The notes beneath the pieces were generated by a model that had not been told where the DNA came from, did not search any database, and saw nothing but the letters and a program-made list of their open reading frames with translations. Shown here piece after piece: positions 1 to 64,000 of a stretch of DNA of 64,000 nt (the first letter of the stretch is position 1; every line of letters begins with the position of its first letter). Origin of the DNA: Pseudomonadales bacterium (GTDB taxonomy: Bacteria; Patescibacteriota; Microgenomatia; UBA1400; PJMF01); the NCBI GenBank assembly GCA_020632265.1, contig JACKFW010000001.1:140223-204222 (forward strand). Reading direction: 5' to 3'. The translations under genes and the position numbers were made by a program.

Positions 1-512
1 AAAGACCTGGTTTACTGCCTGATGACGTAGCATCTGCTTCTGCAGAAGTTGTTTATTTGAAAGCTTTAGGTGGTGAATTAGCTCCCGCCGCATCACAATC
101 AGATGCAGACTTTATTCAAGTAGACCTCGATCGACTTCCAATTGATGATGTGTATAAAATGTATAGTCCCGAAGGATATAAAGGATCAATCAGAGCAATT
201 ATTACTGGAGCAATGACTGGCAATGACAGTATTGTCGACCTAGAAATGAACCATAATGTTGTTGATTATCATCAAGTCCACACTTATCCTCTAAGAAGTT
301 CCAGATCTGCCTGGCAAATCTTACAAGCCGGCGAAGGCTATATTGCTAACAAAGGAAAATCGGAACAAGCAGTAATTCGAACGATCACGCTAGGTTACTA
401 TGATGATTTCGAAGAACAAGAATATTTACAACCAATATATATTTTTGAAAATGAAGACGATGGTTTCTTAGGGTATGTAAGCGCATTAGAACCTACATAC
501 ATTCAAAAATAG
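1..512 (+). CDS. hypothetical protein, probably the C-terminal part of a gene that begins upstream of the window
   Basis: The reading frame is open from position 3 with no stop. The track ORF begins at TTG 57. No recognisable motifs. Confidence 0.35.
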   Translation, partial: RPGLLPDDVASASAEVVYLKALGGELAPAASQSDADFIQVDLDRLPIDDVYKMYSPEGYKGSIRAIITGAMTGNDSIVDLEMNHNVVDYHQVHTYPLRSSRSAWQILQAGEGYIANKGKSEQAVIRTITLGYYDDFEEQEYLQPIYIFENEDDGFLGYVSALEPTYIQK

Positions 513-607
513 ATTTAACAAACACCTATCAATCTAATCTATTAATTAAGAAATATCGAATCTTATAACCATTCGCAATTAACCCAATTTCAAGTTATAA
601 TATTCTC

Positions 608-2044
608 ATGAAAGTAAGAACAAGAATGGCTCCAAGTCCTACTGGAGAAATGCATATCGGCAGTCTTTCAATTTCTTTGAAAAACTATGCTTTTGCAAAA
701 AGACACAATGGTCAATTTATTCTAAGAATTGAAGACACTGACAAAGTCAGAGAAGTTGGCGGAGGTGTCGAAGAAATTCAGAAGATTCTCAAGGCATACT
801 CAATTGATTGGGATGAAGGCCCTGGAGTCGGAGGTTCATATGGACCTTACATTCAATCAAAGAGATTAAATATTTACCAAAAAGCTGCTGAAGAACTTGT
901 TGCAAATGGAAAGGCATATTATTGTTTTTGTAGTAAAGAAAGACTTGAGCAAATTAAAGAAGAACAAAAGATTTCTAAATCTCCTTCAAAATACGATGAA
1001 CATTGTAGAAACTTATCCCCAGAAGAGATAAATAAAAAATTGGCTCAAAAAGTTGAAAAAGTTATTAGACTGAAAGTTCCATCTGGAAAAGATGTTAAAT
1101 TTAACGATCTTATTAGGGGTGAAATCGTGGTCAAGTCTGATATTGTTAATGACCAAGTTTTGATGAAAAGTGACGGTTATCCCACCTATCATTTAGCAGT
1201 CGTAGTAGATGATCATATGATGGACATCACTCACATTATGAGAGGTGAAGAGTGGATTAGCTCCACTCCCAAACATATTTTGCTTTATGAAGCTTTTGGT
1301 TGGGAAATTCCTGTGTATGCACACATACCTGTTTACTTAAATCCAGATGGCAAAGGAAAGATGAGTAAACGCAAAGGAACAGTCTCTGCACAATCTTTTC
1401 TAGATCGAGGCTACCTTCCAGATGCACTGCTTAACTTTATGATGATTTTGGGTTGGTCTCGTGACGATGAAGTTGAAATTATGAATATGAAAGATTACAT
1501 CGAGAGATTCGATCCCAAAGATGTCAGTCCGAAATCTGTAGTTTTTGATATCAAAAAACTTGACTGGATTAACGGCATTTATATTCGAAAATTAGCTCTC
1601 CCAGAACTAGAAAAAAAAATTGAAAAGTTTTTACCAAATGACTTTCCAATCGATAAGCTTGAAAAAATTTTAAATTTAATTAGAGAAAGATTAGAAAAAT
1701 TATCCGATGTAGAACAGTTATCAAGTTTTTTCTACAGAGAAATTCAATTTGATAGCACTTTATTATTGAAAAAATCTAACTCTTCGGATGTCACAGCGCA
1801 ACTAACCAAAACTATAGAGGCGCTGAAAATCATTGAGGAATGGAATACAGCTTCAATTGAAATAAAAATTAGAACTCTTCAAGAAAGTCTTGACTGGAAA
1901 AAAGGTCAATATTTTATGATGTTGAGAATTGCAGTCACAGGAAAAAAGGCAACGCCACCTCTTTTTGAAACTATAGAAGTAATCGGAAAAGAATTGGTCT
2001 TAAAAAGGCTAAAGAATGGTATTCAATTAGTTAATAATTATTAG
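608..2044 (+). CDS. gltX: glutamyl-tRNA synthetase
   Basis: Class I HIGH-type motif (PSPTGEMHIGS) and KMSKS-type motif (GKMSKRKG). Length of 478 aa and overall GluRS-like sequence. Confidence 0.9.
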   Translation: MKVRTRMAPSPTGEMHIGSLSISLKNYAFAKRHNGQFILRIEDTDKVREVGGGVEEIQKILKAYSIDWDEGPGVGGSYGPYIQSKRLNIYQKAAEELVANGKAYYCFCSKERLEQIKEEQKISKSPSKYDEHCRNLSPEEINKKLAQKVEKVIRLKVPSGKDVKFNDLIRGEIVVKSDIVNDQVLMKSDGYPTYHLAVVVDDHMMDITHIMRGEEWISSTPKHILLYEAFGWEIPVYAHIPVYLNPDGKGKMSKRKGTVSAQSFLDRGYLPDALLNFMMILGWSRDDEVEIMNMKDYIERFDPKDVSPKSVVFDIKKLDWINGIYIRKLALPELEKKIEKFLPNDFPIDKLEKILNLIRERLEKLSDVEQLSSFFYREIQFDSTLLLKKSNSSDVTAQLTKTIEALKIIEEWNTASIEIKIRTLQESLDWKKGQYFMMLRIAVTGKKATPPLFETIEVIGKELVLKRLKNGIQLVNNY

Positions 2045-2086
2045 CCCTCATTGAGTTAATTGATAGTTCTGATGTAGAATGAATTA

Positions 2087-2992
2087 TTGATGTCTGCCCA
2101 AACACAAACACCATCTGAAGAGCTTATAAAATTAAAGCGATATTTAGAAAAAACTAAAACAGATTTTTCTAAAGGTAATACTGATTTGCTTGAGTGGCTC
2201 CATGATCGAAATCTCAAAATTGAAAATCTAGGTAAAATAACCGATTCTGATCAGACAAATATTGAGAGTGCCGCTAATTCAGTAGATTCTCAAGTTATTG
2301 AAAAGTTTGCCAAAGAACCTACGGAAAAAGTTAAACTTGAAACTGAAATTTCTCTTGAAGAATATGATGCAATTTTTGAAAAGCTCGTAAACCTTCTAGT
2401 CCTCCCTGCCGGACAACTTGAAAGAGAGTCAGAACTTTATTTAGAACAGCAACTCACAGATTTATTGGGGTTTGATGTAGCAGCCAAACTTGATGACCAA
2501 CAACTCAACCATTCCACTGGTTTACTTGGTCCCGAACCTCATTTAAAACGTTATCCTAACGATGAACTAAAAAATCATGACGATGTCTTAGAAGCAGGAA
2601 TTGCTAATGCTCGAAGTGCTTTTGGCTGGTTTGTTAATCATGGCCAAATCACTCCAGAAGCAACACAGTTTGAAAAATATTACTTTAGTCTTCAACTATA
2701 CCATTTGGAAACTTGGAGCTCACACTATAAAGAGCTTAAAGAATGGTATAAATTCAGAAAAATGATTGCAATCAACCCAATGGAGAAAATTGCAGTTGTT
2801 GGGGTGGTTGGAAACATTGATCATGAAAGCCAACTAAAAAAACAATTTGGCGCTTCACCAGAAATTATTCGAGAAGGCATGATTTGGAGTCCAAAATCCA
2901 GGGGAAAAATCTTATTAATGTTTGTTGATGATCCAGAAAATAAAGTTCCATTAGGTCCAATCGATTTTAAACAGTTATTTAAGCAAAACTAA
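2087..2992 (+). CDS. hypothetical protein
   Basis: Long ORF of 301 aa with no recognisable motif. Confidence 0.45.
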   Translation: MMSAQTQTPSEELIKLKRYLEKTKTDFSKGNTDLLEWLHDRNLKIENLGKITDSDQTNIESAANSVDSQVIEKFAKEPTEKVKLETEISLEEYDAIFEKLVNLLVLPAGQLERESELYLEQQLTDLLGFDVAAKLDDQQLNHSTGLLGPEPHLKRYPNDELKNHDDVLEAGIANARSAFGWFVNHGQITPEATQFEKYYFSLQLYHLETWSSHYKELKEWYKFRKMIAINPMEKIAVVGVVGNIDHESQLKKQFGASPEIIREGMIWSPKSRGKILLMFVDDPENKVPLGPIDFKQLFKQN

Positions 2993-2995
2993 TTT

Positions 2996-3340
2996 ATGAA
3001 TAATAATTTAATTAATGTAGATTACTTTAAAAAAGTGTTTTATAAATCTCTCTTACCGCTTGAAAAGATTAATGAGTTTTTATCAACATTAAATGCAGAA
3101 AATGTTGATCCGGTTACTGAAGTTTTAATTTCTATTTTCAATGTAAGAATTATTGATACTTTGTTGGAAGATTTTGATGACCTGGAGGATAAGAAACAAT
3201 TTTTACGGATGTGCCAAGATGATTTTCAAAACCCGAAAATACTAGACTTTCTTGTTGAAAAATTTCCAGGTAGTCAAGAAATAATTTCCGAAACTATTGA
3301 AAGAACTATTCTGTCGGCAAATAAATCTCTTTCCGACTAA
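2996..3340 (+). CDS. hypothetical protein
   Basis: ORF of 114 aa tightly coupled to the preceding ORF. Confidence 0.4.
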   Translation: MNNNLINVDYFKKVFYKSLLPLEKINEFLSTLNAENVDPVTEVLISIFNVRIIDTLLEDFDDLEDKKQFLRMCQDDFQNPKILDFLVEKFPGSQEIISETIERTILSANKSLSD

Positions 3341-3491
3341 GACTCATTAATTCAAAAAAATCGAATCTTGTTACTATTCAGTTCCAAATTGGTGGCCGAA
3401 AAGATGACGTCATGATCAATAAAGAACTTTTTACAAAAAACCATCATTATCGTATTCAATTATTGTCTTCATTGTAGTATCTTGTATTAGT

Positions 3492-3881
3492 ATGCTAATT
3501 ATTAATCTACATGTTGGCTCTCGCTATCCTATCAACCGGAAAAAACTTCGGCAAACAGCTCAACTGGTTTTAAAAGAAAACAATATTGAACATGCTCAAA
3601 TCGACATCTCAATCGTAGGAAAAAGAAAAATTAAAAAACTCAATGAATCCGAATTAAAACATGAGGGTGTCACTGACGTACTTTCATTCCCTCAGCACGA
3701 AAAAAATAATTTATATGACTTCCCACTTCCAGAGGGAATTCCACCACACCTAGGTGATGTTGTAATTAGTTTTCCAGAAGCAGTACAGAGTGCAAAACGC
3801 TACGGCAAACTTGTTGATGACCAACTTTGCTTTTATTTACAACATGGCATGATGCATTTACTGGGATATCATCATGATTAA
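3492..3881 (+). CDS. ybeY: rRNA maturation endoribonuclease YbeY
   Basis: C-terminal HGMMHLLGYHHD matches the YbeY H-x3-H-x5-H metal-binding motif. About 130 aa. Confidence 0.8.
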   Translation: MLIINLHVGSRYPINRKKLRQTAQLVLKENNIEHAQIDISIVGKRKIKKLNESELKHEGVTDVLSFPQHEKNNLYDFPLPEGIPPHLGDVVISFPEAVQSAKRYGKLVDDQLCFYLQHGMMHLLGYHHD

Positions 3882-3934
3882 AATTTTTCAAAGTTACAAT
3901 AAATTACCATTTATTAAACAAAGAAACAAAAATA

Positions 3935-5677
3935 ATGTCTTGGAATAGAAAATACCGACCAACTAGAATTGAAGATCTGCACCTTGATTCGGTGCGTACC
4001 CAAATTCATCGCATGATGGATGCAGGGAAAATTCCTCAGGCCCTATTATTTTCTGGACCTAAAGGAACAGGCAAAACATCCTCTTCAAGAATTATTGGCG
4101 CAATAGTTAATGATCCAATAAACTATGATCAAGTGGATCAAGCATATTTTTCAAAAAAAGGTCAAAATGAAGCTGATAATAAAAAACCTTCCAAGACTCT
4201 AAACTCCAAATTACTCGAACCTAGTAATGATACTGATTTTGCAAATAAAATATTTGAGGGTTCATCATTTGTAGTTCAAGAGATGGATGCAGCCAGCAAT
4301 CGTGGCATTGACGACATTAGACAATTAAAAACCATGGCCTTTATGCCTCCTCAAGCTGGAAAAATGTCTGTGTTTATTCTTGATGAGGCTCATATGCTTA
4401 CAACCGAAGCATTTAATGCCTTACTCAAATTACTGGAAGAACCACCTGAGCACGCAATATTTATTTTAGCGACCACCGAAATTCACAAAATTCCTGCAAC
4501 GATTATTTCTAGATGTCAAACCATTGAGTTTCATAAAGCAACAAATCAAGAACTTTTAAACACTCTGAAACAAATACTTATCAATGAAAAAATTAAATTC
4601 GAAGACGAAGCGCTTGAAATAATTATCAATCGAGCTGATGGTAGTTTTAGAGATGCCATTAAATTATTGGAAATGACGGCCCAAACAGGTCAGGTAACAG
4701 TCAAAGAAGTCGGAATTTATTCCGCAGCCTCAATAGACAATGAAGTTACAAATTTAATTGATAACTTGTTAAATAAAGATGAAGTAAAGGTCGTAGAACT
4801 TTTTGAGGAACTTAGAAACAAAAATATCGAACAAAAATATTTTCACAAATCCTTACTTGAAATACTTCACACCAGTTTATTACAGAATTTGGGCGTTAAA
4901 GAGGGAAAACCCTTGGTAAATAAAAAAATTGCTCAATTTCTTTTGACTGAGTTAAGTGATGATTTTCTATCAACTCCGAGTCCAATCCCCCACTTAACTC
5001 TCGAATTAAAAATTCTTGAATTAATTGATAGATCAAAAAATAAAAATTCTAAGACAGTAAAAAAAAATCCTGAAAAATTAAAAGTTTTATCAAAAAAAGA
5101 AACAGGATTCAGTTCTGGTTCAAGTTTTGATTCTGGATTAAATCCTGGTTCAAATTTAAATCCTGGTTCTAATTTAAATAATCACGATAACTCTGTCGGA
5201 ATAAACGACCTAAAGCAATTTGGTTCAGTAGACTCAAATATCAACTTAGTGGATTCCATCTCTAACACAAACTTTACCCCAAAGATTGATAAATTCTTTC
5301 CAAGTGAAACCAAAAGAGCTATTGAAGCATTAGATTCATTGGAATTGAATGGTGATGGCAACAAACTTTGTCAAAAATGGCATAACTTCGTTGACTTAGT
5401 AGCTGAAAATAATTCTACCCTTGCCTCACTTCTAAGATCTGCGAAGCCAATTTCTGGAAAAATTGGAGAAGCAACTATTGGGGTTTTCTATAAATTTCAT
5501 CAAGAACAATTATCCCAACCAAAATTTAACACCCTAATTCAAGAATTCATCAAAAGTGTTGCAGACGGATATTTAAAACTTGATTTTATTTTAACCCAAA
5601 CTCCAATCAAAGCTGAATTGGTTGAAATTGAAAATAATGAATCCTTAGCTCAGGTTGCTTCTCAAGCCTTAATGTAG
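3935..5677 (+). CDS. dnaX: DNA polymerase III subunit gamma/tau
   Basis: Walker A GPKGTGKTS and clamp-loader box ILDEAHML. Followed by ybaB as in the canonical dnaX-ybaB arrangement. Contains an S/G/N-rich tandem-repeat linker. Confidence 0.9.
   Translation: MSWNRKYRPTRIEDLHLDSVRTQIHRMMDAGKIPQALLFSGPKGTGKTSSSRIIGAIVNDPINYDQVDQAYFSKKGQNEADNKKPSKTLNSKLLEPSNDTDFANKIFEGSSFVVQEMDAASNRGIDDIRQLKTMAFMPPQAGKMSVFILDEAHMLTTEAFNALLKLLEEPPEHAIFILATTEIHKIPATIISRCQTIEFHKATNQELLNTLKQILINEKIKFEDEALEIIINRADGSFRDAIKLLEMTAQTGQVTVKEVGIYSAASIDNEVTNLIDNLLNKDEVKVVELFEELRNKNIEQKYFHKSLLEILHTSLLQNLGVKEGKPLVNKKIAQFLLTELSDDFLSTPSPIPHLTLELKILELIDRSKNKNSKTVKKNPEKLKVLSKKETGFSSGSSFDSGLNPGSNLNPGSNLNNHDNSVGINDLKQFGSVDSNINLVDSISNTNFTPKIDKFFPSETKRAIEALDSLELNGDGNKLCQKWHNFVDLVAENNSTLASLLRSAKPISGKIGEATIGVFYKFHQEQLSQPKFNTLIQEFIKSVADGYLKLDFILTQTPIKAELVEIENNESLAQVASQALM
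5059..5067 (+). promoter_or_regulatory. A9 homopolymer slippery site (A AAA AAA in the zero frame) inside dnaX; -1 and +1 frames terminate within 2-5 codons
   Basis: gta aaa aaa aat cct ga. The -1 frame reads aaa tcc tga and the +1 frame reaches taa after 4 codons. It sits at about residue 375 of 580, the domain III/linker boundary. Confidence 0.5.
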
Positions 5678-5771
5678 TTTAATATTAGAACGTCTGTGGT
5701 CTATATTCCAAAGATGTAGTAGAATTAGAACGTATCCTAAGAAGATATAATTAAAAAATAGAAAGGTATCT

Positions 5772-6053
5772 ATGGCAAATCCACTAAAAGCTTTGGGCGA
5801 TCTTAATCAATTACGAAAACAAGCTCAAGCAATGCAAAAACAACTTCAAGCAGAAGAAATTAGAGTTGAAGAAGGAGATATTTTAGTAGTTATTTCAGGT
5901 GATCAAAAAATTAAACAATTCTCAGTTCAAGGTATATCAAGCCCAGAAGCAATTGATGCATTAAATAAAGCAATCAAATTATCTCAAGAACTAGCTGCAA
6001 AGAAACTTCAGTCAATGACTGGTGGTTTGGGTGGAATGCTTGGGGGAAATTAA
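5772..6053 (+). CDS. ybaB: YbaB/EbfC family nucleoid-associated protein
   Basis: About 93 aa, coiled-coil-like and Q/K-rich, with a Gly-rich tail. Lies immediately downstream of dnaX. Confidence 0.75.
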   Translation: MANPLKALGDLNQLRKQAQAMQKQLQAEEIRVEEGDILVVISGDQKIKQFSVQGISSPEAIDALNKAIKLSQELAAKKLQSMTGGLGGMLGGN

Positions 6054-6134
6054 AGTTTTGATTAAAACCTCTTATAAATAATTTATCTTCAGGTCCAAAA
6101 TCGTATTTGGACCTCTTAAGTACAGGGTTAAGTT

Positions 6135-6722
6135 ATGAAAATTTTGTTTGCTTCACAAAATAAAGGAAAGCAAAAAGAAGCAAAGATTCTCTTTAAAGAT
6201 CTAGCCATTGATCTAGTTTTCCCCGATGAATTTAAGGAATTTGAAAATTTTGATGTTGACGAAACTGGCAAAACTTTTGCTGAAAATGCAACTTTAAAGG
6301 CCAAAGCCTACGCAAAACAGATAAATTTACCATGTATTGCAGATGATTCCGGAGTAATCATTGATGGAATGAATGGACTTCCTGGAGTTCATAGCAACAG
6401 ATGGTTTAATGGTACTTCAGATGAAAGAAATCAAGAAGTTTTAAATCGCTTGAAAAATAGAACTAATAGAAATGCTAGATATATCACTGTTGCTTGCTTT
6501 TATGATCCAAATACAAAAAAATGTGTTATATTCGAAGGTGTCCTTGAAGGCTCTATTGGTACAAAAATTATTGGAAACACTGGATTTGACTACGATAGAA
6601 TTTTTATTCCAAACGGATTTGATAAAACCTATGCTCAGCTTGGGGAAAATGTAAAGAATTCCACTTCTCAAAGAGCAAAAGCATTTAAAAAAGTTAAAGA
6701 CTACATAAAAAAATATAGATAA
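6135..6722 (+). CDS. rdgB: non-canonical purine NTP pyrophosphatase (Ham1/RdgB family)
   Basis: N-terminal ILFASQNKGK-E motif, ADDSG motif and about 195 aa are typical of the Ham1 family. Confidence 0.8.
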   Translation: MKILFASQNKGKQKEAKILFKDLAIDLVFPDEFKEFENFDVDETGKTFAENATLKAKAYAKQINLPCIADDSGVIIDGMNGLPGVHSNRWFNGTSDERNQEVLNRLKNRTNRNARYITVACFYDPNTKKCVIFEGVLEGSIGTKIIGNTGFDYDRIFIPNGFDKTYAQLGENVKNSTSQRAKAFKKVKDYIKKYR

Positions 6723-6750
6723 CGGTTAAAATTTTGGCCTAGAAAGATTA

Positions 6751-7962
6751 ATGACAAAACCTTACAATCCTCCACAAATTGTTTTGGAGCGATACGCTGA
6801 TGTATTAGTAAATTTTGCTCTTAACTCTGGAGTTGGGGTAAGAAAAAATGAAGTAGTTGAGGTAAATGTGCCAGATGTAGCCAAACCTCTTGCTAAAGAA
6901 CTTCAACGTGCAATTCTTAAAGCAGGCGCTCATCCAATTATTAGACTAATTCCAACTGGGGAATTCACAAAAGATTTTTTTGATCTAGCTTCTGATGAAC
7001 AACTTACTCATTTCCCCCAAAAATATTTTAAAGAAAAAATTAATTTGTTAAACCATGTCATTTCTATTATTGCCGACACCGAACCTGAAGAACTAAAAAA
7101 TATTGATACTAAAAAAATCATGAAGTCTCAGCTTGCTAGATATCCATACAGAGAGTGGATGTTTAAAAAAGAACGCAATCATCAATTTTCTTGGACTCTT
7201 GGACTCTATGGTACTTACGCTAAAGCAAAAATAGTTGGTTTAAGTCTCGAAGAATATTGGAATCAAATTATTCGAGCTTGCTTCCTTGATAAAGATGATC
7301 CAATTCAATATTGGAGAGATTTGAATAAGCTACAACAAGAAATAAAAAATAAATTGAATAGTTTAGAGATTGAATCATTAAATGTTGTTGGCGATGACAT
7401 TGATCTAGAAGTTAGAATTGGTGCTAACAGAGCCTGGAAAACAGGTGGTGGAGCTAATATTCCAAGCTTCGAACACTTCACTTCGCCCGATTGGAGAGGA
7501 ACTAACGGTTGGATAAAGTTTAATCAACCTTTATATAGATATGGAAATATCATTGATGGAATTGAGCTCAAATTTAAAAAAGGCAAAATAATTTTCGCAA
7601 AAGCCAAGATGGGTCAAAAGGTTTTAGATGACATGATTGGGGTAAAAGATGCAAATAAACTTGGTGAATTTTCTTTGACAGATAAAAGACTTTCAAGAAT
7701 TACCCATCCTATGGCAGAAACCTTATATGATGAAAACATCGGTGGTCCATTTGGGAATACCCACATTGCGGTTGGAATGGCATACAAAGATTGTTATAAA
7801 GGAGATCCGTCACGAGTTAAAAATAGCGAATGGAAAAAAATGGGTTACAATAATTCTTCCGTACACACAGATATGGTAAGTACAACAGATAGAACCGTTA
7901 CTGCCAACCTAGTGAATGGAGGAAAAATTGTTATTTATAAGGATGGGCAGTTTACACTTTAG
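6751..7962 (+). CDS. aminopeptidase, M29 (AmpS/PepS/aminopeptidase T) family
   Basis: N-terminal YADVLVNFALNSGVGV...EVV is typical of thermophilic-type M29 aminopeptidases. About 400 aa. Confidence 0.6.
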   Translation: MTKPYNPPQIVLERYADVLVNFALNSGVGVRKNEVVEVNVPDVAKPLAKELQRAILKAGAHPIIRLIPTGEFTKDFFDLASDEQLTHFPQKYFKEKINLLNHVISIIADTEPEELKNIDTKKIMKSQLARYPYREWMFKKERNHQFSWTLGLYGTYAKAKIVGLSLEEYWNQIIRACFLDKDDPIQYWRDLNKLQQEIKNKLNSLEIESLNVVGDDIDLEVRIGANRAWKTGGGANIPSFEHFTSPDWRGTNGWIKFNQPLYRYGNIIDGIELKFKKGKIIFAKAKMGQKVLDDMIGVKDANKLGEFSLTDKRLSRITHPMAETLYDENIGGPFGNTHIAVGMAYKDCYKGDPSRVKNSEWKKMGYNNSSVHTDMVSTTDRTVTANLVNGGKIVIYKDGQFTL

Positions 7963-8019
7963 AAAAAAAATTTAAATATCTAACCACATTACTGAATCAA
8001 AATAAATCTAAAGTGAAAA

Positions 8020-9834
8020 TTACCTATTCCTTGCTTTATTTCGAGCATCTTTGTTGAGTAGTTTTTTACGAAGTCTTAAATTTATTGGAGTAACTTCAAG
8101 TAATTCATCATCATTGATGAAATCTAAACATCTTTCTAGGGTCATTTCAACTGGAGGTGCAATTTTTATCAAGAAATCACCGGCGGATCTGAAATTTGTA
8201 AGCTGTTTACCTTTAGTAACATTCATTTCCATGTCTTCTTGTTTTTTGTTAATTCCAATAATTTGACCTTCATAAACTGTCTGTCCAGGAATAACAAATG
8301 TATCACCTCTCTTTTGAATGGAGTCTAATGAGTAGGCAGTCGCAGAGCCACTTTCTGATGCTATTAAAACACCATTTCTCGATCTTTCAATAAAATCACT
8401 GGCTGGAAAATATCCCATGAATCTACTCGCAAATATACCATTACCTCTAGTTTTTGTTAGAATTTCACTTCTAAATCCAAGAAGATTTCTACTGGTTATT
8501 TCAAAAATCATCTTATTACTACCTTTTTCATTTGTAATTGAATCTTGCATCATTGCTCGACGTTTACCTAATTCCTCTACAATTATTCCTGTGTATGTAT
8601 TTTCAATTTCTATAGTGAGTTCTTCTACGGGTTCATAAGTTTTTCCATCAATTTCCTTTAAAATAACTTCGGGCTTACCTACCTCCAGCTCGTAGCCTTC
8701 TCGACGCATGTTCTCAATTAGAACTGCTAAATGTAACTCGCCCCTTCCAGAAACTATATAACCTGATCCATTTTCATTGGGATTAATTCTAAGTCCAATA
8801 TTTGTCTTTTTCTCCCGAAGCAATCTGTCACCAATTTGCCTGACAGTTGAAAATTCTCCTTCTCTACCTGAGAGCGGAGAAGTATTTGCTGCGATTTGAA
8901 TATTTAGTGTTGGTTCAGTTACTGTAATCATTGGATAACCAGTAAGATCGCTAGGATCTGTGGCTGTTTGACCAATTTTTACATCTGTCAAACCTGTTAA
9001 AGAAATAATGTCTCCAGGTGTACTTTCTGCAACCTCTATGGTTTCTAAACCCATACTTGCAAACACACCTTGAACTTTGTATTGACCAATTTTTTTATTT
9101 TCTTCAAGCAATGCAACTTGTTGGTTTGTTTTTACACTACCCTGCTGAACCTTACCAATGGCACGAATACCTTTATAAGTATCATACTCGATGTTTGAAA
9201 CCTGCATTTTAAAAGGCATGTCTACACGAGTTGTGGGAGCAGGCACTTCTTTGATAATCATTTCAAAAAGTGGATCAAGATTTGCTCTATCTTCAAATGA
9301 ATTTGGCATTTCTAACCAAGCTTTTCCTTCTCTTGCCACCGCATAAACAATTGGAAAATCTAACTGATAATCATGATTTGCTAGTTGTAAAAATAAATCT
9401 TCAATTTCTTGTCTGACTCGTTTCACTTCGGCATCTTTTCTATCAATTTTATTAATAACCACAAGCATTTTTAAATTATTTTCAAGTGCTTTTTCAAGAA
9501 CAAATCTTGTCTGTGGAAGAGGACCTTCAGCTGCATCAACAATTAATAATGCACCTTCTGCCATACTAATTACACGTTCAACTTCACCGCCAAAATCCGC
9601 ATGACCTGGAGTATCAATAATATTAATTTTGATATCACCATACATAACAGCGGTGGTTTTTGCCAAAATAGTAATGCCTCTTTCTCTTTCTTGATCATTA
9701 CTATCTAAAATAGTTGTTTGTTGCATTTCAGCTTGGTTACTACGAAAAGTGTCGGTTTGTTTCAACATTCCATCAACCAAAGTGGTTTTTCCATGGTCAA
9801 CGTGAGCGATAATTGCAATATTTCTAATTTCCAT
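8020..9834 (-). CDS. typA: translational GTPase TypA/BipA
   Basis: G1 AIIAHVDHGKTTL, G3 DTPGHADF and G4 NKIDR motifs. About 604 aa. Confidence 0.9.
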   Translation of the reverse strand: MEIRNIAIIAHVDHGKTTLVDGMLKQTDTFRSNQAEMQQTTILDSNDQERERGITILAKTTAVMYGDIKINIIDTPGHADFGGEVERVISMAEGALLIVDAAEGPLPQTRFVLEKALENNLKMLVVINKIDRKDAEVKRVRQEIEDLFLQLANHDYQLDFPIVYAVAREGKAWLEMPNSFEDRANLDPLFEMIIKEVPAPTTRVDMPFKMQVSNIEYDTYKGIRAIGKVQQGSVKTNQQVALLEENKKIGQYKVQGVFASMGLETIEVAESTPGDIISLTGLTDVKIGQTATDPSDLTGYPMITVTEPTLNIQIAANTSPLSGREGEFSTVRQIGDRLLREKKTNIGLRINPNENGSGYIVSGRGELHLAVLIENMRREGYELEVGKPEVILKEIDGKTYEPVEELTIEIENTYTGIIVEELGKRRAMMQDSITNEKGSNKMIFEITSRNLLGFRSEILTKTRGNGIFASRFMGYFPASDFIERSRNGVLIASESGSATAYSLDSIQKRGDTFVIPGQTVYEGQIIGINKKQEDMEMNVTKGKQLTNFRSAGDFLIKIAPPVEMTLERCLDFINDDELLEVTPINLRLRKKLLNKDARNKARNR

Positions 9835-9888
9835 AATTATTTCTAATTTCCATAACTATTTTGAGTTTCCATAGTTATTCTTAATTTA
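9832..9888 (-). repeat. three tandem, roughly 19-bp copies of the typA start region (ATGGAAAYT...TATGGAAATTAG)
   Basis: The minus strand reads ATGGAAACTCAAAATAGTT, then ATGGAAATTAGAAATAATT, then ATGGAAATTAGAAATATTG, the last being the typA start. This creates two 9-codon uORFs (METQNSYGN*, MEIRNNYGN*), each overlapping the next ATG. Confidence 0.7.
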
Positions 9889-10120
9889 AATTATTATTAC
9901 AAACTCTTAATTAAATAATCATAAATCTAAAAACTCGATACAATCTCTTGGATAGAGATTTAAGCGAGAGTTCTATAACATTCAACATGAAAATAAATTA
10001 ATCTTATGAACTTGCGAACGTTGTATTATACAACATTTATTAACACATTGCTCATTCCAATAAGATATTTTCATAGTAATTTTAGTTTATTGCTCAAGTT
10101 GGGTTGATTCTAAACATAAT

Positions 10121-11794
10121 TTGCACTACACTTTAGAAATGCAATTAACAAATAAAAACCCAATAGCTTATTTTTGTGCAGAATTCGGATTCGATAGTAA
10201 ATTACCAATCTATGCAGGAGGTCTAGGCGTTTTATCTGGAGATACTATTAAACAAGCTGCTGAAGAAAATCTACCATTTGTTGGTATTGGCTTACTTTAT
10301 CGAGGTTATGGAGTGGTTCAAAATGTTTCTGATGACGGCATGCAAACTGAATCAAATTATCCTTTTGACCCCACCACAATTGGTCTAGAACACGTCTACA
10401 AAGATGAAATGCCATTATTTATTAAAGTTCATATGACTGAAGTGGATGTTTGGGTACGATGCTGGAAAAAAACATTTTCCGAAAATGTAACTTTATATTT
10501 ACTTGATACTGAAACTGATCAAAATCTTCCAAATGAAAGAAGTATTACTTCTACTCTATATAGTGGTACTCAGGAGTCACTCTTAAAGCAACAAATAATT
10601 TTAGGTATAGGCGGAGTTAAACTATTAACCACCTTAGGAATTCATCCAGTAGTTTTTCACATGAATGAAGGTCGACCTAATTTTTTGCACTGGCAATTAA
10701 TTCGAGAAATGATGGACACTCATAATATTGACTATGAAACTGCCAAAAAAACTGCAAAAGAAAAAACAGTTTATACTAACCACACCTTAGTTGCAGCAGG
10801 AAACCAAGAGTATTCTATGGACTTATTAAATATTTTTTCAAAATATTATGCTGATAAAATGGGCATTACCAACGAAACACTATTGAAAGATGGCATAGAC
10901 AAAGACCCGAAGATGTTTTCTATCACAAAAGCTGCTTTAAACACGTCCTGTAGAGCAAATGGAGTAAGCAAGGTTCATTCAGACCTTTCAAAGAAAAATT
11001 GGCCAGAATATAACTGGACAAATATTACTAATGGTGTTCACTTGGGAACATGGCAAGAAAATACCATTAAGAATTCTGAGAATAACCTCGATGAGCTTTG
11101 GAGAAACCACCAAAATCAAAAAGTTGCTTTAGAAGCATTTGTTAAAGAAAAAACTGGATATGGTTATGATCCAAACACACTGGTTATTACTTGGGCACGT
11201 AGATTGGCTGGATATAAAAGATTAGATTTAGTTTTTCAGGATATTGAAAGACTACGAAGTATATTTAAAAACTCAAAAAGACCAATCCAACTTTTGGTTT
11301 CTGGAAAGGCTCATCAGGGCGATACTTTGGGAAAGCAGTTGCTACAAAAAATTATTGGCTACATGAAGCGCGAATTGGTTGGACACGCACTATATATCCC
11401 AAATTATAATATTGAAATTGCACAAATGCTGGTAAAAGGCTCCGATGTTTGGCTTAATACTCCAACCCCCGGTCAAGAAGCCAGTGGTACTTCTGGAATG
11501 AAAGCAATTAGTAATGGAATTTTAAATTTGACAACTGCGGAAGGTTGGGCGGCCGAAGTTGATTGGAATGGTATTGGTTGGGTGCTAGATAATAATAATT
11601 TGCCAAATGATCTTTATGAAAAACTTGAAAAGGAAGTAGCACCTCTTTTTTACTCTCGCAATGAAAATAATATTCCAGTAAATTGGTTGGAAATGATGCA
11701 AAAATCAATCAAATTGGCGGAAAATTTTAGCGCCGCTAGAATGTTAAAAGAATATCGAGAAAAACTTTACCTCTATGGCAATACAAAAATTTAA
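10121..11794 (+). CDS. glgP: alpha-glucan (glycogen/maltodextrin) phosphorylase family, GT35
   Basis: N-terminal IAYFCAEFGFDSKLPIYAGGLGVLSGD signature and PLP-lysine motif EASGTSGMKA. Confidence 0.8.
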   Translation: MHYTLEMQLTNKNPIAYFCAEFGFDSKLPIYAGGLGVLSGDTIKQAAEENLPFVGIGLLYRGYGVVQNVSDDGMQTESNYPFDPTTIGLEHVYKDEMPLFIKVHMTEVDVWVRCWKKTFSENVTLYLLDTETDQNLPNERSITSTLYSGTQESLLKQQIILGIGGVKLLTTLGIHPVVFHMNEGRPNFLHWQLIREMMDTHNIDYETAKKTAKEKTVYTNHTLVAAGNQEYSMDLLNIFSKYYADKMGITNETLLKDGIDKDPKMFSITKAALNTSCRANGVSKVHSDLSKKNWPEYNWTNITNGVHLGTWQENTIKNSENNLDELWRNHQNQKVALEAFVKEKTGYGYDPNTLVITWARRLAGYKRLDLVFQDIERLRSIFKNSKRPIQLLVSGKAHQGDTLGKQLLQKIIGYMKRELVGHALYIPNYNIEIAQMLVKGSDVWLNTPTPGQEASGTSGMKAISNGILNLTTAEGWAAEVDWNGIGWVLDNNNLPNDLYEKLEKEVAPLFYSRNENNIPVNWLEMMQKSIKLAENFSAARMLKEYREKLYLYGNTKI

Positions 11795-12089
11795 AAAATA
11801 CTACTCTTTAATGACTGCTCAAAATACGCAATTATTTGATGAATTTGAAGTAATCAACAATGAATTTGCAATAAATAGTAAATCGCGCTTAATTGCTACA
11901 AAATTTCATAAAACAGGACTAGAAGTCATGGATATAATCAGATTTTGGGAACGAAAACTCTGTTCAGGAATGGAAAGAGGTAATAATAATATTTATTCGG
12001 ACAAACTAGCAGATAAATTCTGGAACGAAGTTAGAAAACGTTTTTCTCATATTGATATGGTGGGTCTTAAATCTAAAACTCTAGACTAA
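11775..12089 (+). CDS. hypothetical protein
   Basis: ORF of 104 aa overlapping the glgP end by 20 nt. Confidence 0.35.
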   Translation: MAIQKFKKYYSLMTAQNTQLFDEFEVINNEFAINSKSRLIATKFHKTGLEVMDIIRFWERKLCSGMERGNNNIYSDKLADKFWNEVRKRFSHIDMVGLKSKTLD

Positions 12090-12116
12090 ATCACTCCAAT
12101 CAAGCTATACTTAAAT

Positions 12117-13796
12117 ATGCCTGTTTTTCTTGAAATTAGCCTCGTACTTACATTAGCAACATTTGTTTCATTTGTGATGAAGTTTTTAAAACAACCCTTG
12201 ATTGTTGGTTATATTTTGACCGGAATTATTGCTGGGCCTTATGCGCTTAATATTTTACATTCTCATGAAACTTTGGAACTTTTTTCCAAACTAGGAATTA
12301 CAATATTACTTTTCATCATTGGAATTCATTTGAGTCCAAAAGTTATCAAAGATTTGGGAACTACCTCTCTTTTAGTAGGGGTTGGACAAATATTTTTTAC
12401 TTCTTTAATTGGATTTTTAATTGCTCTATTTTTAGGAATTGATAAAATCGCTGCAATATATGTTTCAATTGCTCTAACTCTAAGTAGTACAATAATTATT
12501 TTAAAATTAATATCAGATAAAGGTGATACTCATAAACTCTATTCAAAGCTAACCATCAGTTTATTAATAATTCAGGATGTAGTTGCAACTTTTATTTTAT
12601 TACTAGTTTCTTCATTTAGTGAATCTGTTGATTTAAATGTTGCAAATCCACTTGGATTAATGCTACTTAAAGTTGTTGGGTTAATCGTGGGTTTTTCCAT
12701 AATTCTTAAATTTATTGTTCCAAAACTATCAAAATTTGCTTCTAACAATCAGGAGTTGCTTTTTCTTTTTTCCATCTCATGGGGACTGGGAACAGCTATT
12801 GCTTTTAACCTAATGGGACTATCAATTGAAGTTGGTGCCCTAATTGCGGGAGTAGCACTTTCTTCTTCAGAATTTTCAGAGGAAATTAGTTCTAGGCTTC
12901 AACCTTTAAGAGACTTTTTTATAGTTTTGTTTTTTATTTTCTTAGGCGCCAACATGATATTAGACATTTCAATACAATCACTACTACCAATTATTGTACT
13001 ATCATTATTTGTCTTAATTGGCAACCCAATTATTTTAGTGATTATCATGAATTTACTTGGATATCACAAAAAAACTAGTTTTATGACTGGAATGGCCATT
13101 GCTCAAATAAGTGAGTTTTCGTTAATTTTAGCAACTCTAGGAATGCAAGTTGGTCATTTAAGTAAGGAAATTGTAACCTTAATTACCTTTGTTGGTCTAA
13201 TTTCAATTTCGGGATCTTCCTATTTTATTATTCATGCTGAGAAAATTTATCCATACATAATAAATCTATTAACATTTTTAGAATTTAGAAAGCATAATAT
13301 TAATAAGGAAAACAAATCCAAAAAATATGACATATTTTTGTTTGGCTTTAATAGATCGGGCAATGACCTTCTAAAGACTTTTCAAGAGATGAATTATAAA
13401 ACCGCAGTAGTTGATTATGATCCTGAAACCAAAGAAAGATTACCAAAAAAATTCAAAGGATTCTTTTTTGGAGATGCAAGTAGCATTGAATTTTTAGATA
13501 CATTATCATTTTCAAAAAGTTTATTAATAATTTCAACATTACCTGATATTGAAACAAATAAATTATTAATAAAATACGCACAAAAACATAAATTAAAAAC
13601 CGTAGTGATAATATATGCTCACACCAAAGATGAAGCGCTTTCATATTATGAAACTGGAGCAGATTACGTAGTCATGCCTCACCACATTGGAGTTAAACAC
13701 ACTGCAAATTTACTAAGGAAAACCGGAATTAATACAAATAGTTTCAAAAGAAAGAAATATCTACATCTTAAAGAATTAGAAACCTCATTTAATTAA
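12117..13796 (+). CDS. monovalent cation:proton antiporter (CPA2/Kef-type) with a C-terminal TrkA-N/RCK-like domain
   Basis: About 12 TM segments, then a Rossmann-like IFLFGFNRSGNDL segment. Confidence 0.7.
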   Translation: MPVFLEISLVLTLATFVSFVMKFLKQPLIVGYILTGIIAGPYALNILHSHETLELFSKLGITILLFIIGIHLSPKVIKDLGTTSLLVGVGQIFFTSLIGFLIALFLGIDKIAAIYVSIALTLSSTIIILKLISDKGDTHKLYSKLTISLLIIQDVVATFILLLVSSFSESVDLNVANPLGLMLLKVVGLIVGFSIILKFIVPKLSKFASNNQELLFLFSISWGLGTAIAFNLMGLSIEVGALIAGVALSSSEFSEEISSRLQPLRDFFIVLFFIFLGANMILDISIQSLLPIIVLSLFVLIGNPIILVIIMNLLGYHKKTSFMTGMAIAQISEFSLILATLGMQVGHLSKEIVTLITFVGLISISGSSYFIIHAEKIYPYIINLLTFLEFRKHNINKENKSKKYDIFLFGFNRSGNDLLKTFQEMNYKTAVVDYDPETKERLPKKFKGFFFGDASSIEFLDTLSFSKSLLIISTLPDIETNKLLIKYAQKHKLKTVVIIYAHTKDEALSYYETGADYVVMPHHIGVKHTANLLRKTGINTNSFKRKKYLHLKELETSFN

Positions 13797-14713
13797 AGTA
13801 AATCGCTTTTGATAAAATATGTCATGATTCCTAACGAAATAATTAAAGTAAAAATAATAATTCCTAAAAAGGCAAGTGGATTATGTTGAGTTGGTAAGGC
13901 TACATTCATTCCATAAAAACTAAAAATCATCGTTGGTATAGTAAGAATTGCAGTTAGCGCCGTCAGAAGTTTCATGGTTTTATTCAAATTACTATTCAAA
14001 ATTGAAGAGTGTGATTCTCTAATATTAACAATACCTTTTAAATTTGATTTACAAATAGCAACTAGTTGTTCATTATCTACTAAAAGTTCTTCTACCAAGC
14101 CCAAATCTCCTTCAAAAAGCTTAACAAATTTACCAGTCATTAATTTTTTTAAGGTAATTAATGCTGGTTCCAAACCAAATAAGAAATCATTAAAAATTGT
14201 TTCAAATCTCACGAATTTACTAATATCCTTGTTATTAATATTTTCCAAATCTGTACTTAAATTTCTAATATCTTTATGAATAGCATTCACAAGTCTTTGA
14301 TAATCTCGGTGAATTTCAAAAAACATTTGAATTAAGAATTTCGTTTTTTGAGTAGTCAAAAATTCAATTTTATTATTTATAAATCTTGTCATGAATGGTA
14401 GTTGTTCTAATGAAATTGTTATTAAAAACTTACTGGTAATAATAAATAAAATCGGAGAGGTAACTATTTTGTCTTCACTTTTGTGAGCAAATCTAGTAAA
14501 AATGTAATTATTACCTTCTTCATTTTCAATTCTAGGAACTTCAAAGGGATCTAATGCATCCAAACAAATATCTGCTTCTAAATTAAATTTTTCACTTAAA
14601 TCGATTAATTCCTTTTCAGAAGGATTTTCAACACTAATCCAAGAACCAACTTTGGGAGAATCAATTACTCTAAGAATTTTATCATTACGGTTTTTTAAGA
14701 AATAACGAATCAT
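13793..14713 (-). CDS. corA: CorA family Mg2+/Co2+ transporter
   Basis: Two C-terminal TM helices joined by the YGMN (GMN) signature. Soluble N-terminal domain. Confidence 0.8.
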   Translation of the reverse strand: MIRYFLKNRNDKILRVIDSPKVGSWISVENPSEKELIDLSEKFNLEADICLDALDPFEVPRIENEEGNNYIFTRFAHKSEDKIVTSPILFIITSKFLITISLEQLPFMTRFINNKIEFLTTQKTKFLIQMFFEIHRDYQRLVNAIHKDIRNLSTDLENINNKDISKFVRFETIFNDFLFGLEPALITLKKLMTGKFVKLFEGDLGLVEELLVDNEQLVAICKSNLKGIVNIRESHSSILNSNLNKTMKLLTALTAILTIPTMIFSFYGMNVALPTQHNPLAFLGIIIFTLIISLGIMTYFIKSDLL

Positions 14714-14909
14714 GATCTAATTATAACTTACAAAAGTGATATTTGGTTTTTTAAATATTTTTATTTAGTACTGATTGAATATATAATAACTTTCGAACTT
14801 ACGAATAAACATTCAAATTAAAAATAGCCTGACTAAATCAGAGATTTAAAGACAAACTAAAGATATACAAAATGAAATAAATTAATGCATATTAAATAAA
14901 TAATCCGAA

Positions 14910-15215
14910 TTAAATCTTTCCCAAAAAATGCATAATTAAAATTGCTAACGTAGAAATTGCAAAAATACCTACGGTTTTTATAAATAGATCAATTGCATCT
15001 TTTTTCTTTGCTTCAATAAACAATAAAAGTGGTTGATAAAAAAACAGGAATGCCATAATGGCCACAGAAAGTGTAAGTACTGATAAAACTAAAATTGGGG
15101 CAAAAAAAGTATCGGGTTTATTTCTCAATGGCTGTGTTGCAAAATTCATAACACCAACTACAAAAATGATGTATACTGAAGCGCTTAAAGCATTAATAAA
15201 AGGATTTTTGGTCAT
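14910..15215 (-). CDS. small integral membrane protein
   Basis: About 101 aa and three hydrophobic segments. Confidence 0.3.
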   Translation of the reverse strand: MTKNPFINALSASVYIIFVVGVMNFATQPLRNKPDTFFAPILVLSVLTLSVAIMAFLFFYQPLLLFIEAKKKDAIDLFIKTVGIFAISTLAILIMHFLGKI

Positions 15216-15503
15216 ATTATAGTTATATATATCAATTAAGATATATTCTCTCCATATTTTATATATAAGTCAATATTATTATATAATTTTTGCAGCCAGA
15301 CAAAGGATGAGAATTTTTCATTCAACTTTGATATAAAGCGTCACATTTCCATCATTAATTTGAAATCGTTAATATTTTTTGAAAGACTTGAAAAAACTCA
15401 GAAAATAAATGACTAAAGCTCTAGGATACTCAATCCTAGAATGTTTATGGTTTCCTTGATATATGTTACTCAATTTATTACTTGGATTTTGTATAAATAT
15501 TAT

Positions 15504-16892
15504 TTAGTAATATTCAGAAAAAGAAATAATTAAATAGGAATTATTTTTTTCAAGAATTTTATTATCAATTAAATCTTCATTTAATCTATTTAAAAGTCCA
15601 TTATTAACAATAAATACTTCGTTTGATTTTTCTTTAATTTTTTCAACCATAGTGTGGTATGGTGCCTCAGATAAATTGAGAGTAATTATATTCTTCTTTG
15701 AATAATAAATAACTGTTGGGAAAAAAGTTTCCACAACATTAATGTTTTCATATTTTCCAGCCTTTATAGAAATATCCTTTTCATCCCCATAATTGTTGTG
15801 ATTTGTATAAATTAAATTAGAAAATTGTTTAAATTGAAAAAATGCCAAAAGAAAAAATAGAATTAAAAATAAATATTCAATCACTATAAATTTTATTGGT
15901 AGCAATTTTAATAAATAGTTTGGAAGTAAGCCAATAAGTAAGGAAACCGCTGGGTATAGAGGAATCAAATGCCATATTTCAGTTTTATCTGATATAAAAA
16001 ACATTGAAAAGCCTACAAGCCATAAAAATAATACTAGAATATTTTTTCTTTGTTTTTTATTAAAGATAAATGTTACGATCGAAATGATTCCAGAAGTCAA
16101 GAAAATTTTGTACCATTTACCTATACCAATTGCTAAATAATTTGAAGCACTGATAATAGAATCAAGGGCAAATGAATTAATCTCCCCCCTTGTACCAATA
16201 GTTATAAAGTGATGATTTAAAAAATTACTATTTAAATGTTGATTGTAAACAAACCAAGGTAATAAAATAATTAAAGCAATTGAAATAGTTTTTAAATAAA
16301 TTTTAAAAGAATATTTTCTATGATTGCTATAAATTAAAAACAATACAGCAGGCAAAATACCAATTCCAACCAAAGCTTTAATTAAGAAAGAGCACGCAAA
16401 ACTTATACTTCCAAAAAATAAATTTTTCTCACCCTTTTTCAAAAGAAAGTATATTGATAATATTTGAAAAAATACTAATGGAGCGTCAAGATTTCCAGAT
16501 CTCGCCCTAAACATAAACCACATACTAGAAAGCAATACTAATGATGCAATAATTCCAGTTATTTTATTGTTCATTTTTTTTCCAACCAAGTAAACTAAAA
16601 TAACACTTCCCATACCAAGTAGAGTTGAGAGAAAGCGCACTGAAAATTCATTACTTCCAAAAAAAATGGCAGGAATTGACATTAGAATAAATCCTAGTGG
16701 TGGATGATCAATAAATATTCCTCCGTTGTATATCAATTTCAACGGATTTTTAGTTATAACTAAATTGCGTGCAACATCACCATACCAGGCCTCATCATAA
16801 CTAAATAATGGAGCATCTGAAATTTTATAAAAAAAGATGGCAATAAGAATAATAGTGACTGAAATATTTAAAGGTTTCAATAAATTTTTCAT
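15504..16892 (-). CDS. GT-C fold membrane glycosyltransferase (GT39/GT83, PMT/ArnT-like)
   Basis: YDEAWYGD motif in the first loop (the PMT/ArnT DE motif). Polytopic. Confidence 0.65.
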   Translation of the reverse strand: MKNLLKPLNISVTIILIAIFFYKISDAPLFSYDEAWYGDVARNLVITKNPLKLIYNGGIFIDHPPLGFILMSIPAIFFGSNEFSVRFLSTLLGMGSVILVYLVGKKMNNKITGIIASLVLLSSMWFMFRARSGNLDAPLVFFQILSIYFLLKKGEKNLFFGSISFACSFLIKALVGIGILPAVLFLIYSNHRKYSFKIYLKTISIALIILLPWFVYNQHLNSNFLNHHFITIGTRGEINSFALDSIISASNYLAIGIGKWYKIFLTSGIISIVTFIFNKKQRKNILVLFLWLVGFSMFFISDKTEIWHLIPLYPAVSLLIGLLPNYLLKLLPIKFIVIEYLFLILFFLLAFFQFKQFSNLIYTNHNNYGDEKDISIKAGKYENINVVETFFPTVIYYSKKNIITLNLSEAPYHTMVEKIKEKSNEVFIVNNGLLNRLNEDLIDNKILEKNNSYLIISFSEYY

Positions 16893-17008
16893 AGATATCT
16901 AGATTGTATGTTATTCAACACAAATAATAAAGAAACCAAATGAATTAATGAAAATCATATCCCTTGCATTTCCGTTTATCTTTTTCCAATTAAATTTTTC
17001 ATGTAATA

Positions 17009-17167
17009 TTAAGGGATTATCATCTGCAACTGGTAGCCATTTTTTAAATCAGGAATGTCAGCATACAGAAGACGACGAACTTCAACCTGGTATGCTTTGC
17101 TTTCAAGAAACTTTTTTATACTAAGTTGCCAATAAGAATTGGGATTGCAACCTGTACCGTGGAGAAT
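17009..17167 (-). pseudogene. remnant of a YdeN/RBBP9-like alpha/beta serine hydrolase (N-terminal fragment, no start codon)
   Basis: Minus-strand translation ILHGTGCNPNSYWQLSIKKFLESKAYQVEVRRLL resembles the ydeN N-terminus (IIHGY...NHWF.WLKK.L). It is bounded by stops and has no ATG. Confidence 0.25.
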
Positions 17168-17269
17168 TTATACATCTTTCATATCTTTTAATTGTAACAA
17201 ATATTAAATTAAATAGTTTTTATAAAATAGATAATTCAAATACATAGATATATAAAGATATATTTAAAA

Positions 17270-17301
17270 GATCCCGTATTTAGACGCTATTCGAACCTAT
17301 T
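17270..17301. repeat. 32-nt dispersed repeat (family 2), copy 1 of 3: gatcccgtatttagacgctattcgaacctatt
   Basis: Near-identical to the copies at about 21821 and 22789. Shares gatcccg...ttcgaacc with the tRNA-Gln 3' end. Confidence 0.7.
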
Positions 17302-17338
17302 ATATAAAATTGATACTGTATAATACTAAGAAATAAAT

Positions 17339-18028
17339 ATGAAAATTAGCAAATACTTGAATAGAAATAAAGCCATTGAATATGCAAGAATGTCTTGGCC
17401 CGAACTTGGATATAACTCAAGTATGGAGCCTTTCTATAGTTGGGTTATAAATTTAATTAAAAAAATTAATAACCCAAAAGAAATAAATTCAATCGTAGAA
17501 ATTGGCTTTGGAGCAGGAAGAATTTTGTATGAGTTAAGTAAACAATTTCCAAACGTTAAAATTCAAGGGCTTGAATTTTCCAGTGACATGAAAAAAATAT
17601 CCGAACAAATTTTAATTTCTAAAGATATATTTGCAATAACTGAAGATCAAAAAATAATTGGAAAAAAACTTGAAAATATTAATTTAAAAGATGGAGTGGA
17701 TATACAAAACTTGAATGAAGTAAAATCTAACCAATTTGACCTAACAGTATGTATTAATGTTCTTGATAGAATAGTAAATCCTAAAAAAGCAACTAAAGAG
17801 TTACTAAGAATAACAAAAATAGAAGGATATTGTATCATTGTTAATGCTTTCGATTATGAAGAAAAAACTCCATTAAAAATGCAAATTGACCCAATATCAT
17901 TTGAGAACTTATTAAATGATCTTAATTTCAAAATATTAACTCAAAAGAAATCAAAACTAGTTAAATCACTGCCAAAAAAACCAATCAGAATATTCAATGA
18001 ATACGGTTACGTTTTACAAAAAAAATAA
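17339..18028 (+). CDS. class I SAM-dependent methyltransferase
   Basis: Motif I VEIGFGAGRIL. About 229 aa. Confidence 0.7.
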   Translation: MKISKYLNRNKAIEYARMSWPELGYNSSMEPFYSWVINLIKKINNPKEINSIVEIGFGAGRILYELSKQFPNVKIQGLEFSSDMKKISEQILISKDIFAITEDQKIIGKKLENINLKDGVDIQNLNEVKSNQFDLTVCINVLDRIVNPKKATKELLRITKIEGYCIIVNAFDYEEKTPLKMQIDPISFENLLNDLNFKILTQKKSKLVKSLPKKPIRIFNEYGYVLQKK

Positions 18029-18031
18029 GAG

Positions 18032-19888
18032 TTAAATGCTAATATATTCATAAACTAACATTCTTTGTAAATATGCTTCAATTTTTTTATATATTTGTTG
18101 GTCAGTCTTATAACCAGTTATTTCAAAATACTGAGCCAACAATACTATTGCAATATATGCCTCTACAGAAATATTAATTTTTTTTGAGTATTTTTTCTGC
18201 AATTTATCAATAATATTTTTCCTTTTTTTAGCAACATTTTCCTTAATATTAGTTATCAGTGGAGATGCTTTCCACTGAGTTGGATATAATAAAGTATTAT
18301 CAGATCCACTAAAACTAATTTCATCTAGAATAATTTTATTTTTAATTGCCTCAAGCCTATTATTTTTCATCAAAGTTAACACACTTGGTGAGTTTGGTGT
18401 AGCAAACACTCCAAAGGTTGCATAAATAATAGCACCCCTTGATAACCAGTATAAAGACTTTTCTGTCGTTAACCTAAGTGATTGATCTGTTTCAAATTGA
18501 TTAAATAACATCAAATTAATTTCTGGAGTAATACCAACTTCCAACATATAGCTTAATGATTCATTAATATTAGCATCAGAAAAATTATTTTTACTCAATC
18601 CAGATCTTACTGTTGAATCAAAACTTTCTACACCACAAGCAATTCGAACGAAATTTGCTTTAAATAATGCGTCTATCAACTCTTGATTGAACGAAGTAAT
18701 TCTCATTTTTCCATGCTTTGGTTGAATCAACCCATTCTTAACCATTTGACCACATAACCAAATCATTTTCTCTGGATCATTTGCTAAATCATTATTATTA
18801 AAAGAAATTACATCAGCATGTTTACCAATATCTAATAAATAGGCTAATTCTTGTTCTCTTGAGTTAAAAACTAAGTTTTTAGGAACAGCACAATATGAAC
18901 ATTTTTGACTACAACTATTATCTGACAAAACTTGAATTGAACCTGTTGCAACTCCATCAACAGAGACCGAATTGGCACTTGAATACATTTGTGGATGAAT
19001 TAAATCCAAATGGCCTTGTGGTATAAATTGATCTTTTGCCGTTTTTCTTGATTGTATGATTCTCTCTAAAATACTTTCCCAATTCTCATTAGTATATAAA
19101 TCTGGAAAATGTTTATGGGCAAATTGCCTTATACTATTTCTAGAAACATCTGTGTTATTGTGTAGGTATTTTGCCAATACTTCTAGCTCTTTAACAGCAT
19201 ATCCTGGAATGATTAAATCAACTGGTAGCACTTCATCTAAGCCTTTTCTCCCCGACATTGTTGGCAAATACTGCAAAGAATCACTGCCAATACCACCAAC
19301 AATTTTTCTTGAGTTTGGAAAAATTTTGTGTATTAACTCAAACAAACTAATATCGTTTCTTAAGTTTACTGGCAACATACTAAAACCAAAAACTACCTGA
19401 GATCCTGGTATTATAAATTCTGATATTTTTGTTAAAAGTTCAGTGGGAGAAGAAAACATATTTGGATCAATACAAAGCGTTGTTGCTTCTTGAGACTTTG
19501 CTAATAACCATTCAGATATTACCCACATACCTTCTGAAGGGACATTAGATGTCCATTCACTGTCTCCTAATAAGCCATAACTTGATATAAAAATAAACTG
19601 CACTGGATTTAAAATTAAATCATCTTTATTTAAAGAAGATGCAGTAAATTTATCAAGGCTTTTAATCTTAATATTAAAAAGCCTAACATTTTTTAATTCA
19701 GAAAATAATTGTAATAAATTAATCTTTTGCTTATCACTGATATGAACTTCATTATTTAATTGACGAACTGTAAGTACCCCATCAGTAATTGAAACTGTAA
19801 CTAAATGTACCTCACTGAAAGGTTTTTGTATATTTTCATACAGGAGATGATCTTCATATCGGCGATGATTTTCAACTGCTCTTTTCAT
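18032..19888 (-). CDS. B12-binding-domain-containing (class B-like) radical SAM protein
   Basis: CSQKCSYC = CxxxCxxC at about residue 335. N-terminal Rossmann-like region of about 300 aa. 618 aa. Confidence 0.65.
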   Translation of the reverse strand: MKRAVENHRRYEDHLLYENIQKPFSEVHLVTVSITDGVLTVRQLNNEVHISDKQKINLLQLFSELKNVRLFNIKIKSLDKFTASSLNKDDLILNPVQFIFISSYGLLGDSEWTSNVPSEGMWVISEWLLAKSQEATTLCIDPNMFSSPTELLTKISEFIIPGSQVVFGFSMLPVNLRNDISLFELIHKIFPNSRKIVGGIGSDSLQYLPTMSGRKGLDEVLPVDLIIPGYAVKELEVLAKYLHNNTDVSRNSIRQFAHKHFPDLYTNENWESILERIIQSRKTAKDQFIPQGHLDLIHPQMYSSANSVSVDGVATGSIQVLSDNSCSQKCSYCAVPKNLVFNSREQELAYLLDIGKHADVISFNNNDLANDPEKMIWLCGQMVKNGLIQPKHGKMRITSFNQELIDALFKANFVRIACGVESFDSTVRSGLSKNNFSDANINESLSYMLEVGITPEINLMLFNQFETDQSLRLTTEKSLYWLSRGAIIYATFGVFATPNSPSVLTLMKNNRLEAIKNKIILDEISFSGSDNTLLYPTQWKASPLITNIKENVAKKRKNIIDKLQKKYSKKINISVEAYIAIVLLAQYFEITGYKTDQQIYKKIEAYLQRMLVYEYISI

Positions 19889-19955
19889 ATATTTGGTTTG
19901 TTCATGTGTGTATTATATCTGTATTATATAGTATAATTATATTTTTTCAAAAAAT

Positions 19956-20666
19956 ATGTCAAAAGAATCAAGAACAATAATTAGCATCAAAGCCAAAATT
20001 GAACCTCCCTTTTTTCGAAAAGAAGACATGAGAGGCAAGAAAGGGATTACAATTGCTTTACAAAAAAGCGGTGAGCTTTCTAATATTGCTCTCATTACCT
20101 TATCACAGATCTTAAATAGAAGTATTCCAAAAGAACCTAATGATAGAAAATTTTTTGTAAAAAATGGTGACGATAATTTAGTTTTTGCTAGAAATTCAGA
20201 TATTGTTCATCTTGTTAACAGTGGCGCAGCAGATATCGCTGTTATTGGTATAGATCGACTAATTGAAGAAGGATTTGGACATTTAGTTGGAATTCAGACA
20301 CAAAATATAGATACAAATATACTAATAATAAAATGTTTAGAGACATTACAGCCATGGAGAATAGTTCTTGCAACAAAACAAAAACTACTAGACCTAAGAC
20401 AAATTAGTCAAATTGCAACAAGTTATCCAATAATAGCCCAGGTATTTTTTAACACACTTTCTCAAGATATAAATCTTATTTCAGTTAATGGAAGTACGGA
20501 AGCGATGATTAATCTCAAGTTTAACAATGCACCAATCGATGCTATCATTGATTTAACTGTATCAGGGAAAACCCTTAAAGCGAACGGGTTGATTCCTTGG
20601 AAAAATGATATACTCCATATTTACCCAGTCGTTATTGCAAATAAACAATTCTTGCAAAGTTTATAA
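19956..20666 (+). CDS. hisG: ATP phosphoribosyltransferase (HisG, short form)-like protein
   Basis: Blocks ITIALQKSGEL, DIAVIGIDRLIEEGF, IATSYPIIAQVFF and STEAMINL..APIDAIIDLTVSGKTLKANGL align to conserved HisG blocks. Confidence 0.55.
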   Translation: MSKESRTIISIKAKIEPPFFRKEDMRGKKGITIALQKSGELSNIALITLSQILNRSIPKEPNDRKFFVKNGDDNLVFARNSDIVHLVNSGAADIAVIGIDRLIEEGFGHLVGIQTQNIDTNILIIKCLETLQPWRIVLATKQKLLDLRQISQIATSYPIIAQVFFNTLSQDINLISVNGSTEAMINLKFNNAPIDAIIDLTVSGKTLKANGLIPWKNDILHIYPVVIANKQFLQSL

Positions 20667-20705
20667 AACATGATTTTTTTAGATAGTAAGTAGATCAAAA
20701 CCAGT

Positions 20706-21249
20706 TTAAGTTTCAAGTTTAATTAAATTCAAGTCGATCGTATTTGATGATTTGTATTGTCTGACAATTTCACCAATAATGAATAAAACATATTTTTCTC
20801 TCAAAGATGGAGGTATCAGGGGTGATAAATTTAGCACAACTTTCCTTCCATAACTAATTCTTCCATCAGCTTGAGTACTGTGATATATAGGATCTTCTCG
20901 ACTAACCCTTCCAGAAATTGTTGTGTATCCAGTGGAAAAAGTGGCGGGTGTTGACAAATTATTGTCAACAACACTCAATATTGCATGTTCAAGAACGTGT
21001 GCAAATTCATCTGGGTATTCTGGTTCCTCCAAATCATCATACCAAAGTTCGTAGCCACGATTAGATGCTCTTAATCTTAATTGATCTTCAAGTTTTTTTT
21101 ACAGAATTAAATAAAAGCCTAGCAGGAATTTCCAACTCTAACCTATATAATAAATCCTTATCTAAAACTACAGAAGGAAACTTTTTTTCAAATGGAGATC
21201 GCTCAACAGTATAAACTTTTTTTATGTTTTTTGAATTTACTTCAAACAT
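20706..21249 (-). pseudogene. conserved hypothetical gene split by a frameshift in an A8 run (upstream part MFEVNSKNIKK...NSVKKT*, downstream part is track ORF 20706..21032)
   Basis: Removing one A from gtaaaaaaaac fuses the two reading frames into one protein of about 181 aa. The downstream ORF starts at a TTG with no independent RBS. Confidence 0.45.
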
Positions 21250-21284
21250 ATAAATATCGTAACATAAAACAATTCATTAATAAT

Positions 21285-21569
21285 CTACTCAATATTAAAT
21301 AGGTTTTTAAGAATTGCTAGTATTGTTGAGTCTTCAATATGTTGACCCGCAGCTATATTCTCTATTCCTCTTCTTTGCAAACCAACTCTTTGTTTTTTAG
21401 ATTTGGGTTGAACACTAACCTGTATGGGTCTTCCATTCACAACAGCATCAGTTTTATTACCATAATCTTCTTGAGTAGTAGCTAATCTAGCAGATAAACC
21501 TAATCTTAATGCAATATCTACTACTCTTTCCTCTGCCGCCCGTCCATTTTCTTGCGATTTTCTTGTCAT
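21285..21569 (-). CDS. hypothetical protein
   Basis: 94 aa, basic. No motif. Confidence 0.35.
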   Translation of the reverse strand: MTRKSQENGRAAEERVVDIALRLGLSARLATTQEDYGNKTDAVVNGRPIQVSVQPKSKKQRVGLQRRGIENIAAGQHIEDSTILAILKNLFNIE

Positions 21570-21671
21570 AAGAAATTATTTTATCAAAAATGAACTATAT
21601 TGTAAATTACTTGAGCAATAGCGAATAAAAATAATATTATTTATATTCGTATATAGTTATAATTGTTTGAA

Positions 21672-21757
21672 GATCCCAGACTAGGGTTCACGACTCGCTT
21701 CACTCACATGCACTAGGAAGGTGTTTCGCATTCGCTCTACACTTTCCGTCGCGAACC
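21672..21757 (-). repeat. GC-rich structured repeat (family 1, copy A) beginning with an 18-19-nt copy of the tRNA-Gln 3' end
   Basis: gatcccagactagggttc. Conserved blocks gcactaggaagg, cattcgct and ttccgtcgcgaacc are shared with copy B. The ends GGTTCGCGAC and GTCGTGAACC can pair. Confidence 0.65.
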
Positions 21758-21785
21758 AAATAATTTCAATCTTACAATTCAAGAT

Positions 21786-21821
21786 CAAATAATTAACCAG
21801 CTTTCGCTGGTTAATTATTTG
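21786..21821. terminator. perfect 16-bp hairpin (caaataattaaccagc-tttc-gctggttaattatttg)
   Basis: Palindrome read directly. No clear U-tract. Lies between family-1 copy A and family-2 copy 2. Confidence 0.4.
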
Positions 21822-21852
21822 ATCCCGTACGTGGACAGTATTCGAACCTATT
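21821..21852. repeat. 32-nt dispersed repeat (family 2), copy 2 of 3: gatcccgtacgtggacagtattcgaacctatt
   Basis: Sequence identity to the copies at about 17270 and 22789. Confidence 0.7.
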
Positions 21853-21879
21853 TTGTACACACATGCTACAATCTAACTG

Positions 21880-22239
21880 ATGAAAAAAATATATGATGAT
21901 CTAAGTAATTCAGAAGAAGTTAATTCTTTTTTAAAAACTATTCCTTACCAAAACAGACGAGAGGCTATATTTAAAGCTAAAGAGAATCTAGAAGAGATAA
22001 CATTGAGGATATGGTTAGAAGAACTTGCTAATATATCAGAAAAAATTAAGAATAAAAACAACCTACAACCAAATCTACAGGGATGGCAAAATTACTTAAA
22101 ACTAGGCTTTTCAAAAGATAAATTTAGAAGAAAATACGGATTTGATGATTGGTCAACTAAATATAAAATGGAAATGTTTATTCAATATGAAGAAGATGAC
22201 TACAGAAAAAAAATGGTGATACTAAATTTTTACGGTTAA
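21880..22239 (+). CDS. hypothetical protein
   Basis: 119 aa. No motif. Confidence 0.4.
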   Translation: MKKIYDDLSNSEEVNSFLKTIPYQNRREAIFKAKENLEEITLRIWLEELANISEKIKNKNNLQPNLQGWQNYLKLGFSKDKFRRKYGFDDWSTKYKMEMFIQYEEDDYRKKMVILNFYG

Positions 22240-22367
22240 AAAATAAAAGTTTTTTTGAATATTACTTTGGAGGTGCTGGCATAAATCCAGAAATTTGGTG
22301 GGCAAAGAAGAAAAATATAAATCCAAACAGCCTTCTTGTTCATGCACTCACTCCAAAATCCTTATTA

Positions 22368-22697
22368 ATGGTAATAAGAACAGGAACAGTTGGAAGAGGA
22401 AGTTTTGATCAAGTCGCTATGAGCCAAGATAGAATAATATATAATTCTGGGTATGCAATTATTTTTCAAGCAAGTGACTTAGTGAAAGCTGGCTACTCAT
22501 TATTACCAATACAGGAAGTCAGTCGTGATTCACATATTCTGCAAGAATGGAGATCGCCTGTTGCAATAGATATTAACATAGCTCGTTTAATTGTACCAAT
22601 TTCTGATATACCTGACCACAAAAATGCTACTAAATCTCAAATTGCTAGAAGTTATTTTGGTGAAAAGTTCCTCAAAAACTTAAAAAGAATATATTAA
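22368..22697 (+). CDS. hypothetical protein
   Basis: 109 aa. No motif. Confidence 0.35.
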   Translation: MVIRTGTVGRGSFDQVAMSQDRIIYNSGYAIIFQASDLVKAGYSLLPIQEVSRDSHILQEWRSPVAIDINIARLIVPISDIPDHKNATKSQIARSYFGEKFLKNLKRIY

Positions 22698-22788
22698 TAA
22701 TTTTTTCTACCAAAAAAGACATTGTCCAACCTAGTTTTGTTACTTAAATTTAAAAATTAGATTGATATATAATGATATATTTGAAAAA

Positions 22789-22820
22789 GATCCCGTACGT
22801 GGACGCTATTCGAACCTATT
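22789..22820. repeat. 32-nt dispersed repeat (family 2), copy 3 of 3: gatcccgtacgtggacgctattcgaacctatt
   Basis: Sequence identity to the other two copies. Confidence 0.7.
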
Positions 22821-22831
22821 TAATAGTAAAA

Positions 22832-23221
22832 TCAACTGGAGAGGGATTTTATTACAGCGAGAACTGAGTCGTATTGTTCACTTGTAATATTTTTGCTGAA
22901 TCTGCCATTAAACCCACCAAACTTCAAACCGCCACCATTTTCATAATCAACAGAGTGAGTATCAATAAACATATAGGCTTTTGAACCATCAAGATATGTT
23001 ATGTCTATCCTTCTGTGTCCGACACTGTGATTATCCCTGATAAACTCTATTCGAAAATGATTTTTTTCTTCATCAGTATGTTCTACAGTTGCCTCTTGAT
23101 ATAATGGATGATTAGTATTAGTCCATATTAATTTTCCCCGAGCTATTATGCAATCCATGGCACTAATAAATTGTCCTGTATGTGGGTGAAATTGTTCCGT
23201 TCGATCGATTTCAGTTTTCAT
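22832..23221 (-). CDS. hypothetical protein (start moved to the internal ATG preceded by AAGGAG)
   Basis: The track ORF extends to 23290 into the family-1 repeat. The internal Met (MKTEIDRTEQ...) has a good RBS (aaggagaagagaatATG). Confidence 0.45.
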   Translation of the reverse strand: MKTEIDRTEQFHPHTGQFISAMDCIIARGKLIWTNTNHPLYQEATVEHTDEEKNHFRIEFIRDNHSVGHRRIDITYLDGSKAYMFIDTHSVDYENGGGLKFGGFNGRFSKNITSEQYDSVLAVIKSLSS

Positions 23222-23270
23222 ATTCTCTTCTCCTTCATTATATTTAAATGATATTATATCATTTAAATTT

Positions 23271-23371
23271 GATCCCGGACTAGGGTTCACGACTCGCCAC
23301 TATTTACACTTTCTGGATGTTGGCTCGCTTGCACTAGGAAGGCTCACTACATTCGCTTTCCGTCGCGAACC
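23271..23371 (-). repeat. GC-rich structured repeat (family 1, copy B) beginning with a 19-nt copy of the tRNA-Gln 3' end
   Basis: gatcccggactagggttc. Shares conserved blocks and the terminal pairing with copy A. Lies about 70 nt downstream of tRNA-Gln on the same strand. Confidence 0.65.
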
Positions 23372-23403
23372 TGTAGCCCAAACCCTCCAACCCGAATAAT
23401 ATT

Positions 23404-23432
23404 AAAAAAGATAGCAAGTGCTATCTTTTTTT
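23404..23432 (-). terminator. intrinsic terminator hairpin after tRNA-Gln (aaaaaagatagca-ag-tgctatcttttttt)
   Basis: 7-bp GC-poor stem flanked by A and T runs on both sides, so bidirectional. Confidence 0.55.
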
Positions 23433-23438
23433 ATTATG

Positions 23439-23509
23439 ATCCCGGACTAGGGTTCGAACCTAGGATAACAGTTCCAGAAACTGTTGTGATGCCACTTCAC
23501 TATCCGGGA
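23439..23509 (-). tRNA. tRNA-Gln (anticodon CUG)
   Basis: Manual fold of TCCCGGA-TA-GTGA-AGTGGCA-TCAC-A-ACAGT-TTCTGGA-ACTGT-TATC-CTAGG-TTCGAAC-CCTAG-TCCGGGA-T. Has the bacterial tRNA-Gln U1:A72 pair. CCA is not encoded. Confidence 0.85.
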
Positions 23510-23682
23510 GCGCATGTAAATAACATTCTACTACGTTTTGTATAAATCGATAATAAATAAAGTATTTTCTTCTTCTTTAACAAAACCGTTAGTATATCAA
23601 ATTATATCATTAAATTCTAATCTTGTTCTTAATTTTATAATATGCAATATTCACTAAATTTATTTACTGTATACAGACAATT

Positions 23683-24357
23683 ATGAAAAAAATTTTAATA
23701 GTCGAAAACGACAAAACCTTACTAAATACCATAGCAGATTTTTTCAAATCGAAAGGCTTTACTTGTGAAACTTGCTCAACTGTTCAAAAAGCTTGCGACT
23801 TAATTGAACAAAATGATTATGATTTGCTGATACTAGACAGAATCTTAGATGATGGTGACGGATTAGAAGTGGCCGAATTTCTTAATGATTTTAATTATAA
23901 AACAAGAATAATTATTCTTTCACAAAAGTCAAAAGTAGAAGAAAGAATTAATGGACTAGAAATTGGTGCTGATGACTATTTAGCAAAACCTTTTTCAATG
24001 TCGGAACTATTCTTACGAGTTAAAAATTTATTAGCAAAACAAAAGGTAAAAAACTCCAACTCACTTTCACTTGGAAAAGTTACCATTTTTCCAAAAACTG
24101 GCGAGGTGATACTCAAAGAAAGAAACCTTACAATGAGAAGAAAAGAAATTCAAATTCTTGCCTGCCTATTTAAACACAAAAATCACGTGGTAAGCCGAAA
24201 CATGATTATTGACGATGTTTGGACTGGAGGAATGGAAATTCCCACTCATACAACTTTAGATGTATATATAAGAAGAATTCGAATATTTTTAGGTAGTGAA
24301 AAAGCTTTGATCAAGACTGTAAGGGGTTTTGGTTATATGGCTTCGTTAGTGGAATAA
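23683..24357 (+). CDS. OmpR/PhoB-family two-component response regulator
   Basis: Receiver domain (DLLILD...KPF) and C-terminal winged-helix (VWTGG...TLDVYIRRIR). Confidence 0.9.
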   Translation: MKKILIVENDKTLLNTIADFFKSKGFTCETCSTVQKACDLIEQNDYDLLILDRILDDGDGLEVAEFLNDFNYKTRIIILSQKSKVEERINGLEIGADDYLAKPFSMSELFLRVKNLLAKQKVKNSNSLSLGKVTIFPKTGEVILKERNLTMRRKEIQILACLFKHKNHVVSRNMIIDDVWTGGMEIPTHTTLDVYIRRIRIFLGSEKALIKTVRGFGYMASLVE

Positions 24358-25075
24358 TCCAGGTAATATGAGTACCAAATCCAGGGCTACTTTGGATTGA
24401 CATTTTTCCAGAAAATATTTCTTCAATGGTTTTTTTAACAAAATGCAACCCAATTCCTTGACCATTTTTTCTAAAGCTCAAACCATCAATCAAAGCTAAT
24501 TTTTGAGTTATCAAATTCATGCCACAAGCAAAATCAACAAAATCAATTTTTAAATTATTATCTTCCTTTCTAACAATTAGGTTTATCGGCTTATGCAATT
24601 TATTTTTATATGCTTGAAAAGCATTATTTAAAATACAAGAAAGCGCTTCCTGAAAATATAACTTATTACCGATTAAATATATTTCATTATCACTGAAATA
24701 TTTGCAATCAATATTACAATTATTTATTCTTGGATTCCATAAACAAAACACTTCATTTATAGAATCCATAACACAAAATCTTTCATTTTTATTAACATCT
24801 CCAGAAACTGAATTTATAATTTTTGCTAATTTTTTTGCAGCTTCAAGAGAACTTTTTTGCTTTATATGAACATTCGATTCATCATCTAACGCAAATTCTA
24901 AGTTTGATAATAAAATTGTTAAAGGTGTTGAGCATGCATGGAAAAATATTTTACTCTTAACCAAAGAATACTTTGGAATTTGATTTTTCAGATTGATGAT
25001 ATTAAGTACTCCAATTAAAAAAATATTGTTATTAAAAATTACAACCTGAAAAAATTCTGCTACTTTTTTTAACAT
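24311..25075 (-). CDS. sensor histidine kinase without TM/sensor domain
   Basis: H-box HACSTPLT and HATPase G-boxes GQGIGLHFVK...GFGT. 254 aa. Its 3' end overlaps the regulator by 47 nt in convergent orientation. Confidence 0.7.
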   Translation of the reverse strand: MLKKVAEFFQVVIFNNNIFLIGVLNIINLKNQIPKYSLVKSKIFFHACSTPLTILLSNLEFALDDESNVHIKQKSSLEAAKKLAKIINSVSGDVNKNERFCVMDSINEVFCLWNPRINNCNIDCKYFSDNEIYLIGNKLYFQEALSCILNNAFQAYKNKLHKPINLIVRKEDNNLKIDFVDFACGMNLITQKLALIDGLSFRKNGQGIGLHFVKKTIEEIFSGKMSIQSSPGFGTHITWIIPLTKPYNQNPLQS

Positions 25076-25186
25076 ATAAGTTGTCTATGTAGGCAGTTTT
25101 TTGAAATTTTATTAAATATATATTACAATGTAAAGGTATCAAACTTATACATTTACAAATATTAAATCATGTGTGAAAATAAAGGA

Positions 25187-26806
25187 TTATTTTATATAAG
25201 AATCAAAGTTTTCAGTGAGATCCCAAACTTGCAAACAAGGACCATCATAAGGCCTACAAAATTCAGCTATGAGATATTTACTGTTAATTTTAAGTAAGAG
25301 TCGGTGTGAATTAACTATTAGCCATTTTTTTTGATAGTTATTTGCTCTATCTGCAAAACTTTTTGGTAAAAACGAAACAGGTTGTCCTATACCCTCTAAA
25401 TAAAGATTATCTACATTTGTTCGATGTAAATACATTAATAAGCCATCAGGCAAAGTTCCAAAATATCCTTCAGTTGCAACCGCAAGCGTATTTTGTGTTG
25501 TTTCTTTCTCAATTAAATCAACAGTATCTTTAATCCCATGTCCAGAAGACCATTCAGTAAGATATTGAGTTATATCTGAAGAAACAAATGGTATTTTATT
25601 TGGTTCCAAGATTGAAAACTGAATGTAATTTGCACAAACAACAAATATATTTGCTAAAATCAAAGAAGTTGATACGCCAATCAATACTTTTTTCCAAAAC
25701 CTACTTTTCCCTTCAAATACATTATCCAAAAGACTTTCTAAACCCATTACAGCTGACAAGGTAAAAAAGAATGATGCTGGAAAAAGATATCTTGGATAGA
25801 CAGTTTTTCCCATTAAAGCTATGGGAAAAATAAATAATAGACCTGACCAAAACAACACATGAGAAATCAGTTGATTTTTTTTGGAAAACAAACCTATTAA
25901 TGCAAATATAATTATTCCAGGTGTTAAATAAATGTAAAAATAATATAAATAATTAGGAACATTCGAAACAGTGTAGAGCCATGACCCATTAAGCAAATCA
26001 GATATAGGAAACAGAAAATCTCCACCGCGACTAAATAATTGACCAAAAGTTGGATTAAGTTTTAATGAAAAGAACATAACTATGCCGATAGCAAGGCATA
26101 CAGAAACTTTTAAAAAACCTATGAATAATGTTTTAGTACTTTTATCCTTAGTTAGAAAGATGGATAAATATAAAGAAGGAATAAATAAAATTGCGGGAAT
26201 TTTTGTAAGAAGAGCCAGCCCAAAGAAGAATCCAGAAATTAAAATATTATTAACACTACTTTTGTCAAATACCGCTGAAACAATTGAAGTATTTTTTGTT
26301 AAAGTTAGTGATTTTTTTGAGTTAAAAACTTTAACTAAAAATAAATATGAAATTGAAATTAATAAAGCTAGTAAACCATCCATTAGGGCCATTTGATGAT
26401 GAAAATACCAGAAAGGTAAAACTATAGTGAAAATTCCCATCAATAATTGAGTTGATTTTTTTCCACCCAAACATTTTACAACATCCATATTTACAAAAAC
26501 CTGAATCAACCCCACTAAAACAGCTAAAAATCTTCCTGCAAACAATTGGTCTTTAAAAATATATTGAAAAGGAACTAATAACCAAATAAACAAGGGAGTC
26601 TTGCCGTCGTTCATTGAAAAAAACAGATACCTCTTCCAATCATCAATAATTAATTGAGCCCATCTAATATATATAGATTCATCCGCAAATACTGGTAACC
26701 TAGTTAAGGCGAATAAATGAATGAAAAAATATATAAGAATTAACCCTATGTATAAAGATATACTAAGTTTATTTTTTACAATAAATTTTTGTAATTTTTT
26801 AAGCAT
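25187..26806 (-). CDS. GT-C fold membrane glycosyltransferase (PMT/ArnT-like)
   Basis: FADESIYIRWAQ loop-1 DE motif. Polytopic. 539 aa. Confidence 0.6.
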   Translation of the reverse strand: MLKKLQKFIVKNKLSISLYIGLILIYFFIHLFALTRLPVFADESIYIRWAQLIIDDWKRYLFFSMNDGKTPLFIWLLVPFQYIFKDQLFAGRFLAVLVGLIQVFVNMDVVKCLGGKKSTQLLMGIFTIVLPFWYFHHQMALMDGLLALLISISYLFLVKVFNSKKSLTLTKNTSIVSAVFDKSSVNNILISGFFFGLALLTKIPAILFIPSLYLSIFLTKDKSTKTLFIGFLKVSVCLAIGIVMFFSLKLNPTFGQLFSRGGDFLFPISDLLNGSWLYTVSNVPNYLYYFYIYLTPGIIIFALIGLFSKKNQLISHVLFWSGLLFIFPIALMGKTVYPRYLFPASFFFTLSAVMGLESLLDNVFEGKSRFWKKVLIGVSTSLILANIFVVCANYIQFSILEPNKIPFVSSDITQYLTEWSSGHGIKDTVDLIEKETTQNTLAVATEGYFGTLPDGLLMYLHRTNVDNLYLEGIGQPVSFLPKSFADRANNYQKKWLIVNSHRLLLKINSKYLIAEFCRPYDGPCLQVWDLTENFDSYIK

Positions 26807-28124
26807 GATCTATTTTTGTCCATATTTTAGTCTTAATATTTGTAAATAGATATATTAATGGTATTATCCATACAATTAATGTTTGATTGGCAATAATTTT
26901 TGGACTATATTCCAAACCATTAAACAACCATGGCAAATATCTTAAACTTGAACTGACAGTAAATACTAAAAGTAAGTTGCGAAGTTTTTTCATTTTCATG
27001 AACGGCAACCAAACAAGCACCCAAATAAAATACCAAGGATAAAATTGATGCGATCTAGGAGTAAATAACAGAAGCATCATAATGGTAGCTGCTAAATCTG
27101 GAATATAAAAAATCCATTTATTAACAATTATGAAAAATATTTTATCTATGAAATTTTGATCAATATTTATTTTAAATCTGCGCTTCACGATTTTTGCAAG
27201 TCGATAATAAAAAAGATAAATTAATAAAACTAAAAACCAAATTGGCAACAAAGCTAGCGTCGCATATTTAATTGAAATAGAAATAGAAAGGAAAAGAATT
27301 GAAACCAAAAAATATTTAACTTTTAAATAATTGTCGCTTATTTGAGAAGTAATCGGCTTAATTAAGAAACTCAATCCATAAATTGCAAAAGGCATCATTA
27401 ATAAGTCATTGTGATAATTTGAAATATATTCTATTAAGAAAAATGGATTTAAAAACACCATTGCACTTTCGTAAAGGTTCATCCGTCTTTTAAATAATGT
27501 CATGGAAAAATTTTGCATTGAAAAATATAAAAGAATCATACATAAATAGCTCCAGACTCTAAAAGCAGCGAGAGTTAAAGAAAATTTGCCAAAACCTAAA
27601 TAATAGGGAATTAAAGTAAAGTAAGTCCATCCTCTTCCGTATACATCAGTGACATTGGTGTTATGCATAAATCTAATCCAAAGGTCATTGGGAAAATCAA
27701 GCGCTGTATAAAGTTTTGTGTCTACCCCATATTTTGCAATCATCCTGGCATAAAAAATATAATTAAAAACGTCGTGAGATAATGAATTATATGAAAATGC
27801 AATTGGAGCAATAATTACTAAAAAGATTAAAACATATTTATTAAAAAATATTTTTTTTAAATTTACCTTTTTTGATTTTAACTTTTTTAGTATATAAAAA
27901 TATAAAATAAATAATGAAATTATTAAGAAAAGATAAATATATCCTGTCAATATTGAGTTGTGAAAAAATGTTTTCCACATGAAGTTTTGAAATTTCCAAT
28001 AAATATCATTTGAAGTCAAAACCAAATTGGGATCCACCAAACTATATGAAAATATTGAATATATCAATAAAATTATAAAATACAAAATAAATACTGTCAT
28101 TAAAATCTTATTTATATTTACCAA
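26799..28124 (-). CDS. polytopic membrane protein, possible GT-C-like glycosyltransferase
   Basis: About 12 TM segments with no soluble domain. Sits inside the glycosylation cluster. Confidence 0.35.
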   Translation of the reverse strand: MVNINKILMTVFILYFIILLIYSIFSYSLVDPNLVLTSNDIYWKFQNFMWKTFFHNSILTGYIYLFLIISLFILYFYILKKLKSKKVNLKKIFFNKYVLIFLVIIAPIAFSYNSLSHDVFNYIFYARMIAKYGVDTKLYTALDFPNDLWIRFMHNTNVTDVYGRGWTYFTLIPYYLGFGKFSLTLAAFRVWSYLCMILLYFSMQNFSMTLFKRRMNLYESAMVFLNPFFLIEYISNYHNDLLMMPFAIYGLSFLIKPITSQISDNYLKVKYFLVSILFLSISISIKYATLALLPIWFLVLLIYLFYYRLAKIVKRRFKINIDQNFIDKIFFIIVNKWIFYIPDLAATIMMLLLFTPRSHQFYPWYFIWVLVWLPFMKMKKLRNLLLVFTVSSSLRYLPWLFNGLEYSPKIIANQTLIVWIIPLIYLFTNIKTKIWTKIDHA

Positions 28125-28872
28125 ATATATCCATCATCCTAATAATTAAAATATCACGAAACATTCTAAGAGAATCTTTGATTGGGCTTACCCTATTAGA
28201 TTCGTTGTGATTCCAAACAATTGGAACTTCCTTAATTTTGAAACTATTTTTTTTAGCTAAAAACAATAGTTCAACATCAAACGCACCTGTAAAAGCATCC
28301 TTTCTTACTTGATTACCACCATAAACATATAGTTGATTAAACAACTTTTCTGTGGCTTCACTAGAAAATAGTTTGAAACCACATTGAGTGTCGAGTATTC
28401 CAGGAATAGCTATCATTTGAACAATAATATTGAACCCTCTACCCATAACATGCCGATGAAATGGTTCTTTATCTCTGCGAGCACCTACAATTTCTCTTGA
28501 ACCAACAACAACATTAGCGCCATTTTTTGTATATTTGAATAATTTTTCAACTTCTTTAAGAGGTGTTGATTGATCAAAGTCAGTAAATAATCTCCATTCT
28601 CCTGTTGCCGCCAACATGCCTGCTTTTACCGTGGGAGCTTTGCCTGCGTGTTTGTTATGCAACACTTTTATTCTCTTATCTTTTTGTGCAAATATATCTA
28701 ATTGATAGGGCGTATCGTCAGTAGACCCATCATCAGACAAAATTAGTTCCCATTCATAATCTTGAACTTTTAAGTAATCCCAAACTTCATTTAAGACTTT
28801 CCTTTTGAAATTCTTTGCTTCATTGTAAGATGGAATTATGACTGATAAATATGGTTTCATGTGATTAATCAT
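28108..28872 (-). CDS. GT2 polyprenol-phosphate glycosyltransferase (DPM1/GtrB-like)
   Basis: LSVIIPSYNE, DDGSTDDT and DFDQS (DxD) motifs. Confidence 0.85.
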   Translation of the reverse strand: MINHMKPYLSVIIPSYNEAKNFKRKVLNEVWDYLKVQDYEWELILSDDGSTDDTPYQLDIFAQKDKRIKVLHNKHAGKAPTVKAGMLAATGEWRLFTDFDQSTPLKEVEKLFKYTKNGANVVVGSREIVGARRDKEPFHRHVMGRGFNIIVQMIAIPGILDTQCGFKLFSSEATEKLFNQLYVYGGNQVRKDAFTGAFDVELLFLAKKNSFKIKEVPIVWNHNESNRVSPIKDSLRMFRDILIIRMMDIFGKYK

Positions 28873-28903
28873 ACACTAATACTAAAGTTCAATAAAACAC
28901 TAA

Positions 28904-30448
28904 CTACTCTCTTCTCAATACTGTTATTTCTGGGCCATTTTCTACTTCATAGACCTCACTAGGGATTTTATTGGGGAAAACGACAATTTCATAAATTGGG
29001 GAATCAACAACATTTGTTAAAACTCTATCATCATTAATAATAAAGAGCGTATCGATATTGCCTCGATCTTCATCTACTACTGGTGGATTATTTGTTGCAC
29101 TCAAAAAATACCGATAATTTTGACCTTCAATGTCACCTGTTCCAGTCAGTAAAATAATATTATATTTTTCATTTTGCTTAACTCTACTGGTAATTGTATC
29201 CACGGCTCGCTGGATGTCTACAATTCTGCCTCCGGTGTCTGACATTACAATTTTCATTAAAGGTAGATTGTATTTTAAAAAGAAAAAAATAAATACTAAT
29301 ATAAGAAATTTTCCCAAAATTCCTTTTTTATATAAATAATCCCCAGTAATTCCTAATGTTAAAAAAGTAATTGGAAATAAATATGCTACGTAGTGATCAT
29401 AGATAGTATGTTGATAAAATCCAATTAAAAATATCCCAGAAAAAAGAAAAGTAAAAATAATATTTATTCCATACTTATATTTTTTCCGCTGATCAACTTT
29501 TAATTCTCTAAAATTTAAGAAAAGTAGTATTAAAATGATTGCTAAGAAAACCAAATTAATTTGATTATTCTGGCCAAGAGGAATATCAACTAAGATGTGT
29601 CTTGCTTCCTTTTGTGTATCTCGAACATATTCACTAAGCCTGCCTTTTAAATCAGTTGATGTTTGCTCAAAGCTATCTTCACCGACTAAAATATTCTGAA
29701 AAGCTTTAAAATTTAAAGCATCGTGTTTTAAATCAAATAGTACGAGTGGCAAAATCGAGGTAAAAAATATAACCGCTCCTACCGCTGTTGCAAAAAACAT
29801 TTTCTTCACCAATTTTTTGTCATTAAACCTAGAGATAAGTTGCCAGAGCCAAATTAATCCTATTCCAGCGCTTGATAATAAAGTTAGATAATGTAGTTGA
29901 ATCAATACGCTAAATAATAAAATTACTATTGCCCAATACTTCACGTCACTTTTTATTGCCTTAAATATGGCATAAATCATTAATAAAGATATCAATGGCG
30001 CTGGATTAGGATTCCAGCTAAACCTCGTAAATGAAACCACTATCGCTGAAAACGCCATTAATGTTGCAGCAAAAAGAGCTGCTCTTTCTCCCACCATTTC
30101 TTTACCTAAAACATACATTAAATAGATGGTCAATAATCCTAAGAAAGCCACGGCATAAACCGGACCAAGAGGACTTGGATAAGATAACATTAGAAAAGGA
30201 ACCATAAAATAATAATAGAGAGGCCCAAGATACATGTTGCCAACGCTAGTAACTGGACCAATAAAAACTAAGTCATGATTCTTAAATATCTTTGAAACAA
30301 TTAAAGCATCCCTACCTTGATCGCCAAGAAATTGCACTGAGTTGGGAATGTTCCAAAATCTTACGAATGTAGCCAATAGCAACACTAAAATAAATAAGTA
30401 ATGTCTTATTTCCATTTTTTTTGGAAATCCAGGAAAATTCATCTTCAT
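28904..30448 (-). CDS. GT-C fold membrane glycosyltransferase (GT39-like)
   Basis: Polytopic N-terminal region with an FLGDQGRDA loop, plus a C-terminal soluble domain. 514 aa. Confidence 0.55.
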   Translation of the reverse strand: MKMNFPGFPKKMEIRHYLFILVLLLATFVRFWNIPNSVQFLGDQGRDALIVSKIFKNHDLVFIGPVTSVGNMYLGPLYYYFMVPFLMLSYPSPLGPVYAVAFLGLLTIYLMYVLGKEMVGERAALFAATLMAFSAIVVSFTRFSWNPNPAPLISLLMIYAIFKAIKSDVKYWAIVILLFSVLIQLHYLTLLSSAGIGLIWLWQLISRFNDKKLVKKMFFATAVGAVIFFTSILPLVLFDLKHDALNFKAFQNILVGEDSFEQTSTDLKGRLSEYVRDTQKEARHILVDIPLGQNNQINLVFLAIILILLFLNFRELKVDQRKKYKYGINIIFTFLFSGIFLIGFYQHTIYDHYVAYLFPITFLTLGITGDYLYKKGILGKFLILVFIFFFLKYNLPLMKIVMSDTGGRIVDIQRAVDTITSRVKQNEKYNIILLTGTGDIEGQNYRYFLSATNNPPVVDEDRGNIDTLFIINDDRVLTNVVDSPIYEIVVFPNKIPSEVYEVENGPEITVLRRE

Positions 30449-30463
30449 AATCTTTTTCTTAAC

Positions 30464-31651
30464 CTAGTTTTTCTTTTTCCAAATAAATTTGTTATATGCA
30501 AAGAAATTCCAAAACAAACCAATAACAATTCCAGACATAGCGAAAACAATACCTGTATCAACATTAAAGTTTATAAATGGTAAAACAAATAATGATTTTA
30601 AGCCTATGAAAGTTTCGCCTAATGAATTGATAGTTAATTGAATCAAAATTGATCCAGCAGAAGCTAAATTAAATTGCAAAAACTTTGTAGGGATTTGAGA
30701 TTTTTTTAATTTTCTATCAGAAAATGTCCATAAATTATTAAGTGCAAAATTAGACATAATTGCTAATTCAATACTCAATAAAGTCGCAACCAAAAAATTA
30801 GTAAAAACCAATAATTGAAAGGTGGGAAGTAAGTTTCTGATAATTGAAAGTGAAACTAGTTGAACAAAAGTACCAACCCCTCCCACAAAAGCAAACTTAA
30901 AAATTCTACTATTAAGCATATCTTTAATCCTTACTTTTAAAATATATAATAAAGTGTTTTTAATATATTCAGCACCCAATTTAGATTCACCAATAGTTCT
31001 ATCTACAAAAACAAAAGGAACTTCCTTGATTTTAAAACCAGCTCTTACAGCGTTGTTCAAAAATCCAATTTGAAATGTGTAACCCATAAATCTTTCATCA
31101 TTGATTAGTGGACGCACTTTGTCGTAAACTTTTTTTCTAACTGCACGAAAGCCGGTCGTCCAATCTTTAATTTTAAAATTTGTAAGAACAGTAGTAATTA
31201 CTAAATTACCAACAATACTTAAAAACTTTCTATCCAAACCCCAATTGGCAGGAATACCTCCACCTTTTATATACCTCGAACCTAAAACTAGATCTGCTCC
31301 GTTATCAATTTCCTTCATAAATTCGGGTATTTTTGTATAATCATGTGAAAGATCAGCATCAAACTGAAAAATAACCTCAGATTTTAACTCACCAAACGCA
31401 TATTCCATACCTTTAAGATATGCTCCACCTAAGCCCGCCTTTTTAGAATTTACAAGCAAATGTACTTCTTTATGTAGTTTGGTCAATTCTTGTACCTCCT
31501 CATATGTTTTGTCTGGAGAAGTGTCGTCGACAACCAATATTCCCATTTCCCAGTTTTTCACTTTTTTAAAAATTTCAAGTAAAAGAGGAATAACTTTTTG
31601 AATATTTTCTCGTTCATTATAGGTTGGGATTATGACAATTGCTTTTTGCAT
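30464..31651 (-). CDS. GT2 polyprenol-phosphate glycosyltransferase fused to a GtrA-like membrane domain
   Basis: VIIPTYNERENI, DDTSPDKT and DADLSHD motifs. C-terminal FKFAFVGGVGTFVQL is GtrA-like. Confidence 0.8.
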   Translation of the reverse strand: MQKAIVIIPTYNERENIQKVIPLLLEIFKKVKNWEMGILVVDDTSPDKTYEEVQELTKLHKEVHLLVNSKKAGLGGAYLKGMEYAFGELKSEVIFQFDADLSHDYTKIPEFMKEIDNGADLVLGSRYIKGGGIPANWGLDRKFLSIVGNLVITTVLTNFKIKDWTTGFRAVRKKVYDKVRPLINDERFMGYTFQIGFLNNAVRAGFKIKEVPFVFVDRTIGESKLGAEYIKNTLLYILKVRIKDMLNSRIFKFAFVGGVGTFVQLVSLSIIRNLLPTFQLLVFTNFLVATLLSIELAIMSNFALNNLWTFSDRKLKKSQIPTKFLQFNLASAGSILIQLTINSLGETFIGLKSLFVLPFINFNVDTGIVFAMSGIVIGLFWNFFAYNKFIWKKKN

Positions 31652-32620
31652 TTACTTGCTTTCAATTTCAATTTCTGCCTCTACCATTAATTTTACTAAT
31701 TCCTCAAAACTAATTGATGGTTTCCATCCAAGTTTTTGATTAGCCTTAGTTGGATCACCAATTAATAAATCAACTTCAGCGGGACGATCAAATTCGGGAT
31801 TATGTTTCCATACGGATTTCCAATCTTCAATGCCGGCATATTTGCAACTAAGTTGTAAAAATTCTTCAACTGAATGAGTTTCACCTGTGGCAACTACAAA
31901 ATCTTCAGGTTCATCTTGTTGAAGCATTAGCCACATGGCTTCAACATAATCTTTAGCATATCCCCAATCTCGCATTGAGTTTAAATTTCCAAGTTCAACA
32001 TTTTCTTGCTTGCCTAACTTAATTCTAGCAACTGCATTGGCAATTTTTCTGGTAACAAACTCCAGCCCTCTTCTTGGAGATTCATGATTAAATAAAATCC
32101 CTGAAGTTGCAAACATATCAAATGATTCTCTGTAATTAACAGTGATCCAATGACCATAGACTTTAGCAACACCATAAGGAGATCTTGGATAAAATGGAGT
32201 CGATTCTTTTTGCGGAACTTCTTGAACTTTTCCAAACATCTCACTTGAGCTTGCCTGATAAAATTTAGCGCTTGGACATGCTAATCTTAATGCTTCCAAA
32301 ACTCTAACGACTCCTAACGCTGTAAACTCGCCGGTTAAGACTGGTTGATCCCAACTGGCTTTAACAAATGATTGTGCTGCCAAATTATAAACTTCATCTG
32401 GTTGAACATCTTTCAAAGCATAAGTTAAAGAATGCTGATCAATTAAATCTCCTGAAATCAATTTCAGGTTATCATTGTGAATAATATGCTGAATGCGTGC
32501 AAAATTTTGAGTGCTTGTTCTTCTTGTAAGGCCATAAACCTTGTAGCCTTTTTCCAAAAGAAATTCGGCTAAATAAGATCCATCCTGTCCAGTAATACCT
32601 GTAATAAATGCTTTTTTCAT
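31652..32620 (-). CDS. gmd: GDP-mannose 4,6-dehydratase
   Basis: N-terminal [23 protein letters not shown] is nearly the canonical GMD signature. SDR YxxxK present. Confidence 0.9.
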
Positions 32621-32653
32621 AAAAATTTCTCCAGTGATATTTATTTAAACCTC

Positions 32654-33613
32654 TTAATTATTTTTATTACGAATTGAATCTATTATTCTAGCCAAAGAGT
32701 CATCGAGAGATATAGTTGGAGTCCAACCTAATGATTTAATTTTATCATTTTTTGCTACCATTTTAGGAATATCAAGCGGTCTTATTCTAGAAGGATCTTC
32801 TTCTATATCAATTTTTACGATTGATAAAGAAGCCAGCTTCTTGACAACTTCACTCATTTTAATACCAACCCCACTGCCAATGTTATAAACTTCTCCAGTT
32901 TCACCTTTATTCATTACAATAATATATGCAAGCATCATGTCTTTAACATCTGTGAAATCTCTAATTGCAGATAAATTTCCAACTCTTAATTTATCTTGAG
33001 AGCCATTTTCAATTGCAACAATTTGAGTTGCAAATGCTGGTATAGCAAAATCCGGCGACTGTCTTTCACCAATATGGTTAAATGGCCTAACAGTCACTAT
33101 GTCTAGATTAAAAGATATGTGATATGAATAAGCCAACATGTCTTGAGCAATTTTTGAAACTGCATAAGGATTAATGGGTCTTAATTTATGATCTTCATCG
33201 CAAGGAAGTTCATCTTCACTTTTACTTACTCCATACTCTTCAGCTGAACCAACAACTAGCAATCTTGCTTTAGGTACGAAATCTTTTACAGCTTTTAGTA
33301 AATTCAATTGCAAAGTAATATTGTTGGCAAGTAATTCATCTGCTTTTTCAAAACTTTTACCCACGTATGCAAACGAAGCCAAATGATAAATTTGATCTGG
33401 AACTAATTCTTTTAATAAAATATTTGTATTTTCGGCATTTGTTAAATCTAGTTGATGAATATTTGCTTTACCAATTAAATTGGCTAAATATTCAGACCCA
33501 CCACCAAAAGATGTTGTGTGAATGTTTTCGAAGCCTTTAGATTGAAGTGCTTCAACTAAATGTGATCCTGCAAAACCAGTTCCGCCAGTAATTAGTATTT
33601 TTGGTTGATCCAT
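32654..33613 (-). CDS. SDR-family NAD(P)-dependent epimerase/reductase, likely GDP-4-keto-6-deoxy-D-mannose reductase (Rmd)-like
   Basis: ILITGGTGFAGSHL Rossmann motif, YAVSK (YxxxK), and a position adjacent to gmd. Confidence 0.65.
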   Translation of the reverse strand: MDQPKILITGGTGFAGSHLVEALQSKGFENIHTTSFGGGSEYLANLIGKANIHQLDLTNAENTNILLKELVPDQIYHLASFAYVGKSFEKADELLANNITLQLNLLKAVKDFVPKARLLVVGSAEEYGVSKSEDELPCDEDHKLRPINPYAVSKIAQDMLAYSYHISFNLDIVTVRPFNHIGERQSPDFAIPAFATQIVAIENGSQDKLRVGNLSAIRDFTDVKDMMLAYIIVMNKGETGEVYNIGSGVGIKMSEVVKKLASLSIVKIDIEEDPSRIRPLDIPKMVAKNDKIKSLGWTPTISLDDSLARIIDSIRNKNN

Positions 33614-33631
33614 AATGTCCTTAAAAATTAA

Positions 33632-34945
33632 TTATCTCCCAACTCCTAAATACTTAAATCCCCAATTGGAAATCAGTTGAGGTGAAAATTGGTTTCTAGC
33701 ATCAATAAACCACTGAGACTTTTGTTCTTTTCTTACTTTGGAATAATCAAAGTTCAATATTTCAGGCCACTCGATTAGAGCAATAATTACATCTATTTCT
33801 TGACATGCTTCTTCAACTGACCCAACATATGAAACACTTGGATCTTCCTTTATAAAATATTTAACTAATTCTAATGATTTGGGATCGAAACCTCTAACTT
33901 GAGCTCCTTCATTTAATAAATGAGGAATAACTTTAGTGCTTGGTGCTTCTCTCATATCATCAGTGTTTGGTTTAAATGCTAATCCCAAAACGGCTACATT
34001 TTTTCCTTGAAAACCTCCAATTTTTCTTGAGTAATTATCTAATAATTTTTTAATTCTATTTTCATTAATTTCACTAATCTTATTAAACAAATTTCCATCT
34101 TCTCCAATTTTTCTTGAATAATGAGCAAGCTCTTTTACATCCTTTGGAAAACACGAACCACCATAACCAAATCCTGGATACCAATAATGCTTGCCAATTC
34201 TTTTATCAAGCCCAATTGCTTTAATTACCTCTTGGATATCAGCCCCATTTTTTTCGCATAAATCGGCAATTTGATTAATAAAAGTAATCCTTGTAGCCAA
34301 ATATGCATTATTGCTATATTTTGCCATTTGAGCAGATTCAGGAGATACTTTAATAATAATTGTATTAAATGGTTTATGTAATTCCTCCAAAACTTTGAAG
34401 GCATAATCATCTTTAACCCCAATGACAATTCTATCTGGATTCGTGGTGTCATAAACCGCCGTACCTTCCTTTAAAAACTCAGGCACCGATGCAGTGAAAT
34501 ATTTCGTTTGAGTCAATTTGGTAATTCTTGCTTCAACTTCACCCAATGTTCCCGGAGGAACTGTTGATTTTACAACTACCACAGCATTTTCATTTAAATA
34601 TGGAGCTAAAGACTCACTAGAAGCAAATACGTATTTCAAATCGGCATTTCCATCTTCAGATGACGGTGTTCCTACAGCAATAATAATCACATCAGAACCT
34701 GTAATTGCATCCTGATATGAAGTTGTAAAGGTCAGATTTCCATTTCTTTGAGCTGTTTGCAATAATTCTTCTAATTGTGGTTCAAAAAAAGGAACTCTGC
34801 TAGATTTTAAGGACTCGATTTTTTTTTCATCTACATCTAGACCCACCACCTCATGTCCAAAAGATGCATAAACTGCAGCAGATACAACTCCAACGAAACC
34901 TGTGCCAATAACTGTAATTTTCATAATTTGATTTTCTTTAAACAC
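33632..34945 (-). CDS. ugd: nucleotide-sugar 6-dehydrogenase (UDP-glucose/GDP-mannose dehydrogenase family)
   Basis: MKITVIGTGFVGVV NAD-binding motif and catalytic GGSCFPKD. Confidence 0.85.
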   Translation of the reverse strand: MFKENQIMKITVIGTGFVGVVSAAVYASFGHEVVGLDVDEKKIESLKSSRVPFFEPQLEELLQTAQRNGNLTFTTSYQDAITGSDVIIIAVGTPSSEDGNADLKYVFASSESLAPYLNENAVVVVKSTVPPGTLGEVEARITKLTQTKYFTASVPEFLKEGTAVYDTTNPDRIVIGVKDDYAFKVLEELHKPFNTIIIKVSPESAQMAKYSNNAYLATRITFINQIADLCEKNGADIQEVIKAIGLDKRIGKHYWYPGFGYGGSCFPKDVKELAHYSRKIGEDGNLFNKISEINENRIKKLLDNYSRKIGGFQGKNVAVLGLAFKPNTDDMREAPSTKVIPHLLNEGAQVRGFDPKSLELVKYFIKEDPSVSYVGSVEEACQEIDVIIALIEWPEILNFDYSKVRKEQKSQWFIDARNQFSPQLISNWGFKYLGVGR

Positions 34946-35013
34946 ATAAATTTATTTTCAATAAACAGATAAATTTAATTTCTTTATACATTTATACAAT
35001 AGTACTAAATATA

Positions 35014-36024
35014 TCAGCTTTTTTGCACAATTTGTTCTGGAGTTAACCAGATGTAATTATTAAAAACCCAATCTATTAATTGCGATGTTTCTTGATATCT
35101 ATTCTCACTTCCCATAAGAATTATTAAAATATTTCTGTTATCTCGATTAAATTGAGTTATTAGCACTTCGCTAGCACCCTCAGTTGTACCTGTTTTAATT
35201 CCCACAACAGAATCATCAACGCCTAAAAGTAGATGAGTGTTGTATAAATAATGTTTATGAATTCCGGATATATCAGTAATAATATCTTCTTTAATTCCCA
35301 CAATGCTTCTTAAAAATTCATCCTTCATAAGCTCCTTGCTCATAACTGCTAAATCGTGTGCAGAGCTTCTTTGATGTTCGGCATCAAAACCCGCAGGATT
35401 TTCAAAAAATGTATTTTTTAACCCAAAATCTACAGCTTTTTTGTTCATTAAATCAACATATGCGTCATATCCGTCTGAATAATTTAGCGCCAAGATATAA
35501 GCCGCATCATTATTTGACTGAATTAATGCAGCTTTTAGCAAATTAGAAACAGTAACTTTTTCACCTTTGTAAAATCCAACGTCAATTCCTTCAATTTGAG
35601 AGATATCTGGAACTTCAAGAACTTGATCTAAACTATATACCTCAAGAGCTACTAAGGCAGTCATAATTTTTGTTGTAGATGCGGGAAGCAAAAGTCTCTC
35701 AGAATTTTTCTCAAATAGTTGGGTTGCTGTGTCAATATCTTCAATATAAACTGCTTTAGCACTCAATTGATCAATTTGAAAATCATTTTCAGTAACTGGG
35801 GCTAAATTGCTCTCTTCTCCAGGAGACAAATCACTTTGAGATTCAATTTCAGCAGTATTGAGAACGGGTATTTCAACTATATCTCTTGAATAAACATCAA
35901 ATTTCTTTACCGTATCATTTTTGGCAAAAATAATATAGTCAGTGGCTTTATAAAGAAACATTGTGATTATTAATATCACAATACTTATAATCTGATATTT
36001 TTTATTTACTAAAACTTTCTTCAT
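35014..36024 (-). CDS. dacA: D-alanyl-D-alanine carboxypeptidase (PBP5/6-like serine peptidase)
   Basis: STTK (SxxK), SNN (SxN) and KTGT (KTG) active-site triad. N-terminal signal/TM. Confidence 0.8.
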   Translation of the reverse strand: MKKVLVNKKYQIISIVILIITMFLYKATDYIIFAKNDTVKKFDVYSRDIVEIPVLNTAEIESQSDLSPGEESNLAPVTENDFQIDQLSAKAVYIEDIDTATQLFEKNSERLLLPASTTKIMTALVALEVYSLDQVLEVPDISQIEGIDVGFYKGEKVTVSNLLKAALIQSNNDAAYILALNYSDGYDAYVDLMNKKAVDFGLKNTFFENPAGFDAEHQRSSAHDLAVMSKELMKDEFLRSIVGIKEDIITDISGIHKHYLYNTHLLLGVDDSVVGIKTGTTEGASEVLITQFNRDNRNILIILMGSENRYQETSQLIDWVFNNYIWLTPEQIVQKS

Positions 36025-36072
36025 TAATAATGTAATTGTACCTCAAGATAAGGTGGTCTTGCTAGTATTAGT

Positions 36073-37494
36073 CTATTTCTTTCTTTCAATGACTCTAAGA
36101 CTTAATTCATCTAGCTGAGCTTGAGACACCTGAGCAGGTGCATCCATTACCGCAGTTTTCCCAGATGAAGTCATAGGAAAAGCAATTACTTCTTTAATTG
36201 ATGTTTCTCCTGCTAAAATCATAACCAAGCGATCAAGACCCAGAGCAATACCACCATGAGGTGGAGTACCAACTTCAAAAGCTTCTAACATATGACCTAT
36301 ACTAGAATTGATCTGATCATCAGAATAACCCATTATTTTAAAAGTTGCTCTCAAAACCTCTGGCCTATGTGCTCTTATGCTTCCACCACCAGCTTCGTAT
36401 CCATTGCAGACTAAATCATATTGAGCAGTTACAATTTTATCAATGTTTTTTCCCTTTAAATGCCATTCTAAATGCTCTTCCAACGGTGTGCTGAAAGGAT
36501 TATGTGTAAACGTCCAACCGCTTTTTCCATCTTGAACTTCTGCTTGGTCATCTTTATCAACTTTTTTGAAAAAAGGAAATTTTACAACCCAGGCAAAAGC
36601 TAAAGTTCCATTGGTTTTTTCTTCTTCAGTTCTAAGATCAAATTTGTCTGCGCCAAATTGTTGAATTGCTTGATCATAGGTAAAAACTGGAAATTTTTCA
36701 TCTTTAATTTTTCCACCCACAGCTTTGACTGCATATTTGGTCATATCCTCAACTATGCTCATTACTTCATCTTGAGTCACGAAGCTTGTTTCTATATCCA
36801 ACTGAGTAAACTCAAAACCTCGATCAGATCTTAAATCCTCATCTCTAATACATTTTGCAACTTGAAAATAATTCTCTACACCAGCCGTCATTAAAAGCTG
36901 TTTATATTGTTGTGGACTCTGTGGCAAAGCATAAAATTTTCCAGCTTGAAAACGAGAAGGAACAATAAAATCTCGAGCTCCCTCTTTTGTAGCCAAAGAT
37001 AATAAGGGAGTCTCAACTTCAATAAATTCTTTTTCAAATAAATACTCCCTAAAACTTTGGATTAACTTAGATCTTAATATGAGATTTTTTCTCATTCTGT
37101 TGCGTCTCAAATCAAGATATCGGAATTTTAATCTAACTTCCTCTTTAACATCATAGGCATCACCCTCAACTTGAATTGGTAACTCTTTTGATGGATTTAA
37201 GATTTGGTATTCGCTAACCTCCATCTCCACCACACCCGTTTCAATCTCTTTATTGATCATTTTTTCAGGTCTATCTTTGATCGTACCAAATACAGATATA
37301 ACCGACTCCGTAGTCAAATCACCCATCATTTTAAAACCAACACATTGAATTGTTCCAGAACGATCTCTTAAATCAATAAAAGTTATTTTTCCATGGTCTC
37401 TTTTGGTTTCAACCCAACCTTTTAATAAAACTTTTTTACCAGAAAGTTTTGGTGTTTCTTTAACTAAAGTTCTTTTTATTGTTATTTCTGACAT
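36073..37494 (-). CDS. aspS: aspartyl-tRNA synthetase, bacterial-type core without the GAD insertion domain
   Basis: QSPQQYKQLLMTAGVENYFQVAKCIRDEDLRSDRGFEFTQLDIETSF nearly matches the E. coli AspRS motif 2 region. Only 473 aa. Confidence 0.9.
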   Translation of the reverse strand: MSEITIKRTLVKETPKLSGKKVLLKGWVETKRDHGKITFIDLRDRSGTIQCVGFKMMGDLTTESVISVFGTIKDRPEKMINKEIETGVVEMEVSEYQILNPSKELPIQVEGDAYDVKEEVRLKFRYLDLRRNRMRKNLILRSKLIQSFREYLFEKEFIEVETPLLSLATKEGARDFIVPSRFQAGKFYALPQSPQQYKQLLMTAGVENYFQVAKCIRDEDLRSDRGFEFTQLDIETSFVTQDEVMSIVEDMTKYAVKAVGGKIKDEKFPVFTYDQAIQQFGADKFDLRTEEEKTNGTLAFAWVVKFPFFKKVDKDDQAEVQDGKSGWTFTHNPFSTPLEEHLEWHLKGKNIDKIVTAQYDLVCNGYEAGGGSIRAHRPEVLRATFKIMGYSDDQINSSIGHMLEAFEVGTPPHGGIALGLDRLVMILAGETSIKEVIAFPMTSSGKTAVMDAPAQVSQAQLDELSLRVIERKK

Positions 37495-37537
37495 AATTCA
37501 CCCTTTTTATGATTTATTACAATATTTTCAGGGCAAT

Positions 37538-37790
37538 AAAAAAACACGTTGCCCCTTAATAATTTGAAAGGGCTCTACGTGTTTGCGTAAGAGCGGTACC
37601 ACCTGTCTTTTTACTTGATTCCAGCGATTACGGGCTTACCCGACTTGTTCTACTAACTTCTCCAATTTTGATTTAAAAAAGTTTTCTTCAAGCAACGCGG
37701 CTAATCTCTAGCACTCGTCTGGTGTCAACAAACTAATATGCGTTTTTAAAAAAATTTCTTAAGAGTAATTATAACCTAAATTGACTAAAG
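37538..37790 (-). promoter_or_regulatory. T-box riboswitch-like leader of aspS with promoter, T-box sequence and terminator
   Basis: On the minus strand: TTAACA-17-TATAAT promoter; AGGUGGUACCGC matches the T-box consensus AGGGUGGNACCGCG; terminator ACACGTAGAGCCCTT..AAGGGGCAACGTGT+U7; alternative GCUCU/AGAGC antiterminator pairing. GAC triplets are present in the putative stem I. Confidence 0.5.
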
Positions 37791-37807
37791 TGTTAAGCGA
37801 TAAAATA

Positions 37808-39493
37808 TTAAGTGCTAATGACATAATTTTTTATATCTTTAAGTGAGGTCTGAACTGATCTTGTTCCGTTCCAAATATTCAACTCAAGAGAACCAATGAT
37901 AGAAATCCTATCACCAACATTAAATTTATCCATTAAATTACCCATCTTCCAGCCAACAGCTTTTAAAACATCTGAGCTCATTTTATCTTTGCCAGAAAAA
38001 ATTAACACTAATCTTAAATGGTTATTATCATCTCCCATCTGGAATATATTTTTTATTACTAAATCCTTAATTTCAAACATAGGCTTCCGATTTCCCTGAC
38101 CAAATGGCTCAAATTTGTCAATCATTTGAATGGTTTCTTCAGTCAATAAATTTTTTGAGAGAATACACTCAGCCTCAATGCATTTTTCCAAACTTTCTTT
38201 AAAAATAGTTTCTTTTGCCAACTTAAATAGCTTTGATTTAATTGTTTCAAGCTTCTTAGATTCAAACCCAAAACCTGCTGCCATTGGATGACCACCAACC
38301 TCAATCAAGTCATCCTTAATTATTCTAAGTAAATCTACAATATTCACACCAGGAACGGACCTCGCCGATGCTTTTGCAAATTTTCCATCAATGTTAATAG
38401 CAATTGAAGGTTTGTTAAATTTTTCCAGCATTGAACCTGCAATCAAGCCCAAGATACCTTCATGATAATTTTCAGAATGAACTATTAAAATGTGCTCGGT
38501 TCTAATTTTCTCAATCTGATTTTTGGCATCATCTAGTAACTCATAAGTCAAATTCTTTCGTTGATCATTTGTATCTAATAGTACACTTAATAATCTTGTT
38601 GCCTGAGAACTACTTTTAGTACACAAAAATCTTAATGCAACAATTCCTTCAGCCATTCTTCCCATCGCATTAATTCTAGGAGCAATAATATATCCAATCG
38701 AATCTGAATTTATTTGATTAACGTCTTTGATGGTATTTTTCAACAATAACTTTAATCCAATTCGTTGAGAATTTTTTATTGCTTCTATACCAAATTTAGC
38801 AAAACTTCTATTTGCACCAGTTAATTTAACCTGATCAGCAATAGTTGCTATACCACATAAATCTAAAAGTTCCTTTGAAAGATTTGGATTTATCTCTCTT
38901 GCTAACATCCATGAAACAGTTGCTCCACATAATTTTGTTGAATGAATAATATAATTTGCATTAGGAAATATAGGTTTGCCTAGTTCAAATTCTGGTTGGT
39001 GATGATCAGTAATAATCACATCAATATTTTGGTTTCTTAAGTATGCAACAGGTTTATGAGCAACAATACCATTATCAACAGAAATAACTAAATCTGGTTT
39101 CTTATCTAAAATAATATCATCTATTGCCTTAATAGAAATCCCGTATCCATGTTTTTTTCTATTAGGAATAAAAGGCTTTACATTACAACCAAAATCATAA
39201 AGAGTTTGCCAAAGTATTGCAGTAGCACAAATTCCATCGGCATCATAATCACCAAATATGACTATGTATTGATTATTTTTTTTAGCTTTTTTAATCCTTT
39301 TTAACACAGATTTAATCTGTTTTTCATCAATTTCTACATTTTTCAAACTAATTTCCAAAGGATAAATTGGTTCAAAGAAGTTTTCATCACGATCATCAAT
39401 TGATCTATTATCTAAAATTATCTTACGTAAATCGGCTAAATTGGAAGGAATCTTTGTATTTTTTAATAACCATTTCATACATATAATATACAA
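37808..39493 (-). CDS. recJ: single-stranded-DNA-specific exonuclease RecJ
   Basis: DHH family motifs (GDYDADGICA, ITDHH) and DHHA1 region. 561 aa. Confidence 0.85.
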   Translation of the reverse strand: MYIICMKWLLKNTKIPSNLADLRKIILDNRSIDDRDENFFEPIYPLEISLKNVEIDEKQIKSVLKRIKKAKKNNQYIVIFGDYDADGICATAILWQTLYDFGCNVKPFIPNRKKHGYGISIKAIDDIILDKKPDLVISVDNGIVAHKPVAYLRNQNIDVIITDHHQPEFELGKPIFPNANYIIHSTKLCGATVSWMLAREINPNLSKELLDLCGIATIADQVKLTGANRSFAKFGIEAIKNSQRIGLKLLLKNTIKDVNQINSDSIGYIIAPRINAMGRMAEGIVALRFLCTKSSSQATRLLSVLLDTNDQRKNLTYELLDDAKNQIEKIRTEHILIVHSENYHEGILGLIAGSMLEKFNKPSIAINIDGKFAKASARSVPGVNIVDLLRIIKDDLIEVGGHPMAAGFGFESKKLETIKSKLFKLAKETIFKESLEKCIEAECILSKNLLTEETIQMIDKFEPFGQGNRKPMFEIKDLVIKNIFQMGDDNNHLRLVLIFSGKDKMSSDVLKAVGWKMGNLMDKFNVGDRISIIGSLELNIWNGTRSVQTSLKDIKNYVIST

Positions 39494-39509
39494 CGAATTT
39501 TAATTATGA

Positions 39510-41204
39510 TTGCTAGCGGTTGCTAAAGAGGTTACAATTTCAATACAGATGCAAGATTTATTATCAATTAAAGTCGCCTTAGAACCATTATATATTCTTC
39601 ACAAATTAAGACAAAATAATTTTGAAGCATATATTGTTGGTGGAGCAGTCAGAGATATTCTCATTGAATCCATTGAAAATAAAATGGCTGGCAAGCTCAC
39701 TAACAACACTTATCACATCAAAGCTTCTGACTACGATTTTACAACATCAGCAAAACCTGAACAAATTCAGAAAACATTTCCAGAAAATTTTTATGAAAAC
39801 AAATTTGGCACAGTCAGTGTAACAAGAACTCACCTTCGCGAACAAATGAATTTACAAAATATTAAATTTACAGAATCCAATTCTAAAAAATTATTTTCTT
39901 CAACATTCAATAAAAAAACAATAAATTTATCTTCAGCCACAAAAATTCATGAGTCACTAAAAAATAACATCAAAAATAATCAAATAGAAGATAATAAACT
40001 GAATATAAATGATAAAAAAAATATTGATGATAATGAAGTTTATGAAATTACAACATTTAGATCGGATGGCGAGTATTTAGATTATAGGCGTCCAGAAGAT
40101 GTGTCCTGGGGCGAATCATTACAAAGTGATCTAAACAGACGAGATTTTAGTATTAATGCAATGGCAATTAAAATTAGCGATCAATTTTTAAATTCACTAA
40201 ATTTTAAAGAATCTGAAGAAATTGTTACCATTAACCCCGATAATTTTGAAGTTATCGATCAACATTTTGGAATGAAAGATTTACAAAATGAAATTATCAA
40301 AACAGTAGGAAATCCTGATGAAAGATTTAATCAAGACGCACTAAGACTTTTGCGTGCTATTAGATTCTCAATTCAATTAAACATGCAAATCGATGATCAA
40401 ACATTTGAAGCTATTATTAAAAATTCTCATCTAATTCAACATGTGAGTTGGGAAAGAATTAGAGATGAATTATTAAAAATGTTATCAAGTAATTACCCCA
40501 AAGAAGCAATTAAAATTTTAGACGAAACCGGATTATTAAAAATAATTATTCCCGAATTAATTGAAGGTAAGGGAGTCATGCAAGGTGGTCATCACATCAG
40601 TGATGTTTGGAATCACAATTTAGATTCATTAGATAATTGTCCTTCCATCGATCCAATCGTGAGACTAGCAACTTTACTACACGACATTGGTAAACCCAGA
40701 ACACTAAAGATTATTGATGGAAAACCTACATTTTATAATCATGAAATTATTGGTTCTAGAATAGCTAAAGATATCGCAAAAAGATTAAAACTATCAAAAA
40801 TTGAAATTGAAAGAATATTCATTTTAGTTCGTTATCATATGTTTCATTACCAACCAGAAAATACTGATTCATCAATAAGAAGATTTATGAAAAAAGTTGG
40901 CCTGGAAAATATCAATGATATTTTGGATCTAAGAGAGGCCGATAGAATTGGTAGTGGAGCAACTAAATCCAGCTGGAGATTAGAAGAAATGAAACAACGT
41001 ATGGTGGAACAACTTCACCAACCATTTTCAATTAGTGATTTAGCCATTAATGGAAATGATTTAATGAAAGAACTAAATATTCAACCTGGTCGAATTGTTG
41101 GAGAAATATTAAATACATTATTTGAAGAGGTAATTGAGAATCCAGAACTTAATTCCAAAAATGAGCTTTTAAAAATTGCGAAAAGAATTGTAACAAAATT
41201 ATAA
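39510..41204 (+). CDS. cca: CCA-adding enzyme / poly(A) polymerase family nucleotidyltransferase with HD domain
   Basis: GGAVRD head motif, RRDF, HD domain (LLHDIGKP). Carries a roughly 90-aa low-complexity N/K-rich insertion. Confidence 0.8.
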   Translation: MLAVAKEVTISIQMQDLLSIKVALEPLYILHKLRQNNFEAYIVGGAVRDILIESIENKMAGKLTNNTYHIKASDYDFTTSAKPEQIQKTFPENFYENKFGTVSVTRTHLREQMNLQNIKFTESNSKKLFSSTFNKKTINLSSATKIHESLKNNIKNNQIEDNKLNINDKKNIDDNEVYEITTFRSDGEYLDYRRPEDVSWGESLQSDLNRRDFSINAMAIKISDQFLNSLNFKESEEIVTINPDNFEVIDQHFGMKDLQNEIIKTVGNPDERFNQDALRLLRAIRFSIQLNMQIDDQTFEAIIKNSHLIQHVSWERIRDELLKMLSSNYPKEAIKILDETGLLKIIIPELIEGKGVMQGGHHISDVWNHNLDSLDNCPSIDPIVRLATLLHDIGKPRTLKIIDGKPTFYNHEIIGSRIAKDIAKRLKLSKIEIERIFILVRYHMFHYQPENTDSSIRRFMKKVGLENINDILDLREADRIGSGATKSSWRLEEMKQRMVEQLHQPFSISDLAINGNDLMKELNIQPGRIVGEILNTLFEEVIENPELNSKNELLKIAKRIVTKL

Positions 41205-41250
41205 AAAAATATAAATTTATAAAAATAAATATATTTAAGAATACTTTAGA

Positions 41251-42138
41251 TTATTTTTTCTTAAAATTCTTTATTTTAAGTTCATCCCAAAGTAAAAGTA
41301 AAGGTGCTGCTGTAAATGTTGAGGAATATGTTCCAGTTATCGCTCCCACCAATAAGGCAACAGCAAACCAACGAATGCTATCTCCACCAAGCAAAGCTAA
41401 TGAAAATAACATTACAATAATCGTTATTGAATTATTTATTGATCGACTTAGAGTTTCAATCACAGCCATATTTACAATTTCTTGATAATCCATTCCTCGC
41501 TGTTTTCTTTTTAATTCCCTAATTCTATCGTAAACCACAATTGTATCGTGAACTGAGAATGAAAGAGTAGTTAATAATGCTGTCACAAACAGCACGTCAA
41601 CTTGAATTCCAAATAATATTCCAAGAATACTAAAGGTTCCTAATAATATTAGTGAGTCGTGGAACATTGCTAAAATTGCACAAATACCATACTTTAATTC
41701 GTCAAATTGTTTCCACACATAGATAGTAATAATTGTTGCAACTAAAAATAGCGCGGTTAATGTTTTTCTTAGTAACTCACTACTTAATGTTGCACCAACA
41801 GTTTCAAATTTTAATTCTGTAACATCTTGATATATTTTTTGGAGCTCTATCAAACTTTGTTGTTTGGTTTCATTAATAATATTTTCACCAATAATTACAT
41901 ATTTATTATCTTGGCCAGCTTTAACACTTTCTACACGATAAATTCCCGAAAATATCTCATTAATTTTATTTATATCAACTTTTTCACCACTATCATTTTT
42001 CACTCTAACTTCCAATTGAGATCCTCCAACAAAATCAATTGAAGGTTTTAAGCCATAAAGAATTAATGAAAAAATACTTGGAATTAAAAAGAATAAAGAA
42101 ATTGCAAAAAATAATTTCTTATATTTCATCACATTCAT
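41251..42138 (-). CDS. secF: protein-export membrane protein SecF
   Basis: Six-TM SecDF-family C-terminal module immediately downstream of secD, with a 4-nt overlap. Confidence 0.75.
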   Translation of the reverse strand: MNVMKYKKLFFAISLFFLIPSIFSLILYGLKPSIDFVGGSQLEVRVKNDSGEKVDINKINEIFSGIYRVESVKAGQDNKYVIIGENIINETKQQSLIELQKIYQDVTELKFETVGATLSSELLRKTLTALFLVATIITIYVWKQFDELKYGICAILAMFHDSLILLGTFSILGILFGIQVDVLFVTALLTTLSFSVHDTIVVYDRIRELKRKQRGMDYQEIVNMAVIETLSRSINNSITIIVMLFSLALLGGDSIRWFAVALLVGAITGTYSSTFTAAPLLLLWDELKIKNFKKK

Positions 42139-43511
42139 GATTTATCTCCTTTAAGAAACAATCTCATTAAAGTTCTGGTAACAAAAACTCCAGTGAAGAG
42201 AGACAAAACTACTCCGATCAGAAGCGTAATTCCAAAACCTCTGACCATTCCACCGCTATTTAAAAATGGAAAGTCCATTGGATTAATTAGAATTAATGCA
42301 GTTATTATCGTGGCTAGATTAGCATCTTTAATACTATCCCAAGCTCTTCCAAAACCTAACTCTAAGGCAATTTTAAATGGTTTTTCCAATCTCAATTCTT
42401 CTTTCATCCTTTCAAAAATTAATATATTTGAATCAACCGCCATACCAACTGATAGCAACAATCCTGCTATTCCAGGAAGGGTAAGAGTAACACCAATAAT
42501 TTTATACACAGCAATAGTTAGAACAGCATAAATTATTAAAGCAATGCTAGCCAAAAAACCCTTTGTACCATAATAAATAATCATAAATAACATAACTAAT
42601 GCAATCCCAACTAATCCAGCAAAAGCACTTTTTTGAATTGACTCAGTTCCCAATGTTGCATCAACATTTCTTTGTTCCAATACTGTAATAGGAACTGGTA
42701 AGGCTCCTGCATTAAGCTGAATACTAAGTTTCTCGGCCTCTTCAACAGAAAAACTTCCTGTAATAGTAGCTTGACCATTTATAATCGCACTTTGAATTAC
42801 GGGTGCCATTAAAACTTGATTATCAATCACAATTGCCAAAGACTCGCCAATGTGATCGGTGGTCAATTTTGCAAACAAATCTCTGCCCTCTTCGTTAAAT
42901 TGAATTGCAACTAATGGTTCGCCCGTTGTTTGATCAAATTGAATTGTAGATTTTTTTAATTGACTTCCAGTTAAGCCTGTTTGTTCAAGGGTAATGGCTG
43001 ATGGAGTGGCTTGTGAATCAACCGATTCTCCCTCAGGAGGTAACTCAGGATACTTTAGTAACTGAAATTCAAGTAATGCTGTTTGACCAACTAATTCTAG
43101 CGCTTGCTGAGGATCGTTAAGGCCTGGAAGTTCAACCACTATCCGATAATCATTTTCTGCTATAAGAGTTTTCACAATCGGTTCTGCCAAACCATACATA
43201 TCTACTCTACGCAAAATTATTTCTCTTGAAGATTCTAAAGCGGCAACTCTATCTGAAGGATCAATTTGAGAAACATCTGCCTGGAGAACTACCTGAATAC
43301 CTCCTTGAATATCAAGACCCTTTTTAAGTTCAAATTCTTTTTGATATCTTTTATTTAAAAAACTAAAATCAATTTTTGGAGAACTAAGTGTGAAAGACAA
43401 ATTTCTGCCAAAAATATCTAGAGAAACTGGATAATTACTTGGAAGAGCTATTAATCCAGCCAAAAAGGTCAAAAAAATAATAACAATGAATACTTTTATT
43501 GGATTTTTCAT
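42135..43511 (-). CDS. secD: protein-export membrane protein SecD
   Basis: DIQGGIQVVLQAD periplasmic P1 signature and SecDF TM core. Confidence 0.85.
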   Translation of the reverse strand: MKNPIKVFIVIIFLTFLAGLIALPSNYPVSLDIFGRNLSFTLSSPKIDFSFLNKRYQKEFELKKGLDIQGGIQVVLQADVSQIDPSDRVAALESSREIILRRVDMYGLAEPIVKTLIAENDYRIVVELPGLNDPQQALELVGQTALLEFQLLKYPELPPEGESVDSQATPSAITLEQTGLTGSQLKKSTIQFDQTTGEPLVAIQFNEEGRDLFAKLTTDHIGESLAIVIDNQVLMAPVIQSAIINGQATITGSFSVEEAEKLSIQLNAGALPVPITVLEQRNVDATLGTESIQKSAFAGLVGIALVMLFMIIYYGTKGFLASIALIIYAVLTIAVYKIIGVTLTLPGIAGLLLSVGMAVDSNILIFERMKEELRLEKPFKIALELGFGRAWDSIKDANLATIITALILINPMDFPFLNSGGMVRGFGITLLIGVVLSLFTGVFVTRTLMRLFLKGDKS

Positions 43512-44111
43512 CTAAACTCCCAAGGGATTTCTTTCGACAAAGTCATCTTCGTTGCCAATAACCATAATTCTACTGTCATACAAAACATCCATAACAAATG
43601 GGTCTCTTCTAGTTTTTCTAAAATCAAACTCATCGTCTGAAAAAATGGCATAGTTTATTTCTCTACCAAGAGTTTTTTCTTCTGCCTTAACCAAAAGTTC
43701 GAGCTCAGAAAGAACAATATCTCCGATTACAAGCATATCAATTTTACCTTGCTTAGGATTCAATCTTCTAACAAATCTTCCAGAGAACATTATAAAACTT
43801 ACTGATCCAAGCTTACGTCTGAATTTTCTCAATTTTTTGCCTAATCCAGTACTTTTAACCACCATTTGATGAATTTCTTGAAAATAAGAGTATTTTTTAT
43901 TTAAAAAATAATATAATCTATTACCACGCTGTTCGCTTTTTAATATACCTGCAGAGAGCATTCTATCTAGTTCTCTTCTTACTGCATTAATTTCTTCCTT
44001 AATTTCTCTGGTAATTTCACGAACGTAATACATTTCTTCTATGTTAGTAAAAAAGAGTTTTATCATTTTTACTCTAACTTTAGAAATCATGAAATCTTGT
44101 AAGTTATTCAT
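43512..44111 (-). CDS. hypothetical protein (possible wHTH regulator-like N-terminus)
   Basis: 199 aa. No firm motif. Confidence 0.35.
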   Translation of the reverse strand: MNNLQDFMISKVRVKMIKLFFTNIEEMYYVREITREIKEEINAVRRELDRMLSAGILKSEQRGNRLYYFLNKKYSYFQEIHQMVVKSTGLGKKLRKFRRKLGSVSFIMFSGRFVRRLNPKQGKIDMLVIGDIVLSELELLVKAEEKTLGREINYAIFSDDEFDFRKTRRDPFVMDVLYDSRIMVIGNEDDFVERNPLGV

Positions 44112-44116
44112 ATTAT

Positions 44117-45340
44117 TTAATAATTTACTTCAGTTGCAGTACTGACTACCGATATCCAAGTCAAACCTCTAGCAAACTCAACAGCGTCACCTTTCCTATC
44201 AAAAAATTCTAACTCAGATTCTCTAGTAGGTTTCGACCAAGTAGCTTTAATTACGTCACCATTTCTAAATATCAAAGCATTTCCTTTTCCAATTGTTGTA
44301 TAAAGCATGTGCTTTAGTTCATCTATTGGTCCTTTTTCAGTTGTTAAAAGTACTATAACATTAGCAGCCTGAATTTGCTTGTCGTGGTTCAAATCTATGT
44401 GTGGTTCACCAGCCATAAATCTTTTATATGAATTAGATTCTTTATCATATTGCCATTCAACTCCAAAATCACTAAAGCCATCCCAAAATTCATATTTAAT
44501 ATTTGTGGTAGTTCCAATTGTTCCAACTTGATCTTGAAAACTCCAACCTACATAGGTTTCTTTCCAATCATTACCGCCAATTTTTTTTCTGCCTAAGTTT
44601 CTTTCTGGAGCAATATTTGTCCAATCTCTCTGCTTTCCTACATCCCACAAAGCTTCAGTTGTACTTTGCATTGTATGCTCTGTTGCAACTTCTTTATCAA
44701 GACGATCATTATTTCTCACGAATGTTGGATATCCTATTGAAAATTGGTTTAAGTCATTTTCTAACGACCATCCATATTCCCCAATTTGACCAAGAGCATT
44801 GGCTGGTCCAGGGATATTTGCTCCACCAACGTGTACATAGAGAGGATAGTTAAATCCAGAAGCGTATTCAACAAAATAAGTTCTTGCTGATCTAATTGGA
44901 GCAATAATTGTGTCATATTTTTGTACTCCGCAATAAAACAAACCCATAAATCTGGTAACACCACCTTCAGCAATGGCTTCAAAAACAATGTCTGCATCAG
45001 CTAAGCCAGATTGAGGTCGTGAGTCAACCGAATTTTCAATCATAATAGCCAAAGGTCTTTTTTTCTCCCAAGCATCTTTTTCTTGTTTTGTAAACATTTT
45101 ACCATTAAGAGGACATGCTTCGTTTTTTGCTGCTGAAGGATCTATATCTAATAACGCAGTTAATAAAGTTGTGTCTTCATTTGTTCCACTATCATTACCT
45201 TGAGAATCTGAACTAGTAATAATATTCTTGAGCATACTAGAACCCGCAAAAAATGAGAATGCTGAGTAAGAAAAGACTGAAGATATAATATAAATAATCA
45301 AGGTTATTATAAGTATTCTTTTATTCATTATTCCTTTCAA
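44117..45340 (-). CDS. hypothetical secreted protein
   Basis: N-terminal signal/TM segment. 407 aa. Confidence 0.45.
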   Translation of the reverse strand: MKGIMNKRILIITLIIYIISSVFSYSAFSFFAGSSMLKNIITSSDSQGNDSGTNEDTTLLTALLDIDPSAAKNEACPLNGKMFTKQEKDAWEKKRPLAIMIENSVDSRPQSGLADADIVFEAIAEGGVTRFMGLFYCGVQKYDTIIAPIRSARTYFVEYASGFNYPLYVHVGGANIPGPANALGQIGEYGWSLENDLNQFSIGYPTFVRNNDRLDKEVATEHTMQSTTEALWDVGKQRDWTNIAPERNLGRKKIGGNDWKETYVGWSFQDQVGTIGTTTNIKYEFWDGFSDFGVEWQYDKESNSYKRFMAGEPHIDLNHDKQIQAANVIVLLTTEKGPIDELKHMLYTTIGKGNALIFRNGDVIKATWSKPTRESELEFFDRKGDAVEFARGLTWISVVSTATEVNY

Positions 45341-45387
45341 GTTTAAAACAGTCAGTATACTTCATTTACTAAACTTAATAAACAACT

Positions 45388-45636
45388 TTATTTAGTTACA
45401 AAAAATATTACTACTAAAACACCAAAAACTATTAAGGTGGTAATTAATGTTTTTATTAAGTCCTTATATAATAAGCTTACCTGAGATTGAGAAAAAGTGG
45501 TAGATTTAGTTTCAACCTTTTTTGATTCAACCATACCTAAAGACAACTCTCCAGTTTGAGAAACCGAAACCATAGTAGTATTCATCGATCTTTTTTCTGA
45601 TTTTTGCTTTTCTTTTTTTGTCTTTTTTCTAGCCAT
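45388..45636 (-). CDS. small hypothetical membrane-anchored protein
   Basis: 82 aa with a basic N-terminus and a C-terminal TM segment. Confidence 0.3.
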   Translation of the reverse strand: MARKKTKKEKQKSEKRSMNTTMVSVSQTGELSLGMVESKKVETKSTTFSQSQVSLLYKDLIKTLITTLIVFGVLVVIFFVTK

Positions 45637-45638
45637 GA

Positions 45639-46823
45639 TTATTTTCCAAATATTCTTAAAACATCTTTAAATGTTATAAACCCAACCAATGTTAAAAGAA
45701 ATATGTAACCACCATAATTTAAATAATATTCAATTTTTTTAGTTCTTTTTTTCTTAAAAATTAACTCTAGCACAACAAATAAGGCTCTTCCACCATCAAG
45801 AGGAGGAAATGGCAAGACATTCATTACTGCTAAGTTAATCGATAACATGCCCGCAAAGGAAAGTACTGTTGAAAAACCTTGCTCAAAAATTCCAAATGTT
45901 TGCGCTTGATGAATAATCCCAATTGGACCAGCTACATCACCTGAAATTTTAGCTTGAGTAAATAATCCAAAGATTACTCCAAAAAATGCTTGAATGACTT
46001 GAACGCCTAAAAATAATGCTTGTTGTAATCCATAAGCAATACTTTTAAATGGCATTTGCCATCCTGGATAAAAAACATAAACAACCTGATCAAAAACTAT
46101 GCCTAAAGAACCCTGATCCTGAGGAGTTTCTTCTAGCAACCTCAAATAAACTGTGTATTCATTCTCAGTTTTATCACACTCTAAAACCTCACACTGACCT
46201 GTAGTAAAAATTTTAACAGTTTTTCCTTTATGCTGAGAAATTTCTTCAATTAAAGCATCGACATTTGAAATATTTACTCTTTCAGCATTCTCCATTTGAA
46301 ATCCAACAATATTAACTCCAGAATTAATTCCAGCTTCTTGAGCAGGCGATCCCTCACTAATTTCCCCAATCCTTGCTTCGTTAATGTATTGTGGAATACC
46401 CATTTTTGAAAATACAATTGCAAATGCAAGGACTCCAAAAATAAAATTAATAGATGCTCCAGACAAAATGATCATTAATTTTTGAATTACTGTAGCTTGA
46501 TAAAATTGTCCAGATTTTTTTCCTGATGATTTTATTTCTAATGATTTTTGTACTGCAACCTGTTTTTTAGATGATTTATGAGATTGTTGACCAGTTGGCT
46601 CTATAACAACATCCTCACCTTGCATTCTGACAAAACCTCCAAAAGGAATCCAATTAATTGTAAAATCGGTGCCTCTCCAGGTAAATAATTTAATTGCCTT
46701 GGGAGGATAACCAATTCCAAACTCATCAACCTTTACTTTAGACCATTTAGCTGCAATAAAATGACCTAGTTCGTGAATAATTACTAAAAATGATAATACT
46801 AATATAAATATAATTGTGCTCAT
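45639..46823 (-). CDS. rseP: RIP zinc metalloprotease RseP (site-2 protease, M50)
   Basis: HELGHF HExxH motif, PDZ-like middle region and C-terminal LDGG motif. Confidence 0.85.
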   Translation of the reverse strand: MSTIIFILVLSFLVIIHELGHFIAAKWSKVKVDEFGIGYPPKAIKLFTWRGTDFTINWIPFGGFVRMQGEDVVIEPTGQQSHKSSKKQVAVQKSLEIKSSGKKSGQFYQATVIQKLMIILSGASINFIFGVLAFAIVFSKMGIPQYINEARIGEISEGSPAQEAGINSGVNIVGFQMENAERVNISNVDALIEEISQHKGKTVKIFTTGQCEVLECDKTENEYTVYLRLLEETPQDQGSLGIVFDQVVYVFYPGWQMPFKSIAYGLQQALFLGVQVIQAFFGVIFGLFTQAKISGDVAGPIGIIHQAQTFGIFEQGFSTVLSFAGMLSINLAVMNVLPFPPLDGGRALFVVLELIFKKKRTKKIEYYLNYGGYIFLLTLVGFITFKDVLRIFGK

Positions 46824-46829
46824 TTAATT

Positions 46830-47384
46830 TTAAACCGTTAATAATTCTTTTTCTTTATTAGCAAGCAAACTATCTAATTTTTCCATGTTTTCTTTAAGTA
46901 TCTCATCTAACTCAATTATTTCTAGCTTAATATCATCTTCACTAACACCTTCAGACCCTTTTTGTTTCTCAATATCCCTTTTGGTATCTGACCTTAAATT
47001 TCTAAACATTACTCTTCCAGACTCAATTTTTTTGTATAAAATTTTTACCATTTCTTTTCTTTTCTCTTCAGTCAATTGAGCAATTTTAATTCTAATAACA
47101 TCTCCGTCAACTACTGGATTTAAATTAAGATCTGCAGTGGAAATTGCTCTTTCAATATTTGACAACAAACCCTTATCCCAAGGAGTTATTAAAAGCATTG
47201 ATGGATCTGGAGCTTGAACTGAGGCTAACTCTGCAATTCTCATTTTTGTTCCATAGGCCTCAACAACTACTGGATCTAAGATCTGCACTGTAGCCCTGCC
47301 TGTTCTTAGAGAAGCAACGTCATTCATCACAAATTCATAAGCCTTTTCAAGCTTTGATCTAAAATTTAAAAATTCAAACGACAT
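46830..47384 (-). CDS. frr: ribosome recycling factor
   Basis: 184 aa with characteristic LRTGRA...LDPV..EAYG and a C-terminal coiled-coil. Confidence 0.9.
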   Translation of the reverse strand: MSFEFLNFRSKLEKAYEFVMNDVASLRTGRATVQILDPVVVEAYGTKMRIAELASVQAPDPSMLLITPWDKGLLSNIERAISTADLNLNPVVDGDVIRIKIAQLTEEKRKEMVKILYKKIESGRVMFRNLRSDTKRDIEKQKGSEGVSEDDIKLEIIELDEILKENMEKLDSLLANKEKELLTV

Positions 47385-47485
47385 ATTTTCTTTCTAGTAT
47401 TTTTTTTGATATATTCTCTAATTAAAAAGACATCTAATTGTACCAAAATTTGTAGGATCGCGATAGGCACGCTATACTCCATTAT

Positions 47486-48343
47486 ATGAAACTAAAAAAT
47501 TATTTTTCAAACTTAATTAAAAGTATTTCAACAACTGAACACTATTCTCATGCCCTTAAAAAACCTCTTAAAAATTCATTTTTCTTTTTCATAATCAGTG
47601 TTACCATAATGGGATTGATTAACGGAATACATATAGCTTTAACAATATTGCCCGAGTTAAAATCAGATTTTTTCCTTACTCTTGATGAATTAAATAAAAA
47701 TTATGATCCAAATTTAGAAATAATTTGGGCAGACAATCAGTTGGAAATTAACCAAGAATACGTCTATATTTATTGGCCTTCAATTATTAATTACAAATAT
47801 TTTCAACTGCCCCATACATTTGCATTAATTAACAATTCAGATCTTGAACCCCAAGAAGCTTCTCAATTAAATGATATGAGTACATTAATCTATTTGAATA
47901 ATGATAATTTTTACACCTTAAGCGACATTGAAAATCATGAATGGTCTTCATTTCCTCTTAATACTATATTGGATGGATTGAGCTCATTTAGCATTAATAA
48001 ACAAAATTTACCAAAACTAATATCTGGATTAAAAGATGGAGTAAATAAAATATTTTTTCAAATACAAATTGTTGAAGTTTTATTTGCTATACCAATATTT
48101 ATATTTTCTAAATTTTGGCTACTATTATCTGAATCGATCTTAGTATACTTCCTTTTCAAAATTTACAATTTTAATTTTAACTTTAAAAAAATATTGAAAT
48201 TGAATTTAAATATTTTGGTACCAACTAGTATTATTACTTTATTTGCAAATGTATTTGTTCCCAGACTAAGTTTTCCAATAGAATCAATTGCTTTTTGGGT
48301 AATTCTAATTTTTATAAGTTTTCAACTCAAAAAAGTTGATTAA
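47486..48343 (+). CDS. hypothetical membrane protein
   Basis: 285 aa with several TM segments. Confidence 0.45.
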   Translation: MKLKNYFSNLIKSISTTEHYSHALKKPLKNSFFFFIISVTIMGLINGIHIALTILPELKSDFFLTLDELNKNYDPNLEIIWADNQLEINQEYVYIYWPSIINYKYFQLPHTFALINNSDLEPQEASQLNDMSTLIYLNNDNFYTLSDIENHEWSSFPLNTILDGLSSFSINKQNLPKLISGLKDGVNKIFFQIQIVEVLFAIPIFIFSKFWLLLSESILVYFLFKIYNFNFNFKKILKLNLNILVPTSIITLFANVFVPRLSFPIESIAFWVILIFISFQLKKVD

Positions 48344-48427
48344 CTAACCCTAAAGAAATTGATTACCAAAAAAAATTGATTAACTAAATTATCTATTTAT
48401 TAATAAAAAAATTAAACAGATTTGTAA

Positions 48428-48805
48428 TTATTTTTCTTTCTTATCTAAACGAAGACCCATATCTACTGGTGGAAACGTTAAATCTTGATTGGCGGGATCA
48501 GCAGCATCCAAGTCAATTCTTGCATTCTCAATTCTTTGTTCAAGCGGACCGAAGTTTTTAATAACTTCCTGTTGAATATTTTCAAAAATATTTTCGGGAG
48601 TTTTCTTTTTTGATCTTAACATCACAATCACAAATAAAATTAACAATGTAAGAACCACCAAACCAATAATAATAAAAAATTTTATACTTTTTTTTGGATT
48701 TTGATCTATTGGAGTCGGTTCCACTGGTAATTCAACATTCAGATCTTGAAAAATTGGTTCTTCAAAAGCAAATTGTGTTTGATTATCTTCTTGACTGTTA
48801 TTCAT
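48428..48805 (-). CDS. hypothetical single-pass membrane protein
   Basis: 125 aa with a central TM. Confidence 0.4.
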   Translation of the reverse strand: MNNSQEDNQTQFAFEEPIFQDLNVELPVEPTPIDQNPKKSIKFFIIIGLVVLTLLILFVIVMLRSKKKTPENIFENIQQEVIKNFGPLEQRIENARIDLDAADPANQDLTFPPVDMGLRLDKKEK

Positions 48806-48806
48806 A

Positions 48807-49730
48807 TTAAAGTTTTAGTAACTCCTCTAAGTGATCTAATGATTTTGACAATTGGATATAAATTGGCTCCAAATCCCTAAGAATTCTTTCATAAAAAAGC
48901 CTTCCAAAATTTTCTTCATCTCCATTAATAATCTTATTATTTAGTTCCGAAAACTCATTATTAATTTCAAGAAAATTTCGTTGTATTTCTTGATATGCTC
49001 TATCTCTCTTTGCCTGAATAACCGCGCCAACTTCAGAATTAACCTTACTTTCTTTAATATCTTCATCAATGAGAATTGACACATCATAAACAGCTTGCAT
49101 TTGACCAATTCTGATCAAAGATAATGCTTTATAGGTAATCTGATTATAGGGCTCTACAAAAATCTCAAAACTATCTGCTAATAAATTAACAGCATTTCTA
49201 TCTTTAGATAAATCAATATCATCTTGATGAAGCCGTAATGTAATAATTAATGATTCTATTTGTTTTAAACTCTGATCTTTTAAAGATATTTCCACACCAG
49301 CAGTATCTTCCAAAGTTGCGCTGATCAGTTCCAAATAGGTAATTAAAACCTTTGATCTATCTTTCATTGCTTGACGAGTTGCATTAACTGCATCTTCTAA
49401 AGCAGTCAATGTTTGAACATTAAAGTAATTGCTTTGGGCAACGTTAAATTCTTTAGCTGAATTTCTATATGCTTCAATTTGATCTCTGTATAAAATCTTT
49501 AAATCGATAATTTTTTGAGTATTTCTTTTTTTATTTAAAATTTGAGTTGAAAAAGATGCTGTATTTACATCTTCATTAATTTCTAATTTAGGAACTATTT
49601 CATTTGATTGAGAACTCTCTTGAGAAGGCATTCCTTCTAATTCCTGAGCCTTTATTGATGGAACAAAAAGAATACTTAAAATTAATAATTGGATTACTAA
49701 GAATATTTTATAAAAAGATAATTTTCTCAT
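48807..49730 (-). CDS. hypothetical secreted protein
   Basis: 307 aa with an N-terminal signal. Coupled to the downstream ORF. Confidence 0.45.
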   Translation of the reverse strand: MRKLSFYKIFLVIQLLILSILFVPSIKAQELEGMPSQESSQSNEIVPKLEINEDVNTASFSTQILNKKRNTQKIIDLKILYRDQIEAYRNSAKEFNVAQSNYFNVQTLTALEDAVNATRQAMKDRSKVLITYLELISATLEDTAGVEISLKDQSLKQIESLIITLRLHQDDIDLSKDRNAVNLLADSFEIFVEPYNQITYKALSLIRIGQMQAVYDVSILIDEDIKESKVNSEVGAVIQAKRDRAYQEIQRNFLEINNEFSELNNKIINGDEENFGRLFYERILRDLEPIYIQLSKSLDHLEELLKL

Positions 49731-50443
49731 TTTGATAATTCTCTATTTCTTGCAAAAATAATTGCCTCATGAAGAGATTCAAAGGTTCCGGTATCTAACC
49801 ATTTCCCCTCAACTTGAGCTACATCTAATTTTCCTTCATGCAAATATAAATTATTAAGATCAGTAATTTCTAGTTCACCCCTTGAAGAAGGAGTTAAATT
49901 TAGAGTCTTTTCAATGACTGAGTGATCATAAATATACATTCCAGTTACTGCAAAATTCGATTTAGGGTTCTGAGGTTTTTCTTCTATTGAAATCACTTTA
50001 TTATTTTGATCAAACTCCGCTACTCCAAATCTTTCAGGATCAGTAACTTCTTTAACAAAAACTCTTCCACCAGATTCAAAGCTATTTATTGAGTCAGAAA
50101 AATTATCTTCATAAAGATTATCTCCTAAAATCAGGGTAACATTGTCATTGCCAATAAAGTTTTTCCCAATCAAGAAGGCTTGTGCTAATCCTTCGGGTTT
50201 ATCTTGAATTTCATAAGTGAACTTACAATCAAATTGACTGCCACTTCCAAGTAATTTCAAAAAATCACCAGCATGATCTGGAGCAACAATAATAAGAATA
50301 TCCTTAATTCCTGCACTTAACAATGTTTCAAGAGGATAAATGATCATTGGTTTATTATAAATTGGCAACAACTGCTTGCTAGTAACTTTAGTGAGTGGGC
50401 TTAATCGGGATCCTGACCCACCTGCTAAAATAATTCCCTTCAT
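49727..50443 (-). CDS. sugar-phosphate nucleotidyltransferase (RmlA/glucose-1-phosphate thymidylyltransferase-like)
   Basis: N-terminal MKGIILAGGSGSRLSPLT signature. Confidence 0.8.
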   Translation of the reverse strand: MKGIILAGGSGSRLSPLTKVTSKQLLPIYNKPMIIYPLETLLSAGIKDILIIVAPDHAGDFLKLLGSGSQFDCKFTYEIQDKPEGLAQAFLIGKNFIGNDNVTLILGDNLYEDNFSDSINSFESGGRVFVKEVTDPERFGVAEFDQNNKVISIEEKPQNPKSNFAVTGMYIYDHSVIEKTLNLTPSSRGELEITDLNNLYLHEGKLDVAQVEGKWLDTGTFESLHEAIIFARNRELSK

Positions 50444-50528
50444 ATTTCTCCTTTATTTATTTCACTCAATGTCATCACTTGTATCAATCATTACACCCTA
50501 GTTTAGCACTTTTATTAATAATTTGTAT

Positions 50529-50786
50529 TTAAAAAGTTAATAAAAATAAGACTGAACCAGCCAATAATGATACTGATAAATATTCAAAAATTACATGTCT
50601 GTGAAGTTTATTCATTTTTGAGTGCACCATAACCCCCCAAAAAAAATAAAAAGAGGACATAAAAATTATTAAGAATCTTTGAATATCTCTATTTGGCCAA
50701 TAATGTAAAAATAATAATGAAAAAATTAAAAGTATTAAAATTAAAACAATATATGCTTTATGGTGTTTTTTAAACTCTGCTATCAT
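50529..50786 (-). CDS. small membrane protein
   Basis: 85 aa with two or three TM segments. Confidence 0.35.
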   Translation of the reverse strand: MIAEFKKHHKAYIVLILILLIFSLLFLHYWPNRDIQRFLIIFMSSFYFFWGVMVHSKMNKLHRHVIFEYLSVSLLAGSVLFLLTF

Positions 50787-50788
50787 AA

Positions 50789-51805
50789 TTAGACTGCTCC
50801 TCCTTTAAAGAAAACAATTAGATAAGCTATAAAAATAAACAAAATGATATGAGCCAAATTTTTCCCCACAAGTCTTGAAGGTTTTTTATGTCCAATAATA
50901 AGAAAATCATAAATTAAAACGACAACTATTAAGAAAATAATGCTTAAAAAGAAAGCTTTTAATACGTGAAGTGGTGACATTAATATCCCTTGAGATAAAC
51001 TACCTTGCGGCACCGATGCAATTGCTAAAACATCATTTGGCGAAGAATTTTCCAGATCATTTGCATCTACTTCAATTACTTCTTGAGAATCAATTTCTAA
51101 TTCTTCTTTAGTTTGTGGTTTATTTACAACATTTACTGGAACAGGAGTATTTGTAACCACCGGCTTTGTTTCAGCTACCGTAACTGCAGGAACCTCAACG
51201 CTTGGATTTGAGTTAGATACAGATCCATCGACCAAAGTTCCAAACATTTGTACAACTAAAGTCGTTTCTGTCCCATTTAATTTTCCATCAACAACTGCTA
51301 ATCCTATATCTCTATATCTTGGATTCATAATATTTGCTCTATGAGTCGGTGAATTCATCCATGCAGAAATCATAGGTCCAGTGGAATCAAAATCTCTAGC
51401 CAAATTCTCTCCGGCAACTTTGTAGTTATAATTAACACTCTTTATAAAATCCCATGGTTCCTTGCCAGTGGGAGATGTATGAGCCCAATATTGGTTGTTA
51501 AACATATCTTGAGCTTTTGCTAAAGCGGCTTCCGACAAAACACCGTTATATGTTAGTTGCGCTAATCCTTGAGTTGCTCTCTCTCTATTCGTGCCCTCAA
51601 TTACTTGTGCAACTGTGATTGAAGATGCATAACCTAAAATACTACCTTGAGGCAAATTAATTGAAGAAACGATTCCAACTATTTGGAAAAAACCCAATGC
51701 AATCAGAGACATAAAAATCATTGGTCTAGGATGAAGTATTTTAGGTCGATGGTTATTAGACTTTTGCGGATGAAATAAATGCTTTAAAGTTTTTGTTATT
51801 TTCAC
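50789..51805 (-). CDS. CAP/SCP (YkwD-like) domain protein, membrane-anchored
   Basis: YWAHTSPTG...GENLAR CAP-domain signatures. Terminal TM segments. Confidence 0.65.
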   Translation of the reverse strand: MKITKTLKHLFHPQKSNNHRPKILHPRPMIFMSLIALGFFQIVGIVSSINLPQGSILGYASSITVAQVIEGTNRERATQGLAQLTYNGVLSEAALAKAQDMFNNQYWAHTSPTGKEPWDFIKSVNYNYKVAGENLARDFDSTGPMISAWMNSPTHRANIMNPRYRDIGLAVVDGKLNGTETTLVVQMFGTLVDGSVSNSNPSVEVPAVTVAETKPVVTNTPVPVNVVNKPQTKEELEIDSQEVIEVDANDLENSSPNDVLAIASVPQGSLSQGILMSPLHVLKAFFLSIIFLIVVVLIYDFLIIGHKKPSRLVGKNLAHIILFIFIAYLIVFFKGGAV

Positions 51806-51898
51806 TTTATTATCTATTAAATAATAATTTTCATTATGATAATAAATGTTTTTTTGTACAAGGGTTGAACTCTTGAGTAAAAATATTTTTTAATGATA

Positions 51899-53182
51899 TT
51901 AATATATATTTATATATCCTAAGTTATAAATAGGTGAATAATTTCCGGCTTGATCAAAAAACTTTATTGCAAAATATTTATTACCTAAATCTAAATTATC
52001 AATTAATATATTTTCATTATGGTCGGGATTAATTATCATTTGAGAGTCTTGGTATTTTTTGTGATTAGAAATTGCAATGACTTTGCTTTTTTTCCAATTC
52101 TCTTCACTTAATATATCATCATCTGAAACTCTAATTTGATATGAATTTTTGGAATTAAAAATTTGATTAACATTTTGAAGATTGGATTCTTTCGACGGAT
52201 AATCAAAAATGATATTTAATTGCAAATCTCCTTCAGCAAATAATTCAGCCCGTTCAAGATTTTTTGGAGAATTTAAGTCAACTTTGACTACTAAAAATTT
52301 TGATTCTTCAACTTTTTCCTGCGAATTAATGACATAATACTCAATTAAGTCATTTTCAAATGCATCATTGATCTTAAGAATATATGGACTTAAAATTTGA
52401 TAATGATGTTGAATAATTTTCCCTTCATTATTGGATTTATATTTAACAAAAATTTTTGAATTTGACGGCAATGCTTCAAAAGCTATTTGATCACCAATTT
52501 TTGCTAAAAATTTAGAAGTACTAATTTCTTTTAACATCAGCGATGGCGGATCCATTTCATCAAATGAATTTTGTGAAAAAAAATTAACAACAAAATGATT
52601 ATTATTTGAGTTAAAATTTTTTAAATTTATAAAACCTTGATTCCAAACTCCACTTTCTGAAAAATCATGAAATGCATACCTGTCATTTACTTTAACTATA
52701 AAATTTGGATCATCAAACCCATCTAATTTTTCTTGAGTTTCAATTTTATATTGAAATGATAAATATTGATTTTCAGTAGTATAAAAATTTTGAATATCCA
52801 TACTTGAATCATTTTTTGAAACTAATTCATCAATAAAATATATATGATCGTCTTTAATAATTTTCACAGTAACTTTTGTAGGCTCTGATTCAGCGCTCAC
52901 AAAACCTTCATTGTTTATGTAAAAGTTTTTAAAAGGGTTAATTTTACTGACCAAATTAACTAACTTTATATTTTCAAAATCTCTGAAATTATTTGGAGCA
53001 ATATTTTTAACAATATCCTTGATCTTTGAATCAAAATTTAATGGCTGATCAATATTTGAAGAACCAAGAACACTATCACTTAAATCTTCATTTGGTTCAT
53101 TATTCAACACAGCAGTAAATAAAAAAATTATAGTAATAACTAAAATTATTATGCAAAATATATATATAATTTTCTTTTTCAT
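51899..53182 (-). CDS. hypothetical secreted protein
   Basis: 427 aa with an N-terminal signal anchor. Confidence 0.45.
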   Translation of the reverse strand: MKKKIIYIFCIIILVITIIFLFTAVLNNEPNEDLSDSVLGSSNIDQPLNFDSKIKDIVKNIAPNNFRDFENIKLVNLVSKINPFKNFYINNEGFVSAESEPTKVTVKIIKDDHIYFIDELVSKNDSSMDIQNFYTTENQYLSFQYKIETQEKLDGFDDPNFIVKVNDRYAFHDFSESGVWNQGFINLKNFNSNNNHFVVNFFSQNSFDEMDPPSLMLKEISTSKFLAKIGDQIAFEALPSNSKIFVKYKSNNEGKIIQHHYQILSPYILKINDAFENDLIEYYVINSQEKVEESKFLVVKVDLNSPKNLERAELFAEGDLQLNIIFDYPSKESNLQNVNQIFNSKNSYQIRVSDDDILSEENWKKSKVIAISNHKKYQDSQMIINPDHNENILIDNLDLGNKYFAIKFFDQAGNYSPIYNLGYINIY

Positions 53183-53317
53183 TTATTGAAAATATTTTTT
53201 ATTAGTATGAAAGTAAACTATAATTATTGCTTTAAGCTTTATTTATGTGTTTGGTTTCCATTAAAATTTGGTTTTGTATCAAGTTAGTCTAGTTGATATA
53301 ATATGATTTTAATCAAA

Positions 53318-53389
53318 GGCCCCATCGTCTAGCGGTTAGGACACCAGGTTCTCATCCTGGCAGCCAGAGTTCGATTCTCTGTGGGGTCA
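53318..53389 (+). tRNA. tRNA-Glu (anticodon CUC)
   Basis: Manual fold: GGCCCCA acceptor; anticodon arm CCAGG-TTCTCAT-CCTGG; T-arm CAGAG-TTCGATT-CTCTG; 3' acceptor TGGGGTC; discriminator A. Confidence 0.85.
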
Positions 53390-53574
53390 CAATATAAAAA
53401 AAGATCCATTTATGGATTCTTTTTTTATATTGTGGTCGCATAGTTTGAAAAGCACTCCGCCGAGCAAAGCGAAGCAGAGTTCTGACGGAGAGTGCAAAGC
53501 ACCCTCCTAATGCAAGTGAACCATCCTACAGAAATCATAAATTGTGGCGAATCGTAGATTCTCTGTGGGGTCAC
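53385..53574 (+). repeat. 190-bp repeat R190, copy 1; begins inside the tRNA-Glu 3' end and ends with a second copy of the tRNA 3' 18-19-mer (gattctctgtggggtcac)
   Basis: About 95% identical to 55448..55637. Contains a terminator-like hairpin (aaaaaaagatccat-tt-atggatcttttttt) and a GC-rich segment. Confidence 0.8.
53396..53427 (+). terminator. intrinsic terminator after tRNA-Glu (A-run, gatccat-tt-atggat, T-run)
   Basis: Palindrome read directly. Also present, with a perfect stem, in R190 copy 2 at about 55459..55490. Confidence 0.55.
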
Positions 53575-53596
53575 ATTTTTGTTAAGAACACACTAA

Positions 53597-54097
53597 TTAT
53601 TCTATATTATAAATTTCATTCATCACAAAATGAAAAGCGTCACCAAATTTTTTAGGATTTTCCTTTAATTCTTTCAGTAACTGATCCCTTGAAAATCTTT
53701 CATAAGAATCAGATTCATGATTCAACACAGGTTCCTCATCGGAATATATTTCATAAACAATAAAATAATGGTTTTCTTTTCTTCCAATAACTTCTCTGTT
53801 GTAGATCTTCTTACCAACAAACTTAAAATCAAATTCTGTAATACCCAATTCTTCTTCAGTCTCTCTTCTTAATGCTTCTTCTTCAGTTTCACCAGACCGA
53901 ATATGTCCTCCAACAGGAGATACATACTGTCCAGCATCTTGTCTATCATTTGCTTGTTTTACTAAAATCCAGTTACCGTGTGAATCAATTAGTTCTGAAA
54001 TAATAACTCTATGTAGAATGCCTTTTTCATGACACTCTACTTTAGGACAATTACCTGTTACTTCATCTTTTGCATTTACTATGTCAACTATTTCCAT
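53597..54097 (-). CDS. Nudix hydrolase
   Basis: Nudix box GGHIRSGETEEEALRRETEEELGI. Confidence 0.8.
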   Translation of the reverse strand: MEIVDIVNAKDEVTGNCPKVECHEKGILHRVIISELIDSHGNWILVKQANDRQDAGQYVSPVGGHIRSGETEEEALRRETEEELGITEFDFKFVGKKIYNREVIGRKENHYFIVYEIYSDEEPVLNHESDSYERFSRDQLLKELKENPKKFGDAFHFVMNEIYNIE

Positions 54098-54123
54098 ATA
54101 TTATGTTCTAAATTTGCTTTCAA

Positions 54124-55335
54124 CTACTCAACTTTTACAAACTTCTTTTTACCCTCAAGAGTAACCTTCATAACTTTCATATAAATCAAAATAAAAATAA
54201 ATACTCCTACTGCATACAAAGCAGAAATTAGCAGTGCTGTTCTTAATTCAAAAGTATCAAATACATATCCAGCAACAATAGCTAATACAGATGCCACTAA
54301 AGCCTCATATACCTTAATACTTGAAAGAGTTGTTGCCCTAATCTTTGATGGTATATGCTTTTGTCCAAAACTATTTATTATTGCTTCTTTAAATGGCTCA
54401 GATACATAAAAAACCATTGCAGATAATAAACCTACAAAACCAAAAAACTTGCTCATTCCAAACAACCCTATTGCAAAAATAAACCAAGAAATAAACATTA
54501 GTTGGAACTCACTTAAATACTGTTTTAACTTTGCAAACTGAGAAACTACTATTGCTTGTAATCCATAAACAATTGCAACAAAAACTCCTAACCATTTAAC
54601 ATCAAATAGTTCTAAACCTAAAATGTATGGCTTATCAACTGAATGGATAAAGTAGTGGTGAAACCCATATAGCAATGAGACAAATAACGTAATAAAAAAC
54701 AACTCTTTTGAAATTAAAATATGCTTTAACCCTGCAAATACATTTAGCTCTTCTTCAACAATACTTTCTGAAGCTTTTTTTTCAGATTTCATAAACCAAA
54801 CTATTACAGCAGAAATGCAAAAGAATACTGCTAAAAGATAATACGGATAATTATGATTTATCGAAAACAAATATGCACCAATAATACTTCCTATAGCAGC
54901 TGCTATATAATTAACACTTCCACTGTAAGAAATAATTTCATCATATATTGAAACTTTTTTTTGAGAATCTAAATAATCATAAATATATGCTTCAAGAGAA
55001 CCAGAAATAAAAGAAATACCTAACATCCAAACTGCAGCAAAGAATGCAAACTGGATAGTAGTTTCTAAACCAGTCCAAATTAACGACGTTGCTGTCATTG
55101 TAATTAAACCAACAATAACACTAGCTTTTCTTCCAAATTTATCACCAAAAAAACCTGTTGGAATTTCAAACAAAAAACCAGCTACAGAAAACACTCCAAA
55201 AACTATGGCAATGTCTGCATAACTTAAGCCTTTTGCTAAGAAAAATAAGGCAATAATTACGTTGATTGGATATAATCCATAAATGAATTTATATAGTATG
55301 TATAAAAATAAGGTTTTGTCTTTGAGATATTTCAT
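54124..55335 (-). CDS. MFS transporter
   Basis: 12 TM segments and a GDKFGRK-type MFS motif between TM2 and TM3. Confidence 0.75.
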   Translation of the reverse strand: MKYLKDKTLFLYILYKFIYGLYPINVIIALFFLAKGLSYADIAIVFGVFSVAGFLFEIPTGFFGDKFGRKASVIVGLITMTATSLIWTGLETTIQFAFFAAVWMLGISFISGSLEAYIYDYLDSQKKVSIYDEIISYSGSVNYIAAAIGSIIGAYLFSINHNYPYYLLAVFFCISAVIVWFMKSEKKASESIVEEELNVFAGLKHILISKELFFITLFVSLLYGFHHYFIHSVDKPYILGLELFDVKWLGVFVAIVYGLQAIVVSQFAKLKQYLSEFQLMFISWFIFAIGLFGMSKFFGFVGLLSAMVFYVSEPFKEAIINSFGQKHIPSKIRATTLSSIKVYEALVASVLAIVAGYVFDTFELRTALLISALYAVGVFIFILIYMKVMKVTLEGKKKFVKVE

Positions 55336-55386
55336 CTATGTGATTTTATCATTAAATGTAACTACTTATATTTAGCAGTTGGTACA

Positions 55387-55445
55387 CAATATATAAGACG
55401 TAGCCTCTCGAGGTTTTCAAGAAATGGTTCAAACTGAGTTACCTT
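55387..55445 (+). repeat. repeat X, copy 1 (tatataagacgta..cctct..tggttcaaactgagtta.ctt)
   Basis: About 75% identity to 60361..60420. Immediately precedes R190 copy 2. Confidence 0.5.
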
Positions 55446-55447
55446 AA

Positions 55448-55637
55448 GGTCACAATATAAAAAAAGATCCATTTATGGATCCTTTTTTTATATTTTGGTC
55501 GCATAAATTGAAAAGCACTCCGCCGAGCAAAGCGAAGCAGAGTTCTGACGAAGAGTGCAAAGCACCCTCCTAATGCAAGTGAGCCATCCTACAGAAATCA
55601 TAAATTGTGGCGAATCGTAGATTCTCTGTGGGGTCAC
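55448..55637 (+). repeat. 190-bp repeat R190, copy 2, ending with a third copy of the tRNA-Glu 3' 19-mer
   Basis: Direct repeat of 53385..53574 with about 9 mismatches. Confidence 0.8.
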
Positions 55638-55783
55638 AAGTATCGTTTTGTTCAGTGCGACCCGTAAGGGTGCGCAGAAAATCCCGATAAAACCTACTAA
55701 TTTTTCTTCAACTTCTTCAAAATGTCGTTTTAGATCCTGTAATTATTTACAAAGTTTTTTATAATGATATACTTCGATGTACT

Positions 55784-57049
55784 ATGAATGTAGAAAAAAC
55801 TCCCAAACATATTATTCGAGCCGTAGTTGATACTCTCCAAGAATGCAACCTTAGATGCCAGTACTGTCACCCGGGTCATACCTGGGAAAAGAAACACTTG
55901 TCAGCTAATCTTATAGAACAAACACTTAGTGAGGCAGAGCAACGTGGTTTATTAGAAGTTACTTTAACTGGTGGAGAAATCACACTCCATCCCGAATTGG
56001 TAAAAATCTTGGAGTCAACTCAAGTTTTAGATCGTACAGTTTCAACTCTCATTACTAATGGCACAACCATGACCCCTGAATTAGCTAGACAGTTTCGTGA
56101 TTCTAACGTTTCCAGAATTTGTACCAGTATCGATGGCCCAGATGCCGGTACACATAACACATACAGGGGAAACTCATTTGACAGAGCAATAAATGGCTTG
56201 CGTTTACTGCAAGAAACGGGAAAACCAATTACCGTTATCACTGTTGCCCACCACAAAAACTACGAGCATGTTCTTGAACTAAGTAATCTCCTTGCCAAAG
56301 AAGGACTCGCGGCAGAACATCACATCTGTGCTCCATCATATTCTGGTACTGCCAAAGATAACTATGAAGAATTTAGATTGAGACAAGAAGAGTTTTTTGC
56401 TCTGCAACAAATGGTAGATGATTCATATCAGGATTTAAAAAACCAAGGATTGTTTGTTACTTTCAACTCTTTTTGGCCCGCTACTGGAGAAAGAGCAAAA
56501 ACCAATAACTCCAGGACAATTACTCTAGTTCAGTTAACAGAACAGCTAAAAGATTGCTATATCATCGTCCGTCCAAATGGTGACGTTAGGCTAACTGCTG
56601 CTGCATGGGGAAGAGAAACTATTGGTAATGCAGTAACGGGAAATCTTCATACTGACAGCGTTAAAATCGCTCTTAATCAAGCTGAACAAATATACAATCA
56701 AGGTTTAGTGAAGCAACTTCCAAGAGAGATCGAGGCTGTTCACAAATTTCATTACGGGAAAGATGTCAATCCTGCAATAACCAATAAGATACTTAGTGAT
56801 AAAGAAAGTGGTGCCGGTTTAGTTCAAATGGTACCAATTAAGCCACTCTCGGAGTCAGATCTGTTCCAGATACCTCTTTCCGAAGAACAAATGCTGTCTA
56901 TTGCGAGCAATCTCCAAATGCAACCAGACAGATACAGGCTTGTTAACATTGCTGGCAATTCATACGTACTGTTTGATAGGCTGACAACCCACATTACTCT
57001 TCTCAAGCCTGAGGAAGTGCTTATGATTGTTGGCTTAGGAAGTCACTAA
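55784..57049 (+). CDS. radical SAM domain protein
   Basis: CNLRCQYC = CxxxCxxC at residue 21, and TLTGGE glycine-rich SAM motif. 421 aa. Higher GC than its surroundings. Confidence 0.8.
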   Translation: MNVEKTPKHIIRAVVDTLQECNLRCQYCHPGHTWEKKHLSANLIEQTLSEAEQRGLLEVTLTGGEITLHPELVKILESTQVLDRTVSTLITNGTTMTPELARQFRDSNVSRICTSIDGPDAGTHNTYRGNSFDRAINGLRLLQETGKPITVITVAHHKNYEHVLELSNLLAKEGLAAEHHICAPSYSGTAKDNYEEFRLRQEEFFALQQMVDDSYQDLKNQGLFVTFNSFWPATGERAKTNNSRTITLVQLTEQLKDCYIIVRPNGDVRLTAAAWGRETIGNAVTGNLHTDSVKIALNQAEQIYNQGLVKQLPREIEAVHKFHYGKDVNPAITNKILSDKESGAGLVQMVPIKPLSESDLFQIPLSEEQMLSIASNLQMQPDRYRLVNIAGNSYVLFDRLTTHITLLKPEEVLMIVGLGSH

Positions 57050-57051
57050 AT

Positions 57052-58440
57052 ATGCCTTTAAAAGAAGTTGACACAAGACTTCTAAGGGCGCTAAGTGAAT
57101 ACAGAGCTTTTGTTAGCGCTCTAGCCATTGAAACTGGCCAGCGATCCTTAATTAGAGATATCATACTTAGCGAGCCTTCTACTACATCTGCTAAAATTAT
57201 GAAGGCTGTGGGGATTTCGGCCGAGGAGTTAGTAAAAATCTATCGAGACTTGCAAACGGATGAAGAATTTCAGTTAGCAGTCAACTCTCCTTACTATTCT
57301 CGCCGTCTCATGTTTAATGTCGCGCGAACAGTCGTGCATGATCTGGCCTCTGACTCTGATTATACTCAGAGATTGATCTCAGGAGATCCAGTATCTTCAA
57401 GAGTAGTTGAACTTCATACAACCAAAGGAACTTGTAACTACAACTGTGTGATGTGCTTATGGTCAGATAAAGGGGAACGTACCTATGACACAGCTCAGAT
57501 GAAGGGTTTTGGCTTAATGCAAACTGAGGAATGGAAAAACACTTTAGCAACCATCCGCGAGTTTGGTACCAAAGTAGCTGTTTTTTCTGGTGGAGGTGAA
57601 GTATTGCTGAATAAGGATTTTTTCAGATTGCTGGCGTTCTCACATTCGGTTGGTCTGAAAACCCAGCTCTATACTAGTGGATACAACATGACCCATCTTG
57701 AGGAGGAAGAGTGGGGAGAATTGTTGAACATGGATCGAATTAGATTTAGCATACACTCATCAAATGAGGGCACATACAATGATATTGTTAGTATGCCAGA
57801 ACACGCTCATGCACTCACTAAAGTTGACAACAACTTAAAGTTATTATTAGAGAAACGAAATATCGTAGGCTCCGATTTAAAAATAGGTATTGGATTCGTG
57901 ATACAGCCACTAAATACAATGCAGGTAGAGGATATTGTTGAGTTTGCAAAAAGGACTGGAGTGGACTATCTCAACATCCGCCGGGATGAAATTTTAGTAA
58001 CCAATCCTCTGGATCAAGAATCAGAAGTCGAGCTCAGAAAGCAGTTATTACGCATTAGACAAAACATTGTTAATGGCGTTTATGGGAATTTAGAAATTGA
58101 TTTTTCGGACAATTTAGTTGCATTTATGAACGAGGAGAAATACTTACTACCTCAAGTGCCACAATGTGTTATCAAACACTTTAGACCCACTATTAATCCG
58201 TATGGTCTGTGGAATTCGTGTGATCTTAAAGGTGAACCAATGTATGCGGATCCAGATTTTGTGATTGGTGATCTACATCAGGATGGTGTTGTAAAAATTT
58301 TGGCTCGCACACAGCAAACAACTATCCCTGCAGCATGTACAAGTTGTATGCCCAGTGGTCAAACTGGAAATGCTATTTTCACTAAATTACTTCAAGATCA
58401 CGCTTTGGGGATTGATTTTAAAGATCAGCCATTTTTTTAA
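57052..58440 (+). CDS. radical SAM domain protein with an N-terminal extension of about 110 aa
   Basis: CNYNCVMC = CxxxCxxC at about residue 128, and FSGGGE. Start lies 2 nt after the preceding stop, consistent with an operon. Confidence 0.8.
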   Translation: MPLKEVDTRLLRALSEYRAFVSALAIETGQRSLIRDIILSEPSTTSAKIMKAVGISAEELVKIYRDLQTDEEFQLAVNSPYYSRRLMFNVARTVVHDLASDSDYTQRLISGDPVSSRVVELHTTKGTCNYNCVMCLWSDKGERTYDTAQMKGFGLMQTEEWKNTLATIREFGTKVAVFSGGGEVLLNKDFFRLLAFSHSVGLKTQLYTSGYNMTHLEEEEWGELLNMDRIRFSIHSSNEGTYNDIVSMPEHAHALTKVDNNLKLLLEKRNIVGSDLKIGIGFVIQPLNTMQVEDIVEFAKRTGVDYLNIRRDEILVTNPLDQESEVELRKQLLRIRQNIVNGVYGNLEIDFSDNLVAFMNEEKYLLPQVPQCVIKHFRPTINPYGLWNSCDLKGEPMYADPDFVIGDLHQDGVVKILARTQQTTIPAACTSCMPSGQTGNAIFTKLLQDHALGIDFKDQPFF

Positions 58441-58897
58441 TCACGTCTTTTACCGTTTGACTTGTCGGTGTATTAGACTGATCGATATCACGAAAACTAA
58501 CTTTGACGACGTCCTTCCCGTTTCCCTTGGTCACAAATTTTCCTGATACTTCATAGATAAAATAGAATTTTCGGAAAGTTTTCCATGCCTGGTGAGATTC
58601 TAAATCATAAAATAATTCATTAGCAGAATAAATAAGATTATCTTCACGAATAGATTCATCAATCAGAACGAGGCCAGTCTCTTCCCAGAATTCCCTACGG
58701 AGCGCTTCTTTTTCGGTCTCACCCATTTCAACACCACCACCAGGAAACTCCCATAGGTTTGATTTCGAATCCTGAACCATTAAAAATAATCCACTCATTT
58801 TATACACAGCATAGACTGCAATACGCTGAATTAAGTCAGCCTCTAATACTTGGTGACTCTTGCCTTTGGCATCTTGAATTTGTATGAATGTATTCAT
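58418..58897 (-). CDS. Nudix hydrolase
   Basis: Nudix box GGGVEMGETEKEALRREFWEETGL. Confidence 0.8.
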   Translation of the reverse strand: MNTFIQIQDAKGKSHQVLEADLIQRIAVYAVYKMSGLFLMVQDSKSNLWEFPGGGVEMGETEKEALRREFWEETGLVLIDESIREDNLIYSANELFYDLESHQAWKTFRKFYFIYEVSGKFVTKGNGKDVVKVSFRDIDQSNTPTSQTVKDVIKKMADL

Positions 58898-59574
58898 TAT
58901 TGATTAGCCTCTGTTTTATGTATGCCTGTGGTGGTTTTCAAGAAGAAGTGATTGCCGTTCATTTCTAAAACAACGTAGGCTGTATTTTCAATTGAACCTT
59001 TTGTTAATTCATCAAAGGTTGAAAAACCAATTTTCATTAGCAAAGATTTCATAAGTGCACCATGAAAAACAACTAGAATTGAAAGACCCTTATAGATCAA
59101 CTCTAATTCTTTTATAAAGGTTAAAAAACGCAAGGCTGCTTCTTCAAAAGTTTCCATGTCTTCGCTAATTCGGAAGTTTACCTTTTCCTGCTGAGATAGT
59201 CGCCGAAAAGTATCTGGTACTATATTGTGTCGATCAAAAAAAATTTTGTGTAAGTTGCCGGCACTGGTTTCACGGATACGTTGAGAAGTGCTCACTGAAA
59301 GTTGGTGACGGACAGCAATAATCTCTCCTGTTTTTTGGGCTTTTTTAGCATCGGATGAAAAGACCGCATTCAAATGAATGTTTTGAAATTTTTCTGAAAG
59401 TATCGTGGCCTGCTCGATGCCCAGGGATGTAAGGTCGCTATCATGCCAAAGTGAGGAATCCTGACTTGCTCCAGCATCAGATAGGACATTAGTTTGAGAT
59501 CGAGCATGTCTAACTAAGTAAAATATGGTCGATGGTGGAAAATTTTGAGGAGATTTGTTCATAACTTGAAACAT
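58897..59574 (-). CDS. histidine phosphatase (phosphoglycerate mutase-like) family protein
   Basis: N-terminal LVRHARSQ (RHG-like) and C-terminal VVFHGALMK second-His motif. Overlaps the Nudix gene by 1 nt. Confidence 0.6.
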   Translation of the reverse strand: MFQVMNKSPQNFPPSTIFYLVRHARSQTNVLSDAGASQDSSLWHDSDLTSLGIEQATILSEKFQNIHLNAVFSSDAKKAQKTGEIIAVRHQLSVSTSQRIRETSAGNLHKIFFDRHNIVPDTFRRLSQQEKVNFRISEDMETFEEAALRFLTFIKELELIYKGLSILVVFHGALMKSLLMKIGFSTFDELTKGSIENTAYVVLEMNGNHFFLKTTTGIHKTEANQ

Positions 59575-59795
59575 TTTTTATTAACCAACAATATCCTTAT
59601 TATACTCTACCGCTATTATTAGTAAGAGTTTATATTCTTGTTTATAAATAATTTCCTAGTTGATTAGGTAGCTATTTAAACTAAAACTATCTTAGACCTA
59701 TAATTACTTGAGGTGAAAGTCGTGCGGTGAGAATCCCATTGCGGTCACAAATATCGTAAAGTTCAGCGCTTCTTGAAAGAACTCGTGAGGTAGGC

Positions 59796-60104
59796 TTGAT
59801 GAAAGCTATGGGAATGAAATCATTTGAGATACGAGATTTATTTATGACAGAATCTATGATTATGGGATTTTTTGGAGGAATAGGAGGAATAATTTTAGGA
59901 TATGTTTCGGGAAAAGTCTTAGGAATAATTCTTTCATCATTTGTTATTGCAAAGGGTCTAGGATTCATTGATGTGTCATATATTCCGTTTCTATTTGTTA
60001 CAGTAATTTTCTTTTTATCATTGATTGTGGGGATTATTACAGGAATATATCCAGCTAAAAGAGCTACGAAAATAAGTGCTTTGAATGCTCTTAGGTATGA
60101 ATAA
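59796..60104 (+). pseudogene. C-terminal fragment of an FtsX-family ABC transporter permease (gene remnant)
   Basis: Last two TM helices plus the canonical C-terminus IYPAKRATKISALNALRYE. The N-terminal roughly 300 aa are missing. TTG/ATG start with no upstream domain. Confidence 0.55.
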
Positions 60105-60360
60105 AGAAAGCTAATAAACAATATGCTTATATCTAATTAAACCATAACATATCAAAGTAATCCTTAAACATAGAAATATGCTTCAAGAATATTTGGAGTA
60201 TGATCGCCCAATACTAATCCAGCAAGTAAAGAGCCTAATCTAGTTTTTTTCTGCCGGCCATTTTTGACAAGAACTTTTAGTTAACTACAATATTTTTCAA
60301 GGCAGTGTCTGGCTATTGGTGTTAGTAGTGATAAATATTTTTTATTTCCTCTCCTGTCTC

Positions 60361-60420
60361 ATTATATAAGACGTAACTCCTCTAGCTCAGCTAAAAGTGG
60401 TTCAAACTGAGTTATCTTGG
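60361..60420 (+). repeat. repeat X, copy 2
   Basis: Shares tataagacgta, cctct and tggttcaaactgagtta with 55387..55445. Confidence 0.5.
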
Positions 60421-60534
60421 ATTCACCAAATTTAATTCACATAAAAATAATCTTATCGGGCTCTTCCTAAGACTTATCAAAAATGTTATACTTTTGGGTA
60501 TAATCTTAACTAAGTAACAAATAATAAGGTTTTT

Positions 60535-60729
60535 ATGATCAAAAAAAATGAAGGTCCAGCTGATAGAGCAATCAGAATAATCTTAGGCTTGACTTTAATA
60601 ACAATAGCCTATACACAACAAATCAACTGGTTATATATTGTAGGAGCAGTCGCCCTCATAACAGGTATAACTGGATTTTGTGGACTGTACACATTGCTAG
60701 GAAAAAATACCTGCCCTATGAAAAAATAG
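60535..60729 (+). CDS. small membrane protein, DUF2892 (YgaP TM-domain)-like
   Basis: DRAIRIILGL...GITGFCGLYTLLG pattern, two TM segments. 64 aa. Confidence 0.5.
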   Translation: MIKKNEGPADRAIRIILGLTLITIAYTQQINWLYIVGAVALITGITGFCGLYTLLGKNTCPMKK

Positions 60730-61045
60730 TTATTTTTTGACTCAAAATCTTGTTTAATTTCTTTGTCTTAGCAGAAAATAGTCTCTTTTATCCTAATTCA
60801 CATCATTTTGTTGCGCTAATTTTACTACTTCATCTAATTAAAAATCAAACACTGTATTAAATTCGTTAATTAATTTCTTATTATACTTAAATAGCATCAT
60901 TAACCAAAGAGTTCGAGATATTTAAACGTGGGGTCATAATTTAGTTGGTATATCAATATAAAAATGTATTAATGAACAATTAAATTTATCAAAAGGTGCT
61001 TCTTTATATTAGACAACATCACTATTAAGTCTTATAATATACCTT

Positions 61046-62353
61046 ATGGTAGAAAATGACAGAAGAAGACGCTTATTTACTTCGCTTATTGAAACAGGTC
61101 GGCGCTATGTAGAAGAAAGCAATACAGACATAGCTGTAGAACTTAGCTTAGAAGCATTAGTTGGACTTTTTGCGCTTATTACTGCCATAGAAGCAGGAAA
61201 AACACATCTTGTCTCTGTTAATGCAATTGCATTAGATAAATACATAGACAACCCACAGTTACTGCAAATTGGTAGAGAAAAATTAAATAATTTAGAAGCA
61301 GGTTTATTAGAACTCTCTGAATCTCTTAAAACCCTAAGTTCTGAATGGAGAAGAAATTATAGAAAATCAAGAACAGTGATGAAATCTCGAACTACAACTG
61401 ATTGTGATTCTAAGGGACACTGCACTACTAGTACAGAATTTTATACTGAAACTGAATACTATTGGGATGAACCAAATGAATGGACATCACTCGGACTAGA
61501 TCACAATACAATATCCAGTTGGCAAAATTCTATTAATTCTCAAATAAATAGCGTTAACTCTTCATACAATTCACTCCCAAACACCCCTACCTTCGTGGAT
61601 GGCTATGATACATACAGAGTTACGGCAACTCCACTAGATACAACTAAACGGAGCTTTATCACCACAATTGGCTTTGCGTCTGCATCTGTTGGTTTTGCGT
61701 TCTATGAAGAAGTCATCACCGCTCTCGCAAAATATTATGGAGGATATGACTCAATACTAAGAAAATTTGCAAATACAAGAGTTAAGCGAAGATCTTTCTT
61801 AAAATTTATTGCAGGCTCCTTCGCTATCGATAAATTAAAAGAATGGAATACAACATTTGCAAAAGAAAATTCTGGAGTTAAGGAAAAAATAGAAGGAGAG
61901 ATTAAAAGTACCATAAAGAATATTAAACTGAATGATGAATTAGCAATTCAAACACTACTTGGATCAAACATAAACAGCATCATTTATACACATAAAATTA
62001 TTTCAGAAATACTTGGTGCAGCACTAAATAATAACGGCAACGGAATTGAAGACTATGCAGTAATTAGACCATTACTAGATAATGTGGTTGATCAGAATCA
62101 AAATAGAGGAATCATTTTGGAAGCCTACACCAAAAATGGCAATACAACTGAAGTCTCACAAGAGTTAAAAGACATTGCTTCACATGTAAAAGCTGATAGG
62201 TATATCCAAAGCCTCACTGCAGAGCAACAATCACAAGCAACATGGAATGCCATTCTACAAGTTGTTATTCTAATTGGGGCGTTTACAGGAATTGCCCTTA
62301 CTGCAGAAATTGCACTCGTTGTCACAGATGAAGTCTACAGAAACTTTAACTAA
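61046..62353 (+). CDS. hypothetical protein
   Basis: 435 aa with an N/S/T-rich central region and hydrophobic segments. Confidence 0.45.
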   Translation: MVENDRRRRLFTSLIETGRRYVEESNTDIAVELSLEALVGLFALITAIEAGKTHLVSVNAIALDKYIDNPQLLQIGREKLNNLEAGLLELSESLKTLSSEWRRNYRKSRTVMKSRTTTDCDSKGHCTTSTEFYTETEYYWDEPNEWTSLGLDHNTISSWQNSINSQINSVNSSYNSLPNTPTFVDGYDTYRVTATPLDTTKRSFITTIGFASASVGFAFYEEVITALAKYYGGYDSILRKFANTRVKRRSFLKFIAGSFAIDKLKEWNTTFAKENSGVKEKIEGEIKSTIKNIKLNDELAIQTLLGSNINSIIYTHKIISEILGAALNNNGNGIEDYAVIRPLLDNVVDQNQNRGIILEAYTKNGNTTEVSQELKDIASHVKADRYIQSLTAEQQSQATWNAILQVVILIGAFTGIALTAEIALVVTDEVYRNFN

Positions 62354-62612
62354 TCTACTTTGTATACCTATACTGAGTACCCACACCAAGTTCTTGCACA
62401 TCTGTTGCAAACCCTTTATACAACCCCACCAGGTCTGCAATCAATTCGATCGGATTCGACAACGTTAGGGTCACCAAATTTTATTATCCAGATATAAGTA
62501 TTCAAGAATGTATTTTTTTTCGTCAGATTTCCAGGTTTAATTAGTTCTAATCCCTGTGGGTAGATTTTAAGTATCTCCAAACCAAAAATCGAAACTTGAT
62601 AACCCCTGTCGT

Positions 62613-63137
62613 ATGAGTATTAAGATCCTTTCAGCAATATATGAGACCTTATATCTAGAATATTATATATACATCTGTCATAATATTCCTATGCCAGAGC
62701 AAATAAATACTATTATTCCTACAAAAGATGAGTTAAATCTTCGGGAGCAAGAGCCTGAGGAAAGATTATTGGGGAGTCAGGTAAATAAACTAGCAACAAG
62801 AGGCCAAAGACTAGATTTTATTGAAAAAGCTGAATCAGATGCTTATGAAGAATACGATAGCGTACTTGTTAGAAAAGCGAATAAATTGCTTCTGAATCCA
62901 ATGTTAGAACCAATGGATAAAGAAAGAATAACTGCCCTTGTAAAAGACGCCACTCATTCCTTACAATTACTCGGTGCTGTTATTACCTCACTTGAAAATA
63001 AATTATCAGCCCCGTCAGAAAGAGCTGTTGTCAGCAATATGATTGATATTATAGAGAAATTAGTTTTAAAGGATTATAAAAACAGTAAAGAAATTTCTGG
63101 TACAGAAATTTATTCTCAAGACATAGAAACAATGTAA
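62613..63137 (+). CDS. hypothetical protein
   Basis: 174 aa. No motif. Confidence 0.4.
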   Translation: MSIKILSAIYETLYLEYYIYICHNIPMPEQINTIIPTKDELNLREQEPEERLLGSQVNKLATRGQRLDFIEKAESDAYEEYDSVLVRKANKLLLNPMLEPMDKERITALVKDATHSLQLLGAVITSLENKLSAPSERAVVSNMIDIIEKLVLKDYKNSKEISGTEIYSQDIETM

Positions 63138-63297
63138 ATCAATCTCGGAAAAGCTTTGTTTCCTGACGGGTTGCCAAAAGAAGTTGAAATAATTCCACAC
63201 GCACAAACTCTGTCTGGTCAAGGAAATATTTTCATACTCGTTGACAACAGATCAGGTTTTCCTCAAGTCAAATATATCAAAACTGAAATAAATAGCA

Positions 63298-64000
63298 TGA
63301 TCATAAAACGTGACCCTAATCTATTGAGAGAATTAAGCAGAGACTTCGATTTTCAATATAATAATGCAGATACTGAATTTAATATAGTAAGACCAAATGG
63401 GACAGCGCATGATGCAAATGCCATCAACAAAGTCATTACATTACCAAATGCAGTAAGGGCTATAGTAATGAATCAAGTCCTGGACTCACGAAATTTGTTA
63501 GATGAACTTAGCCTTGCAAATGAAGATAAACATATTTTTTTAAAAAACGCTGCTCAAGAATTAGCTTCTTTTTTAAAATTGTTCCTAACTATGTATAGTG
63601 ATCCCGGTACATTTCCAAAGGACTGGGGTTTAGAAGATAGTAGAGCGTTCAGCCCAGAATTTAAAGGAGTTGGTTTTTTCCCAAAAACCACAAATGATCT
63701 TGCACCAAATATTGGAATATATGACTTTACAGTTTTGGCTAGGAATACTTCATATGTCCCAACCATAGAAAAAAAATTTCTATGCAACATTCCTGCACTA
63801 TTGCTGTCAATGAGCGGTCATAGCGATTTACTTAGCGCGCTTACTGATCTCTCGCCAGCTGCTCTAAGGAGGAATGTTGAATATGGAGAATTCGCAAAAA
63901 TTTCATTTATATCTAGGCTTAAAGAACAGAAATTACAACTCAAATCAATATTTGAAGATATGGGATTTCCCGAATTACTCCCCGCACTTGAAGAAGCTTT
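63298..64000 (+). CDS. hypothetical protein, 3'-partial (runs off the window end)
   Basis: The frame is open from 63138 to 64000 with no stop, so it is absent from the stop-bounded ORF track. First ATG at about 63298, with a possible TTG at about 63167. Same frame as the preceding ORF. Confidence 0.35.

Follow-up and report, generated by a model that had tools for sequence, protein, structure and literature searches.

A candidate T-box riboswitch of stripped-down architecture in the aspS leader of a patescibacterial genome

Main finding

In the 64-kb stretch of DNA analysed here in full (the window), we identified a 5′ leader of aspS that is very probably a tRNA-Asp-sensing T-box riboswitch acting by transcription attenuation. 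Judged by its sequence, this leader appears to be a genuine T-box with a stripped-down, non-canonical architecture. The features of the proposed switch span positions 37538-37796 on the minus strand and comprise a promoter, the T-box sequence AGGUGGUACCGC, an antiterminator, a 13-bp terminator followed by U7 and an Asp codon, GAC (Table 1). The promoter matches the consensus at 11 of 12 positions and lies between recJ (stop at 37808) and aspS (start at 37494), which are 313 nt apart, with a predicted transcript start at about 37761 on the minus strand. The U7 tract is 43 nt 5′ of the ATG and is distinct from the Shine-Dalgarno (SD) sequence. A preliminary description of this DNA had pointed to a sigma70-like promoter, to a T-box consensus match followed by a terminator of about 13 bp plus U7, and to the occurrence of a T-box in a reduced genome. 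All of these are borne out, with both the T-box match and the terminator on the minus strand. The host belongs to the Patescibacteria and has a reduced genome of 32% GC.

Table 1. Positions of the aspS leader elements and of aspS in the window
Feature	Position	Strand	Description
Sigma-70-type promoter	37768..37796	(-)	TTAACA (37796-37791), 17-nt spacer, TATAAT (37773-37768)
Three-way junction at the base of Stem I	37695..37743	(-)	Helix P0, ACGC (37743-37740) with GCGU (37698-37695), enclosing Stem I and an extra hairpin Ia, GCUA-GAGAU-UAGC (37712-37700); linkers AUAUUA (5′ side) and GAGU (3′ side)
Short Stem I	37717..37733	(-)	GUUUG-UUGACAC-CAGAC, 5 bp and 7-nt apical loop; specifier GAC (Asp) at 37726-37724 (loop positions 3-5), then purine A at 37723
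Stem II with S-turn	37644..37692	(-)	CUUG / AAGAA (37688-37684) / 11-bp upper helix with 7-nt loop / AGUAGAA (37654-37648) / CAAG
Stem IIA/B pseudoknot and F-box	37623..37642	(-)	CGG-GUAAGC-CCG-UAAUC-GCU; IIA, CGG/CCG; F-box, CCGUAA; IIB, loop AGC with downstream GCU
Purine-rich linker	37605..37622	(-)	GGAAUCAAGUAAAAAGAC, 18 nt at the position of Stem III, no helix
T-box sequence and antiterminator	37569..37604	(-)	AGGUGGUACCGC (37604..37593); A1, AGG (37604-37602) with CCU (37571-37569); 7-nt bulge UGGUACC (37601-37595); A2, GCUCU(U)ACG with CGUAGAGC, core GCUCU (37594..37590) with AGAGC (37576..37572)
Intrinsic terminator	37538..37582	(-)	5′ arm 37582-37568, 3′ arm 37557-37544; ACACGU-AGA-GCCCUU / AAGGGGC-A-ACGUGU, 6+7 bp with small internal loop and 9-nt apical loop; U7 37544-37538
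Post-terminator element	37498..37536	(-)	UUGCCCU (37536-37530) and SD region AGGGUGA (37504-37498)
aspS	36073..37494	(-)	473-aa bacterial-type aspartyl-tRNA synthetase, no GAD insertion domain

Covariation identifies the leader below the Rfam threshold

At its gathering threshold, the Rfam T-box model found no match in the whole 64-kb window. A permissive local search of 501 nt with the same model (RF00230) scored 25.2 bits against a gathering score of 93 (E=0.0011). The resulting alignment ran end to end (model positions 1-219) and dropped both the entire Stem III and the 70-nt upper Stem I of the model. Since it also wrongly assigned the Stem I loop UGA to the K-turn, we did not use it for the anatomy. 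By comparison, a covariance model (R1) built from 10 relatives, with the window left out, matched 37568-37747(-) at 72.5 bits (E ~9e-16), and this was the sole match in the 64-kb window. In the 10 relatives, 92.6% of base-pair cells were paired compared with 78.5% in shuffles (0 of 500 shuffles reached 92.6%), and compensatory changes were present at 13 of 21 base pairs. Slid controls gave pairing of just 29-51%. RNAalifold, unaided, recovered Stem I, IIA, A1, the bulge and A2. The region had been described beforehand as T-box-like, in agreement with the score and covariation from relatives alone. The two checks put forward at that stage gave divided answers: RF00230 scored far below its threshold, and the leader elements fold and covary.

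Of 80 related genomes, 15 had the leader 5′ of aspS and the other 65 did not. This patchy distribution could be taken to mean that the leader is a decayed or non-functional T-box, or a chance resemblance, with aspS expressed constitutively or attenuated without tRNA. The sub-threshold Rfam score agrees with such a reading, as does the loss of the IDTM, Stem III, canonical K-turn and G-U sensor pair, all of which are regarded as essential. Nevertheless, we consider a relic very improbable: every helix shows compensatory covariation, and relatives whose AspRS proteins are only 50-80% identical strictly conserve the GAC-A loop, the UGGNACC bulge and the overlap between terminator and antiterminator. 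Moreover, the agreement across families between codon and gene, and between bulge and discriminator base (see below), is not expected of relics.

A short Stem I presents the specifier in its apical loop

GAC is present twice in the leader, and the relevant copy is the one in the apical loop of the 5-bp hairpin. All five pairs of this Stem I covary (5/5), and its loop reads NN-GAC-A-N in 12 aspS leaders, so that the purine after the codon is conserved. The preliminary description had placed a GAC codon in a putative stem I; the GAC-A is indeed in Stem I, in the apical loop and not in an internal specifier loop. Its further expectation of a K-turn at the base of a canonical Stem I was mistaken, as the leader has a 5-bp hairpin with no distal platform above a three-way junction without the 5′ GA.

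The arrangement of P0, Stem I and Ia was found fully paired in 7 leaders with differing helix sequences. P0 occurs as ACGC/GCGU, UGCGC/GCGCA, UACGU/ACGUA or AGCC/GGCU, and the variants of Ia include GCUA/UAGC, GUUGGA/UCCAAC and GUUCAA/UUGAAC. A K-turn with the C-stem CGC/GUG at the base of Stem I was dropped in favour of P0 enclosing Ia, because only the P0 pairing was kept through the sequence changes in these 7 leaders. GA is retained at the 3′ side of the junction alone, and the 5′ strand reads UA where a K-turn needs GA. The three-way junction occupies the position of the K-turn and may represent a k-junction.

These features bear on whether the leader could be an ordinary class I (Firmicutes-type) T-box, i.e. 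one in which a long Stem I has its specifier in an internal loop and carries a K-turn and a distal platform. We find this hardly credible, even though the leader can be aligned to the whole Rfam class I model, the terminator is like those of class I T-boxes and an AGAGA lies in the loop of hairpin Ia. The full-length alignment scored 25 bits, with the upper Stem I deleted, the AGAGA is not conserved among relatives, and the comparative data assign GAC to the apical loop of a covarying hairpin. There is also no GNUGGNA-type distal loop in the leader, which is without the elbow-binding distal Stem I platform (IDTM). The class I reading is largely refuted by these results.

Stem II and the pseudoknot are retained in the absence of Stem III

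Stem II, the upper helix of which was taken from the minimum free energy fold, carries the two strands of an S-turn. The strands GAAGAA and AGUAGAAC recur in the ileS leaders of Actinobacteria and in 21 of the 41 leaders with a short Stem I (described below), and the role assigned here to the S-turn is taken from PMC7583486. The Stem IIA/B pseudoknot that follows fits the geometry of the Rfam consensus CGg-uuauuu-cCGUUA. Among relatives, pairing is 100% in IIA, where one change is compensatory, and 87% in IIB, which has the variants AGC/GCU, UGC/GCA, GGC/GCC and AGA/UCU. The S-turn and the pseudoknot with its F-box are elements that most non-Gly T-boxes possess.

Stem III is absent. In its place, the linker GGAAUCAAGUAAAAAGAC keeps the flanking purines (AAGUA...AAAAGA) of the class I pattern RRRxG-Stem III-AA. 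The gap from the F-box to the T-box is 26 nt in the window leader, and a gap of at most 29 nt was found in 29 of 41 short-Stem-I leaders compared with 8 of 91 other T-boxes.

Antiterminator and terminator are mutually exclusive

The T-box family consensus AGGGUGGNACCGCG is matched by CAGGUGGUACCGCU at 37605-37592. This sequence forms part of an antiterminator of −8.7 kcal/mol (explicit evaluation), which is mutually exclusive with a terminator of about −15.5 to −19 kcal/mol, the 5′ arm of the terminator containing the 3′ strands of A2 and A1. The alternative pairing of GCUCU with AGAGC, already noted in the preliminary description, is confirmed, and it is flanked by AGG/CCU and the UGGUACC bulge. 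Pairing in relatives is 100% for A1 and 92% for A2, and 4 pairs covary. By inspection, the pair that closes A2 is G-C and not the G-U pair to which aminoacyl sensing is ascribed. The bulge sequence is UGGU in the window compared with UGGC in the 11 other Asp-specifier and both Asn-specifier aspS leaders. tRNA-Asp normally has G73, and UGGU would form a G-U wobble with it; the tRNA-Asp gene lies outside the 64-kb window.

A simple terminator scan reported no hairpin at the leader because the loop and internal loop exceed the limits of the scan, and the terminator was found by folding. An equivalent hairpin followed by U5-U7 is present in 10 of 13 aspS leaders and in most (~30) of the 41 short-Stem-I leaders. 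We assume that such hairpins function as terminators in Patescibacteria.

Downstream of the terminator, UUGCCCU can form a 7-bp hairpin with the SD region (−6.8 kcal/mol) and is also complementary to the 3′ arm of the terminator, AGGGGCAA. Small CCU...AGG hairpins recur in four leaders (L015, L107, L013 and L022). A weak SD-masking hairpin is possible, and its belonging to the switch is uncertain. If SD masking were the controlling step, with the terminator hairpin and U-run incidental, the leader would be a translational (class II) T-box like those of actinobacterial ileS, with which it has the short Stem I with an apical-loop specifier, the S-turn Stem II and the pseudoknot in common. In such a case, the 5′ strand of the weak hairpin could pair with the terminator 3′ arm. 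However, the competitor of the antiterminator is a GC-rich 13-bp hairpin directly before U7, with the SD outside it, 35 nt downstream. This hairpin and its U-run recur widely, as given above, whereas the SD-masking pairing is not kept in the closest relative (L001). We therefore consider translational control improbable.

Proposed mechanism of tRNA-Asp sensing

We infer tRNA binding, a role for the S-turn and the direction of regulation as follows. Transcription would begin at the TTAACA/TATAAT promoter. The anticodon GUC of tRNA-Asp is predicted to pair with GAC in the 7-nt loop of Stem I, at positions 3-5, which corresponds to the geometry of an anticodon loop. The Stem II S-turn, placed by the IIA/B pseudoknot and the Stem I junction, may then clamp the codon-anticodon duplex, cf. 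the actinobacterial ileS T-boxes. With uncharged tRNA, the 3′ NCCA would pair with the UGGU bulge and stabilise the weak antiterminator (~−9 kcal/mol), which would lead to read-through into aspS. With tRNA charged or absent, the stronger terminator (~−16 to −19 kcal/mol, U7) would form and transcription would stop. The leader presumably has some compensation for the missing elbow platform and Stem III.

Several features count against a tRNA-Asp T-box, namely the Rfam score, the lack of an IDTM and Stem III, UA rather than GA at the junction, the G-C pair closing A2 and the UGGU wobble.

A class of leaders with a short Stem I

Loop codon and downstream gene agree in 41 of 41 similar leaders, in which 11 codons specify 10 amino acids. 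An Asp codon is present in 12 aspS leaders and one PEP carboxylase leader, and an Asn codon in two aspS leaders. The other specifiers are Ile (13 leaders), Ser (4), Trp, Val and Lys (2 each), and Phe, Arg and Ala (1 each). In the 31 leaders with loops of 6 or 7 nt, the codon is at loop positions 3-5. The codon can be read directly before a purine in 40 of the 41, the exception being L182, where C follows. In 38 of 41 leaders, base N of the bulge is the one expected from the textbook discriminator base of the tRNA. The gathering score of RF00230 was reached by none of the 13 short-Stem-I leaders scored. For the metagenome loci (L081-L200), an origin from Patescibacteria is suggested by low GC and leader similarity.

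We put forward, tentatively, that the aspS leader is one of a large, unannotated class of minimal transcription-terminating T-boxes of Patescibacteria-like genomes, in which an apical specifier hairpin resembling an anticodon loop would recognise the tRNA in the absence of an elbow platform; this is a plausible proposal that we hold just short of likely. Members of the class in our dataset have specifiers for at least 10 amino acids. About 70% of its members are without Stem III, about half are without an S-turn Stem II, and in some a three-way junction replaces the K-turn. A literature search returned no relevant paper on T-boxes in Patescibacteria/Candidate Phyla Radiation or on metagenomic short-Stem-I T-boxes. 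As the Rfam model misses all members tested (0/13), the regulation of aminoacyl-tRNA synthetases is probably under-annotated in candidate-phyla bacteria.

The AspRS lacks the GAD domain

The enzyme encoded downstream is, as had been described, a bacterial-type AspRS of 473 aa without GAD. It scored above cutoff with NF001750 (576 bits; cutoff 443) and with TIGR00459 (501 bits; cutoff 374), and its domains are just the OB anticodon-binding domain and the class II core (Pfam PF01336, PF00152). Compared with PDB 4o2d, which aligns in two stretches, ~122 residues are reduced to ~4, such that AspRS residues 292-297 correspond to 312-435 of 4o2d. In NCBIfam and PDB it matched bacterial-type AspRS best (E. 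coli 1c0a/1eqr, Thermus 1efw and Mycobacterium 4o2d/4rmf). The OB domain and core align with these throughout, whereas their ~120-aa GAD insertion between motifs 2 and 3 is ~4 residues here. The same short, GAD-less AspRS was present in 80 of 80 patescibacterial relatives retrieved.

Absence of GAD had been taken to indicate a non-discriminating AspRS and a transamidation route, in which the enzyme would also charge tRNA-Asn and the organism would make Asn-tRNA via GatCAB. As a rule this fails, since AsnRS is encoded near aspS in relatives. At 14 related loci, an ORF with the AsnRS signature is found in the 3 kb upstream of aspS, and the two flanking ORFs scored (at L026 and L048) passed the NCBIfam AsnRS cutoff (534 vs 414 bits). 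Another relative (L005) has a GAD-less aspS plus a separate archaeal-type aspartate--tRNA(Asn) ligase. For the window enzyme itself, we regard a non-discriminating AspRS as conceivable and rather doubtful. Two aspS leaders carry the Asn codon AAC in place of GAC (L002, GAD-less; L100, with GAD), which implies that those AspRS enzymes serve tRNA-Asn, and PDB relatives annotated Asp/Asn are among the top matches. The window leader, by contrast, has GAC and not AAC, and the GAD-less length is common to all 80 relatives. Searches of the 64-kb window by tblastn, with sequence motifs and with NCBIfam (the last on 21 of the 33 ORFs that are 280 aa or longer) found neither asnS nor gatA or gatB. The lack of asnS favours a non-discriminating enzyme and the lack of gatA/gatB motifs speaks against the GatCAB route, both being weak negatives that say little in a window small relative to a genome of ~1 Mb. 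A GAD-less bacterial AspRS is the norm in this lineage and, alone, is no marker of the transamidation route.

Comparison with known T-box riboswitches

According to reviews of the field, the combination of a short apical-loop Stem I with a transcription terminator is atypical. Transcriptional T-boxes have a long Stem I, the platform of which grips the tRNA elbow and is thought to be needed before polymerase meets the terminator, and the Stem I platform and Stem III are described as required for transcriptional T-boxes and for binding of the tRNA 3′ end (PMC7583486). A short apical-loop Stem I is there associated with slow, reversible translational switches of Actinobacteria (PMC7583486). The two models of TBDB follow this long/short split, and the short class was searched in Actinobacteria only (PMC7778990). 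In the window leader and ~30 to 40 like it, an intrinsic terminator occurs together with a short Stem I, and Stem III is often missing as well. If this class truly works co-transcriptionally, then the need of transcriptional T-boxes for a platform in fast tRNA capture would not be general, nor would Stem III be generally indispensable for sensing the 3′ end. Leaders of this kind make the minimal needs of co-transcriptional tRNA sensing directly testable on a 180-nt RNA.

The closest known relatives of the leader are the translational T-boxes of actinobacterial ileS (Mycobacterium tuberculosis and Nocardia farcinica; 'class II' in TBDB), the anatomy of which is described in PMC7583486. They have a short or 'ultrashort' Stem I with an apical-loop specifier followed by a purine and no elbow-binding platform, and share with the window leader the S-turn strands of Stem II (GAAGAA / AGUAGAAC), the UGGNACC bulge and a nearly identical IIA/B pseudoknot and F-box (CGGGUAAGCCCGU). 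They differ in sequestering the SD, in their AUC specifier and high-GC hosts, and in having a canonical K-turn and Stem III. The window leader instead has an intrinsic terminator with U7, GAC, a three-way junction, no Stem III and a G-C-closed A2 in a host of 32% GC. As in class II, its function probably depends on Stem II and the pseudoknot.

With class I T-boxes (RF00230; e.g. Bacillus subtilis tyrS and glyQS) the leader has in common the T-box sequence AGGUGGUACCGC, its location 5′ of an aminoacyl-tRNA synthetase gene and the same logic, i.e. a specifier, a UGGN bulge and an antiterminator competing with a terminator and U-run. The long Stem I, internal specifier loop, platform of AG bulge and distal loop, K-turn and Stem III of class I are missing or altered here. 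One of three aspS genes in Clostridium acetobutylicum is T-box regulated (PMC2494555), which is a precedent for T-box regulation of an aspS gene. The C. acetobutylicum leaders are of class I and from Firmicutes, whereas the window leader is patescibacterial, with a short Stem I and an Asp specifier. In C. acetobutylicum, an Asn-specific T-box reportedly controls a non-discriminating AspRS together with GatCAB (work attributed to Saad and colleagues, 2012). This Asn T-box parallels the two aspS leaders with AAC (L002 and L100).

Anatomy of the aspS leader

The aspS leader sits on the minus strand within the 313-nt gap between recJ and the aspS ORF, in a window with a GC content of ∼31%. Every sequence feature named in the preliminary description was found there, including a promoter that matches the consensus at 11 of 12 positions, the T-box sequence, a terminator followed by U7 and a GCUCU segment able to pair with AGAGC. 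Together with flanking AGG/CCU and the 7-nt bulge UGGUACC, the latter pairing is predicted to form a textbook antiterminator. Explicit energies were −8.7 kcal/mol for the antiterminator and −15.5 to −19 kcal/mol for the terminator; since the terminator is the more stable, termination would be the default state. The UUGCCCU segment that directly follows the U-run has two possible partners, the Shine-Dalgarno sequence (7-bp hairpin, −6.8 kcal/mol) and the terminator 3′ arm AGGGGCAA, and could add a second, translational safeguard. In the related loci L015, L107, L013 and L022, but not in L001, small CCU...AGG hairpins are likewise present.

Features of the aspS leader and its flanking genes, in window numbering
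Feature	Position	Strand	Details
recJ	37808-39493	minus	gene upstream of leader
Promoter	37796-37768	minus	TTAACA-17-TATAAT
P0	37743-37740 with 37698-37695	minus	ACGC/GCGU
Stem I	37733-37717	minus	GUUUG-UUGACAC-CAGAC
Specifier	37726-37724	minus	GAC
Linker		minus	GAGU, between Stem I and hairpin Ia
Hairpin Ia	37712-37700	minus	GCUA-GAGAU-UAGC
Stem II	37692-37644	minus	CUUG/CAAG base; internal loop AAGAA versus AGUAGAA (S-turn strands); 11-bp upper helix
IIA/B pseudoknot	37642-37623	minus	CGG-GUAAGC-CCG-UAAUC-GCU; F-box CCGUAA
Purine linker	37622-37605	minus	18 nt, no helix
T-box and antiterminator	37604-37569	minus	T-box AGGUGGUACCGC at 37604-37593; GCUCU (37594-37590) with AGAGC (37576-37572)
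Terminator and U7	37582-37538	minus	ACACGU-AGA-GCCCUU / AAGGGGC-A-ACGUGU
UUGCCCU	37536-37530	minus	alternative pairings
Shine-Dalgarno	37504-37498	minus	AGGGUGA
aspS ORF	36073-37494	minus	473 aa; ATG at 37494; class II synthetase with OB anticodon-binding domain

The only tRNA genes within the window are tRNA-Gln(CUG) and tRNA-Glu(CUC); the tRNA-Asp gene is outside it. No T-box signal was detected by Rfam, custom model or motif search in the 607 nt upstream of gltX (608-2044, plus strand; TIGR00464, 530 bits), so T-box control does not extend to every synthetase gene in the window. Two neighbouring radical-SAM ORFs (55784-58440, plus strand), with weak SPASM/MoaA-like and DesII-like matches, lie in the sole window segment of clearly raised GC (0.386 versus ∼0.31). 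Four large minus-strand ORFs of 441-618 aa (18032-19888, 25187-26806, 26799-28124 and 28904-30448) had no NCBIfam match at E<1e-10, and three of them share one block.

The leader is conserved among relatives

The window AspRS, searched against GTDB species representatives, gave 80 loci with 42–80% AspRS identity, and the informatively titled ones are Patescibacteria, Paceibacterota or 'Pacebacteria' MAGs (NCBI phylum Minisyncoccota). In the nearest relatives, GGUGGCACC lies upstream of aspS at a distance similar to that in the window. On the window itself, the Rfam T-box model (RF00230) stayed below its gathering score, but a permissive local search returned a full-length alignment (25.2 bits versus 93; E=0.0011).

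The leaders of ten relatives were then aligned without the window and five helices were annotated. Standard pairs filled 92.6% of cells compared with 78.5% in shuffles (0 of 500 as high), and compensatory double changes were present in 13 of 21 pairs. As a control, the 3′ partners were slid by 1–3 columns, which left pairing at only 29–51%. Without structural input, RNAalifold recovered Stem I, IIA, the bulge and the antiterminator helices on either side of it (A1 and A2). A covariance model built from the ten relatives had a single match in the window, at 37568-37747 on the minus strand (72.5 bits, E ∼9e-16). Among the 80 genome loci, it detected the leader before aspS in 15. Judged by these sequence comparisons, the aspS leader element is real and conserved.

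The specifier codon fits the downstream gene

Stem I in every aspS relative is a 4–6 bp hairpin with the loop NN-GAC-A(N), and covariation extends to all five of its pairs. For the specifier, metagenomes were scanned with a pattern of the pseudoknot core and T-box bulge that was blind to the downstream gene. The 120 loci obtained included leaders with a canonical long Stem I, high-GC ileS leaders of the short type known from Actinobacteria (e.g. CCGG-CCAUCA-CCGG-GGAGC) and many low- to mid-GC leaders sharing a short Stem I hairpin. Downstream ORFs were annotated with NCBIfam, and the 41 non-actinobacterial short-Stem-I leaders are tabulated.

Loop codons of the 41 short-Stem-I leaders and their downstream genes
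Loop codon	Downstream gene	Leaders (of 41)
AUC	ileS	13
GAC	aspS	12
UCC or AGC	serS	4
GUC	valS	2
UGG	trpS	2
AAG	class I lysS	2
AAC	aspS	2
UUC	pheS	1
CGC	argS	1
GCC	alaS	1
GAC	archaeal-type PEP carboxylase	1

The codon occupies positions 3–5 in 6- and 7-nt loops (31/41 leaders), like the anticodon in its own loop, and a purine can be read directly after it in 40/41. The bulge base N of UGGN matches the discriminator base expected from textbook identities in 38/41. The proposed Asp specifier held up, and this agreement of codon, gene and bulge base across families is the strongest evidence for it. The window bulge is UGGU, whereas all aspS relatives have UGGC; since tRNA-Asp usually carries G73, pairing in the window would be a wobble. 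In the metagenome locus L146 (∼9000-10628, plus strand), a short-Stem-I T-box with GAC in its apical loop precedes a phosphoenolpyruvate carboxylase of archaeal type (493 bits to TIGR02751), an arrangement that would place oxaloacetate/aspartate supply under tRNA-Asp control.

The model with most support for the leader is T-box attenuation of the classical kind, responding to tRNA-Asp. The analysis shows the sequence elements, the competing folds, the covariation and the fit of codon to gene; tRNA binding and the direction of regulation are predicted. The GUC anticodon of tRNA-Asp would pair with GAC in the apical loop, with the S-turn clamping the codon–anticodon duplex. Pairing of the uncharged tRNA 3′ end with UGGU would stabilise the antiterminator; without this pairing, the terminator would form.

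The AspRS lacks the GAD domain

The synthetase is bacterial-type, as first described, scoring above the bacterial-type aspS cutoff and below the cutoffs of the archaeal non-discriminating models. Its alignment to solved structures falls into two segments, query residues 15-292 and 297-464. Between them, residues 313-434 of PDB 4o2d have no counterpart, a clean loss of the insertion (GAD) domain, again as proposed. AspRS length is the same in 80/80 relatives.

The preliminary description also took GAD loss as a sign of a non-discriminating enzyme and transamidation, which is unsupported as a rule. In 14 of the more distant Patescibacteria loci (L026, L028, L033, L035, L036, L037, L039, L044, L048, L053, L069, L071, L073 and L077), an ORF with the AsnRS signature WYLDLRxYGSVPHSGFG lies no more than 3 kb upstream of GAD-less aspS, and the two that were scored with NCBIfam, L026 and L048, passed the AsnRS cutoff (534 bits versus 414). 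Conversely, the Asn codon AAC in the aspS leaders of L002 and L100 argues that some of these AspRS serve tRNA-Asn. Neither asnS, gatA nor gatB was found within the 64-kb window.

In L002 (3004-4866, plus strand), the aspS with an AAC leader encodes 620 aa, a GAD-less AspRS fused at its C-terminus to an aminoacyl-tRNA editing domain of the YbaK/ProX type (101 bits to Pfam PF04073). We know of no other such fusion, and speculate that the domain might deal with mischarged Asp-tRNA(Asn). In L005 (1582-3007, plus strand), a GAC-loop T-box precedes two tandem genes, first an aspartate--tRNA(Asn) ligase of archaeal type (469 bits to NF003483, cutoff 353) and then a GAD-less bacterial aspS. Its bulge context is UUGGC-UGGCACC-UUGGA-GCCAA, where an A2 helix is not obvious; an outer AAGACC/GGUCUU helix encloses the bulge, followed by a U-run.

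Comparison with known T-boxes

The reading of the aspS leader as a T-box specific for Asp was upheld, but its supposed canonical architecture was not: Stem I is short, Stem III is absent and the leader is terminator-coupled. The gathering score of 93 bits was reached by none of 13 short-Stem-I leaders tested (L001, L015, L013, L022, L009, L086, L107, L104, L173, L103, L150, L126 and L122); the best four scored 67, 55, 42 and 34 bits, and nine, the aspS leaders among them, were unreported at E<0.5. As the Rfam model missed all 13, such leaders would be missing from standard annotations. The literature searched contained no account of T-boxes from these lineages, which does not prove novelty; the class may be described elsewhere.

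In contrast to T-boxes with a K-turn, the window leader has a three-way junction of P0, Stem I and Ia, which we take to resemble a k-junction. This junction recurs in seven leaders with differing helix sequences, and GA is retained only on the 3′ strand. The A2 helix is closed by G-C rather than G-U. Stem II keeps its S-turn form in the window, and the GAAGAA/AGUAGAA strands are shared with the distant L051 and L074, whereas in the closest relatives L001, L015 and L107 it is reduced to 2–3 bp mini-hairpins without S-turn strands (GCCUUAAUAAGC, GCUGUAAAAAGC and GGUAUUUUAGCC). The T-boxes of these three are pared down even further than that of the window.

[quoted passage not shown] Specifiers in the apical loop are described for T-boxes with a short Stem I, which are translational and mostly from Actinobacteria (PMC7583486), and TBDB makes the same split into class I and class II, with class II searched for only in Actinobacteria (PMC7778990). 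Unlike the translational type, the window leader combines a short Stem I with an intrinsic terminator, and a terminator with U5-7 is present in 10/13 aspS leaders and ∼30/41 short-Stem-I leaders. Among T-boxes described so far, the window leader is closest to the translational ones of actinobacterial ileS.

Follow-up and report, generated by a model that had tools for sequence, protein, structure and literature searches.

The 7.6 kb that follow tRNA-Glu in the DNA analysed here, a 64-kb stretch (the window) from a small-genome (CPR) bacterium, are probably three non-autonomous cassettes arrayed in tandem and laid down by large serine recombinase (LSR) integration, a reading to which we assign a probability of roughly two in three. 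The target gene, tRNA-Glu(CUC), is found at 53318–53390 on the plus strand (ARAGORN and Rfam, 59.8 bits) and is intact at one end of the array. The three cassettes next to it are units A, B, and C. Unit A is composed, in order, of R190 copy 1, a Nudix hydrolase, an MFS transporter, and X; unit B of R190 copy 2, two radical SAM genes, a Nudix hydrolase, a histidine phosphatase, att4, an FtsX remnant, and X'; and unit C of a YgaP-like gene and att*. Each unit closes with a putative attP-type half-site, and mobility genes are present in none. An earlier note on this DNA had described a nested island ending at 60420. Since X, X', and att* are attP-type half-sites by their motifs and define three successive units, the layout is tandem instead, and att* moves the right boundary out to about 60936. 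The gene content as first read was confirmed by Pfam.

The last 18 nt of tRNA-Glu (53373–53390; GATTCTCTGTGGGGTCAC) are present in exactly three copies, starting at 53373, 53557, and 55620, and chance matches with three or fewer mismatches are absent from 100 shuffles. Both recurrences that had been placed at about 53557 and 55620 are thus exact. They form the terminus of R190, which, being duplicated, supplies two of the three exact copies, so these are not three independent att scars: the repeats that had been taken as an integration footprint are real, but two of them are built into the module. R190, reported earlier as an element of about 190 bp with 95% identity, was found by repeat comparison and profile match on the plus strand at 53385–53575 (copy 1, the left end of unit A, E=1e-45) and 55448–55638 (copy 2, the left end of unit B), and the copies bracket cassette 1 (Nudix and MFS) as first described. 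They are 191 nt long and 97% identical, with six mismatches, and their identity begins exactly at GGTCAC and ends directly after the 18-mer. Copy 1 comprises a terminator-like hairpin (53391–53434), a core (53435–53556), and the terminal tail copy att2 (53557–53574); the corresponding tail copy of copy 2, att3, is located at 55620–55637, all on the plus strand.

R modules are conserved in two relatives (72% identity in L024 and 80–88% in L070), where they also end in the tRNA tail. R190 is a conserved tRNA-linked module, tRNA-proximal in the units and ending in a copy of the cognate tail. The proposal that it is simply a conserved tRNA-flanking region, which would have done away with the island, is right as to conservation and tRNA linkage, but the island still stands. 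In the R190 tail copy the GTTCGA motif is absent from the attB position, where three of six bases match by eye, which makes this copy a poor candidate LSR site. Nonetheless, att3 and att4 bear element-type right flanks.

Cassette 1 contains a Nudix hydrolase (53597–54097) and an MFS transporter (54124–55335), both on the minus strand and assigned by Pfam; its GC content of 30.8% equals the background. The conserved right end of unit A, X (about 68 nt, 55387–55453, plus strand; 55387–55458 as a repeat), contains the attP-type half-site GTTCAA-N12-TAAGGTCA at 55427–55452 and is fused at GGTCAC to R190 copy 2. Its diverged counterpart X' (60360–60426, plus strand; 60360–60431 as a repeat) closes unit B on the right and carries the half-site GTTCAA-N12-TGGATTCA at 60400–60425. 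With 74–78% identity between them, both copies of the repeat pair that had been said to flank R190-2 and cassette 2 are real. In the relative L079, a different cassette (HAD and Fic), itself beginning with an R module, closes with a sequence 87.5% identical to X. By this comparison X is a reusable cassette end, and the reuse of R..X ends with other cargo argues for past mobility.

In unit B, att3 is followed by a right flank, AAGTATCG-N4-GTTCAG (55638–55665, plus strand), recognised by flank comparison, and the same motif recurs after att4 and, in L051, after tRNA-Glu. The shared GTTCAG is suggestive of a right half-site element. Read on the minus strand, the att3 flank (..ALNKTILVTPQRIE) is possibly a relic of an LSR gene end; as such a relic the reading 'ALNKTILVTP' is not statistically significant, and a homologue search with it found none. 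The cargo spans 55784–59574 and consists of two radical SAM genes (55784–57049 and 57052–58440, plus strand), a Nudix hydrolase (58418–58897, minus strand), and a histidine phosphatase (His_Phos_1; 58897–59574, minus strand), all assigned by Pfam and NCBIfam. The core of this cassette 2 has 38.7% GC and a GC3 of 0.31–0.35, compared with a mean GC of 30.8% (sd 2.2, maximum 34.1) and a GC3 of 0.15–0.23 in background 4-kb windows. Cassette 2 is therefore compositionally foreign, as its GC content had suggested at first reading, and its GC3 deviates likewise.

Downstream of the cargo we observe att4 (repeat family D4), a degenerate copy of a tRNA 3' end (GAATCCCATTGCGGTCAC, 13/18; 59731–59748, plus strand) that had been overlooked. 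Together with its flank, AAATATCG-N4-GTTCAG, which resembles that of att3, it extends over 59731–59775. An FtsX-type permease remnant follows (59796–60104, plus strand), consisting of the C-terminal 102 aa (Pfam profile positions 32–119 of 120), and other portions of FtsX are found nowhere else in the 64-kb window. The truncated FtsX and the degenerate att4 are signs of decay.

Unit C carries a YgaP-like small membrane protein (60535–60729, plus strand; Pfam PF11127), and its composition does not deviate from the background. Its right end is att*, which was also overlooked in the first reading and is probably the outer boundary of the array. The attP-type half-site GTTCGA-N12-GTGGGGTCA (60911–60936, plus strand; motif search) lies here within a conserved region (60886–60936) that is 82% identical over 51 nt to the att* of L070.

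By motif spacing, the last 18 nt of tRNA-Glu correspond to a B-type (attB) left half-site, GTTCGA-N7-TGGGGTCA, with a spacer of 7. X, X', and att* share the form GTTCRA-N12-T..G.TCA, that is, the tRNA-Glu motifs placed 5 bp farther apart, and their half-sites end in GGTCA/TTCA at 55452, 60425, and 60936. According to the published rule for LSRs, the distal motif of attP is offset by 5 bp from that of attB (PMC3783163). The pattern GTTCRA-N12-TNRRDTCA occurs three times in the 64-kb window, always on the plus strand and within the array, against an expectation of 0.17. At 70 other loci, spacer 12 occurs seven times downstream of tRNA-Glu and on its strand, and never on the opposite strand; other spacers occur at most twice each. 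Of the seven, two (L064 and L023) coincide with the far end of an intact LSR element. On this geometry, X, X', and att* are best read as true integration junctions of attP type, and the point where R190 identity begins on the left places the exchange roughly at GGTCAC.

Among the ORFs of 100 aa or more in the 64-kb window, none contains a Resolvase, Recombinase, or Phage_integrase domain, tblastn searches of the window with LSR queries were negative, and neither a tyrosine recombinase domain nor IntI or attI is present in it. The absence of an integrase noted earlier for the locus thus extends to any recombinase across the whole window. Five relatives, in contrast, have an LSR gene abutting tRNA-Glu (L008, L080, L064, L058, and L023). 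The tRNA-Glu of L008 is identical to that of the window, and a 525-aa protein with Resolvase and Recombinase domains converges on it, its last 13 codons (VVTPQRIELWLPG*) being antisense to the tRNA gene. L080 shares with the window a block of CAP, NTP-transferase, RRF, M50, DUF3048, and SecDF genes, and directly after tRNA-Glu it carries an LSR with a Zn_ribbon_recom domain, together with Prim-Pol, HTH_17, and methylase genes. From these relatives, the integrase family is predicted to be LSR. In the two closest intact elements, those of L008 and L080, the far ends lie outside the DNA compared, so it is the more distant L064 and L023 that tie att*/X to an LSR.

In L079, L080, and L008, the content after the same tRNA differs from that of the window within a shared gene neighbourhood, and homologues of the array's cargo are absent from all relative loci compared. 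The expected variability among related genomes is therefore observed, an intact element included, but none of the relatives compared showed an empty site, in which the genes downstream of the array in the window would come directly after the tRNA.

Profile and motif searches revealed a parallel array at tRNA-Gln (21672–23509, minus strand), whose R modules had been overlooked. From tRNA-Gln (23438–23509), it proceeds through a hairpin, an R core, an exact 18-nt tail copy (23271–23288), and three small ORFs to att*Gln (21820–21850), followed by a hairpin, a shorter R core, and a second tail copy with one mismatch (21672–21689), all on the minus strand. Each of the two R modules thus ends in the tRNA-Gln tail. 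The spacing is N14 in att*Gln and N9 in tRNA-Gln, the same +5 shift as at tRNA-Glu.

We propose that the attB left half-site would be the segment of tRNA-Glu from the T-loop to the 3' end, with GTTCGA as distal and TGGGGTCAC as proximal motif, and that the attP left half-site of an incoming element would carry both motifs with a spacing 5 bp wider. Strand exchange would take place within or beside GGTCAC, and every integration would leave an attP-type half-site (X, X', or att*) at the far end, joined to the DNA formerly downstream of the tRNA. Repeated insertion at the tRNA would have displaced older units outward, and the integrase genes would have been lost from units A–C. The repeats, their motif geometry, the LSR genes of relatives at this site, the missing recombinase, and the foreign composition of cassette 2 are direct observations; that an LSR made these particular junctions, in what order the units arrived, and what R190 does are deductions. 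The 191-nt, 97% identical repeat around unit A is unusual for LSRs, for which 2 bp of identity suffice, and so calls for Campbell-type homologous recombination or for capture of R190 by aberrant excision.

Homologous recombination could also act alone: Campbell-type events, or unequal crossing-over, between copies of R190 would have duplicated the module and inserted cassette 1, with no dedicated recombinase at these junctions. The repeat is long enough for RecA-type recombination, cassette 1 has a host-like GC content, and another sample yielded the 2,063-bp unit as a contig bounded by repeats. We consider this quite unlikely, as X lies precisely at the junction with attP-type geometry, R190 identity starts exactly at GGTCAC, and L079 has the same R..X layout with other cargo; such recombination covers at most the last step of unit A and leaves units B and C, as well as the array at tRNA-Gln, unexplained. 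The contig L002 (30-nt terminal overlap, period 2,063) is no evidence of an excised circle, because it bears the R190 copy-2 variants, like the chromosomal junction. An assembly or binning artefact, in which repeats were collapsed or DNA from different strains was joined, is very improbable. Public assemblies match 44600–53347, 53546–55638, and 56625–64000 at 100% identity; their contigs break in or beside tRNA-Glu (L001 ends at 53347, L003 starts at 56625), which leaves two junction stretches (53347–53546 and 55638–56625) without independent recovery. Against an artefact, a contig from an independent sample covers att2, cassette 1, X, R190-2, and att3 at 100%, with the copy-2 variants, and both the tRNA-Gln array and other genomes show this arrangement again.

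R190 with its tail copy may instead be a host structured or tRNA-like RNA that follows the tRNA, the repeats resulting from segmental duplication and gene shuffling. R is kept in three genomes, the window's included, and is found at two different tRNAs in the window with the cognate tail at each end. The stretch of tRNA-Glu and R190 folds well as a whole (z = -6.2), a 4-bp helix in R covaries (GGAG/CUCC, GGCG/CGCC, GGAA/UUCC), although thinly, with five sequences, and Parcubacteria have a different, clearly structured RNA in the same position. With regard to an origin of R as a tRNA pseudogene, the motifs CAGAGTTC (Glu) and AGGTTC (Gln) lie 74–94 nt upstream of the tail copy; the remaining 5' part of R is not significantly tRNA-like (63, 452, and 869 of 2,000 shuffles equal or better), and ARAGORN finds no tRNA in the joined R 'exons'. 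The internal R segment pairing with the Glu tail shows no covariation with the tail of tRNA-Gln, the Parcubacterial 'type A' RNA model has no match in the window, and Rfam covariance models match the tRNA itself and, by chance, microRNA-like families on the hairpin, but not R190. A host RNA also leaves unexplained the +5 half-sites at X, X', and att*, the LSR elements of relatives at this site, the foreign GC of cassette 2, and the reuse of X in L079. We regard it as unlikely for the locus as a whole; as an account of R alone it is compatible with an LSR array.

For CIMEs, the cis-mobilisable elements of accretion-mobilisation in Streptococcus ICE/IME systems, the defining partners are ICEs that have a tyrosine or serine integrase and for which mobilisation has been demonstrated. 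Like CIMEs, the units are att-flanked, lack recombination and transfer genes, and lie in tandem at one site, and excision by the integrase of a related element would be conceivable in principle; mobilisation is demonstrated for CIMEs, whereas the array is known from its sequence. Integron arrays similarly stack small promoter-poor cargo at one site, with conserved recombination ends and the enzyme outside the cassettes, but here IntI and attI are absent, a tRNA gene anchors the array, and in place of attC hairpins the cassettes end in attP-type LSR half-sites and R modules. Tandem arrays of integrative elements at tRNA genes are described in the Islander/TIGER framework (PMC7192596): the tRNA gene lies at one end, the site is rebuilt on integration and can take up more elements in a stack, members may have degraded or missing integrases, and cargo is variable and partly foreign. 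The present array is different: the enzyme associated with the site in relatives is an LSR, with a reading frame that enters the tRNA in antisense; an integrase is missing from units A, B, and C alike; and the units have conserved non-coding ends in common, with R to the left and X or att* to the right. LSR att sites (A118/LI, Bxb1, phiC31; PMC3783163) have the same geometry, with the distal motif of the element half-site 5 bp farther from the centre than the host's and about 20–25 bp per half-site; here left half-sites alone are recognised, the enzyme is absent from the window, and the long R190 identity between the ends of unit A is foreign to LSR systems.

The earlier alternatives of a decayed tandem integration or an array mobilised in trans are kept, now as LSR-type: the locus is a decayed or trans-dependent LSR-type cassette array, at a hotspot with integrase-less tandem cassettes. 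With their integrase genes gone, the cassettes would stay in place unless an LSR gene located elsewhere supplied the enzyme in trans. We tentatively raise the possibility that R..X and R..att* units form a CPR family of non-autonomous cassettes moved in trans by such an LSR, functionally integron-like but tRNA-anchored, in which R, at the tRNA-proximal end of each cassette, would re-create the tail landing pad or encode a structured RNA that the reaction requires. If true, this would explain both the conservation of R and its match to the cognate tail at tRNA-Glu and tRNA-Gln.

The tRNA-Glu(CUC) gene, located by ARAGORN and Rfam at 53318–53390, ends in an 18-nt tail, GATTCTCTGTGGGGTCAC, that is repeated exactly at 53557 and 55620 of the window. 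Shuffled sequence contained no match to this 18-mer, even with three mismatches allowed. Each repeat terminates a 191-nt copy of the R module, R190-1 (53385–53575) and R190-2 (55448–55638), and the two copies share 97% identity, with 6 mismatches. Copy 1 is told apart by T at 53418, G at 53432, GT at 53444–53445, G at 53488 and A at 53520. The identity begins exactly with GGTCAC, the last bases of the tRNA, and ends directly past the 18-mer. A further repeat pair, X (55387–55458) and X′ (60360–60431), is 74–78% identical. The repeats described in the earlier note are therefore real, but two of the three tail copies, all of them exact, are simply built-in ends of R190, which closes with a tail copy by construction and is present twice.

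The gene content proposed there agrees with Pfam, which identifies Nudix, MFS, two radical SAM, Nudix and histidine phosphatase genes, a 102-aa C-terminal fragment of FtsX and, in addition, a YgaP-like gene. No recombinase, integrase or relaxase domain is present in window ORFs of at least 100 aa, bearing out the reported lack of integrase and relaxase genes, and tblastn detected no large serine recombinase (LSR) in the window. The four-gene core of cassette 2 has a GC content of 38.7% and a GC3 of 0.31–0.35, against a background of 30.8% (4-kb windows, sd 2.2, maximum 34.1) and 0.15–0.23; the compositional deviation sought across 53–61 kb is thus confined to this cassette, as cassette 1 does not differ from the background. 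No homologues of the cargo were found in the related loci examined, and no MFS pseudogene was seen beside X′. Assignment of the cargo to a defence system or a named pathway was rejected, with only generic sub-threshold matches (viperin-like or SPASM-like radical SAM; Nudix).

We interpret the locus as a tandem array of integrase-less cassettes laid down at tRNA-Glu by LSRs, a reading to which we assign a probability of about two in three. Unit A (53385–55453) comprises R190-1, the Nudix and MFS genes of cassette 1, and X. Unit B (55448–60426) comprises R190-2, the two radical SAM genes, Nudix and histidine phosphatase of cassette 2, a degenerate tail copy (att4), the FtsX remnant and X′. Unit C, which extends to 60936, contains the YgaP-like gene and att*. 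The bracketing of the second R190 copy and cassette 2 by X, noted previously, is explained by units that each span R to X, in a layout that is tandem and not nested. The sequence of a relative (locus L079) supports this concept of a unit: an R module is followed by HAD hydrolase and Fic cargo and then by an X 87.5% identical to that of the window, and a cassette with a 265-aa gene is closed by an att* 82% identical to the window's.

The att4 copy (59731–59748, GAATCCCATTGCGGTCAC) likewise runs from the T loop to the 3′ end, in register with the other tail copies, but its T stem and acceptor are different; its source may be the tRNA tail of another donor lineage, or another tRNA. Both att3, the tail copy ending R190-2, and att4 precede the motif AA(G/A)TATCG-N4-GTTCAG, which is also found after tRNA-Glu in locus L051. 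As the minus strand reads ..ALNKTILVTPQRIE, this flank may represent the end of a lost LSR gene, a statistically unsupported possibility. A recognizable LSR relic was discarded: the similarity of the minus-strand peptide is not significant once its tRNA-encoded residues are set aside, and a database search with it was empty. An excised circle was rejected too. A circle-like contig (L002; 30-nt overlap, period 2,063) starts at a repeat branch point and carries R190 copy-2 variants, and hence is a de Bruijn repeat boundary, not an excised circle.

The right ends of the units share a characteristic spacing. In tRNA-Glu, GTTCGA of the T loop and TGGGGTCA of the acceptor 3′ strand are separated by 7 nt, whereas the same two motifs lie 12 nt apart, on the plus strand, in the half-sites of X (55427–55452), X′ (60400–60425) and att* (60911–60936), the last of which was absent from the earlier note. 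The pattern GTTCRA-N12-TNRRDTCA occurs three times in the window (0.17 expected), always on the plus strand and inside the array. We scanned 255 kb downstream of tRNA-Glu in other loci on both strands, with spacers from 2 to 22. The 12-nt spacer gave seven matches on the tRNA strand and none on the opposite strand, and each other spacer gave at most two. Among the seven, two mark the far ends of intact LSR elements, in L064 (~4.1 kb from the tRNA) and L023 (~4.8 kb), and others mark those of integrase-less inserts in L049, L053 and L079 (two in L079). A distal (zinc-ribbon-domain) motif placed 5 bp further out in attP, the element site, than in attB, the host site, is a published hallmark of LSR attachment sites (PMC3783163). 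By this hallmark, the tRNA-Glu tail would be the B half-site, and the wider-spaced X, X′ and att* would be P half-sites and hence attR-type junctions. Identity to the tRNA flank resumes at GGTCAC, so strand exchange probably takes place in or beside the last six bases of the tRNA.

Scanning species-representative genomes with the 18-mer yielded 74 loci, almost all from Patescibacteria/CPR. The neighboring CAP-domain protein has homologues annotated as Pacebacteria or Woesebacteria, and the gene order CAP, NTP-transferase, RRF, M50 protease, DUF3048 and SecDF up to tRNA-Glu is common to the window and two relatives, VFLK01000012 (L079/L070) and FLOH01000256 (L080). In FLOH01000256, an LSR with a Zn_ribbon_recom domain directly follows the syntenic tRNA-Glu and, together with the subsequent genes (Prim-Pol/PriCT_1, an HTH_17 protein, SpoVG and a DNA methylase), forms an intact integrative element. 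A third relative, PFJN01000036 (L008), has a tRNA-Glu identical to that of the window and, convergent with it, a gene for a 525-aa Resolvase and Recombinase protein; its final 13 codons (VVTPQRIELWLPG*) lie antisense to the tRNA, over the stretch that reaches from anticodon loop to 3′ end. LSR genes of the more distant genomes L064, L058 and L023 also terminate within this tRNA.

The LSR-bearing element of PFJN01000036 also contains a LOOT RNA (RF03000; L008:2783–2899, plus strand; 68 bits, gathering score 46.4). The flank upstream of the window's tRNA-Glu has been remodelled as well, since Peptidase_S24-like and Peptidase_M73 genes, located between the up427 homologue and tRNA-Glu in three relatives, are missing from 51899–53182 in comparison with L070 and L080. 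Numerous public contigs break off no more than ~130 nt from this tRNA-Glu (L014, L017, L045 and L068 as whole contigs, and L001, whose end is window position 53347), which fits strain-level heterogeneity or repeats breaking assemblies.

Judging from its homologues, R190 is not a one-off scar. Modules found after att* in L070 (80–88% identity) and in L024/L081 (72%) each end in the exact 18-mer, followed in L024 by CCA. A 24-mer of the core was absent from the GTDB genomes, IMG/VR and JGI metagenomes searched, a looser 3′-core pattern retrieved only the PFJN01 relative again (L081, the same as L024) and nothing viral, and the 18-mer and the att3 flank had only two chance matches in IMG/VR, in GC-rich coding DNA. 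A profile of R190-type sequences revealed two further modules on the minus strand of the window, downstream of tRNA-Gln. This region (21672–23509, minus) consists of tRNA-Gln, a hairpin, a core, an exact 18-nt tail copy (23271–23288), three small ORFs with no Pfam matches, a +5-spaced pseudo-tail, att*Gln (21820–21850; N14 vs N9), a hairpin, and a shorter core ending in a tail copy with one mismatch (21672–21689). Its organization indicates a second small cassette array with the same architecture as that at tRNA-Glu.

The R cores of the Glu and Gln modules are homologous, while the terminal 18 nt are those of the cognate tRNA and begin at an identical T-loop position. The core carries the 5′ half of the cognate T arm (Glu, CAGAGTTC or CTGAGTTC; Gln, AGGTTC or TGGTTC) some 74–94 nt ahead of the tail copy, which gives R the look of a T arm interrupted by a conserved insert. 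Covariation is seen in one 4-bp helix (GGAG/CUCC, GGCG/CGCC, GGAA/UUCC), on the thin basis of five sequences. R190 was rejected as a tRNA with an insertion, as nothing but the T-arm halves can be recognized, its 5′ part shows no significant tRNA likeness and ARAGORN was negative. It matches neither Rfam nor the Parcubacterial 'type A' covariance model, and a 10-bp pairing of an internal segment with the tail copy, predicted for Glu, lacks covariation in the Gln modules. The position of R at the tRNA-proximal end of the units could result from capture of native tRNA flank by excision using the tRNA site, from Campbell-type recombination through R, or from a function of R, either as landing pad or as RNA. 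The window also has genes, at 608–2044 and 39510–41204, for a tRNA-synt_1c protein (class I aminoacyl-tRNA synthetase, Glu/Gln type) and for a CCA-adding enzyme, the two enzymes expected to act on Glu/Gln tRNAs or on tRNA-like ends without encoded CCA; their presence here may be a coincidence.

Other structures follow tRNA-Glu in Parcubacteria: a hairpin that covaries and has a conserved CUGC loop, and after it a structured RNA of ~95 nt, 'type A' (for example L039:3632–3727, minus). It occurs in L006, L007, L010, L019, L026, L039, L043–L046, L053, L065, L067, L072, L075 and others. Eighteen of its 22 predicted pairs have compensatory changes (93% paired; covariation score 0.70, slid controls no higher than 0.14). 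With 14 sequences behind it, the model locates 33 sites in ~30 of 72 loci; the RNA has no Rfam match, and the model does not match the window's R190. A ~178-nt 'type B' insert lies between tRNA-Glu and the native flank in L032 (450–628), L037 (2474–2651, minus), L021 and L056. At its 5′ end, a perfect antisense copy of the last 21 nt of the tRNA, interrupted by a hairpin with a CUGC loop, recalls a primer-binding site; its 3′ end is a direct tail copy followed by CCA, after which the native hairpin and type A RNA continue in L032.

Were R purely a host RNA, R itself would be accounted for, but the +5 junctions, the LSRs of the relatives, the foreign cassette and the reuse of X would not. Homologous recombination could explain at most the last step in the formation of unit A. 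An assembly artefact is unlikely. Public assemblies from two samples match 44600–53347, 53546–55638 and 56625–64000 at 100% identity; an independent contig spans att2, the tail copy ending R190-1, to att3, and the architecture recurs, but two junction stretches have no independent contig support. An LSR-laid tandem array remains our preferred reading.

The integrase-less, att-flanked units resemble CIMEs. It is well known that integrative elements, some with degraded integrases, form tandem arrays at tRNA genes, and serine integrases are described as not known for tRNA-gene targeting, so that the association of LSRs with tRNA-Glu, with a frame overlapping the tRNA, is itself unusual (PMC7192596). 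New here are the pairing of serine integrases with tRNAs in CPR bacteria, attP-type half-sites directly readable as scars, cassettes that have their non-coding ends in common, R at the left and X or att* at the right, and an R module matched to the cognate tRNA at two tRNAs.

If true, a 5-bp attP/attB rule read from genomic scars would allow LSR junctions to be called computationally, even where the integrase is missing, and natural LSR/attB/attP sets would be candidate genetic tools for uncultured, hard-to-engineer bacteria. Little is known of how CPR/Patescibacteria, with their tiny genomes, acquire genes. Should our reading hold, tRNA-targeting serine integrases whose frame overlaps the tRNA would repeatedly act as carriers of gene flow in CPR lineages.

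Follow-up and report, generated by a model that had tools for sequence, protein, structure and literature searches.

The four-gene cassette described here is built around a conserved pair of uncharacterised radical SAM enzymes and lies in the right-hand part of the window, the 64,000-nucleotide stretch of Pseudomonadales DNA that was analysed. We see an even chance that it performs radical tailoring of an NDP-sugar, which would be known chemistry in a new variant and no new kind of system. By analogy, the most likely substrate would be an intermediate derived from an NDP-4-keto-6-deoxyhexose. That a sugar linked to a nucleotide might undergo radical chemistry had already been raised in general terms in the initial annotation of this DNA, and the idea is supported by the likeness of the second enzyme to DesII and by the glycan and NDP-hexose genes found beside its relatives. 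All four genes are real, and their coordinates and junctions, including those of the tandem radical SAM genes, were reproduced from the ORFs of the window:

55784-57049, + strand: rSAM1, radical SAM enzyme, 421 aa, Pfam Radical_SAM
57037-57042, + strand: Shine-Dalgarno-like AGGAAG motif within the 3' end of rSAM1, read from the sequence
57052-58440, + strand: rSAM2, DesII-type radical SAM enzyme, 462 aa, Pfam Radical_SAM
58418-58897, - strand: Nudix1, Nudix hydrolase, 159 aa, Pfam NUDIX
58897-59574, - strand: His-phosphatase, branch 1, PhoE/PGM-like, 225 aa, Pfam His_Phos_1

The Radical_SAM scores are 90.6 bits for rSAM1 and 44.3 bits for rSAM2. The two genes are separated by 2 nt, and the AGGAAG motif stands 9 nt 5' of the rSAM2 ATG; the motif and its position are consistent with translational coupling. 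Nudix1 is convergent with rSAM2 and overlaps its 3' end by 23 nt. One nucleotide is common to the His-phosphatase gene and the start of Nudix1, a sign that the two form one operon. As had been noted earlier, the cassette is higher in GC, with values of 0.40-0.41 at 56-58 kb compared to ~0.25-0.33 across most of the window.

rSAM2 is a distant relative of DesII and not an ortholog. Its AF2 model (pLDDT 90) matches DesII 8hzv along its full length in Foldseek (TMq 0.67-0.70, ~480 columns, E 1e-19) and has the three-domain fold of that enzyme: N-terminal helices, RS core, and C-terminal hairpin with two helices. When the rSAM2 family profile was compared with the PDB, DesII was found at E 3.7e-22 and the next family at 5e-8. 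DesII is also the top NCBIfam match (TIGR04426), at 58.1 bits, against a curated equivalog cutoff of 450. Because the two proteins are ~17% identical and the score is far below the DesII cutoff, the transfer of the DesII substrate to rSAM2 is weak. PIG-L and GFO_IDH_MocA, two domains that act on sugars, occur as fusion partners in more distant homologs.

The radical SAM motif CxxxCxxC of rSAM2 is formed by C128/C132/C135 (nt 57433-57456), and GGGE is found at 180-183. The presence of CxxxCxxC and GGE in both enzymes had been noted in the initial annotation, and in the family alignments these motifs are invariant or nearly so (at least 90%); what had been missed are four invariant C-terminal cysteines in rSAM2, C372, C390, C429 and C432, which are accompanied by an invariant G385. 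They fall in two parts of a twitch-type motif:

58165-58221, + strand: C372-x12-G385-x4-C390, the CX12GX4C part
58336-58347, + strand: C429-x2-C432, the CX2C part

A CX9-15GX4C half-motif together with CxxC is the typical signature of twitch domains, and rSAM2 thus probably retains the site for a second, auxiliary [4Fe-4S] cluster. None of the curated SPASM/twitch models was reached (N_Twi_rSAM, 37.5 vs. 170 bits). The N-terminal extension of rSAM2 (~aa 15-110, nt ~57094-57381) had been put forward as an RRE or peptide recognition domain. In the AF2 model this domain is all-helical, which speaks against a PqqD-like RRE with its three-stranded sheet and three helices, and since the model matches DesII along its full length, the extension corresponds to the DesII helical domain. 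It is conserved throughout the family, including the members found in glycan clusters.

rSAM1 belongs to the SPASM/twitch structural clade. Its CxxxCxxC is C21/C25/C28 (nt 55844-55867), with GGE at 63-65. The rSAM1 alignment confirmed that it has no Cys-rich SPASM tail; a twitch-like hairpin is present and the cysteines for an auxiliary cluster are absent. Nothing known matches its C-terminal ~110 aa. Among the closest solved folds are the RiPP maturases SkfB, SuiB and ChlB, and the core is as near to BlsE (cytosylglucuronate decarboxylase) as to any other enzyme. In one Saccharimonadales genome rSAM1 occurs without rSAM2, beside the same Nudix subfamily, RmlB and APH.

The family is very rare, with 163 members among 1.84 billion representatives at E<=1e-30, and its distribution is patchy and mobile. 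Gene neighbors were counted in 40 dereplicated rSAM2 lineages, on metagenomic fragments and with our own ORF calling. rSAM1 lies directly upstream of rSAM2 in 26 of these (26 of the 34 that could be classified, L159 being counted as paired); rSAM2 is solo in eight, and six lineages fall outside the classifiable set. The gene abutting rSAM2 encodes a GT2 glycosyltransferase in 11 lineages, a Nudix1 ortholog in seven that form one clade including the window, and an APH-type kinase in five, all of which act on NDP-sugars or sugar phosphates. Solo rSAM2 genes are embedded in polysaccharide clusters with GT4, GT2, Bac_transf, UDP-glucose dehydrogenase, flippase and epimerase genes. dTDP-glucose 4,6-dehydratases that reach the curated cutoff abut family members in L140 (at 64 bp), L141 and L178, and a Gmd-like gene (GDP-mannose 4,6-dehydratase) does so in L129. 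The four genes had been proposed to be one system, which the neighborhoods do not support: only rSAM1 and rSAM2 are widely kept together, and Nudix is conserved within the one clade.

Several findings count against an NDP-sugar as substrate. No NDP-sugar enzyme or glycosyltransferase is present in the cassette of the window or in those of its four closest relatives, Nudix1 is small and its best matches are of the kind described below, the identity to DesII is low, as given above, and the L090/L091 cassette adds a gene resembling Ham1/XTP-dITP-diphosphatase (ITPase), which points to NTPs in that relative. The genome of the window encodes an RmlA-like gene and Gmd, so that NDP-hexose precursors are available.

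The Nudix box of Nudix1, G53-L75 (nt 58673-58741), fits GX5EX7REUXEEXGU exactly, and the PF00293 score is 56.6 bits against a cutoff of 21.1. Its best matches are MutT-type (d)NTP or Ap4A hydrolases, and are mostly confined to the Nudix box. Nudix1 is a member of a subfamily of its own, which accompanies rSAM1 from locus to locus; the 23-nt convergent overlap with rSAM2 recurs in L092, L094 and L009, and a 39-nt version of it in L013. The His-phosphatase carries the catalytic R22-H23 (nt 59506-59511) with H-G downstream, and scores 104.1 bits with PF00300 (cutoff 21.7); no specific equivalog cutoff was reached in NCBIfam. It is an accessory component, present in two lineages only, the window and the L094 group.

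The cassette lies in accessory DNA that begins at a tRNA gene:

53318-53390, + strand: tRNA-Glu(CTC), a boundary with core genes to its left and accessory DNA to its right
53373-53392: att-like 20-mer of the tRNA-Glu 3' end, first copy, in the tRNA
53557-53576: second copy of the att-like 20-mer
53597-55335, - strand: Nudix2-MFS module, with Nudix2 at 53597-54097 and an MFS transporter at 54124-55335
55620-55639, + strand: third copy of the att-like 20-mer, 20/20, 145 bp upstream of rSAM1
59731-59750, + strand: degenerate fourth att-like copy, 15/20, with the GGTCACAA core retained

The 17-mer of the tRNA-Glu 3' end occurs in three exact copies where 0.06 are expected by chance, and this supports a tRNA-anchored accessory region, in agreement with the island proposed in the initial annotation. 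The fourth copy, just past the His-phosphatase, may be the right boundary of the cassette, a marginal call, since we put the p of a chance match this good within 8 kb at ~0.1. The Nudix2-MFS module lies between 191-nt direct repeats (53385-53575 and 55448-55638) that are 97% identical, and was found beside the rSAM pair in the window and in no other locus. The ORFs examined between 51.9 and 63.8 kb include no integrase.

The data above show how the genes are arranged, which families they belong to, the likeness in fold, the recurring gene associations and the mobility of the cassette. With respect to mechanism, we infer the substrate class, the order of the steps and the roles of the hydrolases as follows. 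The core would be the conserved two-enzyme module, tailoring the sugar of a nucleotide-activated hexose. By analogy to DesII, rSAM2 would abstract a hydrogen beside a sugar hydroxyl, leading to oxidation or β-elimination, and its twitch-type cluster site could hold the electron sink that serves in related sugar dehydrogenases. rSAM1, which is encoded upstream and lacks an auxiliary cluster, may carry out another radical reaction, either on the same intermediate or on the one that follows. In the actinobacterial versions the product would pass to the GT2 glycosyltransferase, or the pair would work with the APH-type kinase. In the clade of the window, Nudix1 would cleave the NDP-sugar to NMP and sugar-1-phosphate, and the His-phosphatase, where present, would free the modified sugar; alternatively, both hydrolases may curb a reactive pool.

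The functional unit may consist of rSAM1, rSAM2 and Nudix alone, with the His-phosphatase a passenger without obligatory role, like the Nudix2-MFS module. We regard this as a real possibility that falls short of an even chance. An ortholog of the His-phosphatase is found in two of the seven Nudix-partnered lineages, and it is the least conserved gene, with 52% identity to its counterpart at the L094 locus compared to 79% for rSAM1; in the closest relative, L092, a decayed remnant of 44 aa is left. Against this stand the nucleotide shared with the Nudix start, the same position of the gene in both lineages that have it, whose rSAM2 proteins are 68% identical, and the precedent of the tunicamycin phosphatase, which raises flux though it is non-essential.

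The main rival to tailoring of an NDP-sugar is the production of a nucleotide or nucleoside antimetabolite, or of a viperin-like antiviral nucleotide with self-protection, which we consider unlikely. The rSAM pair would modify an NTP or NDP in its ribose or its base, the toxic triphosphate would be hydrolysed by the Nudix enzyme (and, in one relative, by Ham1), and dephosphorylation by the His-phosphatase would yield an exportable nucleoside, for which the adjacent MFS transporter could serve. A Nudix enzyme with a canonical box accompanied by a His-phosphatase, the Ham1-like gene of L090/L091, the NTP pyrophosphatases among which Nudix1 finds its best matches, and the precedents of thmABC (PMC12691670) and of tunicamycin TunB with TunG and TunN all favor such a product. 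So do the small size and mobility of the cassette and its different context in each genome, the recombinase, GIY-YIG, SNase and AbiEii genes near the cassette of L089, and the MFS and second Nudix genes that adjoin it in the window. However, these last two are unique to the window, and the closest relative is in the course of losing the His-phosphatase. The antiviral role suggested in the initial annotation found no support: pVip scores are 42-58 bits (NCBIfam NF038283, 51.6 for rSAM1 and 41.6 for rSAM2 vs. a cutoff of 180; PADLOC, 44-58), similar to those of generic rSAM cores, which argues against the cassette as a prokaryotic viperin; the cassette matched no defence system, and no phage-borne copies of the family were found. 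An antimetabolite leaves unexplained why GT2 is the partner in 11 lineages, why solo rSAM2 genes are found in glycan clusters, and why NDP-hexose 4,6-dehydratases adjoin family members. It is in our view quite unlikely that the product of the Nudix-linked clade, whose carriers are low-GC bacteria with a host-associated life or a reduced genome, is a nucleotide or nucleoside with an altered sugar that serves as an antimetabolite or antiviral chain terminator. If so, a DesII- or viperin-like elimination and a second radical step would be joined to self-protection and release by Nudix, to which Ham1 and the His-phosphatase may be added.

Modification by both enzymes of a precursor peptide bound by the N-terminal domain of rSAM2 is highly improbable. 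The RiPP maturases among the closest folds of rSAM1 and the tandem rSAM pairs of sactipeptide clusters would fit it, but rSAM1 lacks the SPASM cysteines, the N-terminal domain is DesII-like and also present in glycan-cluster members, the neighbors show no recurrent protease, transporter or RRE partner, and, in line with the initial annotation, which saw no obvious precursor-peptide ORF apart from a weak candidate, no small ORF is conserved across the ~25 paired loci examined. The probability that these are housekeeping cofactor or activase enzymes (MoaA, QueE, NrdG, PqqE, heme or NirJ-type) is negligible, since the weak matches of the N-terminal half to many such NCBIfam models are all far below the curated cutoffs (MoaA 64.5 vs. 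284, QueE 17.6 vs. 206, NrdG 18.8 vs. 131, PqqE 57 vs. 381 bits) and the family is rare, patchy and mobile.

Among known systems, DesII (TDP-4-amino-4,6-dideoxy-D-glucose deaminase/TDP-quinovose dehydrogenase; PDB 8HZV, 8HZY) is by far the best match to rSAM2 in sequence profile and fold. It shares with rSAM2 the architecture of an N-terminal helical domain (six helices in DesII), a radical SAM core with CX3CX2C and GGE, and a C-terminal β-hairpin with two helices (PMC11434129), and dTDP-glucose 4,6-dehydratase, the entry enzyme of its pathway, is encoded beside rSAM2 relatives. In contrast to DesII, which binds a single [4Fe-4S] cluster, rSAM2 has the four further invariant cysteines and is paired with a second radical SAM enzyme. 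The context of DesII, a DesI-type aminotransferase and desosamine/macrolide genes, is absent around rSAM2; no aminotransferase recurs among the neighbors in the 40 lineages or the Pfam-annotated loci.

The Cys half-motif and CxxC of rSAM2 are of the kind typical of the twitch domains in SPASM/twitch enzymes with sugar or nucleoside-sugar substrates, such as BtrN and BlsE, which lack the extra domains that both rSAM1 and rSAM2 have; rSAM1 in turn lacks the auxiliary cysteines. Gmm/NudD (GDP-mannose mannosyl hydrolase) is a ~160-aa Nudix enzyme of colanic-acid clusters that hydrolyses NDP-sugars and is encoded beside NDP-hexose 4,6-dehydratase genes. The box of Nudix1 differs from it in being fully canonical, and no specific similarity to the Gmm model was detected; Nudix2 of the window matches that model weakly (19.8 bits).

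Like the cassette, thmABC and the pVips are minimal and mobile; in these a radical SAM enzyme modifies the sugar ring of a nucleotide, and a nucleotide hydrolase or kinase serves activation or self-resistance. In thmABC, a radical SAM enzyme, a kinase and an NTPase produce 4'-thiothymidine, the NTPase conferring self-resistance (PMC12691670). The clade of the window differs in having no kinase, and most contexts of the family are glycan or NDP-sugar loci. In tunicamycin, the product of a nucleoside-sugar pathway, the radical SAM enzyme TunB is likewise accompanied by two hydrolases, the His-phosphatase TunG (~200 aa) and TunN, a small pyrophosphatase of 152 aa, a likeness of gene roles; the cassette has two radical SAM enzymes instead of one and no equivalents of TunA, TunC, TunD, TunE and TunH. 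TunG and TunN are accessory, and phosphatases of this kind increase flux though they are dispensable. In some lineages tunG is lost or decayed, which parallels the decay of the His-phosphatase of the cassette.

The four genes of the cassette were recovered by an open reading frame (ORF) listing and by Pfam exactly where the initial annotation had placed them, junctions included:

55784-57049, plus strand: rSAM1, the first radical SAM protein, 421 aa (ORF listing; Pfam Radical_SAM)
57052-58440, plus strand: rSAM2, the second radical SAM protein, 462 aa, after a 2-nt gap (Pfam Radical_SAM)
58418-58897, minus strand: Nudix1, a Nudix hydrolase, 159 aa, overlapping the 3′ end of rSAM2 by 23 nt (Pfam NUDIX)
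58897-59574, minus strand: His-phosphatase, 225 aa, with 1 nt in common with the start of Nudix1 (Pfam His_Phos_1)

An AGGAAG motif lies 9 nt ahead of the rSAM2 ATG. In family alignments the CxxxCxxC and GGE motifs of both radical SAM proteins are invariant or nearly so, and the hydrolases carry their canonical motifs, a Nudix box (G53-L75) in Nudix1 and RH in the His-phosphatase. The GC content is 0.40-0.41 at 56-58 kb compared to about 0.25-0.33 over most of the window. None of the four proteins reached a curated family cutoff, and MoaA, QueE, NrdG, PqqE and viperin were matched only through the generic radical SAM core. The exact rSAM1 protein was absent from the identity look-up; its cluster (P0060) is present. 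An Rfam scan of the window at gathering thresholds matched two tRNAs alone, and thus no riboswitch; promoter and terminator scans gave no signal exceeding the shuffled expectation.

The top NCBIfam match of rSAM2 was DesII, at 58 bits against a cutoff of 450. When a profile of 34 rSAM2 homologs was compared with all PDB sequences, DesII again came first (E 3.7e-22), followed by MoaA (5e-8). An AlphaFold2 model of rSAM2 (pLDDT 90) aligned to DesII (8hzv) with a TM score of 0.67-0.70 over ~480 columns, the next fold being SkfB at 0.50. DesII is built from an N-terminal six-helix domain, the RS core, and a C-terminal hairpin with two helices, and has a single cluster (PMC11434129). The rSAM2 model follows this arrangement, its helices spanning 15-110 and 413-451 and its hairpin 386-407, so that what had appeared to be an N-terminal extension is a DesII-type helical domain. 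The earlier suggestion of an RRE in this region was abandoned, since the domain is all-helical and has no beta-sheet. It is kept in all aligned members of the rSAM2 family, including those in polysaccharide clusters. Unlike DesII, rSAM2 carries four invariant cysteines, C372-x12-G385-x4-C390 and C429-x2-C432, which we take to be a half-SPASM/twitch signature. Read from the sequence, this motif implies a putative second Fe-S cluster in rSAM2.

The partner enzyme rSAM1 (model pLDDT 91) has no auxiliary-cluster cysteines; in the family alignment C113 is invariant and C182 almost invariant. The RS core is the sole region common to the two proteins, and the final ~110 residues of rSAM1 matched nothing. 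Relatives of rSAM1 outnumber the rSAM2 family, and many lie on the same contigs as rSAM2 matches. In a profile search of genome contigs with the rSAM1 alignment, the generic CNLxCxYCH motif swamped the results, and true members were found at 5 of 80 loci.

The rSAM2 family is rare, with 59 clusters among 5.8 billion in a word-indexed search and 163 of 1.84 billion representatives at E<=1e-30 in a full HMM scan, about 25 of the 163 forming the tight family. Forty rSAM2 lineages, dereplicated at 90% identity, were assembled from annotated look-ups, a metagenome scan and our own HMM and ORF analysis. rSAM1 lies directly upstream of rSAM2 in 26 of these, rSAM2 is solo in 8, and the remaining 6 are unclassified. 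A 952-aa ORF in one lineage (L159, 8510-11368) was considered as an rSAM1-rSAM2 fusion and rejected: the C-terminus of rSAM1 runs on in the +1 frame, to a stop codon immediately ahead of where rSAM2 starts. Owing to this 1-nt frameshift, a product of misassembly or the mark of a pseudogene, the ORF is not a Rosetta-stone fusion and was dropped as evidence.

The gene adjoining the 3′ end of rSAM2 fell into three Pfam-confirmed classes. In 11 lineages, from high-GC Actinomycetota with Nocardia among them, it is a GT2 glycosyltransferase gene that in most cases converges on rSAM2 and overlaps it; in 7 it is a Nudix1 ortholog; and in 5, with two more from precomputed Pfam annotation, an APH-type phosphotransferase gene. 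The wiring differs by lineage, to glycosyltransferases or kinases in some and to a dedicated Nudix in others. Genes for F420-type LLM oxidoreductases are met repeatedly, at a small number of loci. Solo rSAM2 genes lie within glycan clusters containing GT4, GT2, Bac_transf, UDP-glucose dehydrogenase, flippase and SDR epimerase/dehydratase genes. In a neighbor-joining tree, drawn without support values, the solo glycan-cluster clade is basal and the Nudix-partnered pairs, that of the window included, form a single clade. Searches of the literature, aimed at the tandem pair and at DesII-like families, turned up no description of the module. Defined here is a rare DesII-like subfamily, predicted to bear a cluster and usually tied to another radical SAM enzyme that is itself uncharacterised; the cassette is an undescribed variant of already known chemistry.

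DesII is supplied by a pathway whose entry enzyme is dTDP-glucose 4,6-dehydratase. In four independent lineages an NDP-hexose 4,6-dehydratase gene, RmlB or Gmd, neighbours a family member:

L140: RmlB, 64 bp from a solo rSAM2 gene, 430 bits against a cutoff of 365
L141: RmlB, 1.5 kb from a solo rSAM2 gene, 438 bits
L129: Gmd-like gene, 330 bp away, 398 bits, just below the cutoff of 415
Saccharimonadales genome: RmlB adjoining a bona fide rSAM1 gene (612 bits)

The Saccharimonadales locus has no rSAM2 within 7 kb, and a Nudix1-subfamily gene and an APH gene are present. A complete but more distant rSAM2/DesII-like domain is also found in giant proteins of 1,000-7,840 aa (P0209-P0285). Some of these carry a fused domain as well, PIG-L deacetylase or GFO_IDH_MocA oxidoreductase, both sugar-acting. 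The window itself encodes related functions:

31655-32644: Gmd, 441 bits, over the cutoff
49727-50443: RmlA-like thymidylyltransferase, 238 aa, a little short; 312 bits (cutoff 361)

A second NDP-sugar SDR shares the region 31655-33631 with Gmd. All three genes are outside the cassette and not linked to it; they are possible suppliers of precursors.

The DesII-type nature of rSAM2 and these glycan and 4,6-dehydratase contexts uphold the general idea of the initial annotation, radical chemistry on a nucleotide-linked sugar. The likeliest function, which we hold with moderate confidence, is the tailoring of an NDP-(deoxy)hexose in two radical steps, in which rSAM2, with its inferred auxiliary cluster, would act together with rSAM1. 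In the clade of the window, removal of the nucleotide handle would fall to the Nudix, alone or together with the phosphatase.

Nudix1 falls in a subfamily of its own, with about 70 clusters scoring over 100 bits, several of them on contigs equal in length to those of rSAM1 matches. In all four of the closest relatives its gene converges on that of rSAM2, and the two overlap by the same 23 nt in three and by 39 nt in L013. A Nudix1-type gene occurs alone in L179. Comparison with solved Nudix enzymes was uninformative outside the box, and neither this nor the comparison of the His-phosphatase with solved structures gave a pointer to substrate. Orthologs of the His-phosphatase were found only in the L090-L095 group (52% identity), where a Ham1/XTP-dITP-diphosphatase-like gene follows. 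The closest relative, L092, retains after its Nudix gene a 44-aa remnant (~9846-9980; 75% identity to residues 149-192, E 6e-18), which on this match is His-phosphatase gene decay in progress. Conservation falls from rSAM1 through rSAM2 and Nudix to the phosphatase. From ortholog distribution and this order, the conserved unit is the radical SAM pair, rather than the four genes first proposed; the Nudix is clade-specific and the phosphatase accessory.

In Nocardia brasiliensis (L180; 4672-7483 and 11200-13045) an operon of HTH (479 aa), APH and Nudix1-like genes has ArdA and a Thoeris-like ThsB_TIR/ThsA_Macro pair as its neighbours; also nearby is a SPASM radical SAM gene, unrelated, with an AAA_33 kinase.

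Nudix, His-phosphatase and Ham1 all suggest nucleotides, and the Nudix clade might instead make a nucleotide antimetabolite with self-detoxification. There is a direct precedent in thmABC, in which a radical SAM enzyme, a kinase and a self-resistance NTPase produce 4′-thiothymidine (PMC12691670). We hold this rival viable for the Nudix clade but less probable than the tailoring of an NDP-(deoxy)hexose. It gives no account of the GT2 partners, or of the glycan and 4,6-dehydratase settings, seen across the wider family. A viperin-like defence role, also raised initially, found no backing: PADLOC returned only generic pVip (prokaryotic viperin) scores and one Nudix candidate model, a scan of viral contigs gave generic radical SAM matches alone (23-27% identity) and no phage-borne members, and mobile or defence-like neighbourhoods are only occasional in the family. 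RiPP maturation was rejected, there being no conserved small ORF near the pair (clustering gave only antisense shadows of GT2/Nudix/APH genes and Arg-rich high-GC noise), no RRE, and no recurrent protease or transporter partner.

The surroundings of the cassette contain the following:

53318-53390: tRNA-Glu, with core genes on its left (SecD, M50 protease, RRF and others)
53373-53392, 53557-53576 and 55620-55639: repeats of the tRNA-Glu 3′ end
53385-53575 and 55448-55638: 191-nt duplication, 97% identity, ending in the tRNA 3′-end repeat and flanking the Nudix2-MFS module (a second Nudix and an MFS transporter)
55387-55458 and 60360-60431: 72-nt direct repeat in two intergenic regions, 74% identity
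59687-60121: C-terminal fragment of an FtsX-like permease, 102 aa (PF02687, 39 bits), with a longer antisense ORF across it
59731-59750: degenerate tRNA-end copy (15/20), just beyond the His-phosphatase

A 17-mer of the tRNA-Glu 3′ end occurs in three exact copies, compared to 0.06 expected by chance, and the second 191-nt copy stops 145 bp upstream of rSAM1. The repeats and the duplication have the appearance of site-specific insertions at the tRNA, made in tandem or serially, although 53-64 kb shows no integrase. In relatives the cassette occupies unrelated genomic contexts, which, with the repeats at the tRNA, marks it as mobile accessory DNA. It probably arrived by serial insertion at tRNA-Glu. 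The 72-nt repeat pair encloses the cassette and the FtsX fragment, and may represent a promoter, a small RNA or an insertion scar; the fragment, at the cassette edge, is probably what is left, as a pseudogene, of an ABC-transporter permease. The Nudix2-MFS module is unique to the window among the loci compared.

Large Asn/Ser-rich proteins of 427 and 435 aa (51899-53182 and 61046-62353), with no Pfam or PADLOC match, stand on either side of the accessory region. A 174-aa protein (62613-63137) has a weak sub-threshold match to a putative Dot/Icm substrate family (21.4 vs 25 bits). The source MAG carries the NCBI label Pseudomonadales, a placement left open to question by the low GC content (~0.30) and by DUF3048 and DUF1189 genes.

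With four genes only, the cassette is a compact target for heterologous expression and directly testable. Three kinds of discovery could follow from characterising the subfamily: new chemistry of deoxysugars, a new sugar on the cell surface of Nocardia and its relatives, or, in reduced-genome bacteria, a small diffusible product that is a sugar or a nucleoside. To our knowledge, DesII is among very few radical SAM enzymes whose substrates are nucleotide-activated sugars, and hardly any of its relatives have been explored. In the tunicamycin cluster the radical SAM enzyme TunB is accompanied by two hydrolases, the accessory histidine phosphatase TunG and the small pyrophosphatase TunN, and tunG has been lost or has decayed in some species (PMC6105854, PMC6965331). 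It provides a precedent for a radical SAM enzyme accompanied by an accessory phosphatase, as in the cassette.
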